Shown here in pieces: positions 1 to 64,000 of a DNA stretch of 64,000 bases. The stretch comes from Nannocystis pusilla. GTDB lineage: Bacteria > Myxococcota_A > Polyangia > Nannocystales > Nannocystaceae. The notes beneath the pieces were generated by a model, which saw nothing but the letters and a program-made list of their open reading frames with translations, was not told the origin of the DNA and ran no database searches. The translations under genes and the position numbers were made by a program. The stretch covers positions 3,437,168 to 3,501,167 of the forward strand of contig NZ_JAPNKE010000002.1 in NCBI RefSeq assembly GCF_026626665.1, given 5' to 3'. How positions within the stretch are numbered: the stretch's first letter is position 1; every line of letters starts with the position of its first letter.

Positions 1-127
1 TCCGCCATACCGCCACGATACCACCCTTCACCCCCTCGCCCCCCTCTCATCAACTGTCTCTTCCATCATGTCCCTTCGGACATCCACGTCATCCCGCCGT
101 CCCGTCTCGCGGTGTATCCTCGCGCGC

Positions 128-913
128 ATGTCCACGGACCGCCGGATCTCGACCCAGACACACGGCCACGTGCGGATGATCGGCCTCGACCGCGCCGCCA
201 AGCGCAACGCCTTCGACCTCGCCATGCTGCGGCAACTGGCCGAGGCCTTCACCGAATTCGAGGACGACCCGCAACTGCGCTGCGCCGTCGTGTTCGCCCA
301 CGGCGAGCACTTCACGGCCGGCCTCGACCTCGCCGAGGTCGGCCCCGCCGTCGCGCGCGGCGAGCCGCTGTTCCCCGCGGGCGCGGTCGACCCGCTCGGC
401 CTCCACGGCCGCGTGCGCAGCAAGCCGGTCGTGCTGGCGGCCCAGGGCTACTGTCTGACCCTCGGCATCGAGTTGATGCTGGCCGCCGACATCCGGATCG
501 CCGCCAGCGACGCGCGCTTCGGCCAGATCGAGATCCGGCGCGGGATCTTCCCGTTCGGCGGCGCGACCTTGCGGCTGCCGCAGGTCGCCGGGTGGGGCAA
601 CGCGATGCGCTGGCTCCTCACCGGCGACATGTTCGACGCCGCCGAGGCGCTGCGGATCGGCCTCGCGCAGGAAGTGGTCGAGCCCGGCAAGCAGGTCGAG
701 CGGGCCGCCGAGATCGCGGCCACGATCGCCGCCCAGGCCCCGCTCGGCGTGCGAGCCACCCTCGCCACCGCCCGCACGACCGTGGAGCGCGGCCCCGAGG
801 CCGCCCTCGCCGGCATGATGGCCGAGGTCCGCGCGATCATGGGCTCGGACGACGCGCGCGAGGGCATGCAGTCGTTCGTCGAGCGCCGGGCGGCGAAGTT
901 CACCGGCGCCTGA
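128..913 (+). CDS. enoyl-CoA hydratase/isomerase (crotonase-fold) family protein
   Basis: ORF 68..913 trimmed to the internal ATG (MSTDRR...). Crotonase-fold segments are present: AVVFAHGEHFTAGLDL, GYCLTLGIELMLAADIRIA and FPFGGATLRLPQVAG. Ends at TGA 911-913. Confidence 0.8.
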   Translation: MSTDRRISTQTHGHVRMIGLDRAAKRNAFDLAMLRQLAEAFTEFEDDPQLRCAVVFAHGEHFTAGLDLAEVGPAVARGEPLFPAGAVDPLGLHGRVRSKPVVLAAQGYCLTLGIELMLAADIRIAASDARFGQIEIRRGIFPFGGATLRLPQVAGWGNAMRWLLTGDMFDAAEALRIGLAQEVVEPGKQVERAAEIAATIAAQAPLGVRATLATARTTVERGPEAALAGMMAEVRAIMGSDDAREGMQSFVERRAAKFTGA

Positions 914-1042
914 CCTTGGGCCAGGCCCCGCGGCGAGCCCGCGCAAGCCGCCCGCCTGCCGTCGCCGGTTCGTGGCGACCCGCGAGGACGGGGTTATACT
1001 CGCGCGGCACGGCGCGGCGACCGCGCCACGAAGGAGACAGCG

Positions 1043-1330
1043 ATGAAGATCGACCTGGAGAAGTTCCTCGCGGCCACCATGCTGCTCGCCACCGCCACTA
1101 CCCCGGCCTGCGGCAGCAAGGACGCCAAGAAAGTCGAGACCAAGGCCGACACCAAGACCGCGGCCCCGCCGCCCGCTCAACCCCAGCCGACCCCGGCGCC
1201 CGTCGCCGCTCCGCCCGCCGCGCCCGAGGCCGCCCCGCCTGCGACCCCGCCCGCGCCGGCCGCCGCCGACAAGCCCGCCGGCGCCGCCAAGCCCGACCCG
1301 GGCCCCGAGGAAGAGAAGCCGTCCTGGTGA
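1043..1330 (+). CDS. small Pro/Ala-rich secreted lipoprotein (hypothetical)
   Basis: A strong SD (AAGGAG) lies 7 nt upstream of the ATG. The N-terminus has a hydrophobic signal ending in a lipobox-like ...TTPAC. The rest is low-complexity PAPxA. Confidence 0.55.
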   Translation: MKIDLEKFLAATMLLATATTPACGSKDAKKVETKADTKTAAPPPAQPQPTPAPVAAPPAAPEAAPPATPPAPAAADKPAGAAKPDPGPEEEKPSW

Positions 1331-1392
1331 CCTTTCGGGCATGTCCTCCGCGACATGCCCCCTCGAACCTGCCCTTTTGGACATGCCCCGAG
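1331..1392. repeat. 14-bp-period palindromic repeat array (4-5 units, core GGRCATGYCC) between convergent genes
   Basis: Units read tttcGGGCATGTCC / tccgCGACATGCCC / cctcGAACCTGCCC / ttttGGACATGCCC. Adjacent cores are mutual reverse complements, so they can pair into tetraloop hairpins. Confidence 0.7.
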
Positions 1393-1560
1393 AGCCACCC
1401 GCGCTCTCGGAGCCCCCTCCACGCTCCTGCTCACGACGGAGCGATCGGGCTTGCGACCGACCTGGACGCGCCGGTCGCGTGGCCGAGCTGGCGGGCGCGG
1501 CGAACAGACCGCCGATAGGATCGCGGCTGTCCCGCAGGCCATGTCCCGCGGGACAGCCGC

Positions 1561-2584
1561 TCAGATCCGCGTCTCGCTGCTCGCCAGGCGCTTCTTTCCG
1601 AGCATCCCCGCGGCGTCGAACCACTCGTAGATGTCGCGCACGCTGTCGGCGAACGGCCGGACCGTGTAGCCGAGCGCGCGCTCGGCCTTGCCGTGGTCGA
1701 AGCGCGCGCGTGGCCAACACCGACAGCGACTCGTGGGTGTAGAGCGGCTCCTGCCGCATCACCGCGCCGGCGACCCCGAACAGCGGCACCCCCACGCGCG
1801 CGAACCAGATCGGCGCCACCAGCCGCGGCGGCTTCACGCCGGTGATGGCCTCGGCGACGGCTCCGATGTCGCGCACGTGCACCGTGTGCCCCGTCAGCAG
1901 GTAGTTCTCGCCGTTCTCGCCGCGCGCCTGCGCGGCCAGCATCCCGGCCACCACGTCGCGCACGTCGACGAAGTCGAACGCCCCGTCGATCAGGCTCGGC
2001 AGCGACCGCCGGTACAGCTGCAAGAACATCCGGCCCATGCGCGACGGTCCGAAGTCGTACGGCCCGATCACGCCCGAGGGATGCACGATCACCGCGTCGA
2101 GGCCGCGGCCCATCACCTCGCGGAGCGCCCGCTCGCCGGCCGCCTTCGAGCGGTCGTACGCGAAGTGGCTCGGCTCGTCGGGCACCCGCGGCCAGCGCTC
2201 GTCGACCTCCACGCCGCTCGTGCCCTCGCGGTAGAGGTCGAACGCGTGGACCGAGCTGCAGTGGACCAGGCGGCGCACGCCGGCGGCCAGCGCTGCCTCG
2301 GCGATCGAGCGCACCCCGTCGACGTTGACGGCGCGCACCAGCCCCCGCGGGTCGCCCGAGATCGAGATCTGGGCCGCGAGGTGATACACGACGTCGACTC
2401 CCGCGGTCGCGCGGCGCGCCGCGTCCGGATCGCGCACGTCGCCGGTGACGCGTTCGACGTCGAGCCCCGCGAGCGCGCGCTGGGAATTGCGGACGAGCAC
2501 GCGGACGCGCTCGCCGCGAGACAGCAACGTACGGACTAAATTCGCGCCGATGTGACCCGCGGCGCCGGTGACGAGGACGGTCAT
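1561..2584 (-). CDS. NAD-dependent epimerase/dehydratase family protein; reading frame disrupted near 1700
   Basis: The N-terminus MTVLVTGAAGHIGANL is a Rossmann GxxGxxG. The C-terminal ~45 aa (FDHGKAERALGYTVRPFADSVRDIYEWF...ETRI*) is only readable after a 1-nt shift inside a GCGCGCGC run at ~1695-1705. Stop is TGA at 1561-1563. Confidence 0.7.
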
Positions 2585-2672
2585 GCGATCGGCGGGATGA
2601 TACAGGCGCGCGGCATTGCGCCTCAAGCCCGACACGACAGCGCTGCACCGTCGGGTTAGCCTGGACCCGCAG

Positions 2673-5600
2673 ATGTCGCGCGCCGGCGGTGATCCCACCC
2701 CGCGGTCCTCCGGGCCGGACCCCGATCCCACGCTTGTCGGCGACCCTCCTCCGCGGCCGGACTTCGCCACCGACGAGACTCTGGCCGGAGATCTGTCGCC
2801 CCGCGCGCGGCCCCCCGCGAGCCCGCCCCCGGACCTCGACCGCTCGTCGCTCTCGCAGCGCGAGCGCGCGCTCCAGCTCACCCGTTACGTCCTCATGCGT
2901 CGCCTCGGCGCCGGCGGCATGGGTGTCGTCTACCTCGCCTACGACCCCAGCCTCGATCGCAAGGTCGCGATCAAGCTGCTGCGCGTGGCCCCCGGCGACG
3001 GCCCCGCCCAGGCCGCGCACGCTCGCCTGCTGCGCGAGGCCCAGGCGCTGGCCCGGCTGTCGCACGGCAACGTGGTCGCGGTCCACGACGTCGGCAGCTA
3101 CGACGCCGACGCCCTCACCACCATGCGGATCGGCCCGCACCGCACGGAGCCTGTCCCGAAGGACAGGGTGCCGCAGACCGCCGGCGTGTTCCTGGTGATG
3201 GAGTACGTCCCCGGCATCACCCTCGCCCAGTGGCTCGACGACCGCGTCCGCGGCGTGCGCGAGGTCCTCGACGTGTTCCTCGCCGCCGGTCGCGGCCTGG
3301 TCGCCGCGCACGCCGTCGGCATCATCCACCGCGACTTCAAGCCCGGCAACGTCCTGGTCGGAGAGACAGGTCGGATCTGCGTGTTCGACTTCGGCCTGGC
3401 GCGCCCCGCCGGCGAGGTCGAGCCGACCAGCCCCGCCGCTTCGCCCGAACCCGGCGCCCCGATCGATCCGCTGTCCTCCTCGCTCGTGTCCGGCCCGCTC
3501 ACCCGCGTGGGCACGCTCGTCGGCACGCCGGCCTACATGGCCCCGGAGCAGCGGGGCGGCGCCGCGATCGACGAGCGCGCCGATCAGTTCAGCTTCTGCG
3601 TCGCCCTCTACGAGGGCCTCTACGGCAACCGCCCGTTCAGCGGCGACAACCTGTTCGCGCTCGAGGCGGCCAAGGCCCGCGGTCGCGTCGATCCGCCGCG
3701 TCGCCCCGCCAAGGTCCCGCCGGCGATCCACCGCGCCCTCCTGCGCGGCCTCTCGGCTGAACCCGGGGACAGGTGGCCGTCGATGCAGGCGCTGCTCGAC
3801 GCGCTCGAGCGGCCGCTGCGGCGCGACCGCAGGCGCTGGGCCCTCGCCGGCGGCGGCGCGCTGCTCGTCGCCGGCGCCGTCGCCTTCGCCCTCGCCGGCG
3901 AAGCGCCTGCGCTGTGTACCGGGGCCGCCGAGGCGCTCGCGCCGACGTGGAACCCCGAGCGACGCGCCGCCCTCGACGCCGCCTTCGCGGCCACCGGCCT
4001 GCCGTACGCCCCCGACGCGGCCGCTCGCGCCGGCGCGCGCGTCGACGCCTGGGCCGAGGCGTGGATCGCCGGCCACACCGACGCGTGCGCCGCGGCCAAC
4101 ATCCGCGGCGAGCAATCACATGACCTTTGGACAGGCGCATGCACTGCCTCGAGGATCGCCGCCACGAGCTCGACGCCCTGCTCGGCGTGCTCGCCGGGGC
4201 CGACGCCGACGCCGTTGCGCACGCCCACGACGCCGTCGAGGCCTTGCCGTCCCCGGCCCGCTGCGCCGACCTCGACGCCCTCCGCGCCGACGTCGCCCCG
4301 CCCGCGCCCGCCCTCGCCGAGGCCGTCCAGGAGCTGCGCGACCAGCTCTCGCGCGCCAGCGCCGAGGCTGCGGCCGGCCACCCCGGCGCCGGCCTCAACC
4401 TGCTCGAGGCCGCCGAGCAGCGCTCGCGCGACCTCGGCTACCGCCCGCTGCGCGCCGAGGTGCTGGCGCAGCTCGCCGAGCAGCTGTTCGTCGCCAGCAA
4501 GTACGACGACGGCGTCCGCGTCTACGGCGACGCCTACTGGGAGGCGCTCGCCGCCGGCCACGACCGCCTGGCCTTCGAGACAGCCAGCGGCTTCGCCGGC
4601 CGCCTGGCGCAGACGCTCGGCCACCCCGACGACGCCCAGCCGTGGCTGCGCCACGCCGAGGCCCTCCACGAGCGCCTCGGTCGCCCGCCTCGCCTCGGCG
4701 GCGACCTCGAGTTCCGTCGCGGCCAGATCGCCGAGGCCCGCCGCGAGTACGCCACCGCCATCGACCACTACCGCCGCTCGCTCGCCGACCTGCCCGAGCG
4801 CTCGATCTCCGCCGTCACCACCCGCCAGAACCTCGCCAACGTCCACCTCAGCCTCGGTCAGCTCGAGCCGGCGCAGATCATCTTCGAGGACCTCCTGGCC
4901 CTGCGCCGCGACATCTACGGCGAGGGTCACCCGAGCAACGCCTTCTCGCTGGCCGACCTCGGCAACGTCGCCACCCTGCGCGGCGACTTCGACACCGCCG
5001 AGCAGCACCAGCGCGCCGCCCTGACGATCCTCCGCGCCGCCCTGCCCCCGCGCCACGAGCGGCTCGCCTACCCGCTGTCGGCGCTGGCCGACATCGCCGC
5101 CCAGCGCGGCGACTTCGGCGCGGCCCTCGACGCCTACGAGGAGGCGCGGGCGATCTGGGAGCACAACTTCGGCCCGCTGAGCACCCGCGTGGCCGCCATG
5201 CTCGAGCGCCTCGCCTCGGTCCAGCAGGTGCGCGGCGAGCTCGGGCTGGCCGAGCAGCACGCCACCCGCGCCCTCGCCATCTGGAGCGCCGCGCAGAGCC
5301 CCGACCCCCAGGGCATCGTCCTGGCCCACCTCGCCCTCGCGCAGATCGAGCTCGCCCGCGACAACTACGCCGCCGCCCGCGACCACACCGACAAGGCCCT
5401 GCCCCTGTCCGCCTCGGTGCTCGGCGAGGACAACCTCTATACCGCCGTCAGTCGGGCGATCCGGGGTCGCGCTCGCGGGCCTCGGCGACCTGTCGGCGGC
5501 CGAGCGCGAGGCCGACGCCGCCGTCGCGGCGATCGAGCGCAACTACGGCGGCGACTCGCTGTGGATGTCCGAGGTCCTGACCCCTCGCGCCAGGGTGCGG

Positions 5601-5848
5601 CAGTCGCAAGGTCGCCTCGACGACGCGCGCCGCGATCTCGAGCGCAGCATTTCCTTGCTCGATCCGCGCGACGCTCCCATCCAGCGCGCCCAGGCCGAAT
5701 TCCAGCTCGCACAGGTCCTCTGGGGCTCTCGCGGAGATCGCGCACAGGCCCGCACCCTCGCTGTCTCGGCGCAGACCCTGTTCCGAAGGCAGGGGCGAAG
5801 CACTACCAGGCCGAGGTCGACGCCTGGCTCGAGCGTCACCCGGCCTGA
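2673..5848 (+). CDS. Ser/Thr protein kinase with transmembrane segment and C-terminal TPR region; frame broken at ~4120, ~5450 and ~5790
   Basis: Hanks kinase motifs are present: LGAGGMGVVYLA, VAIK, HRDFKPGNVL, DFGLAR, GTPAYMAPE. The TPR-like tail continues in the frame of ORF 4127..5848, with an excursion into the frame of ORF 5565..6473 (SGVALAGLGDLSAAE...TLFR) and back (KAGAKHYQAEVDAWLERHPA*). Confidence 0.75.
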
Positions 5849-5857
5849 TCTTCGCAT

Positions 5858-5900
5858 GTCCTTTCCGCCATGTCGCAACCGACATCCGGCGGGAGCCCTA
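5858..5900. repeat. 14-bp-period GCATGTCC-type repeat array (3 units) just 3' of the kinase gene
   Basis: cgcATGtcctttcc / gccATGtcgcaacc / gacATCcggcggga, giving ATG-to-ATG spacing of 14. Confidence 0.55.
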
Positions 5901-6082
5901 GGGGAACGAGCAGGGCACCGGAGGCGTGACCGCGGCGACGCCTCGCCCCAGGAAGTTCGCGCCCCGGACCTACCTTGTGCGCCGGATCGCGGGCCGTCCG
6001 CTCGCCGGTCTTGCGACCACGTCACAGAAATTTCGTCGGTCGGCGCTGGCGCATCGGCGAACGTCGTGGGAAAGATCAGCGC

Positions 6083-8164
6083 ATGTTGTCCTGCTCTGGC
6101 CTGGTCTCGCGCGCGTACCTCACGGTCACGTGGCTCGCCCTCGCCGGCTGTTACAGCGGCTTCTCGGGCGCCATCCCTGACGAGCAGACGCCGCCGGAGC
6201 GCCCGCCCGTCAGCGAGGGCCCGCTGGGCGCCCCGCAGCTCTCACCGCTCGAGCTCGACGCCCTCTCGCCCGACCCTGCGCCTGGCGGCGTCGCCTTCGA
6301 CCTCCACGTCACCGGCGCCGGGTTCACGCGCTCCAGCGTCGTCGTCGTCGCCGGTCAAGAGCTGCCGACCACCTTCGTCTCGGGCGGCGAGTTGCACGCC
6401 CACAGCGGCCCGCGCAAGCGCGGCGACTACGAGGTGCTGGTCCGCCGCGACGACGAGGAGTCGCGCCAGCTGACCCTCGCCGTCGAGCGCTCGGCCCCGC
6501 GGATCCTCGTCCCCGCCGAGGTCGGGGTCGACGAGGACACCGAGGTCGGCCTCGTCGTCGACGTCGTCGACGTCGCCGATCCCGCGGCCCTGCGCGTCCA
6601 CGTGCTCGGCCTGCCGCCGGGCGCCACCTGGGACGAGCCGACCCGCACCTTCCGCTTCACCCCCGACTTCACCCAGGGCGGCGATCGCTGGACCGTCACG
6701 GTGCTCGCCCACGACCACGAGTCGCGCGTCGAGGCCACCTTCGACGTCGTCGTCCGCGACACCATCCAGCCGCCGTGGCCCGAGGTCGTCGACACCGAGT
6801 TCCTCGACGCCAGCGGATATGTCCGTTACCACCTGGCCCAAAAGACAGATGACTACCTCGACAGCCCGGGCTACGCCGGCCGCGAGTTCGTCGCCAAGGT
6901 CATGGTCCCGCTCGACGTCCCGCCAGAGGGCGTGCCGGTGCGGATCGGCCTGCACGGCTTCGCCACGGCCAACCCCGGCGGCACCGGCTCGGCCAACGAG
7001 ATCCGGATCTCCCCGCACGACCCCGACAACACCTACTGGTGGGGCTACGCCGATTCGCTGCCCGACGTCGAGCCCGCGGCCGGCGCGCGCGCCCGACTAC
7101 ACCATGCGCCGCGTGCTCCACCTCGTCGAGTACGTCGTGCGCCACCACCCGAGGCCGACCCGCAGCGCGTCTACGTCTACGGCAGCTCGATGGGCGGCGC
7201 CGGGGCGATGCTGCTCGGCCTCCTGCGCGGGCGTCACTTCGCGTACATCGACGCGCGCCTCGGTCAGGCGATCGCCCGCAACCACCGGCCGTCGCGGATC
7301 ACCCAGCTGTCCGGCTGGTGGGGCGCGCCGGAGCTCGACCTCGACGGCGGCGGCGGCCTGTCGGCGTGGGATCACATGGACCTGACGCGCGCCCTCGCCG
7401 ACTCGAGCGAGGCCCGCGACCAGTTCCTGTTCCTCAAGCACGGCAAGGACGACCCGACCATCCACTTCGGCGCCGCCGTCCTGCCGAGCCCGCGCACCGG
7501 CGAGAGCTTCTATCAGGCGCTGCAGAGCCGCGGCGTCGGCCACTTCGCCATCTGGGACGAGGGCGGCCACGGCGTCGCCGATCCTGTCCTCGGGGACAGC
7601 TGGTGGACCGGCTCGTGGGCGCCGATCAGCGGCGACGAGGCCACGCTGCGCCGCGACCGGGCGTTCCCCGCCTTCTCGTACTCCTCGCTCGACGACGACC
7701 CCGGCGTCGGCGTCGGCAACGGCAAGCAGGACTGGAGCGCCAACGCGGGCTTCGCCGGCGAGGTCGCCATCGCCGGCGACACCGGCTGGGACGGCGCCAT
7801 CGCCGGCGCGCTCGGCCGGTTCCTCCGCTGGGACGGCGCCTCGGTGGTCGACACCGTCGATCGCCTGCAATTCGCCCTGCGCGTCCACGCCGGCGACGGC
7901 GCCGACCCGCCCGCGCCCGGCTACCCGAGCGAGGGCGACCGGGTGATGGCCGAGCTGCCCGCGTTCGTCGACGTGACCCCGCGCCGCACCCAGGCCTTCC
8001 GCTGCCGCCCCGGCGAGCGCGTCGCCTGGTCGTTCGGCCAGGACCACGGCGAGGTGGTCGCCGGCCCCGACGGCAGCGTCACGATCCCCGCCCTGCCGCT
8101 GACCGACACCTGGACCACTCTGGTCCTGCGCCGCACGCTCACCGTGATCGCCGCCTCCCACTGA
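6083..8164 (+). CDS. lipoprotein with N-terminal Ig-like region and C-terminal alpha/beta-hydrolase (esterase/peptidase-like, GSSMGG nucleophile elbow); compensating frame excursion ~7085-7150
   Basis: The signal peptide plus lipobox is MLSCSGLVSRAYLTVTWLALAGC. GxSxG appears as YVYGSSMGGAGA. The expected segment PDYTMRRVLHLVEYVVRHHP is readable only in the frame of ORF 6819..7385. The ATG at 6083 was verified in sequence. Confidence 0.65.
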   Translation: MLSCSGLVSRAYLTVTWLALAGCYSGFSGAIPDEQTPPERPPVSEGPLGAPQLSPLELDALSPDPAPGGVAFDLHVTGAGFTRSSVVVVAGQELPTTFVSGGELHAHSGPRKRGDYEVLVRRDDEESRQLTLAVERSAPRILVPAEVGVDEDTEVGLVVDVVDVADPAALRVHVLGLPPGATWDEPTRTFRFTPDFTQGGDRWTVTVLAHDHESRVEATFDVVVRDTIQPPWPEVVDTEFLDASGYVRYHLAQKTDDYLDSPGYAGREFVAKVMVPLDVPPEGVPVRIGLHGFATANPGGTGSANEIRISPHDPDNTYWWGYADSLPDVEPAAGARARLHHAPRAPPRRVRRAPPPEADPQRVYVYGSSMGGAGAMLLGLLRGRHFAYIDARLGQAIARNHRPSRITQLSGWWGAPELDLDGGGGLSAWDHMDLTRALADSSEARDQFLFLKHGKDDPTIHFGAAVLPSPRTGESFYQALQSRGVGHFAIWDEGGHGVADPVLGDSWWTGSWAPISGDEATLRRDRAFPAFSYSSLDDDPGVGVGNGKQDWSANAGFAGEVAIAGDTGWDGAIAGALGRFLRWDGASVVDTVDRLQFALRVHAGDGADPPAPGYPSEGDRVMAELPAFVDVTPRRTQAFRCRPGERVAWSFGQDHGEVVAGPDGSVTIPALPLTDTWTTLVLRRTLTVIAASH

Positions 8165-8412
8165 CACCTGGCCCTCCGGCCATGTCCGTTCAGACATCCT
8201 TATTAGAGGGACATGCTTTAGCGAGCATGTTCTCCTCGGGTGGTCGCGGGCCCCGACGGCAGCGTCACGATCCCCGCCCTGCCGCTGACGACACCTGGAC
8301 CAATCTGGTCCTGCGCCGTACGCTCACGGCAATCGCCGCCTCGCACCAGACATGGCCCCCCGGCCATGTTCTTTCCGACCTTTTCAAAGGACATGCTCCT
8401 GCGAGCATGTTC
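8065..8412. repeat. tandem duplication (~170-bp unit x2) made of the last ~100 bp of the upstream gene plus a ~70-bp GGACATG-type palindromic element
   Basis: Copy 1 (8065-8232) includes the coding tail ...GPDGSVTIPALPLTDTWTTLVLRRTLTVIAASH* plus the element ...ggccatgtccgttcagacatcc...agggacatgctttagcgagcatgttctcctcg. Copy 2 (8237-8412) repeats both with ~90% identity. Confidence 0.8.
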
Positions 8413-8701
8413 TCCTCGACATGTTCTCGAGAGGCGTCGAATCGCGGCTCCGACCAGCGAGCGCCGGCGCACCGCTCGCCGGACCGTCGCGGCCAGGCTC
8501 AACCCTGTCGCCCGTAGCGCGCGTGCGGGGGCGTCGACCCCCGCGCGACCCGTCGACGCGCGGGCGCCTCGGCCCACGCGAGCGATTGCCTCCGTCGCTT
8601 GGGCCGCGAGCAGGGCTCACGAGCTCCGCGGATCTGGGTGATTGAGCGCGTTTGGCACCCGTCCCTCCGGCACCTCGACGAAGGCCGCTCGCTGCGGTTA
8701 G

Positions 8702-9724
8702 ATGCCTCCCGTGCGCGACCCGCGGGTGCTCACGGCTGGCCTGGCGGCCGCGCTCGCCTGCGGTGAGCCGTCGCCTGTCGCGGAGCCCGAGGACGATGCG
8801 CCGGCATCGACCTCGCGCGCCGCCCCGCCGCTCGCCCACCTCGATCCGCTCGGCCCCCGCGATCTCGACCTCACGCGCGGGTCCTCGCTGCCGTTCCGCC
8901 CGGCCGTCCACCGCGAGCCGATCGACCCCCGCGACCGCGACCTTCTGGCGCGCTGGCCCTCGCTCGCGCACTACCCCCGCGTCCCGCAGGTGCTCGCCGC
9001 GGGCCTGCGCGCGCGCGAACCTGCCGCGATCTTCCGCGGCCTCGAGCTCGCCTTCGAGCCCGATCGCTGGGCCGAGATCGACGCCTGGGAGCGCCTCGGC
9101 CACATCCGCCTCGACGAACCCGCCGGCTTCTGCCGCACCGACGCCGGCCGCCCCGTTCAGCTGTCCCCGGGGACATACGACCTCGGCTGCCTCGGCGGCT
9201 TCCTCGAGGGCGTTCGCCTGCTGTGGTTGCCGCGGATCGAGCTCGCCGACCTCGTGCCCTGCGACCCGCCCGGCGGCTTCGAGTCGTGCCAGGACGGCGC
9301 TCACGCCGGCCGTGCCGCCCTCCTGCAGATAGCGGCCCGCCTGCCCGCCGAAGCCCTCCCGCACGGCCTCGAGCTGCTCGACCTGCGCCTCGGCGAGCTC
9401 GCACCCGACGCTCTGATCGCCGCCCTCGTCCCCGACGCGCTCCACCTCTGCAGCGTCTCGCACCGCGCTCGCGCCCGCGGCGGCGAGCGCATGTACCATC
9501 ACATGATGATCGTCGACCCCGCCCGCGATCACCTCGGCCGCGTGCGCGTGTTCGACACCACCGGCGCCGCCGGCGTCGCCTGGCGGTCGATGCGACCCGA
9601 GCGCCTGCACGCCTACGCGCGCCGCCTCCTGGCCCGCCACGACACCTTCCGCTACGACCCCGAGACCGCCCGGCTCGCCTGCCTGCCCGTGCGCCCGCCG
9701 GCCGGCGAAATCACAGGTCCGTGA
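8702..9724 (+). CDS. hypothetical lipoprotein
   Basis: A 340-aa ORF whose N-terminus ends in LAAALAC (lipobox-like). It is read in Pro/Ala-rich, high-GC codon style. No recognisable domain. The start codon is uncertain. Confidence 0.45.
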   Translation: MPPVRDPRVLTAGLAAALACGEPSPVAEPEDDAPASTSRAAPPLAHLDPLGPRDLDLTRGSSLPFRPAVHREPIDPRDRDLLARWPSLAHYPRVPQVLAAGLRAREPAAIFRGLELAFEPDRWAEIDAWERLGHIRLDEPAGFCRTDAGRPVQLSPGTYDLGCLGGFLEGVRLLWLPRIELADLVPCDPPGGFESCQDGAHAGRAALLQIAARLPAEALPHGLELLDLRLGELAPDALIAALVPDALHLCSVSHRARARGGERMYHHMMIVDPARDHLGRVRVFDTTGAAGVAWRSMRPERLHAYARRLLARHDTFRYDPETARLACLPVRPPAGEITGP

Positions 9725-9735
9725 GGACAGGTCCC

Positions 9736-10320
9736 ATGCGCCAGGTACGAAAGTACATCCTCCGCCTGCTCGCCCTCCTGTGCGTCTGGGGCCTCGTTCA
9801 CCTGGTCATCGTCGCCGTCGACGGCTGCACCGACGAGGCTCGCCCCGCCGACGTCGCGGTCGTCCTCGGCAACCACGTCAGCCCCGCGGGCGAGCCCTCG
9901 CGCCGTCTTCAGCTGCGCCTCGACCGCGCCGCCGCCCTGTACGCCGCCGGCCTCGCCCCACGCATCATCGTCAGCGGCGGCCGGGATCCCGGCAGCCCGC
10001 ACGAGGCCGACGTCATGCGCGACTACCTGGTCGCTCGCGGCGTCCCGGCCGAGCGGATCGCCGTCGACCGCGGCGGCGTCAACACTCACGCCACGGCCCG
10101 CTTCGTCGCCGCCGACCTGCGCGCCCGCGGCGAGCGCTCCGCCATCGCCGTCAGCCAGTACTACCACGTCACCCGCACCAAGCTGGCGCTGCGCCGCTTC
10201 GGCGTCGAGGCCACCGGCGCCCACGCCGACCTCGAGCTCGAGCTGCGCGAGCCGTGGTCGCTGCTGCGCGAGGTCGTCGGCTTCTACGCCTACCTGTTCA
10301 AGGACTACCGCCTCGAATGA
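9736..10320 (+). CDS. YdcF/DUF218 (SanA/ElyC-like) family protein with N-terminal TM helix
   Basis: MRQVRKYILRLLALLCVWGLVHLVIV forms a TM helix. Conserved DUF218-like segments follow: AVVLGNHV...RLDRAAALYAAGLAPRIIVSGG and AVSQYYHVTRT. The ATG at 9736 was verified. Confidence 0.7.
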   Translation: MRQVRKYILRLLALLCVWGLVHLVIVAVDGCTDEARPADVAVVLGNHVSPAGEPSRRLQLRLDRAAALYAAGLAPRIIVSGGRDPGSPHEADVMRDYLVARGVPAERIAVDRGGVNTHATARFVAADLRARGERSAIAVSQYYHVTRTKLALRRFGVEATGAHADLELELREPWSLLREVVGFYAYLFKDYRLE

Positions 10321-10365
10321 TCGAAGAGGACATGTCCGCAAGAACATGCCCTCTCGAACAGCCTG
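10321..10365. repeat. 14-bp-period GGACATGYCC repeat array (3 units) between convergent genes
   Basis: tcgaagaGGACATGTCC gcaa GAACATGCCC tctc GAACAGCC. Confidence 0.65.
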
Positions 10366-10377
10366 CTCCGCCGTGGC

Positions 10378-11466
10378 TCAGAACTCGTCGAGGCCCTGGC
10401 CGAGCTCGACCCCGAGCGCTTCCTGGGCGGCGGTCGGGCACGGCGACCCGAAGCGCGACTCGTAGCGGGCCGTGAACTCGGCGTTGGCGACCATCGCCTG
10501 GTCGTCGGTCTGCAGCTCGGGGAGCAGCCCGCGGACCGCGAACACCTCGATCTCGCCGACGCTGCGGGTCACCGTCGTCTGCAGGAACTCGAGCGAGAAG
10601 AACGGCTCGATGAGCTGACGGACCGCCCCGGACACGCACACCGAGTCGGGCTGGCCGACGCGCTCGACGTGGCTGGCGACGCTGACGGTGTCGCCCCACA
10701 GGTCGTAGACGGGCTTCTTCGAGCCGAGCACGCCGGAGATGCAGGGGCCCGAGTGGAGGCCGATGCGGAAGCTCCAGTCCCACTCGTCGACGATCGGCGT
10801 CAGCCCCGACGCCACCACCTGGGCGCAGCGCAGCGCCGCGAACGTCGCGTCGACGGCGTGCGACAGGCGGCGGTGGGGGATGCCCGAGACCGCCACGTAC
10901 GTGTCGCCGGCGGTGCGCAGCTTCTCGACCCCGAACGCCGACGTGATCTGGTCGAAGGCCGAGAAGAAGAAGTCGAGCTGCTTGAGGCAGGTGACGGGAT
11001 CGACGCGGGCGGCCAGGCGCGAGAACTGGACCGCGTCGATGAACATCACCGTCGACTCGCGGTAGGCCTTGGGCTGGAGCCGCTCGCCGAGCGGCGCCGC
11101 CGACTCGCGCGGCAGCACCGCCAGCGCCAGGCTCTTGTCGAGCAGGGTCGCGGTCGCCAGCTGCGACGCCAGCGCCCGCGGCGAGCGGATGGCCACGCCC
11201 ACCGCCAGCACCCCGTCGGAGGGCTCCAAGGACAGGTCCCATGCGACAGGTCCTTCGGGCCAGGGATTCTCCGGCACCGCCTTGCCGCTGCTCTCGGCCA
11301 GGCTGCGCAGGAACGCCGGCGACGCGGCGCCGAACAGCGCGCCGAGGCTGGGCGCGCCGGGGCGGGCGGCCAGCCAGCGGGCCGCCGCCGGCGACGCCGG
11401 GGTCACCCTGCCGTCGGCATCGACGCGCAGCGCGATCGACTCCACCAGCTCGAGGATCGCCACCAT
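10378..11466 (-). CDS. class III adenylate/guanylate cyclase (CHD) with ~150-aa N-terminal sensor-like domain
   Basis: The cyclase homology domain reads STVMFIDAVQFSRLA...KLRTAGDTYVAVSGIP...RIGLHSGPCISGVLGSKKPVYDLWGDTVSVASHVE. It is the last gene of the operon and its start overlaps the upstream stop. Confidence 0.8.
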   Translation of the reverse strand: MVAILELVESIALRVDADGRVTPASPAAARWLAARPGAPSLGALFGAASPAFLRSLAESSGKAVPENPWPEGPVAWDLSLEPSDGVLAVGVAIRSPRALASQLATATLLDKSLALAVLPRESAAPLGERLQPKAYRESTVMFIDAVQFSRLAARVDPVTCLKQLDFFFSAFDQITSAFGVEKLRTAGDTYVAVSGIPHRRLSHAVDATFAALRCAQVVASGLTPIVDEWDWSFRIGLHSGPCISGVLGSKKPVYDLWGDTVSVASHVERVGQPDSVCVSGAVRQLIEPFFSLEFLQTTVTRSVGEIEVFAVRGLLPELQTDDQAMVANAEFTARYESRFGSPCPTAAQEALGVELGQGLDEF

Positions 11467-11467
11467 G

Positions 11468-11875
11468 TCAGAACTCTCGCACGTCCTCGAAGGTCGTCCG
11501 GGCGGCGATGGTCTCCTCGTCGAGGTTGAGCAGGATCGGCAGCGTCTCCTGCTGCCAGTCGTCCTCCTGCAGGCGGCGGACCAGCACCGGCCCGGGCAGC
11601 AGCAGGTAGACCAGCTCGACGATGTCCATGATCACGTAGAAGCCGTTGGAGTTGCAGAACTCGAGCTCGGTGAAGTCGAGCACGCTGCGCTGGATCTCCC
11701 GCTTCGGCAGGATCTCGCGCAGGTCCTGCAGCAGCGCCGACAGATAGCGATAGGGGTTGTCGATCCGGACCACGCCCGAGAACGTGAGGGAGAAGTTCCC
11801 CTCGTCCTCGCGGGCGACGCAGTGGAACACACTGACGCCGCCGTCCATGATCTCGCCGTAGGTGAGGACGTTCAT
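11468..11875 (-). CDS. DUF1987 / SiaC-like small protein (partner-switch target)
   Basis: The 135-aa product begins MNVLTYGEIMDGG. The segments NFSLTFSGVVRIDNPYRYL and VLDFTELEFCNSNGFYVIMDIVELV resemble the SiaC family, but this is from memory and no HMM was run. The ATG overlaps the upstream TGA (ATGA). Confidence 0.55.
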   Translation of the reverse strand: MNVLTYGEIMDGGVSVFHCVAREDEGNFSLTFSGVVRIDNPYRYLSALLQDLREILPKREIQRSVLDFTELEFCNSNGFYVIMDIVELVYLLLPGPVLVRRLQEDDWQQETLPILLNLDEETIAARTTFEDVREF

Positions 11876-12387
11876 TGCGCACCTCGCAAAGGAAACACCG
11901 CCTGCATCGTCAAGTTCTCGCCCGAGTACGTCGCGGACAAGCGGAAGCGGTTCTCGGACACCAGGCGGATGAGGCCGAGCCCCCCGCGCAGCCGCTGCAT
12001 GCGGCGGGCGCGGAGCGTGTCGGCGAACAGGCGCTTGGGGTCCGTCGCGGTCGTCAGCCGCTCGACGCGGTCCTTGACGTCCTGGTACTGCTCGAAGGTC
12101 GCCTTGTTGGTGACCTGGACCTGCAGCGCGTCGCCGTCGATGCGCAGGTCGACGCGCATCTGGCTGCCCGGATCGCTGACGTTGTCGATCACGTTCTGGA
12201 CCAGCTCGGTGATGACCACGTTGGCCTTCTTGCACAGCGCCTGCGGGTAGAACACCGTCAGCATCGCCAGCAGCGACTCGCCGACGGTCGTCGCCAGGTT
12301 GCCGCGCGCGTCGCCCATGGGCGCGACCGTCAGCGTCAGGCCGACGCTGGTCGTGATCGGTTCGTCGTCGAACTCGTGATCGCTCAC
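11872..12387 (-). CDS. HATPase_c serine protein kinase (SiaB/RsbW-like anti-sigma-regulator-type kinase)
   Basis: The GTG start is preceded by a GGAGG SD and overlaps the upstream stop (GTGA). HATPase boxes are VVITELVQNVIDN and GGLGLIRLV. Confidence 0.7.
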   Translation of the reverse strand: MSDHEFDDEPITTSVGLTLTVAPMGDARGNLATTVGESLLAMLTVFYPQALCKKANVVITELVQNVIDNVSDPGSQMRVDLRIDGDALQVQVTNKATFEQYQDVKDRVERLTTATDPKRLFADTLRARRMQRLRGGLGLIRLVSENRFRLSATYSGENLTMQAVFPLRGAQ

Positions 12388-13310
12388 GCCGCCCGCCTCC
12401 GCAGCACGATGAGGGTGATGTCGTCGGCGTCGACGCGACGGAACTGCCCGTAGTCGTCGAGGCACCGCTGGAGGATCTGATTGGCCGGCAGCTCCGCGTT
12501 GGTGCGCACGAGCTCGTGCAGCCGGCGAGTGCTGTAGTCGGCGCCCGCGCTGTCCTGCGCCTCGACCATGCCGTCCGTGTACAGCGCCAGCACGTCACCT
12601 GTCTCGAAGGGCAGCTCGTACTCGCTGTACGCGCGGCGGCGCAGGCCGATGAACGGGTCGCCCTTGTTGAACGTGTGGACCTCGCCGCCGCGGACCAGCA
12701 CCCCGTACCCGCCGCCGCACACGTAGCGGAACGTGCGCTCGCCGAACGCGACGAAGTTGACGGTGGCGTAGCGGCGGACCTCGCGGAGGAACCCGACGGT
12801 CGCGTTGTTGAGGTACTCGACGATGTCGCGCGGGCGCGACACCTGCTCCATCGTCTGGACCAGCTGGGCCTTGAGGTAGGCCATGATCAGCGCCGCCGAC
12901 ACCCCGTGGCCGGAGATGTCGAACACGCCGATCGCGTGGCTGCCGTCGCGCAGGCGATAGAAGTCGTAGTAGTCGCCGCCGACCTCGGTCATCTGCTTGT
13001 GGTAGACCGAGAACTCGAAGCGCGCGAGCATCTCCGGGTGGTCCTTCGGCAGCAGCGCGTGCTGGACCTGCTGGGCGATCTCGAGGTCCTGGCGGATGGT
13101 CTGGTAGGCGCGGGCCAGCTCGCGCTCCTGCTCGTCGAGCCGCTCGTACGCGGTGCGCAGGTTGTCGTTGGTCGCCTGCCAGTAGGCGGTGTCGCGCTCG
13201 ACCCGCTTGAGCAGGCCCTTGTACATCCAGAACAGCCGGCGCATGTCCTCGCGCGACAGCTCGGACAGGCGGTCGGGGTCTCGCCCCTCGAGGATCTCGT
13301 CGAGCGTCAT
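12384..13310 (-). CDS. PP2C-family (SpoIIE/RsbU/SiaA-like) Ser/Thr phosphatase with N-terminal coiled-coil
   Basis: PPM motifs are present: GGDYYDFY, GVFDISGHGVSAAL, LYTDGMVEA and ADDITLIVL. Confidence 0.8.
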   Translation of the reverse strand: MTLDEILEGRDPDRLSELSREDMRRLFWMYKGLLKRVERDTAYWQATNDNLRTAYERLDEQERELARAYQTIRQDLEIAQQVQHALLPKDHPEMLARFEFSVYHKQMTEVGGDYYDFYRLRDGSHAIGVFDISGHGVSAALIMAYLKAQLVQTMEQVSRPRDIVEYLNNATVGFLREVRRYATVNFVAFGERTFRYVCGGGYGVLVRGGEVHTFNKGDPFIGLRRRAYSEYELPFETGDVLALYTDGMVEAQDSAGADYSTRRLHELVRTNAELPANQILQRCLDDYGQFRRVDADDITLIVLRRRAA

Positions 13311-13311
13311 C

Positions 13312-13854
13312 TCAGTGGAACTCCACCACGAGCCGGTTGGGGTCGCCGTCGTTCGTCACGTCGACGTAGTAGAGGTCGCCGGGCGCCATCACCCCGCCGA
13401 TCAGCACGCCGCGCTCGATCGTCTTGTCGAACGGCGTGGACGAGCGGATCACGGCGTGGCCGCGCTCCGAGTCGAACTCGGCGAGGTCGAACGAGCCGAC
13501 CACCTCGCGCGGCCCGCGGATGACGCTGGCGATGCCGTGGCTGCCGGTCTGAAAGTGCAGGAAGTCGGCGCCGCGGTGGATGAGCGCCTTGCCGGGGCCG
13601 TGGTGGTACCACAACGTCATCATCTCGATGCCGAGCTTGAGCCGGATCGGCTCGACGTTGGCGTACGACTCGCCGACCATCCGCTCGATCTCCATCCACT
13701 TCGACAGCGGGAACCACCGCCCCATGTCGATGTCGGCCAGCAGCGCGGTGGCCCGCCTGCCGGCGACGATGTTGAGGTTGACGCACGCCTGGGCGAAGCC
13801 GCCCATGAGCGCCCCGTGGACCACCGGCTCGCTCGGCTCGCTCTCGTCGCTCAT
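13312..13854 (-). CDS. hypothetical cytosolic protein (possible sensor or accessory component of the partner-switch operon)
   Basis: The ATG is preceded by a GGGGAGG SD and overlaps the upstream TGA. The 180-aa product (MSDESEPSEPVVHGALMGGFAQACVNL...) has no recognisable domain. Confidence 0.45.
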   Translation of the reverse strand: MSDESEPSEPVVHGALMGGFAQACVNLNIVAGRRATALLADIDMGRWFPLSKWMEIERMVGESYANVEPIRLKLGIEMMTLWYHHGPGKALIHRGADFLHFQTGSHGIASVIRGPREVVGSFDLAEFDSERGHAVIRSSTPFDKTIERGVLIGGVMAPGDLYYVDVTNDGDPNRLVVEFH

Positions 13855-14945
13855 CCCGCCTCCCCTGCGAACGCGAACACCGCGATGATCGGCACGCCGC
13901 GGTACGACAGGCGCACGAGCCCGGAGCTGACCGAGGAGCGGCAGTACTCGGGCAGGTCGACGTCGAGGTCGATCGCCGGGTACGGCACGAAGCCCGACTT
14001 CTTCAGCCGCAGCAGCCACGACTCGAGCGTCTCGTGGCGCTCGGTGCGGAAGGCGTCGCTGGTGCCGAGGATGTCGCGGACCTCGCGGCCGAAGAAGCCC
14101 TCCTTGATGGCGAACTTCTCGTCGGGGGACGCGTCGCTGCGGTCGACCAGATCGAACACCGTGGCGAAGTGCTGCCAACAGTGGTGCATGCGCCGGGTGA
14201 GGTGCTCGGTGTCGTGGTCCGAGCTCGGCTCCACCAGCGTGAACACCCGCGGCCGCAGGGCCCGCAGCCGCCGCAGCAGCCGGGTGCGCGCGTCGCTGTC
14301 GGGCCCCGTGGTGTGGTGCAGCGTGTAGGCCGCGTTGATCGACAAGCTCCCCTCGGCGAGCGCCTCGAAGTGCGCGTAGTCGGCATCCTCGCAGACCTCG
14401 ATCAGCTTGACCAGCGGATAGATCTCGATGTCGAACGGCAGCTCGGCGCGGACCTCGTCGATCGCGGCCACGCCCTCGTTCAGGGCGGTGCGGTTCGGCT
14501 CGAGCGCGATCACGCGGAGGCGCTCGATCTTGCCGGGGTCGCGCGCGAGCGCCCGCAGCAGCGCGACGATCTGCAGGCCCTTGCCGATCCCGATCTCGAG
14601 CAGCGCCGGCGTGCTCGACTGCCGCATCGCGTGCACGAGGTACTGGTTGGCCAGCGCGTAGCCCTGCGGCACCGCCGGGATCGCCCGCTGCAGCAGCGTG
14701 AACAGGTCGATCTGCGGCCGCTTCTCGGCTTGCAGGTACAAGTTCCGCCCCGACAGCAGGTTGCGGTCGATCCGTCGCAACAGCGACTCGGCGACGATGT
14801 GGGACAACAGCGCGTCGCTCGGGACATCGACGTCGAGGGCGTCGAGGAGCTGGCTCGCTATCACCGTCTTGGCGACCTGCTCGCGATGCCGGCGAATGTC
14901 CTGGCACGCGGCCAAAATCAGCTTGTAGCGGTCCTCGTAGAGCAT
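13851..14945 (-). CDS. bacterial GRAS-family protein (Rossmann methyltransferase-like fold)
   Basis: GRAS-like blocks are LLEIGIGKGLQIVALLRALA...LRVIALEPN and GSLSINAAYTLHHT. This is the first gene of the minus-strand operon. Confidence 0.5.
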   Translation of the reverse strand: MLYEDRYKLILAACQDIRRHREQVAKTVIASQLLDALDVDVPSDALLSHIVAESLLRRIDRNLLSGRNLYLQAEKRPQIDLFTLLQRAIPAVPQGYALANQYLVHAMRQSSTPALLEIGIGKGLQIVALLRALARDPGKIERLRVIALEPNRTALNEGVAAIDEVRAELPFDIEIYPLVKLIEVCEDADYAHFEALAEGSLSINAAYTLHHTTGPDSDARTRLLRRLRALRPRVFTLVEPSSDHDTEHLTRRMHHCWQHFATVFDLVDRSDASPDEKFAIKEGFFGREVRDILGTSDAFRTERHETLESWLLRLKKSGFVPYPAIDLDVDLPEYCRSSVSSGLVRLSYRGVPIIAVFAFAGEAG

Positions 14946-15218
14946 GCGCCGCAGACTGAAGGTCACACAGGGGATCCGCCTTGGCAAGCTGATGCGCACC
15001 CGATCGTGGCCGAGAAGATTATCTCAGCCCTCGCGCGGAAACGCGCCGCGTAGCCTGGCGCAGGCCCCGTCGGCCTCTGTCTCAAAGACCACCCAGCGGC
15101 GCTACCGGACCGCGGGCCACTGCGCAGGTCGCGTGTGCGACGGACTGCATCTTGAGACATGGTCCGAAAACCATGACGCGGCGCGGCGAGCCCGGCGAAA
15201 GTGGCCCGAAAGCAGGCC

Positions 15219-15746
15219 TCAAGCGGCGGCGGCGCCGCCGGCCATCTGCACCTCTGCAGCGGCGCTCGCCAGCGATCGCAGCTCGAGCCCGACCTCGAAG
15301 CTCAGCGCGGTCGCACCGACGCGGCCGCGCTGGCTCTCGCGGTGGACCTCGACGGCGAGCGTCACGTGCGTCGCATTCGGTACTCTGCCGCTGCGGAAGC
15401 GCACCGTCGCGATCGCAGTCAGCGGCTCCCCCACCAGCACCTCACCGAAGCGCCGCACGCGACTGATGCTGCGCAGCGTCAGCGCGACGTCGCGGAACGG
15501 CTCGCTGTGGGCCAGGGCCGACAGCGCCCGACCGAACGCGACCGGCAGCGGACAAACTCGACCCCACGGCTCCGGCGCGCCGCCGCCGGACACGCTCCCG
15601 GTCGACAGCATCTCCTCTCCGCAACCCACTACCTGTCCCAAGAAGCTGGACTCTACATGCGCAGTCAGATCGGCCGGCTTCACCGTGAAGGTGGAAGTCG
15701 TCAAGACCGTTCCGACGCTGAGAGATCCGAGATCGTGTGCGAGCAT
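15219..15746 (-). CDS. hotdog-fold thioesterase-like protein
   Basis: Hotdog-like segments are TVLTTSTFTVKPADL and GEPLTAIATVRFRSGRVPNATHVTLAVEVH. A low-complexity middle segment may hide a compensating frame excursion. Confidence 0.4.
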   Translation of the reverse strand: MLAHDLGSLSVGTVLTTSTFTVKPADLTAHVESSFLGQVVGCGEEMLSTGSVSGGGAPEPWGRVCPLPVAFGRALSALAHSEPFRDVALTLRSISRVRRFGEVLVGEPLTAIATVRFRSGRVPNATHVTLAVEVHRESQRGRVGATALSFEVGLELRSLASAAAEVQMAGGAAAA

Positions 15747-15982
15747 GACGCGGCCTCCTGGGATTAGCGTGCCGCCCACTGCCGCGATTTGCACGCCAGA
15801 TCACGCGTAGCGGCGATGTGTGCGTCTTCCTCCGCCGTGGATCGCGAGCATCGCCGCAGATCCGGCGAATTTCTCGGCACTGGCGGCGATCGTGCGCATG
15901 ACCGCCTGCTTGCATCGAACGGCGAAATGATCTTCACACGCCTCTGCTGCCGCGAATTCGACGCGATCTCCAGCGCGATCTC

Positions 15983-16663
15983 TTGCGCGTGCAACAACGA
16001 CGGCGGTTCACACGACCTCTCCGTGTGCTCCTCGACTTCCTCGCGCCGCCGGTGTGCATCGCCTGTCGTCACCTGCTCCGGGCCCCGCCGGCCGGGGGCG
16101 TGCCGCCCCTGTGCAGCCGCTGCGCCCCCGAGCTCGCGCGGCTCGACCCCGCTGCGCGGCGCGTCGGCGACGTGGAGGCCTGCTTCCTTTATGACGGCCC
16201 GCTCGCCGCGGCCGTCCGGCGGCTCAAGTTCGTCGGCGAGCTCGAGCTCGCCGGGCCGCTGGGCCGGCTCCTCGCCCACGCGCCGGTGTGGCGCGAGGGC
16301 TGGGATCTCGTCGCGCCGGTGCCCTTGCACTGGCGCCGCGCCCTCGCCCGCGGCTTCAACCAGGCCGCCCTGCTGGCTCGCTGGGCCGCGCGCGAGCACC
16401 CGACCGGCGCCCGCCTCGAGCCGCGGCTCCTGCAGCGCACGCGCGCCACCACGCCGCAGAGCGAGCTCGACGGGCCGGCGCGCCGCGAGAACCTCGCCGG
16501 CGCGGTCGTCGTGCGAGCCGGGCGGTCGCTCGTCGGCCGGCGCGTCCTCGTGGTCGACGACGTGACCACCACCGGCGCCACCCTGACCGCCTGCCTCGCC
16601 GCCGTTCGGGCCGCAGGGGCCGCCCGCGCCGCCGGACTTGCCCTCCTGCGGTCCGCTTTGTAG
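15983..16663 (+). CDS. ComF-family phosphoribosyltransferase
   Basis: An N-terminal Cys cluster (CIACRHLL...CSRCAPEL) is followed by a PRTase motif VLVVDDVTTTGATL. The true start is probably a little downstream of 15983. Confidence 0.7.
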   Translation: MRVQQRRRFTRPLRVLLDFLAPPVCIACRHLLRAPPAGGVPPLCSRCAPELARLDPAARRVGDVEACFLYDGPLAAAVRRLKFVGELELAGPLGRLLAHAPVWREGWDLVAPVPLHWRRALARGFNQAALLARWAAREHPTGARLEPRLLQRTRATTPQSELDGPARRENLAGAVVVRAGRSLVGRRVLVVDDVTTTGATLTACLAAVRAAGAARAAGLALLRSAL

Positions 16664-16678
16664 CTTTCCACCCCCGCC

Positions 16679-17155
16679 GTGAAGAAGACCGACAAGACCG
16701 CGACGAAGGACGGCCACATCTTCGTCCAGAACCGCCGAGCCACCTTCGAGTACGAGGTCCTCGAGCGCTACGAGGCCGGCCTCGCGCTCATGGGCAGCGA
16801 GGTCAAGTCGATCCGCGACGGCCGCGCCAGCCTGGGCGAGTCGTACTGCCAGTTCCAGGGCGACCAGCTCTTCCTCTATCAATCGCACATCGGCGAGTAC
16901 ACGCAGGCGCACGACCGCAACCACCTGCCGCTGCGCCCGCGCAAGCTGCTGCTGCACCGCAAGGAGCTCGATCACCTGACCGACGCGGTCGATCAGGCCG
17001 GGCTCACGCTGATCCCTCTGGCCCTGCTGGCCCGCAACGGCCGGATCAAGCTCGAGCTGGCGCTGTGCCGCGGCAAGAAGACTTACGACAAGCGGGCCTC
17101 GATCAAGGAGCGCGAGCAGAAGCGCGAGATCGACAGGGCCATACGGGAGCGGTGA
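16679..17155 (+). CDS. smpB: SsrA-binding protein SmpB
   Basis: Full-length SmpB signature: GHIFVQNRRATFEYEVLERYEAGLALMGSEVKSIR...GRIKLELALCRGKKTYDKR. GTG start. Confidence 0.9.
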   Translation: MKKTDKTATKDGHIFVQNRRATFEYEVLERYEAGLALMGSEVKSIRDGRASLGESYCQFQGDQLFLYQSHIGEYTQAHDRNHLPLRPRKLLLHRKELDHLTDAVDQAGLTLIPLALLARNGRIKLELALCRGKKTYDKRASIKEREQKREIDRAIRER

Positions 17156-17156
17156 C

Positions 17157-17900
17157 GTGAGCGGCCGGCGCTCGGACGGACCTGTCCCATCGGACACCCT
17201 CGCGGCCCTCGACCGCGCCCGCGACCAGGCCGGCCCGCACCTCTGGTTGGTCCCCGCCCCGCCCGCCGCCGGCGACGCCGACGAGGCCCTGCGCGAGCTC
17301 GACGAGCTGCTCGCCCGCGGCGAGTTCGACGAGCCCGCCGTCGCTCGCCTGGTGGCCCTGGCGCCGCGCGCCCCGGGCCGCCTGCGCGCCGTCGTGGCAG
17401 CCCTCGCGGCCGCGGGCAGCCCCGCCGCGGTGGCCGGCCTGCTCACCCTGCCGCAGGTCCCCGGCGCGCTCGAGGCGGCGGCCCGCGCCCTCGCTCGCGG
17501 CCTCACCCGCGCCCTGCCCGGCTCCGCTTCCGCGCCGGTGTTCTTCGCCCTCGACTTCCGCGGTTCGCGGGCGCGGCCGTTCCCCGACCTGCTGCGGCGC
17601 GCCCAGCTGGTCGCCGCCGATCCGAGCGGCGCCCTGCGCCTCGACGTCCTCCGCGTCGACGGCAAGCCCGCCTACCGCCTGTCCTTTTGGCCAGACACGA
17701 TCCCGCCGCGCGCCCGCGCCGAGCTCGCCCGCGCCTGCGCCGCCGACCTCGCGCTGCTCCACGGCCGCCTCGCGCGCCTCCGCGGCGCCCGCCTGTGGCT
17801 GAACGGCTTCTGCTTCCCGGACGACGGCCCGGTGTCGGTCGCCGCCCAGGGCCATCTGTTGGCCGCGTGGTTGACATGGTCCGAAGGACATGCCCCGTGA
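17157..17900 (+). CDS. hypothetical protein
   Basis: A 247-aa ORF in the same frame as the downstream AAA gene. It is separated from that gene only by a repeat element carrying two TGA codons. Confidence 0.4.
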   Translation: MSGRRSDGPVPSDTLAALDRARDQAGPHLWLVPAPPAAGDADEALRELDELLARGEFDEPAVARLVALAPRAPGRLRAVVAALAAAGSPAAVAGLLTLPQVPGALEAAARALARGLTRALPGSASAPVFFALDFRGSRARPFPDLLRRAQLVAADPSGALRLDVLRVDGKPAYRLSFWPDTIPPRARAELARACAADLALLHGRLARLRGARLWLNGFCFPDDGPVSVAAQGHLLAAWLTWSEGHAP

Positions 17901-17925
17901 GACATGACCTGAAGGACACCTCGTT
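17883..17925. repeat. 14-bp-period GGACATGCCC repeat array (3 units)
   Basis: ccGAAGGACATGCCC / cgtgAGACATGACC / tgaaGGACACCtcg. In the upstream ORF's frame it contains TGA at 17898-17900 and 17910-17912. Confidence 0.65.
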
Positions 17926-17939
17926 CGCGCGCGCGCCTC

Positions 17940-19391
17940 CGCCTGCGCGAGGCGCTGCAGGCCGGGGCGCGCGGCCTGGGCCTGCGCGCGGTCGACGAGG
18001 CGCGGGCGCTGCGGCTGTGCGAAGACGTCGGCGAGCGGCTCGACTGGCCCGTCCACACCTGGAGCGCGGCCGGCGGGCGCGACGGCCTCGGCGCCCCCGA
18101 GCCGCTGGCCGACCTCCTGCGCGGCCTCTTGCGCGACCCCGATCCCGGCTTGTGGGTGCTGCTCGATCCGCCCCCGCTCGAGCCCGTCGCCTTGCGGGCC
18201 CTCCGCGAGCTCGCGCAGCGCAGCGTCGGGCCCGCGGTCGTCGTCGTCGGCGACCTCGCGCCTGCGCTCGTCGCCATCCCCGAGCTCGAGCTGCTGGAGC
18301 TCGAGCTGCCCGACGCCGACGAGCTCACCGGCCTCGCCGCCGACCTCGTCGACGAGCTGCGGATCGCCGGCCGTCCCGGTCCTGCCGCCGCGCTCGCTCG
18401 CCGCGCCTCGCGGCTCGCCCACGCCGCGCTCGGCCTGTCCGAGCACCAGGCCCGTCGACTGCTGCGCCGCGCCGCCGACGTCCCCGCCGACGACGCCGCG
18501 CTCGCCGAGCTCGGCGCCGGCAAGGCCGAGCTGCTGCGCCGCGGCGGCCTGCTCGAGCGCGTCGAACCTGTCCCTTCCGACATGCTCGGCGGGCTCGCGC
18601 AGCTCAAGCAGTGGCTGGCCCGCCGCGCCCTCGCCCTCCGCCCCGAGGCCCGCGCCGCGGCGATCCCCGACCCGCGCGGCGTCCTGCTCGTCGGCGTGCA
18701 GGGCTGCGGCAAGAGCCTGGCGGCCCGCGTCTGCGCCCACGCGCTCGGCCTCGGCCTCCTGCGGCTGGAGCCGGGCCGGCTCTACGGCGGCACGCTGGGC
18801 GAGAGCGAGGCCAACCTGCGCCGCGTCACCGCGACGGTCGAGCGCATCGCTCCGGTCGTTTTGTGGATCGACGAGCTCGACAAGGGCCTGGCCGGCAGCG
18901 AGGGCCCGGCCAGCGACGCCGGCACCGCGGCGCGGGTGCTGGGCGGCCTGCTCACGTGGCTGCAGGAGCGCCGTCGTCCGGTGTTCGTGGTCGCCACCGC
19001 CAATCAGGTCACGCGTCTGCCGCCCGAGCTGACACGTCGCGGCCGTCTCGACGAGATCTTCTTCGTCGACCTGCCCGATGCGGACGAACGCGCTGCCATC
19101 GCGGAGATCCATCTCGAGCATGCGCCGCGCTCGCACATGGGCGCCGCCCCGGTCCTCGCTGATCCGTTGCCCGACCTCGTCGACCTCGTGCGCGCGGCCG
19201 ACGGACTCTCGGGCGCCGAGATCGAGGGCGCGATCGTGGAGGCTCGCCTCGACGCGTTCGCCGAGTCGCGACCGCTCGCGCGCGGCGACCTCGCTCGCGC
19301 GCTCGCCGCGACCATCCCGCTCAGTCGCAGTCGTGCCGGCGAAATCACGGCCCTGCGGGCGTGGGCGAGCGCTGCGGCCCGCAGGGCTTGA
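17940..19391 (+). CDS. AAA+ ATPase (single AAA module with ~250-aa N-terminal domain); start codon unresolved
   Basis: Walker A is LLVGVQGCGKSLAA and Walker B is VVLWIDELDK. The sensor/arginine-finger region reads VFVVATANQVTRLPPELTRRGRLDEIFFV. The open frame begins just after 17912, and the first ATG in frame is at 18129. Confidence 0.6.
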   Translation, partial: RLREALQAGARGLGLRAVDEARALRLCEDVGERLDWPVHTWSAAGGRDGLGAPEPLADLLRGLLRDPDPGLWVLLDPPPLEPVALRALRELAQRSVGPAVVVVGDLAPALVAIPELELLELELPDADELTGLAADLVDELRIAGRPGPAAALARRASRLAHAALGLSEHQARRLLRRAADVPADDAALAELGAGKAELLRRGGLLERVEPVPSDMLGGLAQLKQWLARRALALRPEARAAAIPDPRGVLLVGVQGCGKSLAARVCAHALGLGLLRLEPGRLYGGTLGESEANLRRVTATVERIAPVVLWIDELDKGLAGSEGPASDAGTAARVLGGLLTWLQERRRPVFVVATANQVTRLPPELTRRGRLDEIFFVDLPDADERAAIAEIHLEHAPRSHMGAAPVLADPLPDLVDLVRAADGLSGAEIEGAIVEARLDAFAESRPLARGDLARALAATIPLSRSRAGEITALRAWASAAARRA

Positions 19392-19670
19392 GGAACCTGT
19401 CTCTAAGTTCCAATGCGGCGCGTGACCTGCGGTCGCGCAATGTCTGCACAACCGCGCCAATCGCCCGAGGATGGCCGGCGAACGGCGGTTCGCACGGTGT
19501 GCTGTTGAACACAATTCAAGCGAGCACGATGTCGCGAGCGAACGTGACTCGCACCGCCAAACCTGCTGCGAGTCTTGTGGGAATTTTCGTGCTCACGTCC
19601 CACCCATCCTGCGAACTCCAGGTGCGTGACACTGCGATCACGGCTATGGGATACTGTACGAGCGCTCATT

Positions 19671-20402
19671 ATGACCGTGCAGCCGCCGATCACTCCCCTG
19701 TCTCAAGGAACAGGACCCGCGGACCAGCCCTCGTCGCCGGCGCGGGTCCTCCTCGTCGACGACCACCCGATCTTCCGCCTCGGCCTGTCGCAGCTCCTCG
19801 GAGCCGAGACCGACCTGGAGGTCGTCGGTGAGGCCGAGGACGCCGAAGCCGCCCTGGCGATCCTGCGCGAGAAGCCCGTCGACCTCGCGGTCGTCGACCT
19901 CTCGCTCAAGACCGGCAGCGGCATCGATCTGATCAAGCAGATCCGCGCCGCCTGGCCCGAGCTCAAGCTGCTGGTGCTGTCGATGCACGACGAGCAGTTG
20001 TTCGGCGAGCGGGTGCTGCGGGCCGGCGCCCACGGCTACCTGATGAAGCACGTGCCCGCCGAGCGGATCGTCGGCGCCATCCGCAAGTCGCTGAAGGGCG
20101 AGCTGGCGGTGAGCGAGCAGCTGGCCGAGACGATGCTGAACGCCATGGTCTCGCGCCCGCGGGCCGGCACCGGCATCGAGAACCTCAGCGACCGCGAGCT
20201 CGAGGTGTTCGAGCTGCTGGGCCGCGGGCACGACACCCGCAACATCGCCGAGTCGCTCAAGATCTCGATCAAGACCGTCGAGACCCACCAGTCCAACCTC
20301 AAGCTCAAGCTCGGGGCTCACAGCGCGCACCAGCTGCGCCGCCTCGCCGTCCTGTGGGCGACCGAGGGCCTCGCCGGCCAGCCCGCCGCCGGCCGTACCT
20401 GA
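19671..20402 (+). CDS. NarL/LuxR-family response regulator (REC + HTH_LuxR)
   Basis: The receiver domain reads VLLVDDHPIFRLGL...VDLAVVDLSLKTGSG (phospho-Asp context). The LuxR HTH reads LSDRELEVFELLGRGHDTRNIAESLKISIKTVETH. The ATG at 19671 was verified. No cognate kinase gene is adjacent. Confidence 0.85.
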   Translation: MTVQPPITPLSQGTGPADQPSSPARVLLVDDHPIFRLGLSQLLGAETDLEVVGEAEDAEAALAILREKPVDLAVVDLSLKTGSGIDLIKQIRAAWPELKLLVLSMHDEQLFGERVLRAGAHGYLMKHVPAERIVGAIRKSLKGELAVSEQLAETMLNAMVSRPRAGTGIENLSDRELEVFELLGRGHDTRNIAESLKISIKTVETHQSNLKLKLGAHSAHQLRRLAVLWATEGLAGQPAAGRT

Positions 20403-20630
20403 GCCGTCCTGCTCGCCCTGAGCGCGCTCCTGCACGGCCCCCGGCGCGCTCATCCGGCGAGAATTGCCAGGCCGGCCCGCTCGGGTCAGCCTCTGGCCGT
20501 GTCCCGCGCGCAACCTCGCCCAGCAGCAGCTCGAGCTGCCCGCGCTGGACGAGCCTGCCGGCGCCCCCGACCTGCCCGAGCCGACCCCCGCGGCCGCCTG
20601 CGCCCGCTGCGGCTGGCTGGTGCGCCGAGC

Positions 20631-20670
20631 CGAAGAGACATGTCCTTTGTGCCATGCCCCGAAGGACAGC
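20631..20670. repeat. 14-bp-period GGACATGYCC repeat array (3 units)
   Basis: cgaagaGACATGTCC tttg TGCCATGCCC cgaa GGACAGCAC. Confidence 0.6.
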
Positions 20671-20675
20671 ACGCC

Positions 20676-21080
20676 ATGAGCCGCTACGTCCGCCTCGACC
20701 TCGGCGCCCGCGAGCTCGCGCGGGCTGACCTGGAGGCCGCGCTGGCCGAGCTGGAGCTTCGCGCCGAGGTCGCGGAGATCCCCGGCGGCCTCATGCTCGA
20801 GGGCAACTTCGAGTGCGCCGGCGAGCCGGTCGACCTGCGCGTGCCCGCGGGCACGCTGGGGGCCGTCGCCGACTTCGGCCTGCGCGCGGCCGGCAGCACC
20901 TTCGTTTTGGTGTGCGGCGAGCACGATCGCGCCGTCCTGGCCGAGCGCCTGGTGGCCCCGCTCACCCGGGCGCTGGCGGCCGCCCGCGTGCGCGCCGCGG
21001 CGAGCGCCGCCGGCCTGGCCGTCGACACCACCCAGGCGGCCGACGGTACCCTGCGGCTGCGGGTCCGTCCCCCGGCGTAA
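20676..21080 (+). CDS. hypothetical protein
   Basis: A 134-aa ORF from an internal ATG (MSRYVRLDLGAREL...). No recognisable domain. Confidence 0.4.
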   Translation: MSRYVRLDLGARELARADLEAALAELELRAEVAEIPGGLMLEGNFECAGEPVDLRVPAGTLGAVADFGLRAAGSTFVLVCGEHDRAVLAERLVAPLTRALAAARVRAAASAAGLAVDTTQAADGTLRLRVRPPA

Positions 21081-21123
21081 CACTCGCTGGGGCCCCGCGT
21101 TGTCCGAGCCGGAAGGTCGAACG

Positions 21124-21846
21124 ATGTCCGCCTCTCGCCCGCTGCCTCCCGCCGTGTCCGCCGCCATGAGCCGGCGCGACTTCCTCGCCCGCGCCGCCAG
21201 CGGCACCGTCGTCGCCGCCATGGGCGGCGGCATGTTGTGGGTCCTCAACGACCGCCTCACGCGCGAGGCCAAGGCCATGACCCTCGCCGACGGCCGCCCG
21301 CGCCTCCCGCCCGGCCAGCGCGTGCTCGAGGCGCTGCGGCCCATGGGCGGCGTGCCCGGCTCGCCGAGCCCCGCCGACGTCAAGATCAAGGTCTACGGCG
21401 AGGTCGAGAGGCCGTTCGAGCTCGACTGGAACGGCCTGCTCGCCGAGCCGCAGACCGAGCTCGAGGCCGACGTCCACTGCGTCACCGGCTGGTCGCTGCT
21501 CGGCGCGGCGTGGAAGGGCGTGCGCGTCAGTCACCTGGCCGAAAAGGCAGGCCTGAAGAAGACCGCGCGCCACGTCGTGTTCGAGGGCGCCCACGGCTAC
21601 ACCGCCAACGTGCTGCTCGCCGAGGCGCTCGCGCCCGACGTCCTGGTCGCCCACCGCCACGCCGGCAAGCCGCTCGCGCGCCCGCACGGCAGCCCGGTGC
21701 GCGCCGTGGTGCCCGGCCTCTACTTCTGGAAGAGCACCAAGTGGCTGACCGGCATCAAGTTCGTCGCCCGCGACGAGCCCGGCTACTGGGAGACCCGCGG
21801 CTACAACAACCACGCCGACCCGTGGAAGGAAGAGCGCTATGCCTGA
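21124..21846 (+). CDS. sulfite-oxidase-family molybdopterin oxidoreductase (MsrP/YedY-like catalytic subunit) with Tat signal
   Basis: Twin-arginine motif MSRRDFLARAASGTVVAA. Mo-cofactor oxidoreductase segments are HCVTGWSLLGAAWKGVRV and GKPLARPHGSPVRAVVPGLYFWKSTKWLTGIKF. Confidence 0.75.
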   Translation: MSASRPLPPAVSAAMSRRDFLARAASGTVVAAMGGGMLWVLNDRLTREAKAMTLADGRPRLPPGQRVLEALRPMGGVPGSPSPADVKIKVYGEVERPFELDWNGLLAEPQTELEADVHCVTGWSLLGAAWKGVRVSHLAEKAGLKKTARHVVFEGAHGYTANVLLAEALAPDVLVAHRHAGKPLARPHGSPVRAVVPGLYFWKSTKWLTGIKFVARDEPGYWETRGYNNHADPWKEERYA

Positions 21847-22420
21847 GCCCGAGCGCCGGCGCCCGGTCCGCTGGCGGCCGTGGCTGCGCGCCCTCCACCG
21901 CGACATCGGCTACGTCGCCGTCGGCCTCACCTTCGTCTACGCGCTGTCGGGCCTCGCGGTCAATCACATCGCCGACTGGGACCCGAACTTCGACAACTAC
22001 GAGGCGCGCCACCAGGTCGCCGTGCCGCTGCCCGAGGACGACCGCGCCGCCGCCGACGAGGTCCTCGCCGAGCTCTCCATCCAAAATCCGCCGACCGAGG
22101 TCTACCGCAGCGACGCGCGCGAGCTGTCGATCCTCCTCGACGGCAGCACCCTCCACGTCGATCTCGACAGCGGCGTCGTCCTCGAGGACGGCCAGCGCCC
22201 GCGCCTGTTGCTGCGGGTCGCCAACTGGCTGCACCTGAACCGCGGCAAGAAGGCCTGGACCTACATCGCCGACGGCTACGCCGTGTTCCTGCTGTTCCTC
22301 GCCGCCTCGGGCCTGTTCATGCTGCCCGGCCGCAAGGGCCTGGTCGGCCGCGGCGGCGTGCTCGTGCTGCTCGGCGTCGCCGTCCCTGTGCTGTACGTGA
22401 CCCTGTCCGGCGGGCCATGA
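21839..22420 (+). CDS. PepSY-associated TM-helix family membrane protein
   Basis: The start overlaps the upstream stop (ATGCCTGA). TM helices flank a periplasmic segment. The motif WLHLNRGKKAWTYIADGYAVFLLFL is characteristic of PepSY_TM. Confidence 0.6.
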   Translation: MPEPERRRPVRWRPWLRALHRDIGYVAVGLTFVYALSGLAVNHIADWDPNFDNYEARHQVAVPLPEDDRAAADEVLAELSIQNPPTEVYRSDARELSILLDGSTLHVDLDSGVVLEDGQRPRLLLRVANWLHLNRGKKAWTYIADGYAVFLLFLAASGLFMLPGRKGLVGRGGVLVLLGVAVPVLYVTLSGGP

Positions 22421-22540
22421 CCCGAAGGACATGGCCGCTCAGACATGCCCGAAAAGGCATGCGCTGAATTCCAGGCACCGCGCCTCGACCGGTTCGGACA
22501 TGTGCGAAGGGGCATGCCCGAACGGACATGCCCCCGAAGT
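22421..22540. repeat. large 14-bp-period GGACATGYCC repeat array (two clusters, about 8 units)
   Basis: ccGAAGGACATGGCC gctc AGACATGCCC gaaa AGGCATGCGC ... ttcGGACATGTGC gaag GGGCATGCCC gaac GGACATGCCC ccgaag. It lies between convergent genes. Confidence 0.75.
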
Positions 22541-22571
22541 CACCCCGCACCGGCGGCGCCGCCGCCCTGCT

Positions 22572-23360
22572 CTACTGCAGCCGCTCGCGCAGGAACGACA
22601 GCGTGCGCTGCAGCGCCTGCTCGGTCGGGTGGCCGGTCTCGCGGACGAGGTCGACGGTCAGCACGCTGTGGGCCGACGGCTTGATCCCGTGGGCGTTGCC
22701 CGGGCCGGAGTCGATCTCGATCGCCTCGAAGCCCTCCTTGAGCTCGCGCTTCAGCGTCTCGAACCGCTCGCGCGGGACCTTGCCGTCGTGGGTGAAGCAC
22801 AGGCCGAGCACCTTGAGGCCCTCGTCCTTGACCCGCCGCTTGACCGTGGCGAGCTCGTCCGGCGCGATCGCCAGCTGCCCGCGGCGCGCCTTGCCCACCG
22901 GCAGCGGCAGCGCCGGCTGCGACATCACCGGCGCCATCAGCGACGGCTCGACCGCCATCGACAGCGCGAAGTTCCCCGTCAGGCACATGCCGATCGCGCC
23001 GACGCCCTTGCCGCCGAGCTCCTTGTGCAGCGCGCGAGCCAGGCCGCGCAGCCAGTTCGTGATCGGGCTCGACTCCTGGCCGGCGAGCAGCTTGAACTCT
23101 TTGCTGACGCACAGCTTGAGCATCGTGCTGGCGAGGTAGCCGCCGGACACCGGCTTCATCGGCTCGCCGAACAGGTCGGGCAAGACCACGGTGAAGCCCG
23201 CGTCCGCCACCAGGTTGGCGAACGCGACCACCGCCTCGTGGATGCCGGGGACCTCGGTGATGATGATGACCCCGGGGCCGCGCCCGCGCCGATAGACCGT
23301 CTTGGTGACGCCCTCGTGGGTGAACTCCGATGCGCTGTAGCCCTGGATCGACATCGCCAC
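22572..23360 (-). CDS. dienelactone hydrolase family protein
   Basis: A 262-aa alpha/beta hydrolase with Cys nucleophile context GAIGMCLTGNFAL and conserved HGIKPSAH. Confidence 0.7.
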   Translation of the reverse strand: MAMSIQGYSASEFTHEGVTKTVYRRGRGPGVIIITEVPGIHEAVVAFANLVADAGFTVVLPDLFGEPMKPVSGGYLASTMLKLCVSKEFKLLAGQESSPITNWLRGLARALHKELGGKGVGAIGMCLTGNFALSMAVEPSLMAPVMSQPALPLPVGKARRGQLAIAPDELATVKRRVKDEGLKVLGLCFTHDGKVPRERFETLKRELKEGFEAIEIDSGPGNAHGIKPSAHSVLTVDLVRETGHPTEQALQRTLSFLRERLQ

Positions 23361-23430
23361 GAGTGTATCAGCCTTCGGGCCGGGGCGAGCTTGTCAAATC
23401 GCGCAGAGGCGTGCGAGGCTCGGCGCCGCC

Positions 23431-23793
23431 GTGTCCTACGAGCTCTTCCTGGTCCTCCACATCTTCGGCATCGTCCTCCTCTTTATGGGCCTCGGCGGCC
23501 TCGCGTTCCACGGCATCGCCGGCGGCACTCGTGACACCAACCCCGCGCGCGGCCTGGTCGCTGCCACGCACGGCGTGGGAACGTTGCTCATCGTCGCGGC
23601 CGGCTTCGGCATGCTCGGGGTGAAGTACGGCGGCGCCATGCCTGGCTGGGTTCACCCCAAGTTGCTCGCGTGGATCTGCCTCGCGGCTGCCCCGGCGTTG
23701 GTCGCTCGCAAGCCCGGCGCCGGTCGCGTGCTGTGGTTCGTCGCGCCGCTGCTCGGCCTCCTCGCCGCGTACTTCGGCCTCAACCACAAGTAG
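23431..23793 (+). CDS. small integral membrane protein (4 TM, hypothetical)
   Basis: Hydrophobic helices LFLVLHIFGIVLLFMGLGGLAF, LLIVAAGFGMLGV, LLAWICLAAAPALV and LWFVAPLLGLLAAYFGL. Confidence 0.5.
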   Translation: MSYELFLVLHIFGIVLLFMGLGGLAFHGIAGGTRDTNPARGLVAATHGVGTLLIVAAGFGMLGVKYGGAMPGWVHPKLLAWICLAAAPALVARKPGAGRVLWFVAPLLGLLAAYFGLNHK

Positions 23794-23799
23794 CGCGCG

Positions 23800-25362
23800 C
23801 TAGAACCAGCGCGCTGCGTAGGCCTGAAGCACGTCGATGCGAGCCAGCGGCGCGCGCACGGCGATGTGCCCGTCGGGCCTGAGCAGCACGAGCTCAGGCG
23901 CGCGCACTCTCCACCCGCGGACCACGGCGCCCGAAGGATCGCCGAGAGTCTCGGCGTCGCCTGTACCCAGGACCAGGTCGCGAACCACCAGCGATCGGCC
24001 CCACTTCTCCGCCAGCTCCCGACCCGCGATCGCCAGCGCCTGCGAGCGCGCCGCTCCGTGCATGAGCAACAGGGTCATCTTCGCCTCGCTCGCCACCAGC
24101 ACGTGCAGCGACACCGTCGCCGCGCCCGCGCGCAGCATCGCCGCCGGCGCTCGATCACCGGCCCTCGGCGAGCGCCGCGGCCAGCTGCGGGCGTCGACCA
24201 CCGCCGGCGACTCGCGATACGACACGCCCGTCTGCGACATGCGTCGCGCCAACCGCTGCTGCAGCGCGCGTGATCGCAGCGCCGTGCCGACGATCAGCTT
24301 GCGCAGCATCATCGTCCGTCGGCTCGTCGCGCCGCGGAACAGGCGGTCCGTCATCTCGAGCGTGCGCCTCGCCACCGGCAATCGCTCCGCGTCGTACGTC
24401 GCCAGCAGCTCCGGCCGAGCCGCGCCGCGAGCCACCATCGCCAGCTTCCACGCCAGGTTGAAGGCGTCCTGGATCCCCGTGTTCATCCCCTGGCCGCCCG
24501 CCGGGCTGTGGATGTGCGCCGCGTCGCCGGCGAGGAACACCGAGCCCACGCCCATCTTCGGCACCATGCGGTGGTGCAGGCGGAACCGCAGGATCCACTC
24601 CGGGTCGTACAGCACCGCCCCGGGCACCAGCTCGTCGGCCAGCTTCTGAAACATCTCGAGCGTCGGCTCGGGCGCGTGACCGTCGCCCCCCATGGCGATG
24701 ATGCGATAGCGACCGCGCGGCAACGGAGCGAACACCACCAGCCCCGCGGGCCGCAAGAACCCGCAGCCGAGCCCTGGCGGGCGGTCCCAGCGGATCTTCA
24801 GATCTGCCTGATCGAACATGTCCTCATAGGCAGAACCTTCGAACGGCAGACCGAGGCCGTGGCGCACCGCGCTGTGGGAGCCGTCGCAGCCGACCAGCCA
24901 GCGCGCAGTCACCGACTCGGTGCAGCCGTCGTCGCCGCCGATCGTCGCCACCACCTGCGAGCCCTCGTCGCGGAACGACAGCAGACGCAGCCCGCGCTCG
25001 ACCGCCCCGCCGAGGTGTCGCAGGTGCTCGGCCAGGATCCGCTCCGTCGCGCTCTGATCGAGGAACACCGGCCGCGGCACGTCGGGCCCGAACCGCGCGA
25101 CGTCCAGCGTCCCCAGCAGCTGCTTTTCAAAGAACAGCTGCACCGCCATCAGCGCCTCGGCCTCGGCCTCGACCGCCGCGCGCAGCCCCATCGCCTCGAA
25201 CACCTCGCGCGTGCGCGCGTGGACGACCAGCGCCTTGGAGTGCTCGGTCGTGCGCGGCGCGGGATCGACCACCCGCACCGTCAGTCCGTACCGCCGCAGC
25301 TCGCACGCCATCGTCAGGCCCGTGGGCCCCGCTCCTGCCACCAACACATCGATCGACCCCAT
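23800..25362 (-). CDS. FAD-dependent aromatic-ring monooxygenase (PheA/TfdB/UbiH class)
   Basis: The N-terminal dinucleotide fold is IDVLVAGAGPTGLTMACEL. The DG motif and the GD motif FLAGDAAHIHSPAGGQGMNTGIQDAFNLAWKLA are present. The 520-aa ORF is intact. Confidence 0.85.
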   Translation of the reverse strand: MGSIDVLVAGAGPTGLTMACELRRYGLTVRVVDPAPRTTEHSKALVVHARTREVFEAMGLRAAVEAEAEALMAVQLFFEKQLLGTLDVARFGPDVPRPVFLDQSATERILAEHLRHLGGAVERGLRLLSFRDEGSQVVATIGGDDGCTESVTARWLVGCDGSHSAVRHGLGLPFEGSAYEDMFDQADLKIRWDRPPGLGCGFLRPAGLVVFAPLPRGRYRIIAMGGDGHAPEPTLEMFQKLADELVPGAVLYDPEWILRFRLHHRMVPKMGVGSVFLAGDAAHIHSPAGGQGMNTGIQDAFNLAWKLAMVARGAARPELLATYDAERLPVARRTLEMTDRLFRGATSRRTMMLRKLIVGTALRSRALQQRLARRMSQTGVSYRESPAVVDARSWPRRSPRAGDRAPAAMLRAGAATVSLHVLVASEAKMTLLLMHGAARSQALAIAGRELAEKWGRSLVVRDLVLGTGDAETLGDPSGAVVRGWRVRAPELVLLRPDGHIAVRAPLARIDVLQAYAARWF

Positions 25363-25371
25363 CGCTCCGCT

Positions 25372-25435
25372 CCTGCAAGTGAGTGCTCACTCACCGTGTC
25401 ACGGCTCCAGGACAGTTGCAAGTGAGTGCTCACTC
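25372..25435. promoter_or_regulatory. two copies of a 16-bp near-palindrome GTGAGTGCTCACTCAC (candidate TetR operators) in a divergent promoter region
   Basis: CAAGTGAGTGCTCACTCAC occurs twice about 43 bp apart, between the monooxygenase gene (minus) and the TetR gene (plus). Confidence 0.6.
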
Positions 25436-25454
25436 AGGCCACGCTCTCGGGGTC

Positions 25455-26078
25455 ATGGCCACGCGCGAAGACGACTCTGGGCCGGTGCGCGGCGTCGAGC
25501 GCATCGTCCGCGCCGCGATCGAAGTGATCGCGGAGCGCGGCTTTCGAGGCGCCGCGACCAGCGAGATCGCCAGGCGGGCGGGCGTCGCCGAGGGCACGAT
25601 CTTCCGCCACTTCAAGACCAAGCAGCTGCTGCTCGACCACATCCTCGAGCCCTTCGTCGAGCGGGTGCTCGCGCCGATCGCCTTCCGCGACCTGCACCGG
25701 CTGATCGACACCGACTACCCGGACTTCGCCGACTTCCTGCGGGAGTTCGCGCGCAACCGCCTCGCGGTCGCGCGCGAGCACGTGCCGGCCCTGCGGATCT
25801 TTTTACAGGAGGTCCCGCTCAGCCCGGAGCTGCGCACGATGGTGTTCCGCCACATCGGCCGCCACGTCGTCCCCGAGCTGCTGGCCGTCATCCGCAAGTA
25901 CCAGGCGCGCGGGCAGATCCGCAGCGACCCACCGGAGACGGTCCTGCGGCTCCTCATGAGCGCCCTCGGCGGCTACATCATCACGCGCCTGGCCATCCTG
26001 CCCGACTACCCGTGGGACGACGACCGCGAGATCGAGCTCACCATCGGCGCGATGACCCGCGGCCTGCGCCCCGACTGA
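25455..26078 (+). CDS. TetR/AcrR-family transcriptional regulator
   Basis: TetR HTH: RIVRAAIEVIAERGFRGAATSEIARRAGVAEGTIFRHFKTKQLLL. Confidence 0.85.
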   Translation: MATREDDSGPVRGVERIVRAAIEVIAERGFRGAATSEIARRAGVAEGTIFRHFKTKQLLLDHILEPFVERVLAPIAFRDLHRLIDTDYPDFADFLREFARNRLAVAREHVPALRIFLQEVPLSPELRTMVFRHIGRHVVPELLAVIRKYQARGQIRSDPPETVLRLLMSALGGYIITRLAILPDYPWDDDREIELTIGAMTRGLRPD

Positions 26079-26081
26079 CCT

Positions 26082-26295
26082 GTCCCTTCGACCAGCCTCA
26101 CACGTACCCGGGACGACGCCTCACCTCGGCCATGTCCCTGAGGTCCTGTCCCTTCGACCAGCCTAACCTGCGCGCCCCCGACACGTGCGCCTCACCTCGG
26201 CCATGTCCCTGAGGTCCTGTCCTCGAGGTTCTGTCCTTTCGACCAGCCTCACCTGCGCGCCCCCGACACGTGCGCCCTGCCCATCGGCGTCGCGC
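26082..26295. repeat. about three tandem copies of a ~66-70-bp unit (CTGTCCCTTCGACCAGCCTCAC...CCTCACCTCGGCCATGTCCCTGAGGTC)
   Basis: The copies begin at about 26082, 26148 and 26231. Each contains GGCCATGTCCCTGAGGTCCTGTCC, which is related to the 14-bp family. Confidence 0.75.
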
Positions 26296-26405
26296 CCTCT
26301 CGCCAACCTCACGCGCGCATCCCCGCGACGTCGCCTTGTCCCCTGCGCCTCCGGGGCCTGGTTCGACCCCCTGCGCCCGCGCGCCGCGGTGCTACTCTGA
26401 CGCAC

Positions 26406-28111
26406 GTGTTCGGCTCGCTCCCGCCGCCGCCGCGGCGCTACTTGCCCGCGCGCGTGCGCCTCGATCGGCTCGCCGATCTCGAGGCCTGCTACGGCGAGCT
26501 CGGCGCGCGACCGCTGCCGGCCGACGACCCGTGGATCCTCGAGCAATGGCTGCGCGACTGGTCCGAGCTCGAGAGCCACCTCGCCGAGGCGCAGGCGCGG
26601 CGCCAGATCGCCACCAGCTCCAGCGCCGACGACCCCGAGGCCGCGCGCGCCTGGCTCGTCCACGTCGACGTCCTCGGCCCCGCCTGCAAACCGCTGCGCC
26701 ACGGCCTCGCGCGGCGGCTCGTCGAGCACCCGGCCGCAGCTCGCCTCCCGCCCGGCCACGCCTGCGCCCTCGCGGTGCTGCGCAACCAGGCCGACCTCCA
26801 CCGCCCCGCCCTCGTCCCGCTCGAGGCCGCCGAGCAGCACCTGTGCGCCGCCTACGGCCAGCTGCGGGCCGGCATGCGCTTCCACTGGGACGGCGCCGAC
26901 ATTCCGCTCGCCCACGTCGAGCGCAGCGACGACGACCTGACCGTTCGCGACGCGAGGCCGCCTGGCGCACCGTCGCCGCCGAGTTCCGCGCAGTGAAGCC
27001 CGAGCTCGATCACCTGTTCGACCGCCTCCTCGACAACCGCCGGGCCCAGGCCGCCGCCGCCGAGCTGCCCGACTACCGCGCCTATCGCTTCCGCCGCCTC
27101 GACCGCCTCGCCTACGGCCCCGCCGACTGCCTCGCGCTGCACGAGGCCATCGCCGCCGAGTTCGTCCCGCTCGCCGGCCGCGTCCTCCGTCGCCGCGCAG
27201 CCGCGCTCGGCCTCGACGTCCTGCGCCCGTGGGACCTCGGTGCCCTGCCCGGCGGCCCGCTCGTCCCGTTCACCCGCGAGGAGGCGCTGATCGCCGGCTG
27301 CGCCCGCGCCTTCGAGGCGGTCGACCCCGAGTTCGCCCGTCAGTTCTCGCGCCTCGCCGAACATGGCCTTTTGGACCTGATGTCGCGGCCAGGCAAGGCC
27401 GCCGGCGCCTTTCAGGTCCACCTCCACGCCAGCGGCCTCCCCTTCGTGTTCGCGGGCGCCGTCGGCCGCCACGAGGACCTGCTCACCGTCTTGCACGAGG
27501 GCGGCCACGCCTTCCACGCCCTCGCCTGCGCCGGCGACCCGCTGATCTGGAACCGCCACCCGCCGATCGAGTTCTGCGAGGTCGCGGGCATGGGCATGGA
27601 GCTGCTCGCCGCCACCCACCTGGGCGCCTTCTACGACGCCGACACCTGCGCCCGCGCGGCCCGCCACCAGCTCGAGCAGCTCGTCCTGTTCCTCCCGCAC
27701 GCCGCCGCCATCGACGCCTTCCAGCACTGGGTCTACACCCGCCCCGACGAGGCCGGCGATCGTGCGACCCGCGACGCCGCCTGGCTCGCGCAGCACTGGC
27801 GGCTGTGCCCCGGCGTCGACTGGAGCGGCCTCGAGGCCGACCGCGCCGCCTTGTGGCAGCGCCGCCTGCACGTGTTCGAGCTGCCCTTCTACTACATCGA
27901 GTACGCGATCGCCGGCCTCGGCGCGGTCCAGCTGTACCGCCGCGCCCTCGCCGAGCCCGCCGCCGCCGTCGCCGACCTGCGTCGCGCCCTCGCCCTCGGC
28001 GCCCGCGCCCGCCTGCCCGACCTGTTCGCCGCCGCCGGCCTGCACTTCGGGACAGATCGCCACACCGTGCGCCAGGCCGCCGCCGCCTGCCGCGAGCTCC
28101 TCGACCTCTGA
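26406..28111 (+). CDS. M3-family oligoendopeptidase F-like zinc metallopeptidase; frame break ~26950
   Basis: The HExxH motif is LHEGGHAFHAL, with a downstream Glu in EFCEVAGMGMELLA. The N-terminal 180 aa are in the frame of ORF 26406..26996 and the rest in the frame of ORF 26270..28111. Confidence 0.75.
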
Positions 28112-28200
28112 CCTCATATGTCCTTCAGGACATCTTCGGCAGCGCCTGTCCTTCCAGACAGCCCGCGGCAGTCGGCCTGCCGCGAGCGCCTCGACCTGTG
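28112..28200. repeat. palindromic element (GTCCTTCAGGAC; CTGTCCTTCCAGACAG) followed by a ~32-bp imperfect copy of the upstream gene's 3' end
   Basis: The gene tail is gccgcctgccgcgagctcctcgacctctga. The downstream copy is ggcctgccgcgagcgcctcgacctgtga. Confidence 0.7.
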
Positions 28201-28202
28201 AC

Positions 28203-29435
28203 TCACTCGTACGCCGTCACGTACATGTGATACGTCTCGAAGTCGACCGCGCCCGAGGCGAAGATCGTCCCCGCGTCGTCGATCGCCACGTCGACCTCCC
28301 ACGACCCGCTGTCGCAGCTGTGCACCGCCAGCGTCACGCCGGACGGGTCGAGCCGCGCCACCATCCCGCGGAACGGCGGCTCGTTGTTGTACTCGCCGCC
28401 GACCGCGATCTCACCGCTCGCGTTGACCGCGAGGTCGCCGAAGCCCCACATCCCCTCGACGAACGTGTCCCACAGCGGCGTCCCATCCGCCGCGAACTTC
28501 CCGATCTTCACCGCCGACGACCCGATCTCGGCCCCGACCACCACCGCGCCCGCGCCGTCGATCGCCGCGGTACTGAGCACCGAGAGCTCCCACGGGCGCG
28601 TCCACAGCTCCTCGCCGGACGGGTCGAACAACCGGACGCCCTCGTCCCACACCAGCGCCACCATCGCGCCCGCCGAGCCGATCGCCGCCACTTCGAGTTG
28701 CTCCGCGACCTCGAGGTCCCACAGCAGCGTCCCGTCGGCCGCGTGCTTGACCATCCGCGTCCCGTCGCCGACGGCGGCGCGGTCGCTGTACACCGTCGTC
28801 CCGTCGCCCGCGACCGCGATGTCGTAGCCCCACGCGTAGCCCTGATCGCGCGGCCCCAGGTCGCGCTCCCACAGCATCGCTCCGGCCGGGTCGAACTTGC
28901 GCAGCCACTTCCGCGGCGACACCCCGTCCTCGTCGCGGAACATCCCGTAGCCGTTGCCCTCGGCGTCGATGTCCCAGTGGACCGCCCCCGACGGGATCGG
29001 TGTCGTCGCCACCAGCGTCCCCGTCGCGTCGAACTCGCGCGACAGACCGTCGCTGAACACCCGCGCCCGCCCGTCGGCCGCGAGCGACACCTTGCCCGCG
29101 CCGCTCGTCTCCGGATCGACGAACAGCCACGCCCCGCCCTCGCACGCGAAGTCTTCCGGCGTCGAGCCCGAGTCGGTGTCGTGCATGCCCGTCGTCGTCT
29201 CGGTCGTCGCGTCGCCCGGTCCGTCGGTCGTCTCGTCCGGGCCGCCGGTCGTCTCCGCCGCGCTCGTCGTCCCCTCGCTGTCGCTCCCGCCGCCGGTCGT
29301 CCCCTCGCTGTCGCTCCCGCCCGTGGTCGTCCCCGTGCTGACGGTCCCGCCCGTGACCCCCGGGTCCTTCGGATCGCAACCTGTCACTACAGCCATGAAC
29401 CCAAGGACATGTCCAATATACCATGTTCTAATCAT
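28203..29435 (-). CDS. lipoprotein with Thr/Gly-rich linker and beta-propeller-like repeat domain
   Basis: Signal plus lipobox is MIRTWYIGHVLGFMAVVTGC. A GGAGAG SD lies upstream. Repeated motifs are WD/WE...DG...V. The ATG was verified (cat at 29433-29435). Confidence 0.6.
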   Translation of the reverse strand: MIRTWYIGHVLGFMAVVTGCDPKDPGVTGGTVSTGTTTGGSDSEGTTGGGSDSEGTTSAAETTGGPDETTDGPGDATTETTTGMHDTDSGSTPEDFACEGGAWLFVDPETSGAGKVSLAADGRARVFSDGLSREFDATGTLVATTPIPSGAVHWDIDAEGNGYGMFRDEDGVSPRKWLRKFDPAGAMLWERDLGPRDQGYAWGYDIAVAGDGTTVYSDRAAVGDGTRMVKHAADGTLLWDLEVAEQLEVAAIGSAGAMVALVWDEGVRLFDPSGEELWTRPWELSVLSTAAIDGAGAVVVGAEIGSSAVKIGKFAADGTPLWDTFVEGMWGFGDLAVNASGEIAVGGEYNNEPPFRGMVARLDPSGVTLAVHSCDSGSWEVDVAIDDAGTIFASGAVDFETYHMYVTAYE

Positions 29436-29949
29436 ATTTCTCTCCTCGCTCGCGGCCGCCGAGGCCGTCCGCAATTCCTCGTTCTTCGCCCCACGACGGT
29501 GCAGCGCCGGCGCCTGCTCGGCCGCCTGCCCGCGAGCGGGCCCGCGCGTCGCCCCGGAGCATCTTCAGCCCGGCCCGACCTGAACCTGCCTCTTCGGTCA
29601 GCCTCGCCCTCACGGCGCCCGCCGTCGTACGCGCCTGCCTCCTCGGCGGCCGACTCCCGGCGGCCATCTCCGCGCGGAGACTCGTCACCGTGAATCGCAG
29701 CCCGGAGCGACGCCGCATCTGTCGCTTCCGCAAGCAATTCCCGCACCTCCCGATCCTCACGAAAATCCTAATCCTCTTGAAGACCCCCCACGCGCGCGTA
29801 AGTCCCATCACGACCTCCCCGTCCGACCCGCCGGCGCCGCGCCCGCCACGAGTCCGGAAGGTCATGTCTCCGAGGACAGCTCGACCGCGCCGCCCGCCCG
29901 GGTTCCCACCTCTTGCGCCGCTCGCCTGCGCTCGCGCATCCTTCGCCCC

Positions 29950-31758
29950 ATGTCGTCCCGCGCCTCCTGGCTCCTCCTCGCCTCCTTGCTCGCCTGCCGG
30001 CCCGAGCAGTCCACGCAGGCCCCGACGAGCCAGCCCGCCGCGAACGACCCCCCGCGCTCCGCCTCGCAGGACCCGCCCCCGGTCCAACCGGAGCGCCTGC
30101 GCGGGCACCTCGCCTTCCTCGCCGACGACGCCCAGGAGGGCCGCCCACCCGGCACCGCCGCCGACCAGCGGGTCGAGGAGCACATCGAGCAGGCCTTCCG
30201 TCAGCTCGGCCTCGGGCCTGGCTTTGGGGACAGCTTCCGTCAGAGCTTCGAGTTCACCGACGGCGTCGCCCTCCGCTCCGGCGAGCAGAGCGTCCTCCAG
30301 CTCGGCGGCAGGCCCGTCGCGCACACCCTCGTCCCCTTCGCCGCCGCCAGCGCCGCCCCGGTCGGCGCCAGGATCGTCTACGTCGGCCACGGCATCCCCG
30401 GCGACACCCCCGACAGCGGCGACTACGCCAAGCTGCTCGACAAGGTGAAGGGCGCCATCGTCGTCGCGCGCAGCGGCGCCCCGGCCGACCCTCACCTCGA
30501 TCCGGCCAAGACCCGCGTGCAGTCGAAGGTCATCGCCGCCCGCGATCGCGGCGCGGTCGGCTTCATCTTGTGGGAGCCCGACGCCACCGTCCCGTACCCC
30601 AACCACGGCGAGGCCAACGACCTCCAGCGCCCGCGCTCGCCGTGTCCGCCGCCGGCACCCCCGACCTCCTCAAGGCCTTCGGCAAGAAGGGCCCCGTCAC
30701 CGCCGACGACCCGCACGGCGGCCTCAAGCCCGGCGCCGTCGTCAAGGGCTCGCTGCACAGCCCCGTCCAGCGCGTCACCGCCACCACCGCCAACGTCGCC
30801 GCCCTGCTCAAGGGACAGGTTCAAGCGCATCGTCCTCGGCGCGCACATGGACCACCTCGGCCGCGGCAGCAACTCCTCGCTCGCGCCCGGCGTCGACGCC
30901 ATCCACAACGGAGCCGACGACAACGCCTCCGGCGTCGCCGCCCTGCTCGGCGTCGCCGCGGCGCTCGCCCAGTTGCCGCCCGAGGCGCGGCCCTTCGACC
31001 TCCAGTTCGTCGCCTTCGCCGCCGAGGAGATGGGCCTCCTGGGCAGCAAGCGCGTCGTCGAGTCGCTCGCGCCCGAGGCGCGCAAGGACATCGTCGCCAT
31101 GCTCAACTTCGACATGGTCGGGCGCGTGCGCGACAACACCGTCGTCGTCGTCGGCACCGGCACCAGCAGCGCCTGGCCGGGCCTGCTCGACCGCGCCAAG
31201 GTCGACCCGCGGGACGCCGCGCGGACCCTCGTCATCAAGCCGAGCGAGGACGGCTTCGGCGCCTCCGACCAGGCCAGCTACTACGCCGCCGACATCCCGG
31301 TCCTCCACTTCTTCAGCGGCGCCCACGACGACTATCACCGGCCGACCGACGACTTCGACAAGATCAACCTCGACGGCGCCGTCGCGATCGCCGACCTCAG
31401 CGTCCGCCTGGTCGCCTTGATGCAGCGCGAGCGGCCCGTCCTCGACTTCAAGAAGATCGCGGCCGCGGCCCCGCGCGGCGGCGGCTTCCGCGTCTCGCTC
31501 GGCACCGTCCCCGACTACGCCGCCAACGTCGACGGCATGAAGCTCACGGGCGTCCGCCCGCAGAGCCCCGCCGAGGCCGCCGGGCTCAAGGCCGGCGACA
31601 TCATCGTCAAGATCGGCAAGCGCGAGATCCACAACATCGACGACTACATGGCCTGCTTCGGCGAGCTGCAGCCGGGCGTCGCCGTCCCGGTGGTCGTCGA
31701 TCGCGAGGGGGCGAAGGTCGAGCTGACCATCACACCGGCGGCTCCCACGCGTCGGTAG
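29950..31758 (+). CDS. M28-family zinc peptidase (aminopeptidase-like) lipoprotein with C-terminal PDZ domain; compensating frame excursion ~30640-30810
   Basis: Signal plus lipobox is [10 protein letters not shown]28 motifs are [37 protein letters not shown] and NFDMVG. The PDZ domain reads [16 protein letters not shown]. The expected segment [40 protein letters not shown] is readable only in the other frame. Confidence 0.7.
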
Positions 31759-31873
31759 TCGCCGGGTCCGATTCGGCGTCGGTCGTCCGTCCGCGACCGG
31801 CGCGATCGTCGCACCTTTGCCGGAGATCCGCGGAGGAGCGCGAGATCAGCGTTCATCGGCCGCTTCGCCGCCG

Positions 31874-31903
31874 TTGCTCCGATGCCTCCGCGGCTGGTAT
31901 ATG
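31874..31903 (+). promoter_or_regulatory. candidate sigma70-type promoter for mdh-sucCD (TTGCTC, 18-bp spacer, TATATG)
   Basis: ccgTTGCTCcgatgcctccgcggctggTATATGcagcg lies ~35 bp upstream of the mdh ATG. Sequence pattern only. Confidence 0.35.
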
Positions 31904-31936
31904 CAGCGCGGACCTCCTAGGGGAAAGATCTCGCAC

Positions 31937-32901
31937 ATGTCACGCCGCAACAAGATCACGATCGTGGGAGCCGGCAACGTCGGAGCGACGGCCGCACACT
32001 GGGCCGCCCAGAAGCACCTCGGCGACATCGTCCTCGTCGACATCGCCCAGGGCGTACCGCAGGGCAAGGCGCTCGACCTCGCCGAGGCCGCGCCGGTCAT
32101 GGGCTTCGACCTCAAGATCGTCGGCAGCAACGGCTACGACGAGACGGCCGACAGCGATGTCGTCGTGATCACCGCCGGCGTGCCGCGCAAGAAGGACCCG
32201 GTCACCGGCAAGTTCACCAGCCGCGACGAGCTCGTCGAGATCAACCGCAAGATCGTCGGCGGCGTGACCCGCGAGATCGCCAGCCGCTCGCCGAACGCGG
32301 TGCTGATCTGCGTCTCGAACCCGCTCGACGCCATGTGCCACGTCATGTACGCCGAGTCGGGCTTCCCCAAGGAGCGCGTGATCGGCATGGCCGGCGTGCT
32401 CGACACGGCGCGCTACAAGTACTTCATCTCCGAGGCGCTGAACGTCAGCGTCGACGACATCCACGGCATGGTCCTCGGCGGCCACGGCGACACCATGGTC
32501 CCGCTGCCGAGCCACACCTCGGTGGCCGGCATCCCGCTGACCGAGCTGCTGCCGCAGGACAAGATCGACGCCATCATCCAGCGCACGCGCGGCGGCGGCG
32601 GCGAGATCGTCGGCCTGCTCGGCTACTCCGGCTACTACGCGCCGGCGGCGGCCTCGGTGGCGATGGTCGAGTCGATCGTCCGCGACCGCAAGCGCGTGCT
32701 CCCGTGCGCCGCGCTGCTGGGTGGCGAGTACGGCTACAGCGACCTCTTCATCGGCGTCCCGTGCGTGCTCGGCAAGGGCGGCGTCGAGAAGGTCATCGAG
32801 ATGAAGCTCGGCGACAAGGAGAAGGGCATGCTCGAGGTCTCGGCCAACGCCGTGCGCGAGCTGGTGGCCCTCCTGCCCTACGGGAAAGGCCAGGCGACCT
32901 G

Positions 32902-32902
<1 letters not shown>
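31937..32902 (+). CDS. mdh: malate dehydrogenase (LDH-like MDH)
   Basis: [15 protein letters not shown] is the NAD fold. [12 protein letters not shown], the catalytic [10 protein letters not shown] and the full-length C-terminus are present. An AGGGGAAAG SD lies upstream. Confidence 0.9.
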
Positions 32903-34097
<1,195 letters not shown>

Positions 34098-34101
<4 letters not shown>

Positions 34102-34991
34102 GCGTCCTCGTCGACAAGAACACCCGCCTCATCGTCCAGGGCATCACCGGCAAGGTCGGCCTCTTCCACGCCGAGCAGTCGCTCGCCTACGGCACCCAGG
34201 TCGTCGGCGGCGTCACGCCCGGCAAGGGCGGCGAGACCGTGCTGAACGGCCGCGTCCCGGTGTTCCACACCGTGCGCGACGCCGTCGAGAAGACCGGCGC
34301 CAACGCCAGCGTCATCTTCGTGCCGCCGCCGTTCGCCGCCGACGCGATCATGGAGGCCGCGGACGCCGGCGTGCCGCTGATCGTCTGCATCACCGAGGGC
34401 ATCCCGGTGGCCGACATGGTCAAGGCCAAGCGGTTCCTGCAGGACAAGCCCGGCTCGCGCCTGCTCGGCCCCAACTGCCCCGGCATCATCACGCCGAAGC
34501 AGTGCCGGATCGGCATCATGCCCGGCTACATCCACACCCCCGGCCGCGTCGGCGTCGTCTCGCGCTCCGGCACCCTCACCTACGAGGCCGTGCATCAGCT
34601 GACCACGCTCGGCCTCGGCCAGAGCACCGCCATCGGCATCGGCGGTGATCCGGTCAACGGCACCAACTTCGTCGACTGCCTCAAGTTGTTCCAGGACGAC
34701 CCGGAGACCGAGGGCATCATCATGATCGGCGAGATCGGCGGCTCGGCCGAAGAGGACGGCGCGGCCTTCATTCGCGAGCACGTCACCAAGCCGGTGGTCG
34801 GCTTCATCGCCGGCGTCACCGCGCCTCCGGGCAAGCGCATGGGCCACGCGGGCGCCATCATCTCGGGCGGCAAGGGCACCGCCGACGCCAAGCTGGCCGC
34901 GCTGCGCGAGGCCGGCGTGTCGATCGCCGACACGCCCTCCGACCTCGGCTCGACCATGGCCCGCGTGCTCGGGGCCAAGACCAGCGCGTAA
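34098..34991 (+). CDS. sucD: succinate--CoA ligase alpha subunit
   Basis: Start reads [19 protein letters not shown]. The active-site region is [25 protein letters not shown], and the phosphohistidine loop is GHAGAII. The ATG overlaps the sucC stop. Confidence 0.95.
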
Positions 34992-35011
34992 GCATCGACA
35001 CCGTGCACGCG

Positions 35012-35056
35012 CGGGCCCGCGATGTCCTGGTGACATCCGGGCCTTTCGTGTTTGTT
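35012..35056 (+). terminator. candidate intrinsic terminator after sucD (GC-rich hairpin plus T-rich tract)
   Basis: gggcccgcgatgtcCTGGTgacatccgggcc is followed by tttcgtgtttgtt. Confidence 0.45.
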
Positions 35057-35145
35057 CGGCGCGGAGTTGCGCTCGCTCGACGTTCGCGTCGACGCGCGCG
35101 GCAAACACGCTTGCAAACGCGCAGAGGCCGGCCTAACGTTCGGAT

Positions 35146-36243
<1,098 letters not shown>

Positions 36244-36459
36244 CGCGGCCCGGGGGTCGTTTCGCGTCGCCCTCGCGCCCGCGCCCGGGCGCGCGAGGGC
36301 ATGCGAGCGCCGCTCGAAATGCCGCGGCCTGGGCAGTGGTTCCGCCCCGGCGCGCGGTCCGGACCGCAGCGTCCTGAGCCGCACAGAACCTCGCTCGCCG
36401 CGGCTTCTCGCGTGCGACTTGCTTCAGGACCCGCGCCGCCTGAGACTTCTGCGAGCCGG

Positions 36460-37378
36460 ATGGGACCGTTCCGCCTCGAGACTCTCACCAGCCGCGACGT
36501 CCGGGACCGCCTCGAACGTCTCGAGCTACCGTTCAATCAATACGGCATGGATCCGTTCGGGATCTCCAAGAAGCACCTCGGCGTCTTCTATTCGATGCTC
36601 GAGGTCTTCTACAAGATACTTCCGGGTGAAGTGCTTCGGCATCGACAACGTGCCGGAGCGCGGCGGCGCGATGCTCGTCGGCAACCACTCCGGCGGTCTG
36701 CCGGTCGACGGCGGCATGGTGCTCGCATCGTTGTTCTTCGCCCGCGACCTCCCGCGCCACGCCACCGGCATGGTCGAGAAGTTCGCCGGCAACTGGCCCT
36801 TCGTGTCCGAGTGGTTCTCGCGCGTCGGTCAGCTCCCCGGCCTGCCCGAGCACGCCTTGCGGCTGCTGCAGGACGGCCGCCTGCTCATGATCTTCCCCGA
36901 GGGCGCGCGCGGCACCGGCAAGCTCTTCAAGGATCGCTACCGCCTGGTCCAGTTCGGCACCGGCTTCATGCGGATCGCCCTGCAGACCGGCGCGCCGATC
37001 GTCCCCTTCGCCTTCATCGGCGGCGAGGAGGCCCTCCCCACCATCTACCACGCCAAGACGCTGGCCAAGATCGTCGGCGCCCCCTACTGGCCGGTCCCAC
37101 CGTACCTCGTGCCGTTCCCGCTGCCGCTCGGCTGCGAGATCCACTACGGCAAGCCGATGCACTTCCCCGGCACCGGCCGCGAGCCCGACGAGGTCATCGA
37201 GGGCTACGTCGAGCAGGTCAAGAGCGTCGTCAAGCTGCTGGTCCTCCGCGGCTGCGCGCTCCACCGCCAGCGCACCGACGGAACTTTCGCACAGGAACCC
37301 GAGGACAGCTCGTCCGGCTCGTCCTCCGCCGCGCCCTCCTCGACCTCCGGCCCGACCGACACCGACTCCGAACCATGA
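36460..37378 (+). CDS. PlsC-type (LPLAT) acyltransferase; frame break ~36620
   Basis: The LPLAT H-box context is MLVGNHSGGLPVDG, and box III is LMIFPEGARG. The N-terminal 55 aa (MGPFRLETLTSRDV...) are in the frame of ORF 36301, the rest in the frame of ORF 36419. Confidence 0.7.
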
Positions 37379-38286
37379 AGATCTTGATCACCGGCATCAA
37401 CGGCGCCCACGCGCGCATGGTCGCCCTGCGCCTGCGCGCCCGCGGCGACGAGATCCTCGGCATCGACCGCCGCCCCTGGCCCGACGCGCCCGAGGGCGTG
37501 CACGTGTTTCAGACCGACGTGCGCAAGCGGCCGGCCGCCGACGTGTTCCGCCAGCACCGGCCCGACGTCGTCATCCACATGGCGACGATCACCCACTTCA
37601 CCGCCAGCGCCGAGGAGCGGCTGCGCATCAACCTCCACGGCACCCGCCTCGTGTTCGAGTACTGCCACGAGTTCGGCGTCAAGCAGGCCGTGTTCGTCGG
37701 CCGCCACACGATCTACGGCGCCGCCCCCGACGCGCCGCTGTACCGCACCGAGGAGGAGCCGCCGCTGGCCGTCTCGACCTTCCCCGAGCTGGCCGACCTG
37801 GTCGCCGCCGACCTGTTCGCCGCCGCCGCGCTGTGGCGCTGGCCCGGGCTCAAGACCGCCGTCCTGCGCATGGTCTACATGCTCGGCCCGACGCACCGCG
37901 GCACCCTCGCCAGCTTCCTCGCCGGCCCGCGGGTGCCGACGATCCTCGGCTTCGATCCGCTCTACCACTTCATGCACGACGAGGACGGCGTCGAGGCGAT
38001 CGTGCGCGCCGTCGATCACCAGCTGAGCGGGATCTACAACGTCGCCGGCCCGCCGCCCGTCCCGCTGTCGACGCTGGCCCGCGGCACCGGCCGCCAGCCG
38101 ATCCCGATCCCCGAGCCGCTCTTCAAGTACAGCGCCGGCCGCTTCGGCCTGCCCTACCTGCCGCCCGGCGCCGTCGCCCACATCAAGCACCCGATCGTCG
38201 TCGACGCCACCGCCTTCCGCCGCGCCACCAACTTCGAGCACAAGCACGACGCCCACGCCGTCATGGTCAGCTTTCGCGAGTCCTGA
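37375..38286 (+). CDS. NAD-dependent epimerase/dehydratase family protein
   Basis: The Rossmann fold is MKILITGINGAHARMVALRL. A Tyr-x3-Lys-type core is retained. The ATG overlaps the upstream TGA. Confidence 0.8.
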   Translation: MKILITGINGAHARMVALRLRARGDEILGIDRRPWPDAPEGVHVFQTDVRKRPAADVFRQHRPDVVIHMATITHFTASAEERLRINLHGTRLVFEYCHEFGVKQAVFVGRHTIYGAAPDAPLYRTEEEPPLAVSTFPELADLVAADLFAAAALWRWPGLKTAVLRMVYMLGPTHRGTLASFLAGPRVPTILGFDPLYHFMHDEDGVEAIVRAVDHQLSGIYNVAGPPPVPLSTLARGTGRQPIPIPEPLFKYSAGRFGLPYLPPGAVAHIKHPIVVDATAFRRATNFEHKHDAHAVMVSFRES

Positions 38287-38340
38287 AGGACATGTCGCGG
38301 AGGACATGTCGGGACAGACATGTCCCTCAGGACCCGCGGT
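38283..38340. repeat. 14-bp-period GGACATGTCS repeat array (3-4 units)
   Basis: tGAAGGACATGTCG cgGAGGACATGTCG ggacAGACATGTCC ctcaGGAC. Confidence 0.7.
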
Positions 38341-39045
38341 AGGTCCCCGGGCGGTAGCGCAGCAGCGCCACCTCGAACGCCTCGAAGTGCTCCGCCAGCA
38401 GCTCGACCCGGCGCACCAGCACCGCCAGCTCGACCGGCGCCAGCCGCGGACCCCGCCCGCCGTGCGCCTGGCCGGCAGCGCAGGGCTGTCCGCCGGGCCG
38501 GCGTCGAGCGCCTCGCCGAGCAGCACCGCCTCGACGTCGTGGGTCGAGATCCCGACGTGGGCGACGAGCTCGCGCTCCTCGGGCCCGAGCTCGCGGACGC
38601 TGCGGATCCAGCTCCACACCCAGGCGTCGATCGCCGCGTCGGCCGGATCGGCGGCCTCGACCGCGAGCCGCAGCGCGTGTCTCTCGGGCCAGCTCGGCCA
38701 CGCGAGGCGGCAGGTGGTCCAGGGCCAGCGCCGCGTCCGCGCCCGCCAGCGCCTGCCGCTCCATCATCGGCAGCGGGCGAGCGAGCACCCCGAGAACGAC
38801 GCGAACGCGATCGTCCCCAGCGTGCTCGCAAAAAACACCAGCTCGAGCGGGTCAAACACCCCACGGATGAGCGCGGTGACGATGACGGCGATCGTCGACA
38901 AGGCCGCCCAGATCGCCAGGATCTTCGCTCGCCGCCGGCGCTCGAGCCGACGCGTCTCGATCGCCGCGGCGAGCCGCTGGTGACGAGCCGTGCGCGTCTG
39001 CGCACGAATGCTTATCGCCGCCTCGTCGCCTCGATCACCTGGCAC
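38327..39045 (-). CDS. hypothetical membrane-anchored protein, reading frame disrupted at least twice
   Basis: The protein sense is readable across three minus-strand ORF fragments (TM helix ILAIWAALSTIAVIVTALI; ...ERQALAGADAALALDHLPPRVAELAR...; ...WIRSVRELGPEERELVAHVGISTHDVEAVLL...). The boundaries are uncertain. Confidence 0.3.
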
Positions 39046-39216
39046 CGACCGCAGCGTAGATCACACTCGCGTCGGCGGCAGTGCCTTGGGTGCCTTCACC
39101 CCCGGGAGTTTCTCCGAGCAACCCCGAACTTCCGTGCTTGCCGCAAGACACGTTAGAATCACTGCGCGCGCCCCGGTCTACGGAGCGTGCCCCTTCCCTC
39201 GCTCGCAGGAGTCTCC

Positions 39217-39969
39217 ATGACCCAGGCCACCACCTCGGACCGTCCCCTGCCTGTCACTACTGGTCGTCGCCGACGTCGCTTCGGCCTCGCCACCGCGGCG
39301 CTCGGCGCCGCCCTCCTCGGCAGCACGGTCGCCCCCTCGAACGCTGAAGCGGCCGTTCCGCGAGTGCTGCGACCAGGCACTCGCCCGATGCAGTTCCTGT
39401 TCGGCATCGGCCCCTCGTGGGGCATCGGCGGCTCGTCGTACTACTACGACGCCGGCTACTACGGCCCCGGCTGCGGAGCACCCGGCTTCCCCTGTCGCTA
39501 CGGCGGCTTCGGCTACTGGGGCTCGTTCAAGCTGACGCAGGAGTTCAGCGGCCACTTCAGCGGCAACGCCTCCGGTCCGGCGCTGGGCGTCCTCCTCAAC
39601 GAGGAGTTCGGCTACCGTCGCTTCGGCTTCGTCATCGCGCCCAAGTTCACCTACGACATCCAGGTCAAGCGCGACCTCGGCCTCTACATCTCCCCGAACG
39701 TCTCGCTGGGCTACCACCTGCTGTCGGACCGCTGGAACTACTACAACGGCGCCTACTACCACTACACGAACCACGCCGCGAACCTGCAGTTCGGCGTCGG
39801 TCTCAAGCTCATGCTCGACGACCGCTGGATCGTGTGGCTGCAGTTCCCGCAGTTCGACATGAGCTTCGGCCCGCGCTACGGCTACGGCTGCGGCGCCGCC
39901 CCCGGCGCCTGCCCGGCCTTCTTCATCGCCCGCCTGAACCTCCTGCTCGGCGGCGGCGTGTCGTTCTGA
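39217..39969 (+). CDS. secreted Gly/Tyr/Phe-rich protein (possible outer-membrane or cell-surface protein)
   Basis: A GCAGGAG SD lies upstream. The cleavable signal is RRRRRFGLATAALGAALLGSTVAPSNA. The mature part is rich in Y/G/F (GYYGPGCGAPGFPCRYGGFGYWG). Confidence 0.6.
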   Translation: MTQATTSDRPLPVTTGRRRRRFGLATAALGAALLGSTVAPSNAEAAVPRVLRPGTRPMQFLFGIGPSWGIGGSSYYYDAGYYGPGCGAPGFPCRYGGFGYWGSFKLTQEFSGHFSGNASGPALGVLLNEEFGYRRFGFVIAPKFTYDIQVKRDLGLYISPNVSLGYHLLSDRWNYYNGAYYHYTNHAANLQFGVGLKLMLDDRWIVWLQFPQFDMSFGPRYGYGCGAAPGACPAFFIARLNLLLGGGVSF

Positions 39970-39980
39970 GCGAGCCGCGC

Positions 39981-40860
39981 GTGCCCAGCGGCGCGTCCCT
40001 CTCGCTCGCCCGGTCGCCGTCGTCGGCGCCGGGTTCCTCGGCGCCCCCGTGGCCGCCGCGCTCGCGGCGACCGGGGGCGTCGGCGATCCGCCTGTCCTTG
40101 CGACCACGCGCTCCGGGACATGGCCGCAAGGACATGTCCCGGAAGGCATCGAGCTCCGCCCGCTCGACGTCGCCGCACTCGCCCCGGCCGACATCGCCGC
40201 GGTCCTCGCCGGCGTGCAGTCGCTGGTCGTCTGCTACGCCCCCGGCAAGCAGCAGGACCGCCGCGAGCTCTACGTCGAGGGCACCCGGCGCCTGCTCGCC
40301 GCCGCGGTCACCCTCCCGCTCACCCGCCTCGTCTACACCTCGTCCACCTCGGCCCTGCCCGACCGCGACGCGTGGCTCGACGACGACTGCCGCGAGTGGC
40401 CCGACGAGCCGCGAGGTCGCGTGCAGCGCGAGGCCGAGGGCTGGTGCGAGACACCTGCACGCGCCACGCAGTGCCATGGACGATCCTCCGCCTCGGCGGC
40501 CTCTACGGTCCGGGTCGCGAGCTGTTCCGCCTCTACCGCGGCGCCGGCGACGACGCAGTCCTCGCGGGCGACGGCATGCAGCCGACCAACCTCATCCATT
40601 GCGAGGACGCAGTGCAGGCCGTCCTCGCCGCCTTGACCCTCGCGCCGGACGAGCGCGGCGTCATCAACGTCGTCGACGACGACCACACCCCGCGGCGCGA
40701 GATCTTCGCTCGCCTCGCCGCCCTCGCCGGGCGACCGCCCCCGCGGTGGGAGCGGCCCGCGGGTCCGGCCGCGATCGGCAAGCGGGTCGGCAACGCGCGC
40801 CTGAAGACGCTGCTGCGCGTGGCCCTCCGGCATCCCTCTCACACCCCGGCGAGCCCCTGA
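39981..40860 (+). CDS. NAD(P)-binding Rossmann-fold epimerase/oxidoreductase-like protein; start unresolved, frame break ~40445, contains an in-frame 3-unit 14-bp repeat
   Basis: GxGxxG reads VAVVGAGFLGAPVAAAL (40010-40060). Later sequence is CYAPGKQQ...LVYTSSTS. The C-terminal ~135 aa (HAVPWTILRLGGLYGPGRE...) are in another frame. Bases 40100-40141 (tccGGGACATGGCC gcaaGGACATGTCC cggaAGGCATCgag) encode ...SGTWPQGHVPEGIE... Confidence 0.5.
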
Positions 40861-40880
40861 TCTTGCGTGCCTCGGGCGGG

Positions 40881-41798
40881 TGGTTCGAACCCTGAGCACG
40901 CCATGAACGTCGCCGCCGCCGTCACCCACCTCCTTCCTCTCCCGGCCGGTGGCGGCGTCGCCGCCCCCTTGATGTGGTGGAGCTCCAGACCGAGCTCGAC
41001 GTCCTCGCCGACGAGGCCCTGCGCGCGCGCCGCCAGGGCCTTTCTTTGTTGACCGCGGTCCGCGACCCGCGTTTCCCGGCGCTGCAGAGCTTCCACCAGG
41101 GCCTGCGCGACGCCCTCTTCCTCGAAATTCCGGAGGAGTTGGAGCCATGGGCGCGGCTCGCCGCCAACGGAGTCGGCAATCCGCCGCTGCAGCACATGCT
41201 CGTCGACTTCGCCCGCGGCGGCGACGACGACCGGCGCAGCGCCCTCCAGGCCGCGCTGGCGAAGCTGCTGGTGTTCGAGGCCATCCGTCTGCGCCTGTTC
41301 GTCACCGCGTTTCGGGGCGAGGAGTTCGAGGTCGTCGGCGGCGAAGAGTCCGACGTCGACGCGATCGCCTACACCGAGGTCGCGACGCTCCTCCATCACC
41401 CCGAGCTCGCCGATCCCGAAGTTCGCCCGCTGACCGTCCTGCTCGCGTCAGCCTCGGTGTCGCTCGCCCGCGACGCCCAGTCGCGCGCCGAGGAGCTGCG
41501 CGACACCGGCGAGGACACCCGCGAGGAGCTGCGCATGCGCGCCCGCCTCCGCGCCGCCCTCCGCGAGCTCCGCCTGCCCGAGGCCGTCCTGCTGGAGAAC
41601 GCCCTGGCCGCGCTCCTGGGCGAGGAGCGGCGCGAGCTCACCGAACTGCAGGCCGAGCGCCCGGTCGCCCTCGACGGCATGACGCGCCAGGCCATGGATC
41701 AGCGGGTCTCTCGCGGCCGGCGAGCGCTCGCCCATCCGCGCTCGACGTGGCCCCGCCGCCGCCGCCCGGCCCTGTTCGATCTGCTCCAGCGCGCCTGA
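40881..41798 (+). CDS. hypothetical protein (start uncertain, possible frame break ~40950)
   Basis: The 274-aa ORF 40974..41798 may be preceded by an ATG at 40881 in another frame. No recognisable domain. Confidence 0.35.
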
Positions 41799-42329
41799 GG
41801 GCTCGCCGCAGGAAAGCACGACGTCTCTGCCCCCGCGGCGCCTGGCTCTGCGTCGAATTCGAAGCAGGGGACCCACGATGAGGGTGAGCAAGCAGGCCCA
41901 ACAGCGGGCGAGCACCCCCGCATCGAACTACCTGGCGATCGCCAACGTGCTCACCACCGGCCGACGCTGACCCTCGCCCACCACAAGACGCTCACGGCGA
42001 GTTCAAGGCTCCCCGAGGCCCATGCGCGCCTCGCCTGACTGCGCCTGCTCCGTCGGAACCCGCGGCGCTCGAAGCCTCCTCCGCTCTGTCGGTTCGCGTC
42101 CGGCCGTGGCCCTCGCCGGTCGGCGCGCAGCGGAACATCGCCTGTCCTCCCGGGATCGCCACCGAGCAAGCGCGAACGGGACGCACCGTCGCGTACGTCG
42201 AGCGCCGCCCTTCGAGGTCCCTGGAGCCGCGGCTTCGGAGGCGCGGCGTGCGTGCGAGGTCGACGTCACGGATCTCGCCTCGCGAACGGGTTCACTGCGG
42301 GCGCGACCCTGGTATGCTCCGCGCCCGCC

Positions 42330-42866
42330 ATGGCCGCCCCACCCGAACCCACACGCGGACCGCGGATCGCCCTCGCAGCGGTGATCGCAGGTCTCAGCCT
42401 CGGCCTCGACCTTTGGAGCAAGGCGTGGGTCTGGAACAACCTGCGAGACCAGGCCGCCTGGAAGGTCAGCGACAAGCTGCTGCACTTCGACTTCGCCTGC
42501 AATCCCGGCTCTGCCTTCGGGTTCCTCAACGACGTCGACTGGGCGCGCTACTTCTTCATCGTCATCACCCTGGCCGCGGTCGGCTACCTCGTCCACCTCG
42601 CGCGGACCTTGCCGACCACCAGCCGGGCCGCCTTCATCGCCATCGGTCTGATCGCCGGCGGCGCCCTCGGCAACCTCCACGACCGCCTGGTCCGGGTCTA
42701 CGCCGGCGACTACTGCGTGGTCGACTTCATCGTCGTCTACCTGTGGGGCGGCAAGACCTGGCCGGCCTTCAACATCGCCGACGCCGTCCTGGTCGCAGGG
42801 GTGCTCCTGTTCCTGCTCGTGCTGCCGCGCACCGAAGCCGCCGCCGACCATCGGCCCTCCGCCTGA
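42330..42866 (+). CDS. lspA: lipoprotein signal peptidase II
   Basis: LspA blocks are NPGSAFGFL, GGALGNLHDRL and FNIADAVL (with the catalytic Asp residues). Confidence 0.85.
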   Translation: MAAPPEPTRGPRIALAAVIAGLSLGLDLWSKAWVWNNLRDQAAWKVSDKLLHFDFACNPGSAFGFLNDVDWARYFFIVITLAAVGYLVHLARTLPTTSRAAFIAIGLIAGGALGNLHDRLVRVYAGDYCVVDFIVVYLWGGKTWPAFNIADAVLVAGVLLFLLVLPRTEAAADHRPSA

Positions 42867-43290
42867 GCCTCGTACTGCCGCGACTTGCGGCACCTGACAA
42901 TGCCGTATCGCCCCACGGCCGCGGGCCTGCGTGCCGCCTATGGTGACGCATCGCCAGTCGCGCCGCGCCACGACGTCCCCACCCGTCGGACCTCGTGCTG
43001 CCACCTTGAGGCGCCGACCCTCCGCCCTCCGCCCTGCCGCGCCTCGACGTCCCCACCCCTCGGGACCTCGTGCTGCCGCGCACCGACGGTCGGATGTCGC
43101 GCTCAGCGGTCGTGCTCAGCCCCTCGAACCGCGAATCCTGGATCCGTCAGCGCGCGCAGCGGCGACCGCGCCACCTACCCGCAACCCTTCTCGGCTGCCC
43201 TTCCGACCGTCTCTGCGGCCCGCGGAGCAGCGGCGGCTGCGCTTGCTCGCCCTGGTGCCTCGGGTACACTGGCCAGGTTTTCGGCCCTAC

Positions 43291-43830
43291 ATGAGCGACA
43301 CGCCAGCATCGAACCGGCTCCGGCCGATCCTCGTCACCGCGTCCGCAGCCGCGGTGTTTCTGATCCTCGATCTCGTGACCAAGAGCTGGGCCTGGGACAA
43401 CCTCCGGCCGCCGAACCGGCAGATTGCCGCGATCGGCAACTGGTTCCACTGGTCCTACAGCTTCAACACCGGCTCCGCCTTCGGCTTCCTGCGCGGCCAG
43501 GACTTCTCGCGGCCCCTGTTCATCGTCGTCACCCTGGTGACGGTCGTCTACATGGCCGCCCTCGTCCGCAAGCTGCCGACCGACCGCCTCTACGGCTTCT
43601 TCGCCATCGGCTGCATCATCGGCGGCGCCCTCGGCAACATGCACGACCGCCTGCTGCGCCAGGACACCGACTTCCACGGCAACCTCACCCACGGCGTGGT
43701 CGACTTCATCCGCGTGTGCTCCCCGTGGAACCCTCGCGGTCTGTGCTGGCCGAACTTCAACGTCGCCGACATCGCCCTCGTCATCGGCGTCCTGTTGCTC
43801 ATCCCGTACTTGATGTTTCACGCACAACCG
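43291..43830 (+). CDS. lspA: lipoprotein signal peptidase II, second tandem paralog (C-terminal end uncertain)
   Basis: The same blocks are present: NTGSAFGFL, GGALGNMHDRL and FNVADIAL. The ORF runs on without a stop in GC-rich DNA, and the true stop is probably near 43830. A candidate promoter (TTGCTC, 16 bp, TACACT) lies at 43243-43270. Confidence 0.7.
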
Positions 43831-44024
43831 CCTGAAACCAAAGAGAATACGCCCGAGGCGAAGCCCGCCCCTGAGCCGCGACCAAGCTCTATCTTCGGAG
43901 GCCAGCCAGGCTCGATTCATGCCCTGGGCCCCCGACCCTGGACCTCGCGCCCCATTCCGCGGCAAGCCCCCTCTGAGCCGAGACGCGCCCGACGCCTCCA
44001 CGCAAGGCCCCCTCCTCGGCCGCT

Positions 44025-44100
44025 GCCCGGCAAGCGCCCCTCGGCCCGCCTGCCCGGCAAGCGCCCCTCGGCCCGCCTGCCCGGCAAGCGCCCCTCGGCC
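44025..44100. repeat. 3 x 27-bp perfect tandem repeat (CCCGGCAAGCGCCCCTCGGCCCGCCTG)
   Basis: Seen directly in the ~420-bp region between the convergent lspA paralog and pabB-like genes. Confidence 0.85.
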
Positions 44101-44254
44101 CAAGCTTCTTGCGCGCTTCGTCGCAAAACCGGGTCAGCGGCCCAGAGGGCCCGCCTGCGCGACGCGATCAGGCTCCCGCGCTTCCTGGCGCGCCGTCGCC
44201 CGCGTTTTTCGCCCTGTCTTCCAAGCAGCTCACCGGGCTGCCGAAGCCTGCCGC

Positions 44255-45520
44255 TCAGGACCGCTCGAACGCGCGCACTTTGTCCCAGCACTCGCGGCGT
44301 TCGGCCTCCGGGTCGGAGTCGGTCACGATCCCCCCGCCGCTCTGCAGCCACAGCCCGGCTGCGTCGGCCACTCCGGTGCGGATCGGGATGCTGCAGCGCA
44401 GCCCGTCGGGCAGCAGCGCCACGATCGCCCCGCAGTAGATCCCGCGAGCGCGCTGCTCGAGCCGCTCGATGTGTTCGGCCGTGCGTCGCTTGGGGGCTCC
44501 CGTCACGCTCCCGCCCGGGAATACCGCGGCCATCACCTCCGCCAGCGTCCATCCCTCGCGCAGCGTGCAGCGGACCTCCGACACCAGGTGATGCACCGTC
44601 GGCAGCGTCACCAGCTCGGGCCGGGCCGGCGCGCGGACCGAACCCGGGCGCGCGAGCCGGCCCAGGTCGTTGCGCACAAGATCAACGATCATCACATGTT
44701 CAGCGAGATCTTTGATGCTCCGCTGCAACTCTTCCTGAGCCGCCCGATCGCTCCCGGGATCGGCCCCTCGCGGGCGCGTCCCCTTGATCGGCCACGAGCG
44801 CGCCAGGTCGCCCCCGTCTTCTCCCGCCCCCAGCTCGATCGCCAGCAGCGTCTCCGGCGAATTGGAGATCGCCCAGCGCCCGCACGGCCGCCCGGGCTCG
44901 ATCGCCAGCAGGCCGCCCATGCTCGCCGGCGTCGCCGCCTGCACCGCCGCGTACACGGCCGCCGCCCTGGCCGCCACCGGCCGACTCGCCCATTCCGGCA
45001 GCCACCTGGCCACGAACGGCTGCGTCAGGTTGATCTGGTACGTCTCCCCGGCCGCGATGAACTCCTGCGCCCGGCGCACGCGCCCCCGGTAGTCCTCGGC
45101 AGCGACCAGCGCCTCGACCGGACCGAGCGGCCAGTCCTGTCCCCAAGGCCAGGTAGCGGTCGCCAGCCGCGCCAGCAGCTCCGCCCCCGCGCAAGCGTCC
45201 CCGTGGATCCGTTCGCGCGCCCCGAGCTCGAGCGCCGCCCGGTAGCGGCGGAGCACCAGCCCCGGCAAGCTCGCCGTCGTCGGCGGGCGGCCGAGCAGCG
45301 CCGCAGTGCCGACCTCGTACGTCAGCCAACCGAACCACGGCAGCGTCGGCTCGGCCCGCCAGAGCGCCTCGATCGTCGGCAACGCCGACAGGTCGTCGGC
45401 CACCACCTCGAGGTCGGGCTCGAGCGCCACGAACCCTCGCCCCGCCCCACCGTCGAGCCACGCCAGCGCGCCGCCCGGCTCCGACGCGGCCAGCGCCGCG
45501 ATCTGGCGCGCCCGGCTCAC
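44255..45520 (-). CDS. pabB: chorismate-binding enzyme, aminodeoxychorismate synthase component I / anthranilate synthase component I family
   Basis: A 421-aa minus-strand ORF with chorismate-binding segments AGETYQINL, KGTRPRG...LVTLPTVHHLVSEVRCTL and SVTGAPKRRTAEHIERLEQRARGIYCGAIV. GTG start. Confidence 0.75.
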   Translation of the reverse strand: MSRARQIAALAASEPGGALAWLDGGAGRGFVALEPDLEVVADDLSALPTIEALWRAEPTLPWFGWLTYEVGTAALLGRPPTTASLPGLVLRRYRAALELGARERIHGDACAGAELLARLATATWPWGQDWPLGPVEALVAAEDYRGRVRRAQEFIAAGETYQINLTQPFVARWLPEWASRPVAARAAAVYAAVQAATPASMGGLLAIEPGRPCGRWAISNSPETLLAIELGAGEDGGDLARSWPIKGTRPRGADPGSDRAAQEELQRSIKDLAEHVMIVDLVRNDLGRLARPGSVRAPARPELVTLPTVHHLVSEVRCTLREGWTLAEVMAAVFPGGSVTGAPKRRTAEHIERLEQRARGIYCGAIVALLPDGLRCSIPIRTGVADAAGLWLQSGGGIVTDSDPEAERRECWDKVRAFERS

Positions 45521-46116
45521 TCGGCGTTCTTCTGCGCCAGCGCCTCGCGGAAGCCGAACGTGTAGTCGACCGCGCTCTTGATCGACACGAACACCGACAG
45601 CCCGAGCAGCACCAGGCCGACGCGATGGAAGTCGAGCGCTTCCTCGATGCCCGGCAGGCGGTAGCGGAAGTGCATCAGCAGGAACGAGATGCCCGTCAGC
45701 TGGAACGCCGTCTTCGCCTTACCACCGGCGCTGGCAGCGATGATGATGTTCTCCGAGCTGGCGAGCGAGCGCAGGCCGTTGATGTAGAACTCGCGGGTCA
45801 GCAGCAGCACCACCAGCCAGGCGGGCGCGCGGTCGTCCATCACCAGATAGATGAGCACCGCCGCCACCATGATCTTGTCGGCGAGCGGATCGACGAACTT
45901 GCCGAACACCGTCACCAGGCCGGAGCGGCGGGCCAGCCAGCCGTCGATCAGGTCGAGCAGCGACGCGACCGTGAACAGCAGCGACGCGAGCACGCAGCGC
46001 CACGGATCGGTCTTGTCGATCAGCATGAGCACCGGCGGGATGAGGAACACCCGGCCGATGGTGATCATGTTGGGGAGATTCAGGATCTCCCGGCGGAAGC
46101 CTTCGTACCTCTTCAC
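45517..46116 (-). CDS. pgsA: CDP-diacylglycerol--glycerol-3-phosphate 3-phosphatidyltransferase
   Basis: The CDP-alcohol phosphatidyltransferase motif is DLIDGWLARR....G...D...D (DPLADKIMV). The N-terminus LNLPNMITIGRVFLIP is PgsA-like. The exact start (GTG 46116 or an internal ATG) is uncertain. Confidence 0.75.
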   Translation of the reverse strand: MKRYEGFRREILNLPNMITIGRVFLIPPVLMLIDKTDPWRCVLASLLFTVASLLDLIDGWLARRSGLVTVFGKFVDPLADKIMVAAVLIYLVMDDRAPAWLVVLLLTREFYINGLRSLASSENIIIAASAGGKAKTAFQLTGISFLLMHFRYRLPGIEEALDFHRVGLVLLGLSVFVSIKSAVDYTFGFREALAQKNAE

Positions 46117-46194
46117 AGAAAGCCGCGGGAGCCTACCGCGAAGCTCGGGCCAGGTCCAAGACAAGACGCGAGGTCTTGCGAGATCGGCGGCGGC

Positions 46195-46937
46195 TCACGG
46201 TCCGGCGATCGCCCGCGCGGGGCTCGCCCCGCCGGCCCCGTCCTGAAGCAGCCGCTCGTACGCATAGAACCGGCGCAGGACCGCCTTCACGTACGCACGC
46301 ACCCCCGGGTGTGGCGGTACCCCGCCGTACTTCTGCACCGCGCCGGCCCCCGAGAAATAACCGGCCGCCACCAGCACCATGTCGCCGCCGAACCGGTTGG
46401 CCAGGAGGCGCAGGAACTTGGCCCCGCCGTAGATGCTCTGGCGCGGCTCGAACGGCTGCTGGACCCCGAGGAAGCGCGCAGTCGACGGCATCAGCTGCAT
46501 CAGCCCCATCGCCCCGGTGCTGCTGACCGCCCGGGATAGTAGTTGCTCTCGGTGTGAATCACCGCGCGCACCAGCGACTCCGGCAGCTGATACAGCCGCG
46601 CCGCCCCGCGGATGTGCGTCTCCCAGCGGCGCGAGCGTTCGTCGGCCAGCGCCTCTGCGACCTCGACCTGCGGATCTCGGCGCGGCGCCGATGGTTCCGC
46701 CTCGGCCGCCGCCGTCTTCGGCGCCCCGCCTTCGCCGCCGCTGCCCGGCATCTCCTCGACCTCGCGCCGTCCCGCGCCGACAGCGCGCACCGGCGTCACG
46801 TGGACCACCCCCTGCGCGTCCGTGTAGCGGCGGTAGCTCGGCTCGGCCGCGCCGACCGGCCCCGGATGCGCGCTCAAAATCGCCGCCAGCACCGCCGCGC
46901 AGGCGCCCTGCACCTGCCAGGCCTGCCGCCGCGACAT
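46195..46937 (-). CDS. lytic transglycosylase (SLT domain) with signal peptide; frame break ~46515
   Basis: The SLT catalytic motif ...AVIHTESNY / GAMGLMQLMPSTARFLG is split between minus ORFs 46500..46955 and 46195..46509. Confidence 0.7.
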
Positions 46938-47026
46938 GGGCCGTTCTGCTCCCACGGGCCCAGCCTATCGCCGCGGCGGACCCTTGTCGACCGGCCCCGC
47001 CGCTCTGCTACTTTCGCCCCAGCACC

Positions 47027-48640
47027 ATGATTGCCAGCACGCCGATCCACCACGCGCGCTACCTCGTGCTCGGCAGCGGGCTCGCGGGCCTCTACTTCGC
47101 CCTCGAGGTCGCGGATCGCGGGCCGGTGGTGATCCTCACCAAGCACCGCGCCGAGTCCAGCAACACCCGCTGGGCCCAGGGCGGGATCTCGGCCGTGTTC
47201 GCGGGCGACGACTCGCTCGAGGAGCACATCGAGGACACGCTGACCGTCGGCGCCGGCCTGTGCAACCGTGACATGGTCACCTACGCCGTCCAGCGCGGGC
47301 CCACCCTCGTGAGGCGCCTGGCCGAGCGCTACGGCGTCCACTTCGACCGCGTCGGCGGCGACGAGCACGCCCCCTTCGAGCTCGGGCGGGAGGGCGGCCA
47401 CTCGCGCCGCCGCGTGGTGCATCACCGCGACACCACCGGCTACGAGATCGAGCGCGCCCTGCTGGCGGCCGCGCACGCCCACCCGAACATCACGATCCAC
47501 GAGCACCACACCGTCATCGACCTCCTGAGCTGGACCAAGGTCGACGGCAGCCGCGGCTGCTTCGGCGTGTATGCCCTCAACAACGCCGCCGATCGCGTCG
47601 AGGCTTTCGTCGCCCCGATCACGGTCCTCGCCACCGGCGAGGCCGGCCGCGTTTACCGCTATACGACCAACCCGGCGGTCGCCACCGCCGACGGCGTCGC
47701 GGTCGCCTACCGGATCGGCGCCTCGGTCGGCAACCTCGAGTTCATGCAGTTCCACCCGACCTGCCTGCACCACCCCGACGCCAACACCTTCTTGATCTCC
47801 GAGGCGCTGCGCGGCGAGGGCGGCATCCTGCGGCGGGCCGACGGCAGCGACCTCATGGCCGAGCGGCACCCGATGGGCTCGCTCGCCCCGCGCGACGTGG
47901 TCGCCCGCGAGATCGACGCCGAGCTCAAGCGGTCGGGCGAGCGCTGCGTGTTCCTCGACATGACGCACCTCGATCCCGACTACGTGGTCAGCCGCTTCCC
48001 GGCGATCCACGCCCGCTGCATGTCGGTCGGCATCGACATGCGCAAGGACCCGATCCCCGTGGTCCCCGCGGCCCACTACATGTGCGGCGGCATCGTCGTC
48101 GATCGCCACGGCCGCACCGACGTCCCCGGGCTGATGGCGATCGGCGAGGTCGCCATGAGCGGCCTCCACGGCGCCTGCCGCCTGGCCTCCAACAGTCTGC
48201 TCGAGGCGGTCGTCCTCGCCGACGGCGCCGCTCAGGCCTGCGACGACTTCGGCCGCGGCCCGCCCGACCACGTCAGCCCGTGGAACGAGGGCGCCGCGCG
48301 CGAGTCGGACGAGGCGGTCATGGTCTCGGCCAACTGGGAAGAGGTGCGCGCCGCCATGTGGAACTTCGTCGGCATCGTCCGCTCGGACAAGCGGCTCGAG
48401 CGCGGGCGGCGGCGGCTCGACCTCATCCGCGAGGAGATCCTCGAGTACTACTGGAAATTCCGCGTCACCCGCGACGTGCTCGAGCTGCGCAACATCTCTC
48501 TGGTCGGCAGCCTCATCATCGAGTGCGCCCGCCAGCGCAAGGAGTCGCGCGGCCTCCACTACACGATCGACTACCCGACCACGCGCGACGAGTACGCGCA
48601 CGACATCATCCTCGACAAGCGCAGCGGGCCCAAGGCCTGA
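47027..48640 (+). CDS. nadB: L-aspartate oxidase
   Basis: The FAD fold is VLGSGLAGLYFAL, with RWAQGGISAV. Further NadB segments are HYMCGGIVVD and HGACRLASNSLLEAVV. The 538 aa are intact. Confidence 0.9.
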   Translation: MIASTPIHHARYLVLGSGLAGLYFALEVADRGPVVILTKHRAESSNTRWAQGGISAVFAGDDSLEEHIEDTLTVGAGLCNRDMVTYAVQRGPTLVRRLAERYGVHFDRVGGDEHAPFELGREGGHSRRRVVHHRDTTGYEIERALLAAAHAHPNITIHEHHTVIDLLSWTKVDGSRGCFGVYALNNAADRVEAFVAPITVLATGEAGRVYRYTTNPAVATADGVAVAYRIGASVGNLEFMQFHPTCLHHPDANTFLISEALRGEGGILRRADGSDLMAERHPMGSLAPRDVVAREIDAELKRSGERCVFLDMTHLDPDYVVSRFPAIHARCMSVGIDMRKDPIPVVPAAHYMCGGIVVDRHGRTDVPGLMAIGEVAMSGLHGACRLASNSLLEAVVLADGAAQACDDFGRGPPDHVSPWNEGAARESDEAVMVSANWEEVRAAMWNFVGIVRSDKRLERGRRRLDLIREEILEYYWKFRVTRDVLELRNISLVGSLIIECARQRKESRGLHYTIDYPTTRDEYAHDIILDKRSGPKA

Positions 48641-48655
48641 GCCGACCTGGCCTTT

Positions 48656-49353
48656 GTGACAGGAATCCATCGAGCCTTGCCCACGCTCCGCGCACCCGGC
48701 ATTCGGCGGCCCGTACGTCGCCGCTCGTCCTTGTTGCTCGTCGGTCTGCTGCTGCTGGCCTGTCGCGGCGGTGGCGGCGCGCGCAGCCCCGAAGCGTTGC
48801 GCGACGCCTATGCCCGCGCTCTGGCCGCCGACGATCCGGCCGCTGCGTACGCCCTGCTCAGCCCGAGCTGCGCGCCGCGACCTCGAAGGAGGCGTTCACG
48901 GCGCGCTGGAAAGCGCAGGCAGCCGAGCGCTCGGCGGCCAAGGCCGCGCTCGACACGCTGCCGCCGGCGCTCAAGACGCCGATGCGGGGCGGCGAGACCA
49001 TCCACGACGGCGCCGTCCTCGCCTGGGCGCAGGTCGGCGGTCATTACCAGATCGTGACCGGCCTGCCGGGCTTGCCGGACCTCTCGACCCCGGCCAGCGC
49101 GATTCGGGCCTTTTTGACCGCCGTCCGGCGGGCCGATCTCGGCGCGCTTTCCGCGCTGCTCGCAGACGATCTCTCTTCGCGCCTCCGCGACGACTGGAAC
49201 CGCCGCGCCGACCTTCTGGAGCAACTCCTGAAGCAACCTGGGGCAATTGAGTTCACGCCGGGGATGGAACGCGCGATCCTGCGCTACGAGCCCGGGCGCG
49301 CCCTGACGCTCGAGCAGACTCCTCAGGGATGGCGGATCGTGGCCCTGCAGTGA
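48656..49353 (+). CDS. hypothetical lipoprotein; frame break ~48860
   Basis: Signal plus lipobox is LLLVGLLLLAC. The rest of the protein continues in the frame of ORF 48082..49353 (SKEAFTARWKAQAAERSAAKAALDTLPPALKTP...). Confidence 0.5.
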
Positions 49354-49814
49354 GATATGCCAGGTTCACACCGTTCTTTTCACTGGACGCGCCTTACCCG
49401 GCTGCTATCTACTTTGCCCGACAGGCGGGCAAACCCGCTCGTCCGGGGTGGCCACAATCGTAGCCACCTGCAGTAGCCACCTGACTGCTGGCCTCGCGAT
49501 GGCCGGCAAGTGGCCGACCGGTGTCCGGGCGGCCGTCCGAATTCCGACCCCCTTGGCTTGTCGCTGCTTCTTCGCCCTTTCCGCCGCGCCATCCACAGGC
49601 GGCGCCGTCACCCGCAGGATCGCCCCGATCGGCCCCCTGGGCCTTTTTTCCGCTAAGGAGCACCCTGCGCCGACGCGCCGAGCCCGACTGCACCGGGCCC
49701 AACTGTCCCGAACTACCCTGAAGGTGGGGAAATCGTCCCCACGACGCCCGTCGACGAGTCGGCGGCACAAGAGGTGCAGAGGGGCGCGCGCAAACGCCTG
49801 GAGACGAACTGCCG

Positions 49815-50306
49815 ATGCAACCCCGATTCAACGTTGGTGAGAAGGCCGTTTACCCGACTCACGGTGTCGCCGAGGTCATGGCCCTCGAGACGAAAATCAT
49901 CGAGTCGCGCCCCTTCCAGTTCTATCACCTGCGCGTCCTCGGCTCCGGCCTGAAGATCATCGTGCCGGTGGCCAAGGCCGAAGAGAACGGCATGCGTCCC
50001 CTCGCCGACGGCGAGATGATCGACGAGCTCTACGATCTGCTGCGCGACCACGAGGTCCCGTGCGATCGCCAGACCTGGAACCGGCGCTACCGCGGCTTCA
50101 TGGAGAAGATCCGCACGGGTTCGCTGTTCGAGGTCGGCGAGGTGTACCGCGATCTGAGCCTCCTCAAGCACACCAAGAACCTCTCGCACGGCGAGCGGCA
50201 GATGCTGCAGACCGCCCGGAACCTGGTCATTCGTGAGCTCTCGACCGTCCGCAACGAGCCCGAGTCCGCGATCGCCGCCGAGCTGGACTCGATGCTGCAG
50301 GCTTGA
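49815..50306 (+). CDS. CarD/CdnL-family RNA-polymerase-binding transcription factor
   Basis: FNVGEKAVYPTHGVAEVMALETKII is the CarD N-terminal RNAP-interacting (Tudor-like) domain. The C-terminal helical domain follows. 163 aa, intact. Confidence 0.85.
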   Translation: MQPRFNVGEKAVYPTHGVAEVMALETKIIESRPFQFYHLRVLGSGLKIIVPVAKAEENGMRPLADGEMIDELYDLLRDHEVPCDRQTWNRRYRGFMEKIRTGSLFEVGEVYRDLSLLKHTKNLSHGERQMLQTARNLVIRELSTVRNEPESAIAAELDSMLQA

Positions 50307-50319
50307 GTAAGGTCCGCGC

Positions 50320-50847
50320 GTGGCCACCGACATCAATGAGTCCGTCGAGATCCAGATCTCGACCTTGCCCTGGGAGCAGATCGCGGTCGACGCCTTCGTC
50401 TGTCCGACCAACTCCGAGGGCGTGATGAGTCACTTCCCGGCCAACAAGATCCGCGACCTCGCCGGTCGCGAGATCGAGGCGATGGTGAAGGAGCACACCC
50501 CGCTGGCGATCGGCGCCGCGTTCGTGACGCCGGCCGGCAAGATGAAGGCGAAGTACCTCATCCACGTGCCCAACACCGATCGCCCCGGCGGCCGCGTCCA
50601 GGTCGAGGACGTCCTGCGCGCGACCGCGGCCGTGCTGGTGGCCTGCAAGGTCAAGGGCTTCACGAGCGTCGCCGTCCCGTTGATGGGTGCGTTTGAACTC
50701 GGGATCCCGGCCGAGGAAGCGGCTCGCGCGATCCACAGCGAGCTCAAGGTCTACCGCGGCGACCGCCCGCTCCGCGCCTTCCTCATGGCCAAGGACGCCG
50801 ACGACGTCGAGGTGTTCGAGCTGGCCATGGAAGGGAACATCCCGTAA
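50320..50847 (+). CDS. Macro-domain (ADP-ribose binding/processing) protein
   Basis: Macro-domain segments are DAFVCPTNSEGVMS, IGAAFVTPAGKMKAKYLIHVP and FTSVAVPLMGAFELGIP. GTG start. Confidence 0.8.
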   Translation: MATDINESVEIQISTLPWEQIAVDAFVCPTNSEGVMSHFPANKIRDLAGREIEAMVKEHTPLAIGAAFVTPAGKMKAKYLIHVPNTDRPGGRVQVEDVLRATAAVLVACKVKGFTSVAVPLMGAFELGIPAEEAARAIHSELKVYRGDRPLRAFLMAKDADDVEVFELAMEGNIP

Positions 50848-51195
50848 ATGGGCCCCCTGCTCGACTACCTGCCGCTCGTCGCAGCCGTCGGGCTCATCGG
50901 GGTCCTCGCCGGCCTGGTCCGCGCCCGGGCGAGGCAGCAAGCCGCGCCCGACGCCGGCGAGGGCTTGGTGCAGCTGCGCCCGCGCCAGCCCGTCGACACC
51001 GGCGGCCTCCTCGCGCTCGCCGGCCTCGGCTTCGCGCTCGCGCTGGCCCTGGTCCTGTTCGCGCCGACCGCCGCGGTCTGTCTGTCCAGCACGACATGTC
51101 CGGAAGGACCTGCCCTTTGGGTCAGCGCCGCCGGCCTCGGTCTGCTGGGCTTGGCGACCGCGATCGCGTGGCCCTCGCTGACCCGCGCGCCATGA
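50848..51195 (+). CDS. small membrane protein (3 TM, hypothetical); contains an in-frame 14-bp-repeat block at 51088-51125
   Basis: The ATG overlaps the upstream TAA. Hydrophobic helices are present. cacGACATGTCC ggaaGGACCTGCCC tttggg encodes ...STTCPEGPALW... Confidence 0.45.
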   Translation: MGPLLDYLPLVAAVGLIGVLAGLVRARARQQAAPDAGEGLVQLRPRQPVDTGGLLALAGLGFALALALVLFAPTAAVCLSSTTCPEGPALWVSAAGLGLLGLATAIAWPSLTRAP

Positions 51196-51289
51196 TCCGC
51201 CCGCGCGCTGCCGCCTCGCCTGCGCCCGCGTCGGCGAGCGGCGACGTCGCGCTGCGCGTCTCGGCGAATGGTCGTGCCCGAAGCGTCGG

Positions 51290-51790
51290 CGACGTCGCTG
51301 TGCCGGACGACATGTCGCGCGAGCTCCAGTCGCAGCTTCGCGACTTCGAGGTTCGTGCGAGCTCCTCGCTCGAGGTCGCGGGGCAGGACTTCCCGCTGCA
51401 CCCGCCCGCTTCGGCCCTGCCAGGCGTCGACGAGCTGTCTGCGAGCTCCTCGCTCGCGGTCGTCTCACCGCCTCTCTTTCTTCGCAGCTCCGAAGCAAGC
51501 GCGAGCACTCGGCTCGAGGTCGCATCGCCGCTCGCACTTCCTCGCAACCTCGACGCAAGCGCGAGCGCCCCGCCCGAGGTCGAATCGCCGCTTCCGTCCG
51601 CTTCGGCCATGCGCGGTCTCGCTGAGACGCTGGCGAGCTCCTCGCCCGATACTGCGTCGCCGCTTCCACTTCTTCGCGCCCTCGAAGCAAACACGAGCAC
51701 CTCGCCTGAGATCGCGTCGGTGGACGTCGCATCGCTACCGTCCACTTCGCTGGTCGCGCACGCGAGCTCGCCGCTTCCGCGTCGCAACCT
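51290..51790. repeat. ~500-bp degenerate tandem repeat (~60-66-bp units rich in GAGCTCCTCGC / CTCGAGGTCGC), Ser/Ala/Pro/Leu-rich in both strands' frames
   Basis: Recurring blocks gcgagctcctcgc...ctcgaggtcgc(a/g)... In the forward frame they give repeats like EASASTRLEVASPLALPRNLD / ASASAPPEVESPLPSAS... Confidence 0.7.
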
Positions 51791-53003
51791 CCTCCGCGCC
51801 GCGACCTCGCCCACCGCGCCTTGCGTCCTCTTCGTCGCGCTCGCGCTCGGCTGCGGCGCGCCGCCGACGGGCGTGCGCCCCGAACCGGGGACCCTCGTGT
51901 TCACGCCGGCGGCGGAGCGTCTCGAGCTGCGGCTCGTGAATCACGGCGCGGCGCCCGTGCCGTTGACGCGGATCCGCTTCGACACCCGCACCCCCGACTG
52001 GGGCGCCTTCTCGATCGAGAACCGCGAGTACCCGCGGGAGATCGCTGCCGGCGGAGCCGTGAGCCTGCGCCTCCGCGTCGACCGCGACCACTTCGATCGC
52101 GCCGGCGCCTCTCGCTCCGGCAGCGCGCGCCTCCTCTTTGCGGCGGGAGAGGCGCCCCAGATCGTCGAGCTCCGCTGGGAGCCGCCCGACCTCGCGAGCG
52201 ATCTGCGGCGCACGGCGATCCGCACCGCCCTGGCGCTCGCGCTCGTCGCGCTGGCGTGGATCTCGACGCGTCGCACCCGGCTGAACTGGACCACCTGGCT
52301 GCCCGTGCTCGCCGCCCTGGCGCTGTTCCCGTTCGGTCCCGGCCTGTGCTTCGACGGCGTCGGCAGCAGCCTCTCGGCGGCGGACGTCGAGCAGTGCGCC
52401 GTGGGTCGGGGCGGTGCTTCGCTGTCGCTGATCGCCGTCGGTGAAGGCTGGCTCGTCTATCTCGTCGCCCTCGTGTTCGCCGGCCTCGGTCGCCTCGTCG
52501 ACCGGGCTGCGCTGGCCCGCCGCCTCGCGTCGCGCGACCTCGCCCTCGCCGCCGCATTCGCCGGTCCGTTGCTGGCCTTTGGGACTCTCGATCCACGGCG
52601 GCTCGTGGGGGAGCAAGCAGCGGGGCTCGTCGGCGGAGCTGCGATCCCTCCTCTTGGGGAATCTTCGTGCAACCCATCGCCGCTGCCGTGGCCCTCGCGG
52701 CCGCGGCCGCGCCGCCGGCAGGACGGCTCGAGCGACTCGCCTTCGCAGCGGCGTTCGTCGCCTGTTTCCTCGGCGGTGGTTTGCCCGCGGCGGCGCTCGC
52801 CGGCAGCGGCCACGGCCTCGTGCTGTTCATCGGCGCAGTCGTGGCGGCGGCGAAGATCGCTGCGGTCGTGTGGTTCGTGCAGCGGCTGCACGCGCCGGCC
52901 ACCGGCTCGCGTGCGCGCTGCTCTCTTCTTTCTCGAGCGGGCCGCGATGCCCCTGGCGATCGCCAATTTGCTGGTGACGTCGGCCTACGCCCTGCTGCGG
53001 TGA
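51720..53003 (+). CDS. hypothetical Tat/lipoprotein-signal protein with extracytoplasmic beta-rich domain and C-terminal multi-TM region; start and one frame break (~52900) uncertain
   Basis: A GTG in frame gives VDVASLPSTSLVAHASSPLPRRNLLRAATSPTAPCVLFVALALGC (RR motif plus lipobox). Several predicted TM helices follow. The last 30 aa are in the frame of the 51096 ORF. Alternatively the gene starts at ATG 51192 and includes the repeat region. Confidence 0.4.
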   Translation: MDVASLPSTSLVAHASSPLPRRNLLRAATSPTAPCVLFVALALGCGAPPTGVRPEPGTLVFTPAAERLELRLVNHGAAPVPLTRIRFDTRTPDWGAFSIENREYPREIAAGGAVSLRLRVDRDHFDRAGASRSGSARLLFAAGEAPQIVELRWEPPDLASDLRRTAIRTALALALVALAWISTRRTRLNWTTWLPVLAALALFPFGPGLCFDGVGSSLSAADVEQCAVGRGGASLSLIAVGEGWLVYLVALVFAGLGRLVDRAALARRLASRDLALAAAFAGPLLAFGTLDPRRLVGEQAAGLVGGAAIPPLGESSCNPSPLPWPSRPRPRRRQDGSSDSPSQRRSSPVSSAVVCPRRRSPAAATASCCSSAQSWRRRRSLRSCGSCSGCTRRPPARVRAALFFLERAAMPLAIANLLVTSAYALLR

Positions 53004-53387
53004 CGCGGGATGCGAGCAGGGTCGGGCGGCCAGGTCCCGGGAGACTCGTGCGGCGCTGCGCACTCAGCGCGCAGCGTGTCCGGTGTCTCCAACGTAGCTT
53101 TTTCCGAAGCTGGTGTTAGCGTGGCCGGCGAAAAGCCTTGACCGCAGGCTTGCCCGGCGAGCGCGGATGCTAGTTCGGACGCCAAACCTCGTAATCCGAG
53201 TGAGACGGGACACACGCGACGCCGTTACGGCCCCACGGACCTGGGCTGAGATGGCGTCGCCGCAGGCTCGCGTGAAGAACCTGTCCCAAAGATATGAGCA
53301 GGCGCGGTATTGTACCCAGACCAACATCGGCGGGAGCTGTCCCTCCGATCGCGGTCGCGGCCCACGTGGGCCACGGGGAGGCGAATA

Positions 53388-54317
53388 ATGGCAACCACGA
53401 TCGCCCAGATCGGTGGATTTGAACTTTGGGACATCCTGCAACTTGCGCAGACGTCGCGCATGTCGATCAAGCTGTCCGTCGAGTCGCCGCATGGCGTCGG
53501 CGCGATGTTTTTCCAGGGCGGCAACCTCGTCCACGCCGAGACCGGCGCGGCCCAGGGTGACGACGCCGTCAACACGATCCTCGACTGGCGCGAGGGGAGC
53601 GTCTCGTCTTCGCAGTTGCCCGAGAACTGCCCGCAGACGGTGCGACACACCTCGATCGTCGCGTTGTTGATGGACCGGGCCCGTCAGCGCGACGAGGCTT
53701 CGCGCAACGAGCCCCCGCCGCGCAGCGAGCCGCCGCGCAGCGAGCCGCCGCCGCAACGCGAGCCACCGCCACGTGCCGCGACGCCGCCCTCCCCTCCGCC
53801 GGTGCCGGTGATCGAGAAGCCGCAGCGAGCTGCGCCGGTCACCGTCCCGCCACTTCCGCCGCTGCCCCTCACCCCACCGACGCCGGCCTACGCGGCCGCC
53901 CCCAACGTTGCAGCGCGCGACAAGGAGCTGTCAGACATGGACCTCAAGGTCGTGAAGGCCATCCTCGAGGAGCTCGACGACCACCTCATGGGCGGCCTCA
54001 TCAGCGTCGACATCATCAGCAAGGCCTCGGGCATGTCGCTCGCGGGCATCAACTCGGCGCCCAAGGCGTGCGCCATGTTCAACCGCCTGTCCGAGCAGCT
54101 GCACAACGCGCTGACCCGCTCGGAGGACGCCCTCGCCAAGGGCATCAACAAGTTCATCATCGAGGGCGACAACGGCCTCCTGATCTTCGTCATCGAGCTC
54201 GACGATCGCCACCGCTGGGCGATCCTCGTCGACGGCGTCAAGGCGCAGCTGGGCTGGGTGTTCGTCATCATCCCCGAGCTCCAGCCGCGCCTCATCGCCG
54301 CGCTGAAGGGCCGCTGA
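53388..54317 (+). CDS. DUF4388 (N-terminal) / Pro-rich linker / Roadblock-LC7 (MglB-like, C-terminal) protein
   Basis: A GGAGGCGAA SD lies upstream. The DUF4388-like block is IGGFELWDILQLAQTSRMSIKLSVESPHGVGAMFFQGGNLVHAE. The roadblock-like block is LKVVKAILEELDDHLMGGLISVDIISKASGMSLAGI...GLLIFVIELDDRHRWAILVD. Confidence 0.7.
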   Translation: MATTIAQIGGFELWDILQLAQTSRMSIKLSVESPHGVGAMFFQGGNLVHAETGAAQGDDAVNTILDWREGSVSSSQLPENCPQTVRHTSIVALLMDRARQRDEASRNEPPPRSEPPRSEPPPQREPPPRAATPPSPPPVPVIEKPQRAAPVTVPPLPPLPLTPPTPAYAAAPNVAARDKELSDMDLKVVKAILEELDDHLMGGLISVDIISKASGMSLAGINSAPKACAMFNRLSEQLHNALTRSEDALAKGINKFIIEGDNGLLIFVIELDDRHRWAILVDGVKAQLGWVFVIIPELQPRLIAALKGR

Positions 54318-54320
54318 GCC

Positions 54321-54395
54321 GACTGTCCTGAGGGACATGTCCTCACGGGCATGTCCCTCGGCACCTGCTCCCGAGCACCTGCCCGAATAAACCTG
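54321..54395. repeat. 14-bp-period repeat array (5 units: ACATGTCC / GCATGTCCC / ACCTGCYCC)
   Basis: gactgtcctgaggg acatgtcctcacgg gcatgtccctcggc acctgctcccgagc acctgcccgaataa. Confidence 0.75.
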
Positions 54396-54412
54396 GCCGA
54401 TCGGACAGCCCC

Positions 54413-55021
54413 GTGGTCTACATCAGCAAGGTCTACACGAAGTTCGGCGACTGCGGCGACACGATGCTCGCCAGCGGCGACACCGTCGGCAAGGACACCC
54501 CGCGGGTCGCCGCCTACGGCGAGGTCGACGAGCTCAACGCGGTGATCGGCGTGCTGCGCGTCGAGCTCTCCCGCGTCGGCGAGCCCGGCGAGCGCCGCGA
54601 GTTCCTGGCCGCGCTCGACGCCTCGCTGGCGCGGATCCAGCAAGAGCTGTTCGACCTCGGCGCGGAGCTGGCGACGCCCGGCGCGACCGAGGGCAAGGCG
54701 CCGCTCAAGGTCGAGGAGGCCGACGTCACGCGCCTCGAGCACGAGCTCGACGCGTGGAACCACGACCTGCCGCCGCTGCGCAGCTTCATCCTGCCGGGCG
54801 GCGGGCCGCTCGGCGCCTGGGCCCACCTCGCGCGCACCGTGTGCCGCCGCGCCGAGCGCAACGTCGTCGCCCTCGCCCGCGTCGAGCCGGTCCGCCCCGA
54901 GGCCGTCCGCTACATCAATCGCCTGAGCGACTGGTTCTTCGTCGTCGCCCGCGCCGCGGCCCACGCCTTCGCCGTCCCCGAAGTGCTGTGGGATACCCAC
55001 CGTCGGAAGCCCGCCCCGTGA
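54413..55021 (+). CDS. PduO-type ATP:cob(I)alamin adenosyltransferase
   Basis: KVYTKFGDCGDTML and GEVDELNAVIG are present, on a helical-bundle protein of about 200 aa. Confidence 0.8.
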   Translation: MVYISKVYTKFGDCGDTMLASGDTVGKDTPRVAAYGEVDELNAVIGVLRVELSRVGEPGERREFLAALDASLARIQQELFDLGAELATPGATEGKAPLKVEEADVTRLEHELDAWNHDLPPLRSFILPGGGPLGAWAHLARTVCRRAERNVVALARVEPVRPEAVRYINRLSDWFFVVARAAAHAFAVPEVLWDTHRRKPAP

Positions 55022-55245
55022 CCCCGCCTCTCCTGAAATTCCGCTACGAGTACCCACCCGGCGAGGCGCACTTCCTCGAGGCGCCGTCGGCCGAGGCCGC
55101 GGTGTTGTTCCTGCGCCGCACGTACCCGCACAACCCCGTCGACGTGCTGCCGACGCTGCGCGAGATCTCGCGCTGGCCCGCCTTCTGGAAGACCGTCGAC
55201 GGGCAGGGGCTCGTCGTCCCCGACAACGTCAAGCCGCGCTCCTGA
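55018..55245 (+). CDS. small hypothetical protein (75 aa)
   Basis: The GTG start overlaps the upstream TGA. The coding-like composition reads PPLLKFRYEYPPGEAHFLEAPSAEAAVLFLRRTYPHNPVDVL... Confidence 0.3.
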   Translation: MTPPLLKFRYEYPPGEAHFLEAPSAEAAVLFLRRTYPHNPVDVLPTLREISRWPAFWKTVDGQGLVVPDNVKPRS

Positions 55246-55309
55246 GCGGTTTGTGGCGGCGCCGGGGCTCGCTTGACAGGGCCCGAGGCCCCGCCCACCC
55301 TCCGAGGCG

Positions 55310-56113
55310 ATGGCCGACGACGATCCGATCACCGAGGGAACTCTCGATCGCCACCTCCATCGGCCGCTCGCAGCGTGGGTCCTCGAGCGGGTGCGACCGG
55401 CGCCGAGCGTCGAGCTGCTCACCCTCGCCGGACTGGTGGTCGGCCTCACCGGCGCCGTCGCCGTGCTGCTGGCCGCGCCGAGCGGCGTCGACTGGATCTT
55501 CCCCGCCTGGCTGTTGTTCGCGTTCACCGTCGCCAGCCGGTGTCGCCGCCTCCTCGCCGGCGCCGCGGAGGCCGAGGCCGGCACGCTCGAGTTTACGATC
55601 GGCGCCGCCTTTTGGGTCGCGCTGACGCTGCGAGCGGCGCCGGCCAACCCGTGGGCCTGCACCCTCGCGTCGGTGGCGCTGGTCAGCGCGCTGATCCACG
55701 TCGGGCTGCACGCCGAGCTGCGTCGCCGCTTCCGCGACCTGACCGGCGCAGGCAGCGACACAGCGCCGCCCTCGCCGCGGCCCTCGGTCGCCGCGCTGTC
55801 CCGCGGGCTCGGCCCCGCTGTGTTCCACGACATCGCGGCCGCGCTGCTCGGGCCGGAGCACACCGGCCCTCGTCCCACCCCCGGCGCGGCCCGCTCGCTG
55901 CTGGCCCCGCCGCTGCGCATGGCAGCGCCGCTGAGCCACGACACCCACCTCGCGCTGCTCTACGTCGCCACCGCCGCCGCGGCGATCCGGCTCGATCTGT
56001 CCTTCTGGACAGCCGCGCTCGCGGTCGCGGTCGGGCTCAACGTGTGGGCGCTGCTGGTCGTGTCGGCCTGGCGCCGCGCCGAGGCGCTGGTCCGCCGACT
56101 CCCGCCCGCCTGA
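55310..56113 (+). CDS. integral membrane protein (multi-TM, hypothetical)
   Basis: A 267-aa ORF with at least 5 hydrophobic helices. No confident family assignment. Confidence 0.5.
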   Translation: MADDDPITEGTLDRHLHRPLAAWVLERVRPAPSVELLTLAGLVVGLTGAVAVLLAAPSGVDWIFPAWLLFAFTVASRCRRLLAGAAEAEAGTLEFTIGAAFWVALTLRAAPANPWACTLASVALVSALIHVGLHAELRRRFRDLTGAGSDTAPPSPRPSVAALSRGLGPAVFHDIAAALLGPEHTGPRPTPGAARSLLAPPLRMAAPLSHDTHLALLYVATAAAAIRLDLSFWTAALAVAVGLNVWALLVVSAWRRAEALVRRLPPA

Positions 56114-56125
56114 GCTGCAAGTCAG

Positions 56126-56525
56126 GTGATGACTGCGCGCCGACCCGCGGGCTCAACCGAGCCGCGTACCTGGCCCAAAGGCCAGAGCGCATCCTCGCCG
56201 CAGCGCGCCCGAAGTCCGCACCTGCCCCTCAGGCAAAGTGTGACGACGCAGCGCTGCCCGCCGACTGCCGCGCCCGAGGGCCGCACCTGGCCTCAAACCT
56301 GGTGCGTCGGTTCACCGCGGCGCCAGTCCGCCGGCTACCCCCGACAGAGTCCGCACCTGACCCAAAAGCCAGGCGCATCCTCGCCGCAGCGCTGACCCGC
56401 TTGAAGTCCGCACCTGCCCCTCAGGCCAGATGTAACGCCGAAACGCTGCCTGCGGCGCCCGAAGGCCGCGCCTGGCCTCGGGCCTAGGTGCGCCGGTTCG
56501 CCGCGGCGCTGGTCCTCCGGCTGCC
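56126..56525. repeat. tandem array (about two copies of a ~195-bp unit, itself made of three related ~60-65-bp subunits carrying CCGCACCTG(N)CCC...AGGCCAG motifs), truncated on the right by the IS630 insertion
   Basis: The subunits begin at about 56150 (A), 56200 (B), 56278 (C), 56345 (A), 56402 (B) and 56458 (C). For example, gtccgcacctgacccaaaagccaggcgcatcctcgccgcagcgctg parallels cgtacctggcccaaaggccagagcgcatcctcgccgcagcgcgc. Confidence 0.7.
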
Positions 56526-56651
56526 TAGTACAGCCGCTCCGAAGTTCTCCAGGGGTTTATCGACGGCGGCGGTTCATGGATCCACCTGGATCCATCGCTG
56601 AAGGGGCCGTAGGCCTTGAAATAGAGAGCGCGCGAAAACGATCTCATTGGT

Positions 56652-57758
56652 GTGCCGGGACCGAGAGCGCAGCGACTCCGCCTGGCGCCGTCCGTCCGCA
56701 AGGAGCTGGAGGCGCTGGCGCGGAGTCGTTGCATCGAGGCGCGCCTGGTTCAGCGAGCCAGGATCGTGCTGCTGGCGGCCCAAGGGCTCCCGAACGCCGA
56801 GATTGCTCGGCGAGTGGGCTGCCACGTCGACACCGTGAGGCAGTGGCGCCAGCGCTTCGCCGAGGACGGCCGGGTGAGCACGCTCGCAGATCTGCCGCGC
56901 AGCGGCCGTCCAGCGCGGGTCTCCGCGGCAACGCGGTGCGAGCTCATCAAGCTCGCATGCGACAAGCCGGAAAACCACGGTGTCAAGCACCAGACCACGT
57001 GGACCTACGGGGCCCTGGCGAAGGTGCTGCTGCGCGAGACGGGCGTGAAGCTCAGCGTGTCCGAGGTGGGCAGGATCCTCCGCAACGAGGACTTCAGACC
57101 TCACAAGATGAGGTTGTGGCTGCACAGCCCCGATCCTGAGTTCTGTCCCAAAGTACAGCATATCTGCGACCTCTATCATCACCCGCCGGACGAGGCTCAT
57201 GTCATCTGCGTCGACGAGAAGACCGGCATGCAAGCACTCGGACGCCGGTTTCCGACCAAGCTTCCGGCCCCTGGACGGGCCGGTCGCTTCGAGTTCGAGT
57301 ACATCCGACGTGGTACGTGGTGCCTGTTCGGCGCCTTCGATGTTCGCACCGGCGAGCTGTTCGGCGAGTGCAAGGCAGGGCGCGAAGCCAAGGACCTCGT
57401 CGCATTCATGGAGGGCCTGGCGCGCAAGTACCCGACCGGCGACGTGTACGTCGTCTGGGACAACCTCAACATCCACTACGATGGTCGAGAGGAGCGCTGG
57501 GCCCGCTTCAACAAGCGTCACGGCGGCCGGTTCCACTTCGTCTACACGCCGCTGCACGCGTCGTGGGTCAACCAGATCGAGATCTGGTTCTCGCTGCTCC
57601 AGCGTCGCGTCCTGCGCCACGCCGACTTCCCCGACGCCGACGCGTTGCTTCGCGCCGTGAGGGGCTTCATCCGGCACTGGAACCGCAAGGAGGCCCACCC
57701 GTTCAACTGGACCTTCCGCGGCCACTTCGTCCAGAATGAGCGGCGACTCGCCTCATGA
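56652..57758 (+). CDS. IS630-family transposase (HTH + DDE_3)
   Basis: The N-terminal HTH is LLAAQGLPNAEIARRVGCHVDTVRQW. The DDE domain has ICVDEKTGMQ...GDVYVVWDNLNIH...NQIEIWFSLLQRRVL. 368 aa, intact. Confidence 0.9.
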   Translation: MPGPRAQRLRLAPSVRKELEALARSRCIEARLVQRARIVLLAAQGLPNAEIARRVGCHVDTVRQWRQRFAEDGRVSTLADLPRSGRPARVSAATRCELIKLACDKPENHGVKHQTTWTYGALAKVLLRETGVKLSVSEVGRILRNEDFRPHKMRLWLHSPDPEFCPKVQHICDLYHHPPDEAHVICVDEKTGMQALGRRFPTKLPAPGRAGRFEFEYIRRGTWCLFGAFDVRTGELFGECKAGREAKDLVAFMEGLARKYPTGDVYVVWDNLNIHYDGREERWARFNKRHGGRFHFVYTPLHASWVNQIEIWFSLLQRRVLRHADFPDADALLRAVRGFIRHWNRKEAHPFNWTFRGHFVQNERRLAS

Positions 57759-58078
57759 GCCGCCCTCGAACCACCGCCCGCCGCGCCGTCCCCGACACGG
57801 ACGACGACCTTCGCGCCGTCGAACAGTTCTTTCGCCGTCGTCCAAACCTCGCGCACATCCGCGTCCGCCACCGCGGGGCGCTCATCACCCTCGAGTCCGG
57901 TCCCTCAAACGACCCTATCCCGCACGCTCGCCTGCGCCGCGTGGCCGGCCAGATCTGGCAGCTTGAGATGGCCACCCACACGGGCCGCTGGCAACCGACT
58001 CCCCTCCGCGCCCCCCGCGACGCACTGCTCGAGGCGCTCGTCGCGGACTTCGGGTGGGTCCTCACGCCACAGGCCTAA
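57755..58078 (+). CDS. IS-internal accessory ORF (107 aa, hypothetical)
   Basis: The ATG overlaps the transposase TGA (ATGA). It lies inside the TIR-bounded element. Confidence 0.45.
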   Translation: MSRPRTTARRAVPDTDDDLRAVEQFFRRRPNLAHIRVRHRGALITLESGPSNDPIPHARLRRVAGQIWQLEMATHTGRWQPTPLRAPRDALLEALVADFGWVLTPQA

Positions 58079-58111
58079 CAACCCTCGAAGAACTTCGGGG
58101 CGGCTGTACTA

Positions 58112-58260
58112 GCGAACGAGTCTACACCTGACCCGAAGGCCAGGCGTACCGCCTCGCCGCGTTCTCCGCCCGAGGTCCACACCTGCCCCGAAGGCCTGAC
58201 GCACCCCAGCGCCAGCGCCGCGCACGACTGCGCTCGAGCCACCCGGCTAAGCGACGCGCG
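58112..58260. repeat. continuation of the CACCTG(N)CCC...AGGCCAG repeat array to the right of the IS630 insertion
   Basis: gagtctacacctgacccgaaggccaggcgtaccgcctcgccgcg (A-type) is followed by ccgaggtccacacctgccccgaaggcctgacg (B-type). Confidence 0.6.
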
Positions 58261-58334
58261 AGGTCCAGGTACGACGAGCGCGCCCGGGCTGCGGCGAGCG
58301 CAGCGCGGGCGCGAACGTGTCTGGCCGATCGGTC

Positions 58335-58376
58335 ATGTCCCGGGACCCTGTCCGCGGGGACACACGCCGGCGGCGC
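58335..58376. repeat. 14-bp-period palindromic repeat (3 units) immediately 3' of the ACP gene
   Basis: tcATGTCCCGGGACcc TGTCCGCGGGGACA cacgcc. Confidence 0.6.
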
Positions 58377-58642
58377 TCAGGACGCCGCGGCCTGCTTCTC
58401 TTGCACCGTCTTGTGCAGCAGGTCGACGAGCTCGTCGATGTTCGTCAGCTTGTTGAGCTCGGCGCGGGGATCTTCACCTTGAGCTCGCGCATGCTGCAGG
58501 AGACGACCTCGACGATGTCGAGGCTGTTGGCCCCGAGGTCCTTCATCGACTTGGCGGGGTCGACCTGGGCCGCATCGATCCCTTCGACGGTGTCCACGAG
58601 GTGGCGCTTGACGACGGCCAAGACATCATCGCGGGTGCTCAT
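58377..58642 (-). CDS. acyl carrier protein (discrete ACP); 1-nt frame break near 58462
   Basis: The phosphopantetheine site is LGANSLDIVEV. The C-terminal 30 aa (RAELNKLTNIDELVDLLHKTVQEKQAAAS*) read only after a 1-nt shift in a CCCCGCGCC run. Confidence 0.8.
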
Positions 58643-59519
58643 TCTCGGTTCTCCTTGGTGGGCGCGGTGCAGGTTGCCCGCAGCGAATCTCGCAGGAAGC
58701 GAAGGTCAAAACTCAGCCCGTGGCGCTCGCGCGCCGAAAACAGGCGAACGACGTTGTCGGCGAAACCGAGGCCCCTGTCCAGTAGCAGAATCTGCCCCTT
58801 GACGCCGTCCATGAGGCCGCTGCAGAGGGCCAGCGCCGCGGCCGCGACCTCGTCGGGGTCGATGAACCAGCCTTCCGAGTAGTACTTCTTGCAGAACGGC
58901 ACGAAGTCGGGCCCGAAGGTGGCCTCCAGCGATGCAGTCTCGACCGGGTTCGCGCGCAGGATGTTGATGCGAACATCCTCACTGAGCAGATCTGCCGTGA
59001 GGTAGCGACAGAAGGTCTCCATCACGGTCTTGCTCGCGGCCACGAAGTCGTAGCCCGGGAGGAAGTACTCAGGCCCGCGCGACGACATTCCCACCGCGTA
59101 GCGGGCCAGCGGCCGAAGGTCTCGCGGATGGCTTGCAGGTAGCCGACGAACGGCCACGCGCTGTAGCCGAGGCTGCGCAGGAAGCTCTTCTTGTCGAGGT
59201 CCTCGTGCGACTTGCTGACGTGGGCGAACGACACGTTGCTGATCAGCGCGAACACGGCGTCGTGGTCGCGCTTGACCGCCTCCATCAGCGCCTCGGTGTC
59301 CTCGTCCTGCGACGCGTCGGCCTCGACGATCGTCGGCGCCGGCGCGCCCGCGGCTTCGAACCGGGCCCGCAGCTCGTCCTCGTCGGCCGAGCCCCAGCGG
59401 TGCGTCAGGTACACGTGCGCGCCGTACTTGCCGAACAGCAGGCCGGTCGCCAGGCCGATGCCCGCCGTCCCGCCGGTGACGATGATGGCCTTGCCCTTGA
59501 GGTCGTTGCGGAGGATCAC
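58639..59519 (-). CDS. short-chain dehydrogenase/reductase (SDR) paralog B; frame break ~59100
   Basis: The GTG start has an AGGAAGGAG SD. The NAD(P) fold is IIVTGGTAGIGLATG. It is 60% or more identical in blocks to the upstream paralog. It reads across minus ORFs 59022..60266 and 58639..59157. Confidence 0.7.
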
Positions 59520-60331
59520 GCCGGAGCTCCTTCCTTGTCGCTGCCGCCGACGAGCCGCGGCCCGAGCGTGGCGACGTTGTCGACGAACGCCGCGCCGCGG
59601 TCGAGCGTCAGCACTTGCCCGCCCATCGCGTCGAACAGCCCGCTGCACAGCGCGAGGGTCGTGTCGGCGACCTCGTCGACGGTGCACGCGAACTCGGGGA
59701 ACTTGCTCGCCAGCTCGCGCTGCTGGGCGGCGAACATCTGCTCGTAGCTCTCGGTCATGACCTGGCGGGTGCGCAGGGCGTTGACGATGCAGCCGTGCTC
59801 GTACAAGTGCGTGCTCATGTAGCGCACGAACGTCTCGAGCACCGCCTTGGCCACCGCCACGTAGTCGTAGCCGGGGTAGTGCGTGTCGGGCCCGTCGGAC
59901 GACATCGCCAGCGCGTAGCGGGGGTAGCGGCCGAACGCGGCGTGCAGCGCCTGCAGGTAGCCGACGAACGGCCAGCTCGAGTACTCGAGGCTCTTGTACA
60001 GCGCGCGCCGGGTGTGCTTCTCCGGCCCCTCGCCGCGCTGGACCACGCAGACGTTGCTGATGAACGCCCACACGCCGTCGCACTCCTCCTTGAGCCGCGC
60101 GGTCAGCTTGTCGGTGTCCTCCTCGCGCGACGCGTCGGCCTCGATCACCAGCGGCGCCGGGCCCCCGGCGGCGATGAAGCGGGCCTTCAGCGCGTCCTCG
60201 TCGGCCGAGCCCCAGCGGTGCGTCAGCACCGTGCGCGCGCCCTGGCGCCCGAACGCGAGCGCGCACGCGAGGCCGATGCCGCGCGTCCCGCCCGTGATCA
60301 AGACGACCCTGTCCTTGAAGTCATTGAGCAA
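59516..60331 (-). CDS. short-chain dehydrogenase/reductase (SDR) paralog A
   Basis: VVLITGGTRGIGLACALAF plus a YxxxK context. 271 aa, intact. The TGA overlaps the downstream GTG. Confidence 0.8.
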   Translation of the reverse strand: MLNDFKDRVVLITGGTRGIGLACALAFGRQGARTVLTHRWGSADEDALKARFIAAGGPAPLVIEADASREEDTDKLTARLKEECDGVWAFISNVCVVQRGEGPEKHTRRALYKSLEYSSWPFVGYLQALHAAFGRYPRYALAMSSDGPDTHYPGYDYVAVAKAVLETFVRYMSTHLYEHGCIVNALRTRQVMTESYEQMFAAQQRELASKFPEFACTVDEVADTTLALCSGLFDAMGGQVLTLDRGAAFVDNVATLGPRLVGGSDKEGAPA

Positions 60332-60334
60332 GCG

Positions 60335-61110
60335 TCATCCTCCCTGGCCTGGCCCGTAGTTCGTGCGGATCCGCGCCACCGTCTCCGGGTCGGCGAAGCA
60401 TACCTCGTGCATCATCGACTCGACCGTGCGCGCCTCCTCGAAGGCCCGTCGCCGCGGCAACGCCAGCGCACGTTTGAGCAACAGCAGCGCAGCCCGCGGC
60501 TTGTCGGCGATCCGCGCCGCCATGTCGAGCGCCCGCGGCAGCACCTCGGCGCGCGGCACGACCGCGTTGACCTGGCCGCGCCCCGCCAATGCTCCCCGCG
60601 GAAGTACTGCGAGCCGTACAGCATCTCGGCCCCGACGTACTCGCCGAACGCGAACTGCACGAGGCGCGTCGCGCCCATCCCCGGCGTGAAGCCGAGGTCC
60701 ATGAAGTTGGCGCCGTAGCGGCTCTCGCGGGCCATCACGACCATGTCGCAGGCGAGGCCGAACACCAGGCCGCCGCCGACCGCGGGCCCCGCCATCGCGG
60801 CGATCGTCGGCACCGGCACCTCGAGCAGCGCCCGCGTCAGCAGCAGGTCGTACGGGGCGATCGTGCCGTCGGCGAGGCCGAGCAGGACGTCGCGGTCGCC
60901 GCCGGCGGAGAACACCTCGGGCAGGCCGGCGATCACGACCACGCGCACGTCGGCGCGCCGGCCGAGGTCCTCGAGCGCGCGCGTCAACGTCGCGACGAAC
61001 GCGCGGCCGAACGCGTTCTTGCCGGCCGCGTCGCGCATGGTCAGCACGGCCACGCCGTCGCGCTCGAGCGTCACCTCGACGAGGCTGTCTGTTTGGACAT
61101 GCGCGTTCAT
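60335..61110 (-). CDS. enoyl-CoA hydratase/isomerase-family protein (ECH, crotonase fold), second of tandem pair; frame break ~60585
   Basis: Crotonase segments are VVVIAGLPEVFSAGGD and AAMAGPAVGGGLVFGLACDMVV. The C-terminal 80 aa are in the frame of minus ORF 60335..60589. Confidence 0.75.
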
Positions 61111-61862
61111 TCCTGTCCTTTCAGACTGACGAACCACGGCGGCGCCTGGCCCTCGGCCAGCAGGGCCGCCAGCGCCGCCCGCAGCTCGGGGTCCTCGAGG
61201 TCGGCCGCGGTCTGGGCCACCCCGCCCTGCCCCGCGGGTCCGGTGATCCGCTTGAGCGTCGCCACCGCCTGCGGGCGCGCGCGCAGCAGCGAGCGCAACA
61301 GCCCGCGCAGCGCCTTGTCCGGGTCGTCCGCGACCGCGTCGACGAGGCCCCACGGCTCGGCCTGGGCCGCGGTCACCAGCTCGCCGGTCAGCGCCAGCCG
61401 CCGGGTCCGCCGCGCGCCGATCCGGGCCTCCAGCGCCGGGAAGATCACCGCCGGCACCAGCCCGTAGCGCAGCTCCGGCAGCGCGAACGTGGCCCCCGGC
61501 GCCGCCACCACAAGGTCGCAGGCGGCCGCGAGGCCGACCCCGCCGCCGCTGGCCGCGCCGGTGACCACCGCGATCGTCGCCAGCTTCGCGCTGGCCAGCA
61601 GCTCGAGGCAGCTGGCGAAGCGCTGCATGGCCTCGCGCATCTGCGCCGACGGGGTCCGCAGCGCCGCCGCGAGGTCCATGCCGGCGCAGAACTCGGGGCC
61701 CTCGCTGGCGATCACCAGCGCGCGCGCCGGACCGGCGACCGCCTGCTCGACCGCCTCGGCCAGCGCGGCGATCCCGTCGGTGTCCAATGCGACATGTCCT
61801 CCGGGACCTGTCCCGAGGAACAGCCGATGAACTAGCTCGCCCTCTTCGCAGCGGACGCGCAC
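61107..61862 (-). CDS. enoyl-CoA hydratase/isomerase-family protein (ECH, crotonase fold), first of tandem pair
   Basis: Crotonase segments are LVIASEGPEFCAGMDL and AVVTGAASGGGVGLAAACDLVVAAP. The stop overlaps the next gene's ATG. GTG start. Confidence 0.75.
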   Translation of the reverse strand: MRVRCEEGELVHRLFLGTGPGGHVALDTDGIAALAEAVEQAVAGPARALVIASEGPEFCAGMDLAAALRTPSAQMREAMQRFASCLELLASAKLATIAVVTGAASGGGVGLAAACDLVVAAPGATFALPELRYGLVPAVIFPALEARIGARRTRRLALTGELVTAAQAEPWGLVDAVADDPDKALRGLLRSLLRARPQAVATLKRITGPAGQGGVAQTAADLEDPELRAALAALLAEGQAPPWFVSLKGQE

Positions 61863-61970
61863 GCGATCACCTCCGGAGTGCTGAGACGATGAAACGAGCG
61901 GCCGGGCCGCACGCCGCCGAGGGGCGGCGCGGCCGGCGTGGCGAGGGACGTGCGCGGCATGGTCGGAGCC

Positions 61971-63212
61971 TCAGGACAGGCGGTACTCCCGCTGGTAGCC
62001 GCGCACCGCGTCGAGCACGAGGCGGCCCTTGCCGGCGTAGGCGCGCTCGTAGAGCCCGCGCAGGCCCGACTGGTCGACCTCGTAGTCGCTCTGGTCGATG
62101 TACGCGGCGCGCTGGCGCTCGAGCGCTTCGTACTCGTCGATGGTGAGCGGCATGCGGCGATCGAGGCCGGCGCCGACGTGCTGACTGGCGACCTGCTCGC
62201 GCGCGCGCTCGCCGACGGTCGCGCGGTAGAACTCGGCGCACGAGCCCGAGCCGTAGGAGAAGATCGAGACCTTGTCGCCCGCGCGCAGCTCGGGGTCGGC
62301 GTCGATGAGGCCGAGCATGGCGATGAAGGTCGCCGAGGTGTACGTGCCGCCGAAGCGCGAGTTGAAGCGCAGCGCCTGCTTCGACTTGCGCTCGAAGTGA
62401 GCCCTGGCCTCGCGCAGCGACATCTCGTGCGGGCCGCGGCGGAGCAGCGCCCGGTGGGCGCGGAAGGTCATGCCGCCGAACGGCACGTGGTAGATGTGGC
62501 GCGCGAACTCGGCGTCGTAGTCGACCATGCCCGAGCGGGCGACGAAGTGGTCGTAGGCGCCCTCGAGCGCGTCGAGGTAGCCGTACAGGCTGGTGTCGGC
62601 GTGGCCGACCTCCTTCGTCGAGGTCGGGCGGTAGGTGTCGAAGATCTCCTGCGTCCAGTAGCCGCAGGTGTCGAGGTCGAGCTCGAGGACGTCGGGCTGG
62701 GCGCTGACCAGCATCGCCGTCGCCGCCGCGCCGAGCACGTACTCCCACGGCTGGCCGAGGTGCACGCGGCTCTGATCGGTGCAGACCACGAGCGCCTTCT
62801 TGCCCGGCGCCGCGCCCGACGCGACCCAGTGAGCCGCCATCATCAGACCGCCGGTGCCGCCGTAGCAGGCGTGCTTGGTCTCGAAATTGCGGCAGTTGGC
62901 CGTGAGCCCGCAGTAGCGCTGCACGTAGGTCGAGATCGGCTTGCCGAAGTCGACCGACGACTCGGTGCCGACGATCACGAGCTCGATGTCCTGGCGGTCC
63001 TCGGGCCGGACGATCTGCAGCGCGGCGTTGACCGCCATCGTCACCGGATCTTCCCACGTCGGGTTGAGCGAGCGCTCGCTGACCCACAGCTCCTCGAGCG
63101 GGTGGCGCGGATCGTGGTCGCGCGCCTCCGCGAGCAGCTTCATGTCGAGCGAGAGCGTGCACGGGTACGCCGTGATCCGCTCGATGCCCACGCGCGGCCG
63201 GTGGTGCGCCAT
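61971..63212 (-). CDS. HMG-CoA synthase family enzyme (PKS beta-branching HMGS-like / MvaS-like)
   Basis: The active-site Cys block is NCRNFETKHACYGGTGGLMMA. The GxSxS-like block is FSYGSGSCAEF. A GAGGGAGGA SD precedes the ATG. 413 aa, intact. Confidence 0.85.
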   Translation of the reverse strand: MAHHRPRVGIERITAYPCTLSLDMKLLAEARDHDPRHPLEELWVSERSLNPTWEDPVTMAVNAALQIVRPEDRQDIELVIVGTESSVDFGKPISTYVQRYCGLTANCRNFETKHACYGGTGGLMMAAHWVASGAAPGKKALVVCTDQSRVHLGQPWEYVLGAAATAMLVSAQPDVLELDLDTCGYWTQEIFDTYRPTSTKEVGHADTSLYGYLDALEGAYDHFVARSGMVDYDAEFARHIYHVPFGGMTFRAHRALLRRGPHEMSLREARAHFERKSKQALRFNSRFGGTYTSATFIAMLGLIDADPELRAGDKVSIFSYGSGSCAEFYRATVGERAREQVASQHVGAGLDRRMPLTIDEYEALERQRAAYIDQSDYEVDQSGLRGLYERAYAGKGRLVLDAVRGYQREYRLS

Positions 63213-63226
63213 CGCCGTCCTCCCTC

Positions 63227-63970
63227 TCAGTACGTCCAGTCGAGGCCGCCCGTGACCGGCACGACCTGACCGTTGATGAAGCTGCCGCCCGTGGCCAGGA
63301 ACAGGACCGTCGCCGCCAGCTCGGCCAGCGTGCCCATGCGCCCCTTCGGCATCGGGCAGTACTGCTGCCAGTAGTCCTTGGCCGCCTGCGGCATGGTCTC
63401 GCGCGTCATGTCGGTGTCGAAGAAGCCCGGCACGACGACGTTGGCGGTGATGCCCTTGCGCCCGTACTCCTTGGCGAGCGCCTGGGTGAAGCCGTGCAGG
63501 CCGGCCTTGCTGGCCGCGTAGTTGGCCTGGCCGGCCGCGCCGTTGTGCTGGATCGACGAGATGTTGACGATCCGCCCGAAGCGCGCCGCCAGCATCGCCG
63601 GCAGGAACGCGCGCACGACGTAGAACGGGCCGTGCAGGTTGGTGGCGAGCACGTCGTGCCACTCCTCGTCGGACATCGAGACCACGAGGTTGGCGCGGTT
63701 GATGCCGGCGCAGTTGACGATCGCCTCGACGCTGTCGAAGTCCTCGAGCACCGCGTCCGCGACCTCGCCGACGCGGTCCGAGCGGCTCACGTCGAGCGCG
63801 TAGCCCTTGACCTTCGCGCCCGGGCGGATCGCCGCCGCCTCGGCCTCGATCTGGCGCGCCGCGTCGTCGTTGCTGCGGTACGCGAACGCGACGTCGTGGC
63901 CGGCGCGCACCGCCTCGAGCACGATGCCGGCGCCGATGCCCCGCGAGCCTCCGGTGACGAAGAAGTTCAT
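63227..63970 (-). CDS. 3-oxoacyl-ACP reductase-like SDR (FabG family)
   Basis: MNFFVTGGSRGIGAGI, NAG, the catalytic YAASKAG and PGFFDTDMT are present. 247 aa. Confidence 0.85.
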   Translation of the reverse strand: MNFFVTGGSRGIGAGIVLEAVRAGHDVAFAYRSNDDAARQIEAEAAAIRPGAKVKGYALDVSRSDRVGEVADAVLEDFDSVEAIVNCAGINRANLVVSMSDEEWHDVLATNLHGPFYVVRAFLPAMLAARFGRIVNISSIQHNGAAGQANYAASKAGLHGFTQALAKEYGRKGITANVVVPGFFDTDMTRETMPQAAKDYWQQYCPMPKGRMGTLAELAATVLFLATGGSFINGQVVPVTGGLDWTY

Positions 63971-64000
63971 GGCGCGGCTCACAGGCTGTTCGGGTCCCAC

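Follow-up and report, generated by a model that had tools for sequence, protein, structure and literature searches.

A tandem array of hairpin units between convergent operons of Nannocystis: probable segmental duplication of a gene 3'-end module, interrupted by an IS630-family element

The REP/BIME elements of enterobacteria and pseudomonads are imperfect extragenic palindromes of 25-35 nt that are thought to act as hairpins at RNA 3' ends. They typically lie downstream of genes or between convergent genes, often in clusters whose copy number varies among strains, and REP elements carry a conserved GTAG-type 5' tetranucleotide and have an associated transposase (RAYT). Mycobacterial MIRUs and terminators lacking a T tract serve below as further points of comparison.

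The locus compared here with these systems is the spacer between a membrane-protein gene (plus strand) and an ACP/HMG-CoA-synthase operon (minus strand), which are convergent, within a 64-kb stretch of Nannocystis DNA (the window, i.e. the whole sequence analyzed). A tandem repeat array with a period of about 195 bp had been proposed at this place in an earlier note. The array was confirmed, with an actual period of about 187 bp (offsets of 185-192 bp were returned by find_repeats) and with its start inside the upstream gene, earlier than had been described. A block contains three imperfect palindromes, named A, B and C, the core palindrome of the unit having a 10-bp stem, and the eight hairpin units follow the order A1 B1 C1 A2 B2 C2 (IS) A3 B3, all in the same orientation (8 of 8). 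The features are listed below with their covariance-model matches; unit A1 belonged to the training set of that model.

56048..56113, plus strand: 3' end of the membrane-protein gene (CDS 55310-56113), putative founding "C0" copy of the block
56161..56213, plus strand: unit A1, hairpin core GCGTACCTGGCC-CAAA-GGCCAGAGCGC (match 56162-56196, 32.8 bits)
56214..56279, plus strand: unit B1 (match 56214-56247, 34.8 bits)
56280..56348, plus strand: unit C1, apparent decayed copy of the gene 3' end, hairpin CGCACC...GGTGCG (match 56279-56311)
56349..56405, plus strand: unit A2, with a 10-bp stem on the minus strand (match 56349-56382, 39.5 bits)
56406..56464, plus strand: unit B2 (match 56406-56439, 40 bits)
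56465..56527, plus strand: left part of unit C2, interrupted in its 3' tail (match 56464-56497)
56528..58109, plus strand: intact-looking IS630-family insertion sequence of 1582 bp, with inverted ends, TA duplication and transposase
58112..58119, plus strand: final 8 nt of unit C2, right of the IS; the reconstructed empty site aligns with C-to-A junctions (those of block 1 and of N. pusilla)
58120..58174, plus strand: unit A3, with an 11-bp stem and UUCG loop on the minus strand (match 58120-58153, 41.3 bits)
58175..58240, plus strand: unit B3, the last recognizable unit (match 58175-58208, 31.9 bits)
58241..58387, minus strand: conserved 3' region of the ACP operon, context outside the variable array; it aligns in 6 of 6 close genomes and the array does not

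The array was detected by find_repeats and pairwise alignment; Tandem Repeats Finder, run at a minimum score of 30, did not report it. Block 1 (56161-56348) and block 2 (56349-56527 joined to 58112-58119) are 85% identical, with a local alignment score of 176 against 22 ± 3.5 for shuffled sequences (z = 44), and A3-B3, right of the IS, match either block with z values of 11 to 13. The similarity is thus not that of G+C-rich low-complexity sequence, the condition under which the earlier note would have given up the array. Its description of higher-order A-B-C organization stood, and the mutual likeness of the subunits did so in part: pairwise similarity was significant for A and B (z 2.0-9.6), marginal for A and C (z about 3) and not significant for B and C, so that the relatedness of the three depends mainly on a common core of about 20 nt. 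The core motif CCGCACCTGNCCCNNAGGCC, allowing up to 3 mismatches, was matched 9 times in the window against 1.15 expected, and seven of these matches fall inside the array, one being the minus-strand reading of C2. An independent short-read assembly (Logan ERR2215891) was identical over the entire left array and the first 25 nt of the IS, so that an assembly artefact is ruled out for these sequences. A diversity-generating retroelement was set aside: substitutions between blocks showed a mixed spectrum, not an adenine-specific one, and no reverse transcriptase was seen among the annotated neighbors.

The array is non-coding, as the earlier note had stated. GC content by codon position is flat within it (0.67/0.76/0.75, compared with 0.78/0.58/0.92 in the neighboring gene), and the indels between blocks measure 1, 6 and 7 nt, which as a set are not multiples of three; a coding repeat was rejected on both grounds. 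The 404-aa and 89-aa open reading frames that run across the spacer are spurious, a warning for annotators. A CRISPR array was also rejected, since the would-be spacers between the cores are homologous across blocks, the 85% identity extending over the whole block. No tRNA or tmRNA was found by the corresponding scan. Three single-base homopolymer deletions were seen in nearby genes of the window, at 58.4-59.2 kb.

The origin of one subunit could be traced by alignment to the adjacent gene. The final ~62 nt of the coding sequence for the membrane protein can be aligned to the C units, with a score of 42 against the C unit of N. pusilla and of 37 against C2 of the window (shuffle maximum 35 in both cases, neither score being reached in 400 shuffles), while the score against C1 was reached by 5 of 400 shuffles. 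This gene end is conserved also in species that lack the array. Judged by these alignments, the C unit derives from those ~62 nt by copying and decay, and the array would therefore be a segmental tandem duplication of the gene 3' end together with two downstream hairpins. Counting the real gene end, the layout then reads as three block copies, (C0 A1 B1)(C1 A2 B2)(C2 A3 B3). No significant similarity to the gene end was found for the A and B units, whose origin is accordingly less certain than that of C.

Comparison of eight syntenic loci from Nannocystis and its relatives showed unit numbers of 8, 5, 3, 1, 1, 0, 0 and 0, with spacer lengths falling from 690 to 60 bp. A VNTR is defined by head-to-tail repeats that vary in copy number among related genomes, and this is what was observed. 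Related arrays are present in N. pusilla and RBIL2, the two nearest genomes by identity of the adjacent coding DNA (97.5% and 98.0%, respectively). The blocks of the window and of N. pusilla are only 83-87% identical against that 97.5% in coding DNA, which indicates either that the array evolves fast or that the duplication is old. The ~130 bp of spacer proximal to the ACP operon are conserved in 6 of 6 close genomes, unlike the array; this region holds a strong hairpin (58274-58318), the palindrome CTGGCCGATCGGTCA (58321-58335) and a short tract with a period of about 13-14 bp (58334-58368). In N. bainbridge, which has one unit, a perfect CCTGTCC-CGAA-GGACAGG begins 18 nt past the stop codon, and in the most distant relative a single GCGCATGTCC-GCGG-GGACATGCGC hairpin makes up almost the entire 60-bp convergent spacer.

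When the array was searched for elsewhere, the orthologous loci were recovered and no other copies. An exact-pattern scan for the unit core in one genome per species, several Nannocystis included, gave 15 single hits, and the only true relative among them was the orthologous locus of RBIL2. Two hits in a Nannocystis MAG were attributed to chance, as they fall within coding sequence, namely a Pro-rich repeat and a gene resembling that of a peptidase; the remaining ones came from unrelated phyla, in a number close to that expected by chance. A search of 145 kb of Nannocystis DNA (the window plus the loci) with the covariance model of the unit gave no convincing further copy; weak hits at 3142 and 45129 were discarded, lying in regions with codon periodicity or standing single.

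Over 17 units, the proportion of stem cells that pair was 74% for the plus strand and 81% for the minus strand, and it fell to 21-42% when the partners were slid. Covariation over these units was not above that of shuffles (0.129 vs. 0.120, a level reached by 143 of 500 shuffles, and 268 of 500 in a further count), and conservation of the hairpin could thus be simple inheritance. Mismatches on the minus strand were mildly biased towards G-U (24 vs. 14), and the comparison of strands, which derives from G-U versus A-C mismatches, comes to 136 vs. 125 paired cells. C(UUCG)G loops occur in several units when these are read on the minus strand, and folding of the left half of the array was slightly favored over that of shuffles for both strands (z = -2.2 and -2.4). 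None of the hairpins of the array is followed by a T/U tract, and for this reason a canonical intrinsic-terminator scan reports nothing in it. No promoter-like site was found in the array, and Rfam gave no match at E values up to 10 for the region and nothing relevant at the gathering score for the whole window. Within the units, conservation by column is highest in the left arm and at the unit junction, with T, G, C and C invariant; it amounts to 0.87 in the left arm vs. 0.76 in the right arm, and the unit junctions are conserved over about 22 nt (GCCCGARGTCCGCACCTGNCCC).

The unit hairpin was further compared with a dispersed family of hairpins, C(A/C)TGNCC-N4-GGNCA(T/G)G, which is represented by 32 sites in the window against 3.1 ± 1.5 expected. 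The hairpin is common in intergenic DNA, mostly just 3' of stop codons, its sites lying mostly where codon periodicity is low, and the pattern scan for the family also picked up A1 (56169) and A3 (58127). The family is probably what the earlier note called the "14-bp family", and its suggestion that the array is a compound form thereof held in part: the unit hairpin has the architecture of the family, and the CATG and CCTG versions stand in for each other at positions related by orthology or paralogy (the N. punicea unit, 8166 vs. 8350, and the 54.3-kb tract), which does not prove common descent. Among the 8-mers of the window, ACATGTCC is the most over-represented (16 vs. 0.9 expected), and the related GGACATGTCC, a 10-bp palindrome occurring in chains of 14-bp period, is the most over-represented word of the window. 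In N. punicea, CCTG replaces the CATG cores in adjacent units, a change that keeps the direct repeat and shortens the hairpin. In N. bainbridge, GTCC to GTTC and GGGC to GAAC changes break each 10-mer palindrome and keep the hairpin between neighboring units, which favors a stem over a duplex site. Past the stop codon of another gene, the family hairpin is conserved with two compensatory pairs across five species, and the family sites at 54.3 kb and beside the ACP gene keep their position in all species. A search of the literature on intergenic repeats of Nannocystis and myxobacteria, and on the core word, yielded nothing relevant.

The array had also been called unusual, which proved overstated: a second tandem duplication of similar size, likewise composed of a gene 3' end plus hairpins, was found at 8053-8418. 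The window holds two cases, independent of each other, whose periods are 187 and about 185 bp.

As for the insertion, the 30-nt inverted ends of the element (56528-56557 and 58080-58109) are 88% complementary and occur in the window at these two places only, and the element is flanked by TA at 56526-7 and 58110-1, giving the reconstructed target gcCTAGcg. The transposase frame (56652-57758) matches PF13358 DDE_3 (E 9e-21; 74.7 bits, cut-off 28.6) and carries the N-terminal domains HTH_32, HTH_29 and HTH_23. A second frame (57755-58078; 107 aa) overlaps the transposase stop codon (ATGA) and has a weak DUF3024 match, under the Pfam cut-off. Exact-product look-ups of the transposase, this second product and the truncated ACP returned no matches. 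The element was missing from all seven other syntenic loci, relatives showing empty sites. An IS630 insertion at a CTAG inside the second C subunit had been described; family and target agreed with our results, and the position was refined to the 3' tail of C2, i.e. the C2-to-A3 linker, outside the C2 hairpin. CTAG is a rare word here, with 8 sites in the ~62 kb that preceded the insertion, and C2 holds two of these sites, the only ones in the spacer. Target availability therefore plausibly contributed to the hit, as had been supposed.

Taken together, we consider it probable that the array is a non-coding, rapidly evolving segmental tandem duplication between convergent transcription units, that is, an amplified 3'-end hairpin module that later received the IS630 insertion. 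The duplicated block of about 187 bp would comprise the final ~62 nt of the coding sequence for the membrane protein, from which unit C came, and the downstream palindromes A and B. Gain and loss of copies would be due to slippage during replication or to unequal recombination between the ~22-nt unit junctions. The A-type hairpin may be a variant of the short hairpin common in the intergenic DNA of this genome and would act on the transcript as a 3'-end structure. Its candidate roles are to terminate or pause transcription, to block 3' exonucleases and to insulate convergent operons, the roles assigned to REP/BIME and to T-tract-less terminators of G+C-rich bacteria. Additional copies would add little and are probably close to neutral. 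The IS630-family element inserted later, in this strain only, at one of the two rare CTAG sites of C2.

Other readings were weighed against this duplication of a hairpin module. The units could form a DNA-level protein-binding platform, each being a site (CCGCACCTGNCC plus its inverted partner) for a sequence-specific DNA-binding protein, for instance a regulator or one associated with the nucleoid, loaded in several copies between the operons. The stronger conservation of the left arm and junction is more easily explained by sequence-specific recognition, or by recombination hot spots, than by selection on the stem alone, and both the 14-bp chaining of the related GGACATGTCC and the preservation of the direct repeat at the expense of the hairpin in N. 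punicea point the same way. However, close relatives carry from 0 to 8 units in an otherwise identical gene order, so that such a platform would be dispensable, and the N. bainbridge changes sacrifice the palindromes to the inter-unit hairpin; we regard this reading as unlikely. A REP-like mobile cluster analogous to BIME, its units spread by a REP-associated tyrosine transposase and accumulated by repeated insertion, would account for short imperfect extragenic palindromes between convergent genes and for a dispersed family of like architecture in the window. Yet in the scan of one genome per species the unit core was a true relative only at the RBIL2 orthologous locus, the covariance model gave no convincing further copy in 145 kb, and the units are all direct, none alternating; moreover, the block structure and gene-end homology indicate local duplication rather than insertion, and the family sites at 54.3 kb and by the ACP gene do not move among species. 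Spread by such a transposase is accordingly held to be improbable.

That the units are small RNA genes, as the earlier note had proposed, or a structured cis-regulatory RNA would agree with the folding of the left half and the minus-strand C(UUCG)G loops; the missing promoter-like site and Rfam match, covariation at shuffle level, a unit that is absent or single in close relatives and a location downstream of both flanking genes make it very improbable. An assembly or sequencing artefact, or plain G+C-rich low complexity, has next to no probability: the homopolymer deletions in nearby genes would suggest an error-prone assembly, but the short-read assembly agrees over the left array and IS junction, related arrays exist in N. 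pusilla and RBIL2, and the alignment scores lie tens of standard deviations above those of shuffles. A wider conjecture, offered tentatively and with considerable doubt, is that the array is one visible product of an undescribed genus-wide REP-like system of Nannocystis, in which GGACATGTCC and a CACCTG variant would form hairpins at many gene 3' ends, bound by a dedicated protein and acting as hot spots for ~185-bp template-switch duplications that copy coding ends.

The practical value of the array itself is modest. With 0 to 8 units and a strain-specific IS, the spacer is a hypervariable locus and a possible marker for Nannocystis strain typing, and it offers an apparent example of a coding 3' end copied into non-coding DNA and drifting towards a hairpin. 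The dispersed hairpin family, absent from the literature searched, is the more interesting lead, and the recurrence of ~185-bp duplications at gene ends merits attention.

With respect to known systems, the insertion sequence resembles the IS630 family in its DDE_3 and N-terminal helix-turn-helix domains, terminal inverted repeats and TA duplication within CTAG, features by which membership is recognized, but it carries the extra 107-aa frame and is longer than typical members. The array units resemble REP/BIME in being short imperfect extragenic palindromes. They differ in being all direct, whereas neighbors in REP clusters alternate, in that the exact unit is confined to orthologous loci (the looser dispersed class having a CATG core), and in their probable origin from the duplication of a block that is partly coding. 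The likeness to VNTRs such as mycobacterial MIRUs lies in direct units of ~50-70 bp in an intergenic spacer of a G+C-rich genome, with variable copy number; in contrast to MIRUs, the array has a higher-order organization (a 187-bp block comprising three dissimilar subunits, one of them apparently derived from the 3' end of the adjacent gene), lacks small open reading frames overlapping the flanking genes and gives no evidence of many loci with the same unit. Finally, G+C-rich stem-loops located from a few to about 50 nt past stop codons may be likened to T-tract-less or bidirectional terminators. They differ from canonical intrinsic terminators in lacking the T/U tract, and from ordinary terminators in that the stem sequence is common to many sites here, which terminators do not require.

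Two convergent transcription units flank the array, which lies in their spacer and is interrupted by an insertion element:

55310-56113, plus strand: membrane-protein gene, encoding a 267-aa hydrophobic protein without a Pfam match
56528-58109: IS630-family element with inverted ends, TA on both sides and a DDE_3 transposase
ACP gene end near 58388, minus strand: ACP/HMG-CoA synthase operon, converging on the membrane-protein gene

The minus-strand operon encodes ACP, two short-chain dehydrogenases, two enoyl-CoA hydratases and HMG-CoA synthase, and the flanking protein shares 96% identity with one from Nannocystis pusilla. Eight units of 53-71 bp with a common core, (G)TCCGCACCTGNCCC-NN-AGGCCAG, were found in the order A1 B1 C1 A2 B2 C2, insertion, A3 B3. 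Block 1 (A1-C1) and block 2 (A2-C2) shared 85% identity (alignment score 176 vs. 22 ± 3.5 in shuffles), and A3-B3 matched either block with z = 11-13. The tandem repeat with higher-order A-B-C order described in the earlier note was therefore recovered, but its period is shorter than the ~195 bp given there: about 187 bp, from copy-to-copy offsets of 185-192 bp. Tandem Repeats Finder did not report the array; an independent short-read assembly (Logan ERR2215891) was identical across the left array and the first 25 nt of the insertion. As had been supposed, the array is non-coding, with GC by codon position flat across it and blocks differing by indels of 1, 6 and 7 nt.

The inserted element belongs to the IS630 family. 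Its inverted ends measure 30 nt (88% complementary counting the flanking CTAG), TA is present on each side, the reconstructed target is CTAG, and the transposase product (368 aa) contains DDE_3 (E 9e-21) and several N-terminal HTH domains, in agreement with the insertion at a CTAG of the second C subunit first noticed; the exact place is the C2 tail, in the C2-to-A3 linker. CTAG is scarce, with eight pre-insertion sites in about 62 kb, two of them inside unit C2. One ORF is usual for the IS630 family; here a second one (57755-58078, 107 aa) was found, whose ATG overlaps the transposase stop (ATGA) and which matched DUF3024 weakly (23.2 bits, below the Pfam cut-off of 24.9 bits). The other seven syntenic loci were all free of the element (0/7).

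These loci were from N. pusilla, N. punicea, N. radixulma, N. bainbridge, strain RBIL2 and two assemblies of more distant relatives, Logan run SRR33471270 (L021) and JGI metagenome 3300051389 (L022).

Spacer length and number of array units at the syntenic loci
Window, IS removed: 690 bp, 8 units
N. pusilla: 467 bp, 5 units
RBIL2: about 370 bp, 3 units
N. bainbridge: 323 bp, 1 unit
N. punicea: 275 bp, 1 unit, degenerate
N. radixulma: 207 bp, 0 units
SRR33471270 contig (81% protein identity): about 200 bp, 0 units
3300051389 contig (71% protein identity): 60 bp, 0 units

In neighbouring coding DNA, identity with the window was 97.5% for N. pusilla and 98.0% for RBIL2; the array therefore evolves far faster than its surroundings, and the variation from 0 to 8 units argues for near-neutrality of the additional copies. 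In L022, a phage-integrase-family gene (176-1756) lies upstream of the membrane-protein gene, with a 95-aa ORF between the two; Nannocystis species have an adenosyltransferase gene and a small ORF in that place, where L022 synteny is broken. On the ACP side, ~130 bp next to the stop codon were alignable in all six close genomes and contain a strong hairpin and a CTGGCCGATCGG palindrome, besides a short 14-bp-period tract. The palindrome, CTGGCCGATCGG(A/T)CA(G), occurs at 54393-54408 and 58321-58335, and also near position 5090 in the sequences L017-L020; one copy lies just upstream of a cobalamin adenosyltransferase-like gene (identical in the four species examined there) and a second 3' of the ACP gene, flanked by that region's two conserved hairpins. 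It may serve as an operator. Compared with N. pusilla as well as RBIL2, the window shows single-base homopolymer deletions at 58465, 58707 and 59103 (G5 to G4, A5 to A4, and G4 in N. pusilla to G3, RBIL2 having GCG at the last), which disrupt the genes for ACP and for the neighbouring short-chain dehydrogenase. Such a pattern is suggestive of long-read sequencing error, with real pseudogenes adjoining the IS as a possible alternative.

Regarding the origin of the block, the C unit aligned with the final ~62 nt of the membrane-protein CDS. The scores of N. pusilla C (42) and window C2 (37) exceeded the shuffle maximum of 35 and were each reached by 0/400 shuffles, and that of C1 by 5/400. Since the gene 3' end is conserved in species without the array, it is the source of the C unit, and the repeat block thus comprises gene 3' end, A and B. 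With the gene end counted as C0, the window holds three copies, (C0 A1 B1)(C1 A2 B2)(C2 A3 B3), N. pusilla two, and RBIL2 one plus a B1/A3 fusion and B3. A and B units resembled each other (z 2.0-9.6), and neither was significantly similar to the gene end. A second tandem duplication (8053-8238 / 8239-8418; period ~185 bp, segments 83-98% identical), including the last ~110 nt of the CDS ending at 8164 and a downstream hairpin tract, resembles the array in size and kind. Recurrent ~185-bp duplications at gene ends are a lead worth following.

The unit cores are imperfectly palindromic, with 3-5-nt loops and stems reaching 10-11 bp at most. Among 17 units from five genomes, 74% (plus strand) and 81% (minus) of the cells were paired, against 21-42% for slid partners. 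A-type units folded better on the minus strand, then with C(UUCG)G loops, yet pairing gave no confident strand. An array of small-RNA genes, as suggested earlier, is unlikely: folding of the left half was slightly better than in shuffles on both strands (z about -2.3), but covariation across the 17 units was not above shuffles, Rfam and tRNA searches gave no array match, and neither a sigma-70-like promoter nor a T-tract-trailed hairpin was detected in the array. A DNA-binding platform, for which the greater conservation of the left arm over the right would speak, is a possible though less probable reading. The hairpins most probably act as transcript 3'-end structures, judging from their position and form, stopping or stabilising RNA and separating the convergent operons.

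Related hairpins, C(A/C)TGNCC - loop of 3-5 nt - GGNCA(T/G)G, occurred 32 times in the window (3.1 ± 1.5 in Markov shuffles); 27 have a 4-nt loop, and most fall at sites of low codon periodicity. Among 8-mers, ACATGTCC/GGACATGT showed the strongest over-representation in the window (16 vs. 0.9 expected). The hairpins are built on GGACATGTCC, chains of which with 4-nt gaps (e.g. 1340-1395, 54317-54412) give a 14-bp period; they are probably the 14-bp family to which the earlier note had likened the array.

Sites, first half of the window: 67, 1340-1395, 5869, 8167-8410, 10331, 15158, 22416-22530
Sites, second half: 38291-38320, 40119, 51095, 54317-54412, 58334-58368, 61793

According to the gene map, most sites lie just 3' of stop codons or between convergent genes (5869, 8167, 10331, 22416-22513, 40119, 54317, and by the ACP stop), and in the most distant relative (L022) the family hairpin makes up almost the whole 60-bp spacer. 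The hairpin at 54328-54361 (GAGGGACATGTCC-TCAC-GGGCATGTCCCTC, 15-bp stem), right after the stop of a PatA_N-domain gene, was kept in five species with two compensatory pairs. The proposed tie between array and family held in part: units A1 and A3 were also detected by the pattern scan, and CATG and CCTG versions were exchanged at orthologous or paralogous sites, but the exact array core is not dispersed. Its scan in one genome per species found only the RBIL2 orthologue, and a covariance model revealed no convincing unit outside known loci in the 145 kb searched. A perfect CCTGTCC-CGAA-GGACAGG hairpin at 3150-3167, identical to the N. bainbridge single unit, falls within a strongly codon-periodic region (likely a protein-kinase gene) and may be due to chance. 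The dispersed family is a lead worth following.

The array would have started from a common-family hairpin located 3' of the membrane-protein gene (in N. bainbridge, it begins 18 nt past the stop codon). This hairpin would then have been multiplied by presumed tandem duplications, one extending back into the CDS, and unit number continually altered via unequal exchange between conserved unit junctions; lastly, the IS630 element would have inserted at one of the two rare C2 CTAG sites. No literature on these repeats was found. In its behaviour the array resembles a REP cluster or minisatellite, yet it differs from REP/BIME in lacking a dispersed identical unit and alternating orientation, and an origin as a REP/RAYT-type mobile element is unlikely. 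By definition it is a variable-number tandem repeat.

Follow-up and report, generated by a model that had tools for sequence, protein, structure and literature searches.

A beta-branching cassette of Nannocystis pusilla lies in a conserved operon predicted to make a methyl-branched amino lipid

The window analysed here, a stretch of 64,000 nucleotides from the Nannocystis pusilla genome, ends in seven co-directional genes on the minus strand (58377-63970). A preliminary description had placed a cassette of one FabG-like reductase (KR), an HMGS, two ECHs, two SDRs and an ACP at this edge, and all seven genes were found as placed, with strong family matches (Table 1). The gene junctions are tight: ECH1 and ECH2, as well as ER-a and ER-b, overlap by 4 nt, the other gaps being 3, 14, ~64 and 108 nt, and HMGS is preceded by the ribosome-binding site GAGAGGGAGGA. 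The KR has an exact protein match in N. pusilla (MCY1006904.1) and scores 237 bits against the NCBIfam model 3oxo_ACP_reduc, under its equivalog cutoff of 297.75. At the very end of the window, minus strand frame 1 reads WDPNSL followed by a stop codon; the C-terminus of the Pseudenhygromyxa KS is RRFDPNSL, and the KR lies directly downstream of the KS in all related loci. The window edge covers the 3' two-thirds of an operon of 11 genes that is conserved in Nannocystis and whose full order, as read from N. pusilla and Pseudenhygromyxa, is AOS - AT - DH - KS - KR - HMGS - ECH1 - ECH2 - ERa - ERb - ACP (AOS, alpha-oxoamine synthase). Of these, the window lacks the AOS, the AT, the DH and the greater part of the KS, and we infer them from genomes other than that of the source strain that are 94-98% identical at the nucleotide level. 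The lspA gene, which had been left unlinked to the cassette, is real (42252-42866), and housekeeping genes do lie between the two.

Table 1. Features of the operon at the edge of the window. Lengths marked "corrected" are those obtained once the single-base deletions discussed in the text are repaired.
Feature	Position	Strand	Family match or remark
KS, 3' end	63979..64000	-	Last 6 codons and stop (...DPNSL, stop); remainder past the window
KR, FabG-like 3-oxoacyl-ACP reductase, 247 aa	63227..63970	-	Pfam adh_short_C2, 3e-51
HMGS, 3-hydroxy-3-methylglutaryl-ACP-synthase-type, 413 aa	61971..63212	-	Pfam HMG_CoA_synt_N/C
ECH1, crotonase-fold, cassette dehydratase position, 251 aa	61107..61862	-	Pfam ECH_1, 1.5e-31
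ECH2, putative PksI/CurF-type decarboxylase, 258 aa (corrected)	60335..61110	-	NCBIfam NF005496
ER-a, FabL/FabI-like SDR, 271 aa	59516..60331	-	Pfam adh_short_C2; FabL and FabI matches
ER-b, FabL/FabI-like SDR paralogous to ER-a, 271 aa (corrected)	58706..59519	-	
Discrete ACP, 88 aa (corrected)	58377..58642	-	Pfam PP-binding

In the window as given, 1-nt deletions are present at ~60589 (ECH2), 59105 and 58711 (ER-b) and 58469 (ACP), which leaves none of the three genes with a single open frame. Four single-base frameshifts within 2.2 kb, together with an IS630 element ~270 nt downstream of the ACP, could indicate a decaying, non-functional cluster that is being lost in the source strain. We consider this very improbable. 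The missing bases (one A in ECH2 and one C in the ACP, among others) are present in the short-read contigs L001 (100% identical) and L088-L090 (99.2%); L001, which has an unbroken ECH2, matches the window at every other base over 3110 nt. All indels relative to these contigs run in one direction, the bases being always absent from the window, and further deletions fall in intergenic DNA and neighbouring genes (58341, 58210 and 53103). The corrected ECH2 and ACP are exact proteins in other assemblies (the ACP in 5-7 other contigs), and the corrected ER-b ends in RERHGLSF and a stop codon. All seven genes are under purifying selection (dN/dS 0.05-0.35), including the frameshifted ones (0.05-0.24), and the IS630 element lies outside the operon. 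Related Nannocystis assemblies, which show split genes of a similar kind, were made with Nanopore/Flye (PMC12224551). Because near-identical short-read contigs hold the missing bases and the dN/dS values are low, the four deletions are, as judged from these sequence comparisons, assembly errors and not gene decay.

The HMGS carries the active-site block HACYGGTGG at Cys116, and Glu84, Cys116 and His242 are invariant. Its closest solved relative is CurD (270 bits, full length), and it aligns, again along its whole length, with TmlH, BaeG, VirC and the HMGS of the sandarazol cassette at 36-41% identity. Its identity to MvaS enzymes encoded beside HMG-CoA reductase is only 31%, with an alignment that extends only to residue 364-379. 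The comparison of PksG-type and MvaS-type clades proposed in the preliminary description placed the HMGS on the PKS-cassette side: in the tree it is nested among PKS-cassette HMGSs and split from MvaS in 200/200 bootstraps, and the sequences from type II contexts form one clade (90% support). The Pfam HMG_CoA_synt domains, and a score against Myxococcus xanthus MvaS (229 bits) close to that against PksG (233 bits), would fit a primary isoprenoid or leucine-type metabolism, in which MvaS and a LiuC-like hydratase act on CoA thioesters. This reading is already largely refuted and retains a negligible probability: besides the truncated alignment and the bootstrap split, the HMGS stays under the cutoff of the bacterial HMG-CoA synthase model TIGR01835 (255 against 360 bits), neither HMG-CoA reductase nor AibA/B was found nearby in the N. 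pusilla and Pseudenhygromyxa loci, ECH2 is PksI-type, and the operon has its own ACP, AT and KS.

ECH2 exceeds the cutoff of the PksI-family model NF005496 (275 against 215 bits), scores 158 bits with PksI, 141 with CurF and 87 with generic crotonases in the PDB, and is 41.5% identical to cassette enzymes; we assign it as PksI/CurF-like on these similarities. ECH1 occupies the same position as the ECH1 of PKS cassettes. Its best NCBIfam match is PRK07112 (121.6 bits, cutoff 250) and its best cassette matches are the sandarazol ECH1 (47%, 101 bits) and BaeH (99 bits); with 79-101 bits against cassette ECH1s it is no closer to them than to the best generic PDB crotonase (100 bits), which counts against the model proposed below. 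The SDR pair had been suggested to reduce the branched intermediate, a role that fits their FabI/FabL-type Y-x6-K motif. Among 37 sequences, 36-37 keep the ER-a motifs, TGGTRGIG and Y-x6-K (YDYVAVAK), and 57 of 58 keep those of ER-b; both proteins retain TGxxxGxG and Y-x6-K, and eight loci have the two fused. In the ACP, the phosphopantetheine serine lies within LGANSLD, and the best NCBIfam match is PRK07117 (60.7 bits, cutoff 79). The GANS motif is common to donor ACPs, which the protein resembles. A search for the Trp signature of beta-branching ACPs, also proposed earlier, gave a negative answer: the whole protein contains no Trp, and so the acceptor-ACP flag is absent. This is the single ACP of the operon, and the model does not account for how donor and acceptor roles are divided, a further point against it. 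With the HMGS nested among PKS-cassette enzymes, a PksI-type ECH2 and a donor-like ACP, the cassette is best classed as the PKS (ACP-dependent) beta-branching type, as first described, and not as MvaS/LiuC.

The content and order of the operon recur in 67 of the 82 loci fetched, from at least eight phyla; hosts include Nannocystaceae, other Myxococcota, Planctomycetota/Phycisphaerae, Armatimonadota, Nitrospinota, Acidobacteriota and Eisenbacteria, among others. Among the 38 loci with full flanks, DH, KS, KR, HMGS and ER are present in all, ECH2 and ACP in 37, ECH1 in 36 and AT in 35. The AOS, usually the first gene of the operon, was found in 27 (31 with weaker matches); it may not be obligatory, since in 7-11 of the 38 it was not found within +/-6.5-10 kb. 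A KS0 or PKS megasynthase had been expected past position 64000, if anywhere. What lies upstream in the five Nannocystis genomes and the 67 loci is instead a discrete KS containing Cys, a FabZ-like DH, an AT and an AOS resembling serine palmitoyltransferase (SPT). The catalytic Cys, both His and the Lys of the KS are invariant (64/64 sequences); its best NCBIfam match is the PksF family, and its motif is GGACAS, whereas the KS0 of the thiomarinol, sandarazol and virginiamycin cassettes has GGASAS. Among solved proteins the AOS is most similar to serine palmitoyltransferase (238 bits), ThAOS (237) and cysteate-C-fatty acyltransferase (232), yet it stays below all equivalog cutoffs for Spt, BioF and Kbl, which also counts against the model.

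The known systems nearest to the operon include the HMGS (HCS) cassettes of modular PKSs, namely AcpK/PksC/PksF/PksG/PksH/PksI (bacillaene), CurB-F (curacin) and those of thiomarinol, virginiamycin and sandarazol. They share with it the HMGS-ECH1-ECH2 order, a discrete donor-type ACP with GANS, an AT, and a KS with the local motif GGA(C/S)AS. With an HMGS, an ECH2 and an ACP of PKS-cassette type, the operon could act in trans on a modular (trans-AT or cis-AT) PKS, encoded past the window or at another genomic site, introducing a beta-methyl group on a megasynthase-bound intermediate. PKS clusters abound in Nannocystis genomes, and on one related contig (L092) a type I PKS fragment lies ~6 kb from the operon. 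From the local context we nevertheless judge this improbable. No modular PKS was found within 10 kb in the five Nannocystis genomes or the other type II-context loci, nor, in any locus of this context, a second or multidomain KS, except for one discrete extra KS in L078; the Nostoc PKS-context loci have several KSs in every case. Unlike the modular-PKS cassettes, the operon has neither a megasynthase nor a Trp-flagged acceptor ACP, its KS retains Cys in place of Ser, and its KR, FabZ-like DH, two FabL-like ERs and AOS are additions, of which KR, DH and ER would be redundant for such a cassette. Moreover, it is kept as a single unit across many phyla, including some with few PKSs, with discrete KS, DH, KR, ERs and AT as constant partners.

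We slightly favour the view that the operon is a self-contained, discrete type II system around one dedicated ACP, making a beta-methyl-branched acyl-ACP that is released by condensation with an amino acid. The AT would load malonate onto the ACP. The Cys-His-His KS, related to the cassette KS0 but with its Cys retained, would both decarboxylate it to acetyl-ACP and extend the chain by condensation, with ordinary reductive cycles carried out by the KR, the FabZ-like DH and one ER. The HMGS would add acetyl-ACP at one beta-keto stage or several, after which dehydration by ECH1 and decarboxylation by ECH2 would yield a 3-methyl-enoyl-ACP, to be saturated by the second ER to a beta-methyl branch. 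Finally, the SPT-like AOS would release the chain through Claisen condensation of its acyl group with an amino acid, giving a methyl-branched 2-amino-3-keto, sphingoid-base-like lipid. In this model we infer the substrate order, the ER roles, the chain length, the branch number, the choice of amino acid and the end product.

Alternatively, the operon may supply isovaleryl-ACP or a short iso-acyl-ACP as primer to general iso-fatty-acid synthesis, the AOS being loosely associated. HMGS, ECH1, ECH2 and an ER acting on acetoacetyl-ACP give isovaleryl-ACP by established cassette chemistry, and iso-fatty acids are typically abundant in the host phyla; the loci that lack an AOS are in keeping with this. 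Such a supply would be the ACP-bound counterpart of the alternative isovaleryl-CoA pathway of myxobacteria (MvaS, LiuC, AibA/B, AibC), which likewise proceeds from acetoacetyl and acetyl units through HMG, dehydration, decarboxylation and reduction to an iso-branched unit. That pathway, however, works on CoA thioesters, its synthase belongs to the MvaS clade and its decarboxylase resembles glutaconate-CoA transferase, whereas the operon has ACP-type enzymes, a PksI-type decarboxylase and an HMGS outside the MvaS clade. We regard a primer supply as unlikely: the private KS, KR, DH, AT and ACP all score under housekeeping equivalog cutoffs, which points to an orthogonal pathway, no FabH-like enzyme or transacylase to pass the primer on is present, and most loci do have the AOS.

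Release of the chain as an amino lipid, as predicted for the Nannocystis operon, has a parallel in SgaAB of Pseudomonas fluorescens MYb115, an iterative type I PKS and an SPT-like aminotransferase that produce sphinganine (10.1101/2024.02.06.579051). Both pair a dedicated FAS-like synthase with an SPT-like AOS, but the Nannocystis synthase consists of discrete type II proteins, including a beta-branching cassette, instead of a single multidomain PKS. Fungal Fum8-type PKS/AOS pairs are a further analogue. The Lactobacillus reuteri fun cluster and granadaene-type clusters also combine discrete KS, KR, AT and ACP with an AONS-family enzyme predicted to join chain and amino acid; they lack the ER and the HMGS cassette, and their predicted polyene products are Firmicutes pigments.

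The operon is adjoined by a GNAT (Acetyltransf_6) and an epimerase-family reductase in 12-15 of the 38 loci; the Nannocystis operon has only a reductase beside it, and not the pair. These neighbours parallel the bacterial ceramide genes Spt/bCerS/CerR (PMC11087976). The Caulobacter pathway likewise has an SPT-clade AOS and a dedicated ACP, and in marine Nannocystaceae the operon has as neighbours a GNAT acyltransferase and an NAD-dependent extended-SDR reductase, putative counterparts of bCerS and CerR; unlike the operon, the Caulobacter pathway draws on housekeeping acyl chains and lacks an HMGS cassette. In marine Nannocystaceae the two neighbouring enzymes could turn the product into a ceramide-like lipid. 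We did not find a description of the operon in open-access papers. Since it joins a methyl-branching cassette to FAS-like enzymes and an SPT-like enzyme without a megasynthase, its product is probably a methyl-branched amino lipid, undescribed so far.

The open reading frames and their family matches agreed with the preliminary description on seven co-directional minus-strand genes running from 63970 down to 58377. Their coordinates are listed in the table, together with those of the other features of the window, whose G+C content is about 72%. The gene junctions in this run are tight, two of them being 4-nt overlaps, and a scan for terminators and promoters downstream of ACP found none.

Table. 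Coordinates of the operon genes and of the other features located in the window.
Feature	Position	Strand	Remarks
KS C-terminus	last 22 nt of the window	minus	...DPNSL*; upstream ketosynthase
KR (FabG-like)	63227-63970	minus	exact protein MCY1006904.1, N. pusilla
HMGS	61971-63212	minus	413 aa; HACYGGTGG block; RBS upstream
ECH1	61107-61862	minus	
ECH2	60335-61110	minus	258 aa once corrected
ER-a	59516-60331	minus	271 aa; exact protein MCY1006900.1, N. pusilla
ER-b	58706-59519	minus	271 aa after correction
ACP	58377-58642	minus	discrete
IS630-family element, complete	56528-58109 (transposase 56652-57758)	+	23-nt terminal inverted repeats TAGTACAGCCGC[T/C]CCGAAGTTCT
lspA, signal peptidase II	42252-42866	+	Peptidase_A8, 3e-30

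Single-base deletions interrupt ECH2 (near 60589), ER-b (near 59105 and 58711) and ACP (near 58469) in the window. The Logan contig L001, built from short reads, matches the window at 100% identity over 3110 nt apart from one extra A, and encodes an intact ECH2 of 258 aa; three metagenomic contigs (L088-L090, 99.2% identity) hold every base that is missing from the window, and the same bases are present in five Nannocystis genomes. Against contigs of 99-100% identity, the window carries deletions only, among them two in intergenic DNA (58341 and 58210) and a further one at 53103, and its missing bases fall mostly in short homopolymer runs, at about one per kb. Exact copies of the corrected ECH2 and ACP proteins occur in other assemblies, and dN/dS against N. 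punicea, N. exedens and N. radixulma is 0.05-0.35 for all seven genes. Based on the one-way indels relative to the short-read contigs, the exact corrected proteins and the low dN/dS, we conclude that the frameshifts represent assembly errors; pseudogene decay of the cassette is essentially refuted on the same grounds.

Similar split genes were seen in the sister N. pusilla assembly MIELM, which was built with Nanopore reads, Flye and medaka (PMC12224551). In this assembly (L002), ECH1 and ECH2 are called as a single 508-aa protein (11350-12876), and the KS, AOS (the alpha-oxoamine synthase described below), ER-b and epimerase genes are split or truncated. Together with the 14,925 genes given for this strain in the assembly paper (PMC12224551), these calls fit uncorrected long-read indels, and gene fusions or losses in such Nannocystis long-read assemblies are to be read with caution. 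Many further genes of the window are probably split artificially. It can also be observed that no clean high-GC3 open reading frame covers the long stretches at about 913-4127, 26996-28203, 37378-39187 and 51195-53310.

The IS630-family element is flanked by a TA target duplication and lies about 270 nt downstream of ACP, outside the operon. The insertion is missing at this site in all eight related sequences compared (the five Nannocystis genomes and the three near-identical metagenomic contigs). By this comparison it is a strain-specific insertion, and a role in the cluster was rejected owing to its absence from those sequences and its location. A myxovirescin-type self-resistance link to lspA was likewise rejected, as had already been preferred from the sequence: a chorismate-binding enzyme, a CDP-alcohol phosphatidyltransferase, a flavoprotein of the aspartate-oxidase/succinate-dehydrogenase type, CarD, a DUF4388 protein and a cobalamin adenosyltransferase are encoded between lspA and the cassette, and no link of lspA to the operon is apparent.

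In order to place the HMGS, reference cassettes were taken from annotated plasmid records (thiomarinol pTML1, B. velezensis bacillaene, sandarazol pSa001 and S. virginiae virginiamycin), and the MvaS references were genes adjoining HMG-CoA reductase in Enterococcus, Melissococcus and Listeria. The operon HMGS, in which the Glu/Cys/His triad is invariant, aligns over its full length with the four cassette HMGSs (36-41% identity, 225-266 bits), whereas its identity to MvaS is 31% (178-187 bits), in alignments that end at residue 364-379. Its best PDB match is CurD (270 bits, full length), and it scores under the equivalog cutoff of the prokaryotic HMG-CoA synthase family TIGR01835 (255 versus 360). 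The HMGS phylogeny suggested in the preliminary description was built as a neighbour-joining tree, in which MvaS was separated from the operon HMGS in 200 of 200 bootstraps. Within the radiation of PKS-cassette sequences, the HMGSs of type II contexts, that is, of loci with discrete KS, DH, KR, ER and AT partners, form a clade with 90% support, whose sister comprises cyanobacterial and Chloroflexota sequences from PKS contexts, i.e. loci with multiple or multidomain KS. One metagenomic locus (L093, 10001-12872) consists of HMGS-ECH1-ECH2 only, KS, ACP, ER and AOS being absent within 10 kb; its HMGS falls inside the type II-context clade, and it may be a cassette split off from the operon.

The ECH2 scores above the cutoff of the PksI family (NF005496, 275 bits versus 215), matches PksI and CurF with 158 and 141 bits, as against 87 bits for generic crotonases, keeps the MMHE His and is 41.5% identical to the virginiamycin ECH2. 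The ECH1 is less distinctive: the best NCBIfam match is PRK07112 (122 bits, cutoff 250), and the scores against cassette ECH1s (79-101 bits; sandarazol 47% identity and 101 bits, BaeH 99 bits) are comparable to that of the best generic crotonase (100 bits), PksH giving 67 bits. Its assignment as the dehydratase rests mainly on its position between HMGS and ECH2, which matches that in the cassettes. HMG-CoA reductase, LiuC and AibAB do not adjoin the cassette in the N. pusilla and Pseudenhygromyxa loci. The alternative of an MvaS-type primary metabolism working with CoA thioesters is therefore essentially refuted by the HMGS score, the partial alignment, the tree and the absence of matching neighbours; the PKS-type affiliation first read from the sequence is borne out by the HMGS comparisons and by the ECH2 score.

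For the ACP, the best NCBIfam family is PRK07117 (60.7 bits, cutoff 79), the next family giving 36 bits. It shares an unusual LGANS-x-D phosphopantetheine site and a C-terminal NI(D/G)EL helix with the donor ACPs of virginiamycin, sandarazol and thiomarinol; AcpK matches these features less exactly. The beta-branching signature Trp, which flags acceptor ACPs and which the preliminary description had pointed to as a check, is absent from this ACP, the only one in the operon.

The genes upstream of KR were read in N. pusilla MIELM, Nannocystis sp. RBIL2, N. punicea, N. exedens, N. radixulma and Pseudenhygromyxa, the five Nannocystis genomes having 91-98% nucleotide identity to the window. They encode a discrete KS, a FabZ/ApeI-like dehydratase (DH), a malonyl-CoA:ACP transacylase (AT) and a class I/II aminotransferase, and no megasynthase is present upstream in any of the six genomes. 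Thus, where the preliminary description had allowed for a KS0 or PKS megasynthase beyond position 64000, the related genomes hold a discrete Cys-containing KS, DH, AT and AOS instead.

The best NCBIfam match of this KS is the PksF family (350 bits, FabF 306). The Cys, both His and the Lys are kept in all 64 operon KS sequences, whereas the KS0 decarboxylases of the thiomarinol, sandarazol and virginiamycin cassettes have Ser at the Cys position (GGASAS, as against GGACAS in the operon KS). The active-site context GGA(C/S)AS is common to the operon KS of L003 (7918-9222) and to the KS0s of L094 (2745-3962), L098 (2697-4019) and L099 (2633-3973). These motifs suggest kinship of the operon KS with the KS0 lineage, from which it differs in keeping the Cys; because the Cys, both His and the Lys are retained, it may be a condensation-competent relative of these decarboxylases.

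A scan with one genome per species yielded 80 loci, and a type II context was found in 67 of the 82 loci examined. Among the Myxococcota these include Nannocystis, Enhygromyxa, Plesiocystis, Pseudenhygromyxa and others; elsewhere they were found in Planctomycetota (Phycisphaeraceae), Armatimonadota, Nitrospinota, Acidobacteriota (Vicinamibacterales and Terriglobia), Eisenbacteria and several unclassified MAGs. Conservation of the operon extends to dozens of genomes and to eight phyla or more. Among the 38 loci with full flanks, DH, KS, KR, HMGS and ER are present in all, ECH2 and ACP in 37, ECH1 in 36 and AT in 35; AOS is present in 27, or in 31 when weaker matches are counted. In the type II-context loci the flanking DNA contains no multidomain KS or PKS, and only one of these loci has a second KS, also discrete; every Nostoc, Chloroflexota and Acaryochloridaceae locus (PKS contexts) has several KS domains. 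The constancy of the discrete partners, a KS that has its Cys and the spread across phyla speak against a cassette acting in trans for a PKS encoded elsewhere.

The remaining components are homologous to fatty acid synthases yet score under the housekeeping equivalog cutoffs (score/cutoff: FabG 237/298, FabF 306/494, FabD 150/261, FabZ 92/113, ACP 36/70, FabL 72/328), which points to KR, DH, AT, ACP and the ERs as a specialised paralogous set that would work in the manner of a type II FAS. FabH and a thioesterase are absent from the operon. Both SDRs (ER-a and ER-b) have the classical TGxxxGxG motif and the FabI/FabL-type Y-x6-K, and these motifs are kept throughout the family. In eight loci (L003, 12878-14608; L018; L024; L028-L031; L038), all of them from the Enhygromyxa, Plesiocystis and Pseudenhygromyxa group, ER-a and ER-b are fused into one protein of about 576 aa. 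This fusion is Rosetta-stone evidence and suggests that the two work as a pair.

The upstream aminotransferase is a member of the alpha-oxoamine synthase family, with NCBIfam scores that are all under cutoff (bioF 317, Kbl-related 306 and Spt 284, the Spt cutoff being 640). Its closest solved relatives are near-equal, namely serine palmitoyltransferase (238 bits), ThAOS (237 bits) and the cysteate-C-fatty acyltransferase CapB (232 bits), and these PDB scores do not discriminate the amino acid used. A BioF/pimeloyl-ACP role in biotin synthesis, prompted by the top bioF match, was rejected because the score is under cutoff, bioA, bioD and bioB are not nearby, and ECH2 strips off the carboxylate on which a dicarboxylate route depends.

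All-against-all clustering of the open reading frames of 67 loci revealed two recurrent partners beyond the core, a reductase of the NAD-dependent epimerase (extended-SDR) family (15 of the 38 full-flank loci) and a 409-aa GNAT protein (Acetyltransf_6, 23.6 bits; 12 of 38), both mainly in marine Nannocystaceae. Like AOS, these two are encoded outside the window. No other recurrent partner was found, the other clusters being antisense artefacts of high-GC DNA. Bacterial ceramide synthesis involves Spt, the acyltransferase bCerS and the NDUFA9-like reductase CerR (PMC11087976); by analogy, the neighbouring reductase and GNAT protein would be candidates for its reduction and N-acylation steps. 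In Pseudomonas, SgaAB combines a dedicated PKS with an SPT-like enzyme to produce sphinganine (10.1101/2024.02.06.579051), and for L. reuteri a cluster that resembles a type II FAS and includes an AONS has been predicted. Proteins of the FAD-dependent amine-oxidase/phytoene-desaturase type adjoin the operon in three distant lineages (L003, 17948-19525; L084, 849-2960; L086, 14649-16172). AurF-like and AAT-family genes are also found in L084, and genes for a PPTase, MMPL transporters and MlaA in L085; all these proteins could serve in tailoring or lipid export.

The gene content, residues, synteny and selection of the operon are observed, and with these in hand we infer an order of action, as well as the chain length, number of branches, amino acid and product. 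AT would malonylate the single ACP of the operon, and KS would decarboxylate it to acetyl-ACP and also extend the chain, with ordinary reductive cycles carried out by KR, DH and an ER. HMGS, ECH1 and ECH2 would intervene at one beta-keto stage or several, turning the ketone into a 3-methyl-enoyl group to be saturated by an ER. The conserved SPT-like AOS is the likely chain-release step and would condense the acyl-ACP with an amino acid, giving a methyl-branched 2-amino-3-ketone. For the loci without AOS, the supply of iso-primers is a possible alternative.

A bolder and rather improbable reading is that the operon represents a widespread mevalonate-independent route to isoprenoid-like lipids, in which repeated rounds of the KS and the HMGS cassette on one ACP would build multi-methyl-branched chains, to be passed to AOS to yield new branched sphingoid bases; one ER would then serve the unbranched and the other the 3-methyl-enoyl intermediates. 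If true, such lipids would belong to the membranes or outer membranes of Myxococcota, Planctomycetota, Acidobacteriota and Nitrospinota, and might so far have gone unnoticed as environmental biomarkers.

A full-text search of the literature available without subscription found no description of the operon. It is not among the clusters listed for Nannocystis in a survey of conserved Myxococcota BGCs, which are only those for geosmin, pyrronazol B, 2-methylisoborneol and an uncharacterised phenazine-type cluster. The parts belong to known families, and what is new is the architecture: a type II system that stands on its own, contains a beta-branching cassette and has an SPT-like enzyme as its terminator. 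HMGS cassettes are known as accessories of modular PKSs, whereas here the cassette lies within a free-standing FAS-like operon that has a sphingolipid-type condensing enzyme as terminator. Canonical cassettes have a KS0 with Ser and Trp-flagged acceptor ACPs in the PKS, unlike the operon with its Cys-containing KS and its ACP devoid of the Trp flag; as a possible condensation-competent relative of the KS0 decarboxylases, the Cys-retaining KS would bear on the origin of the PKS cassettes. The operon would also offer a compact toolkit of separate enzymes with which methyl branches could be engineered into products derived from fatty acids. If the predicted release of methyl-branched 2-amino-3-ketones holds, the operon would stand for a so far unrecognised family of amino lipids, methyl-branched and derived from acetate, in abundant bacteria of soils and the sea.
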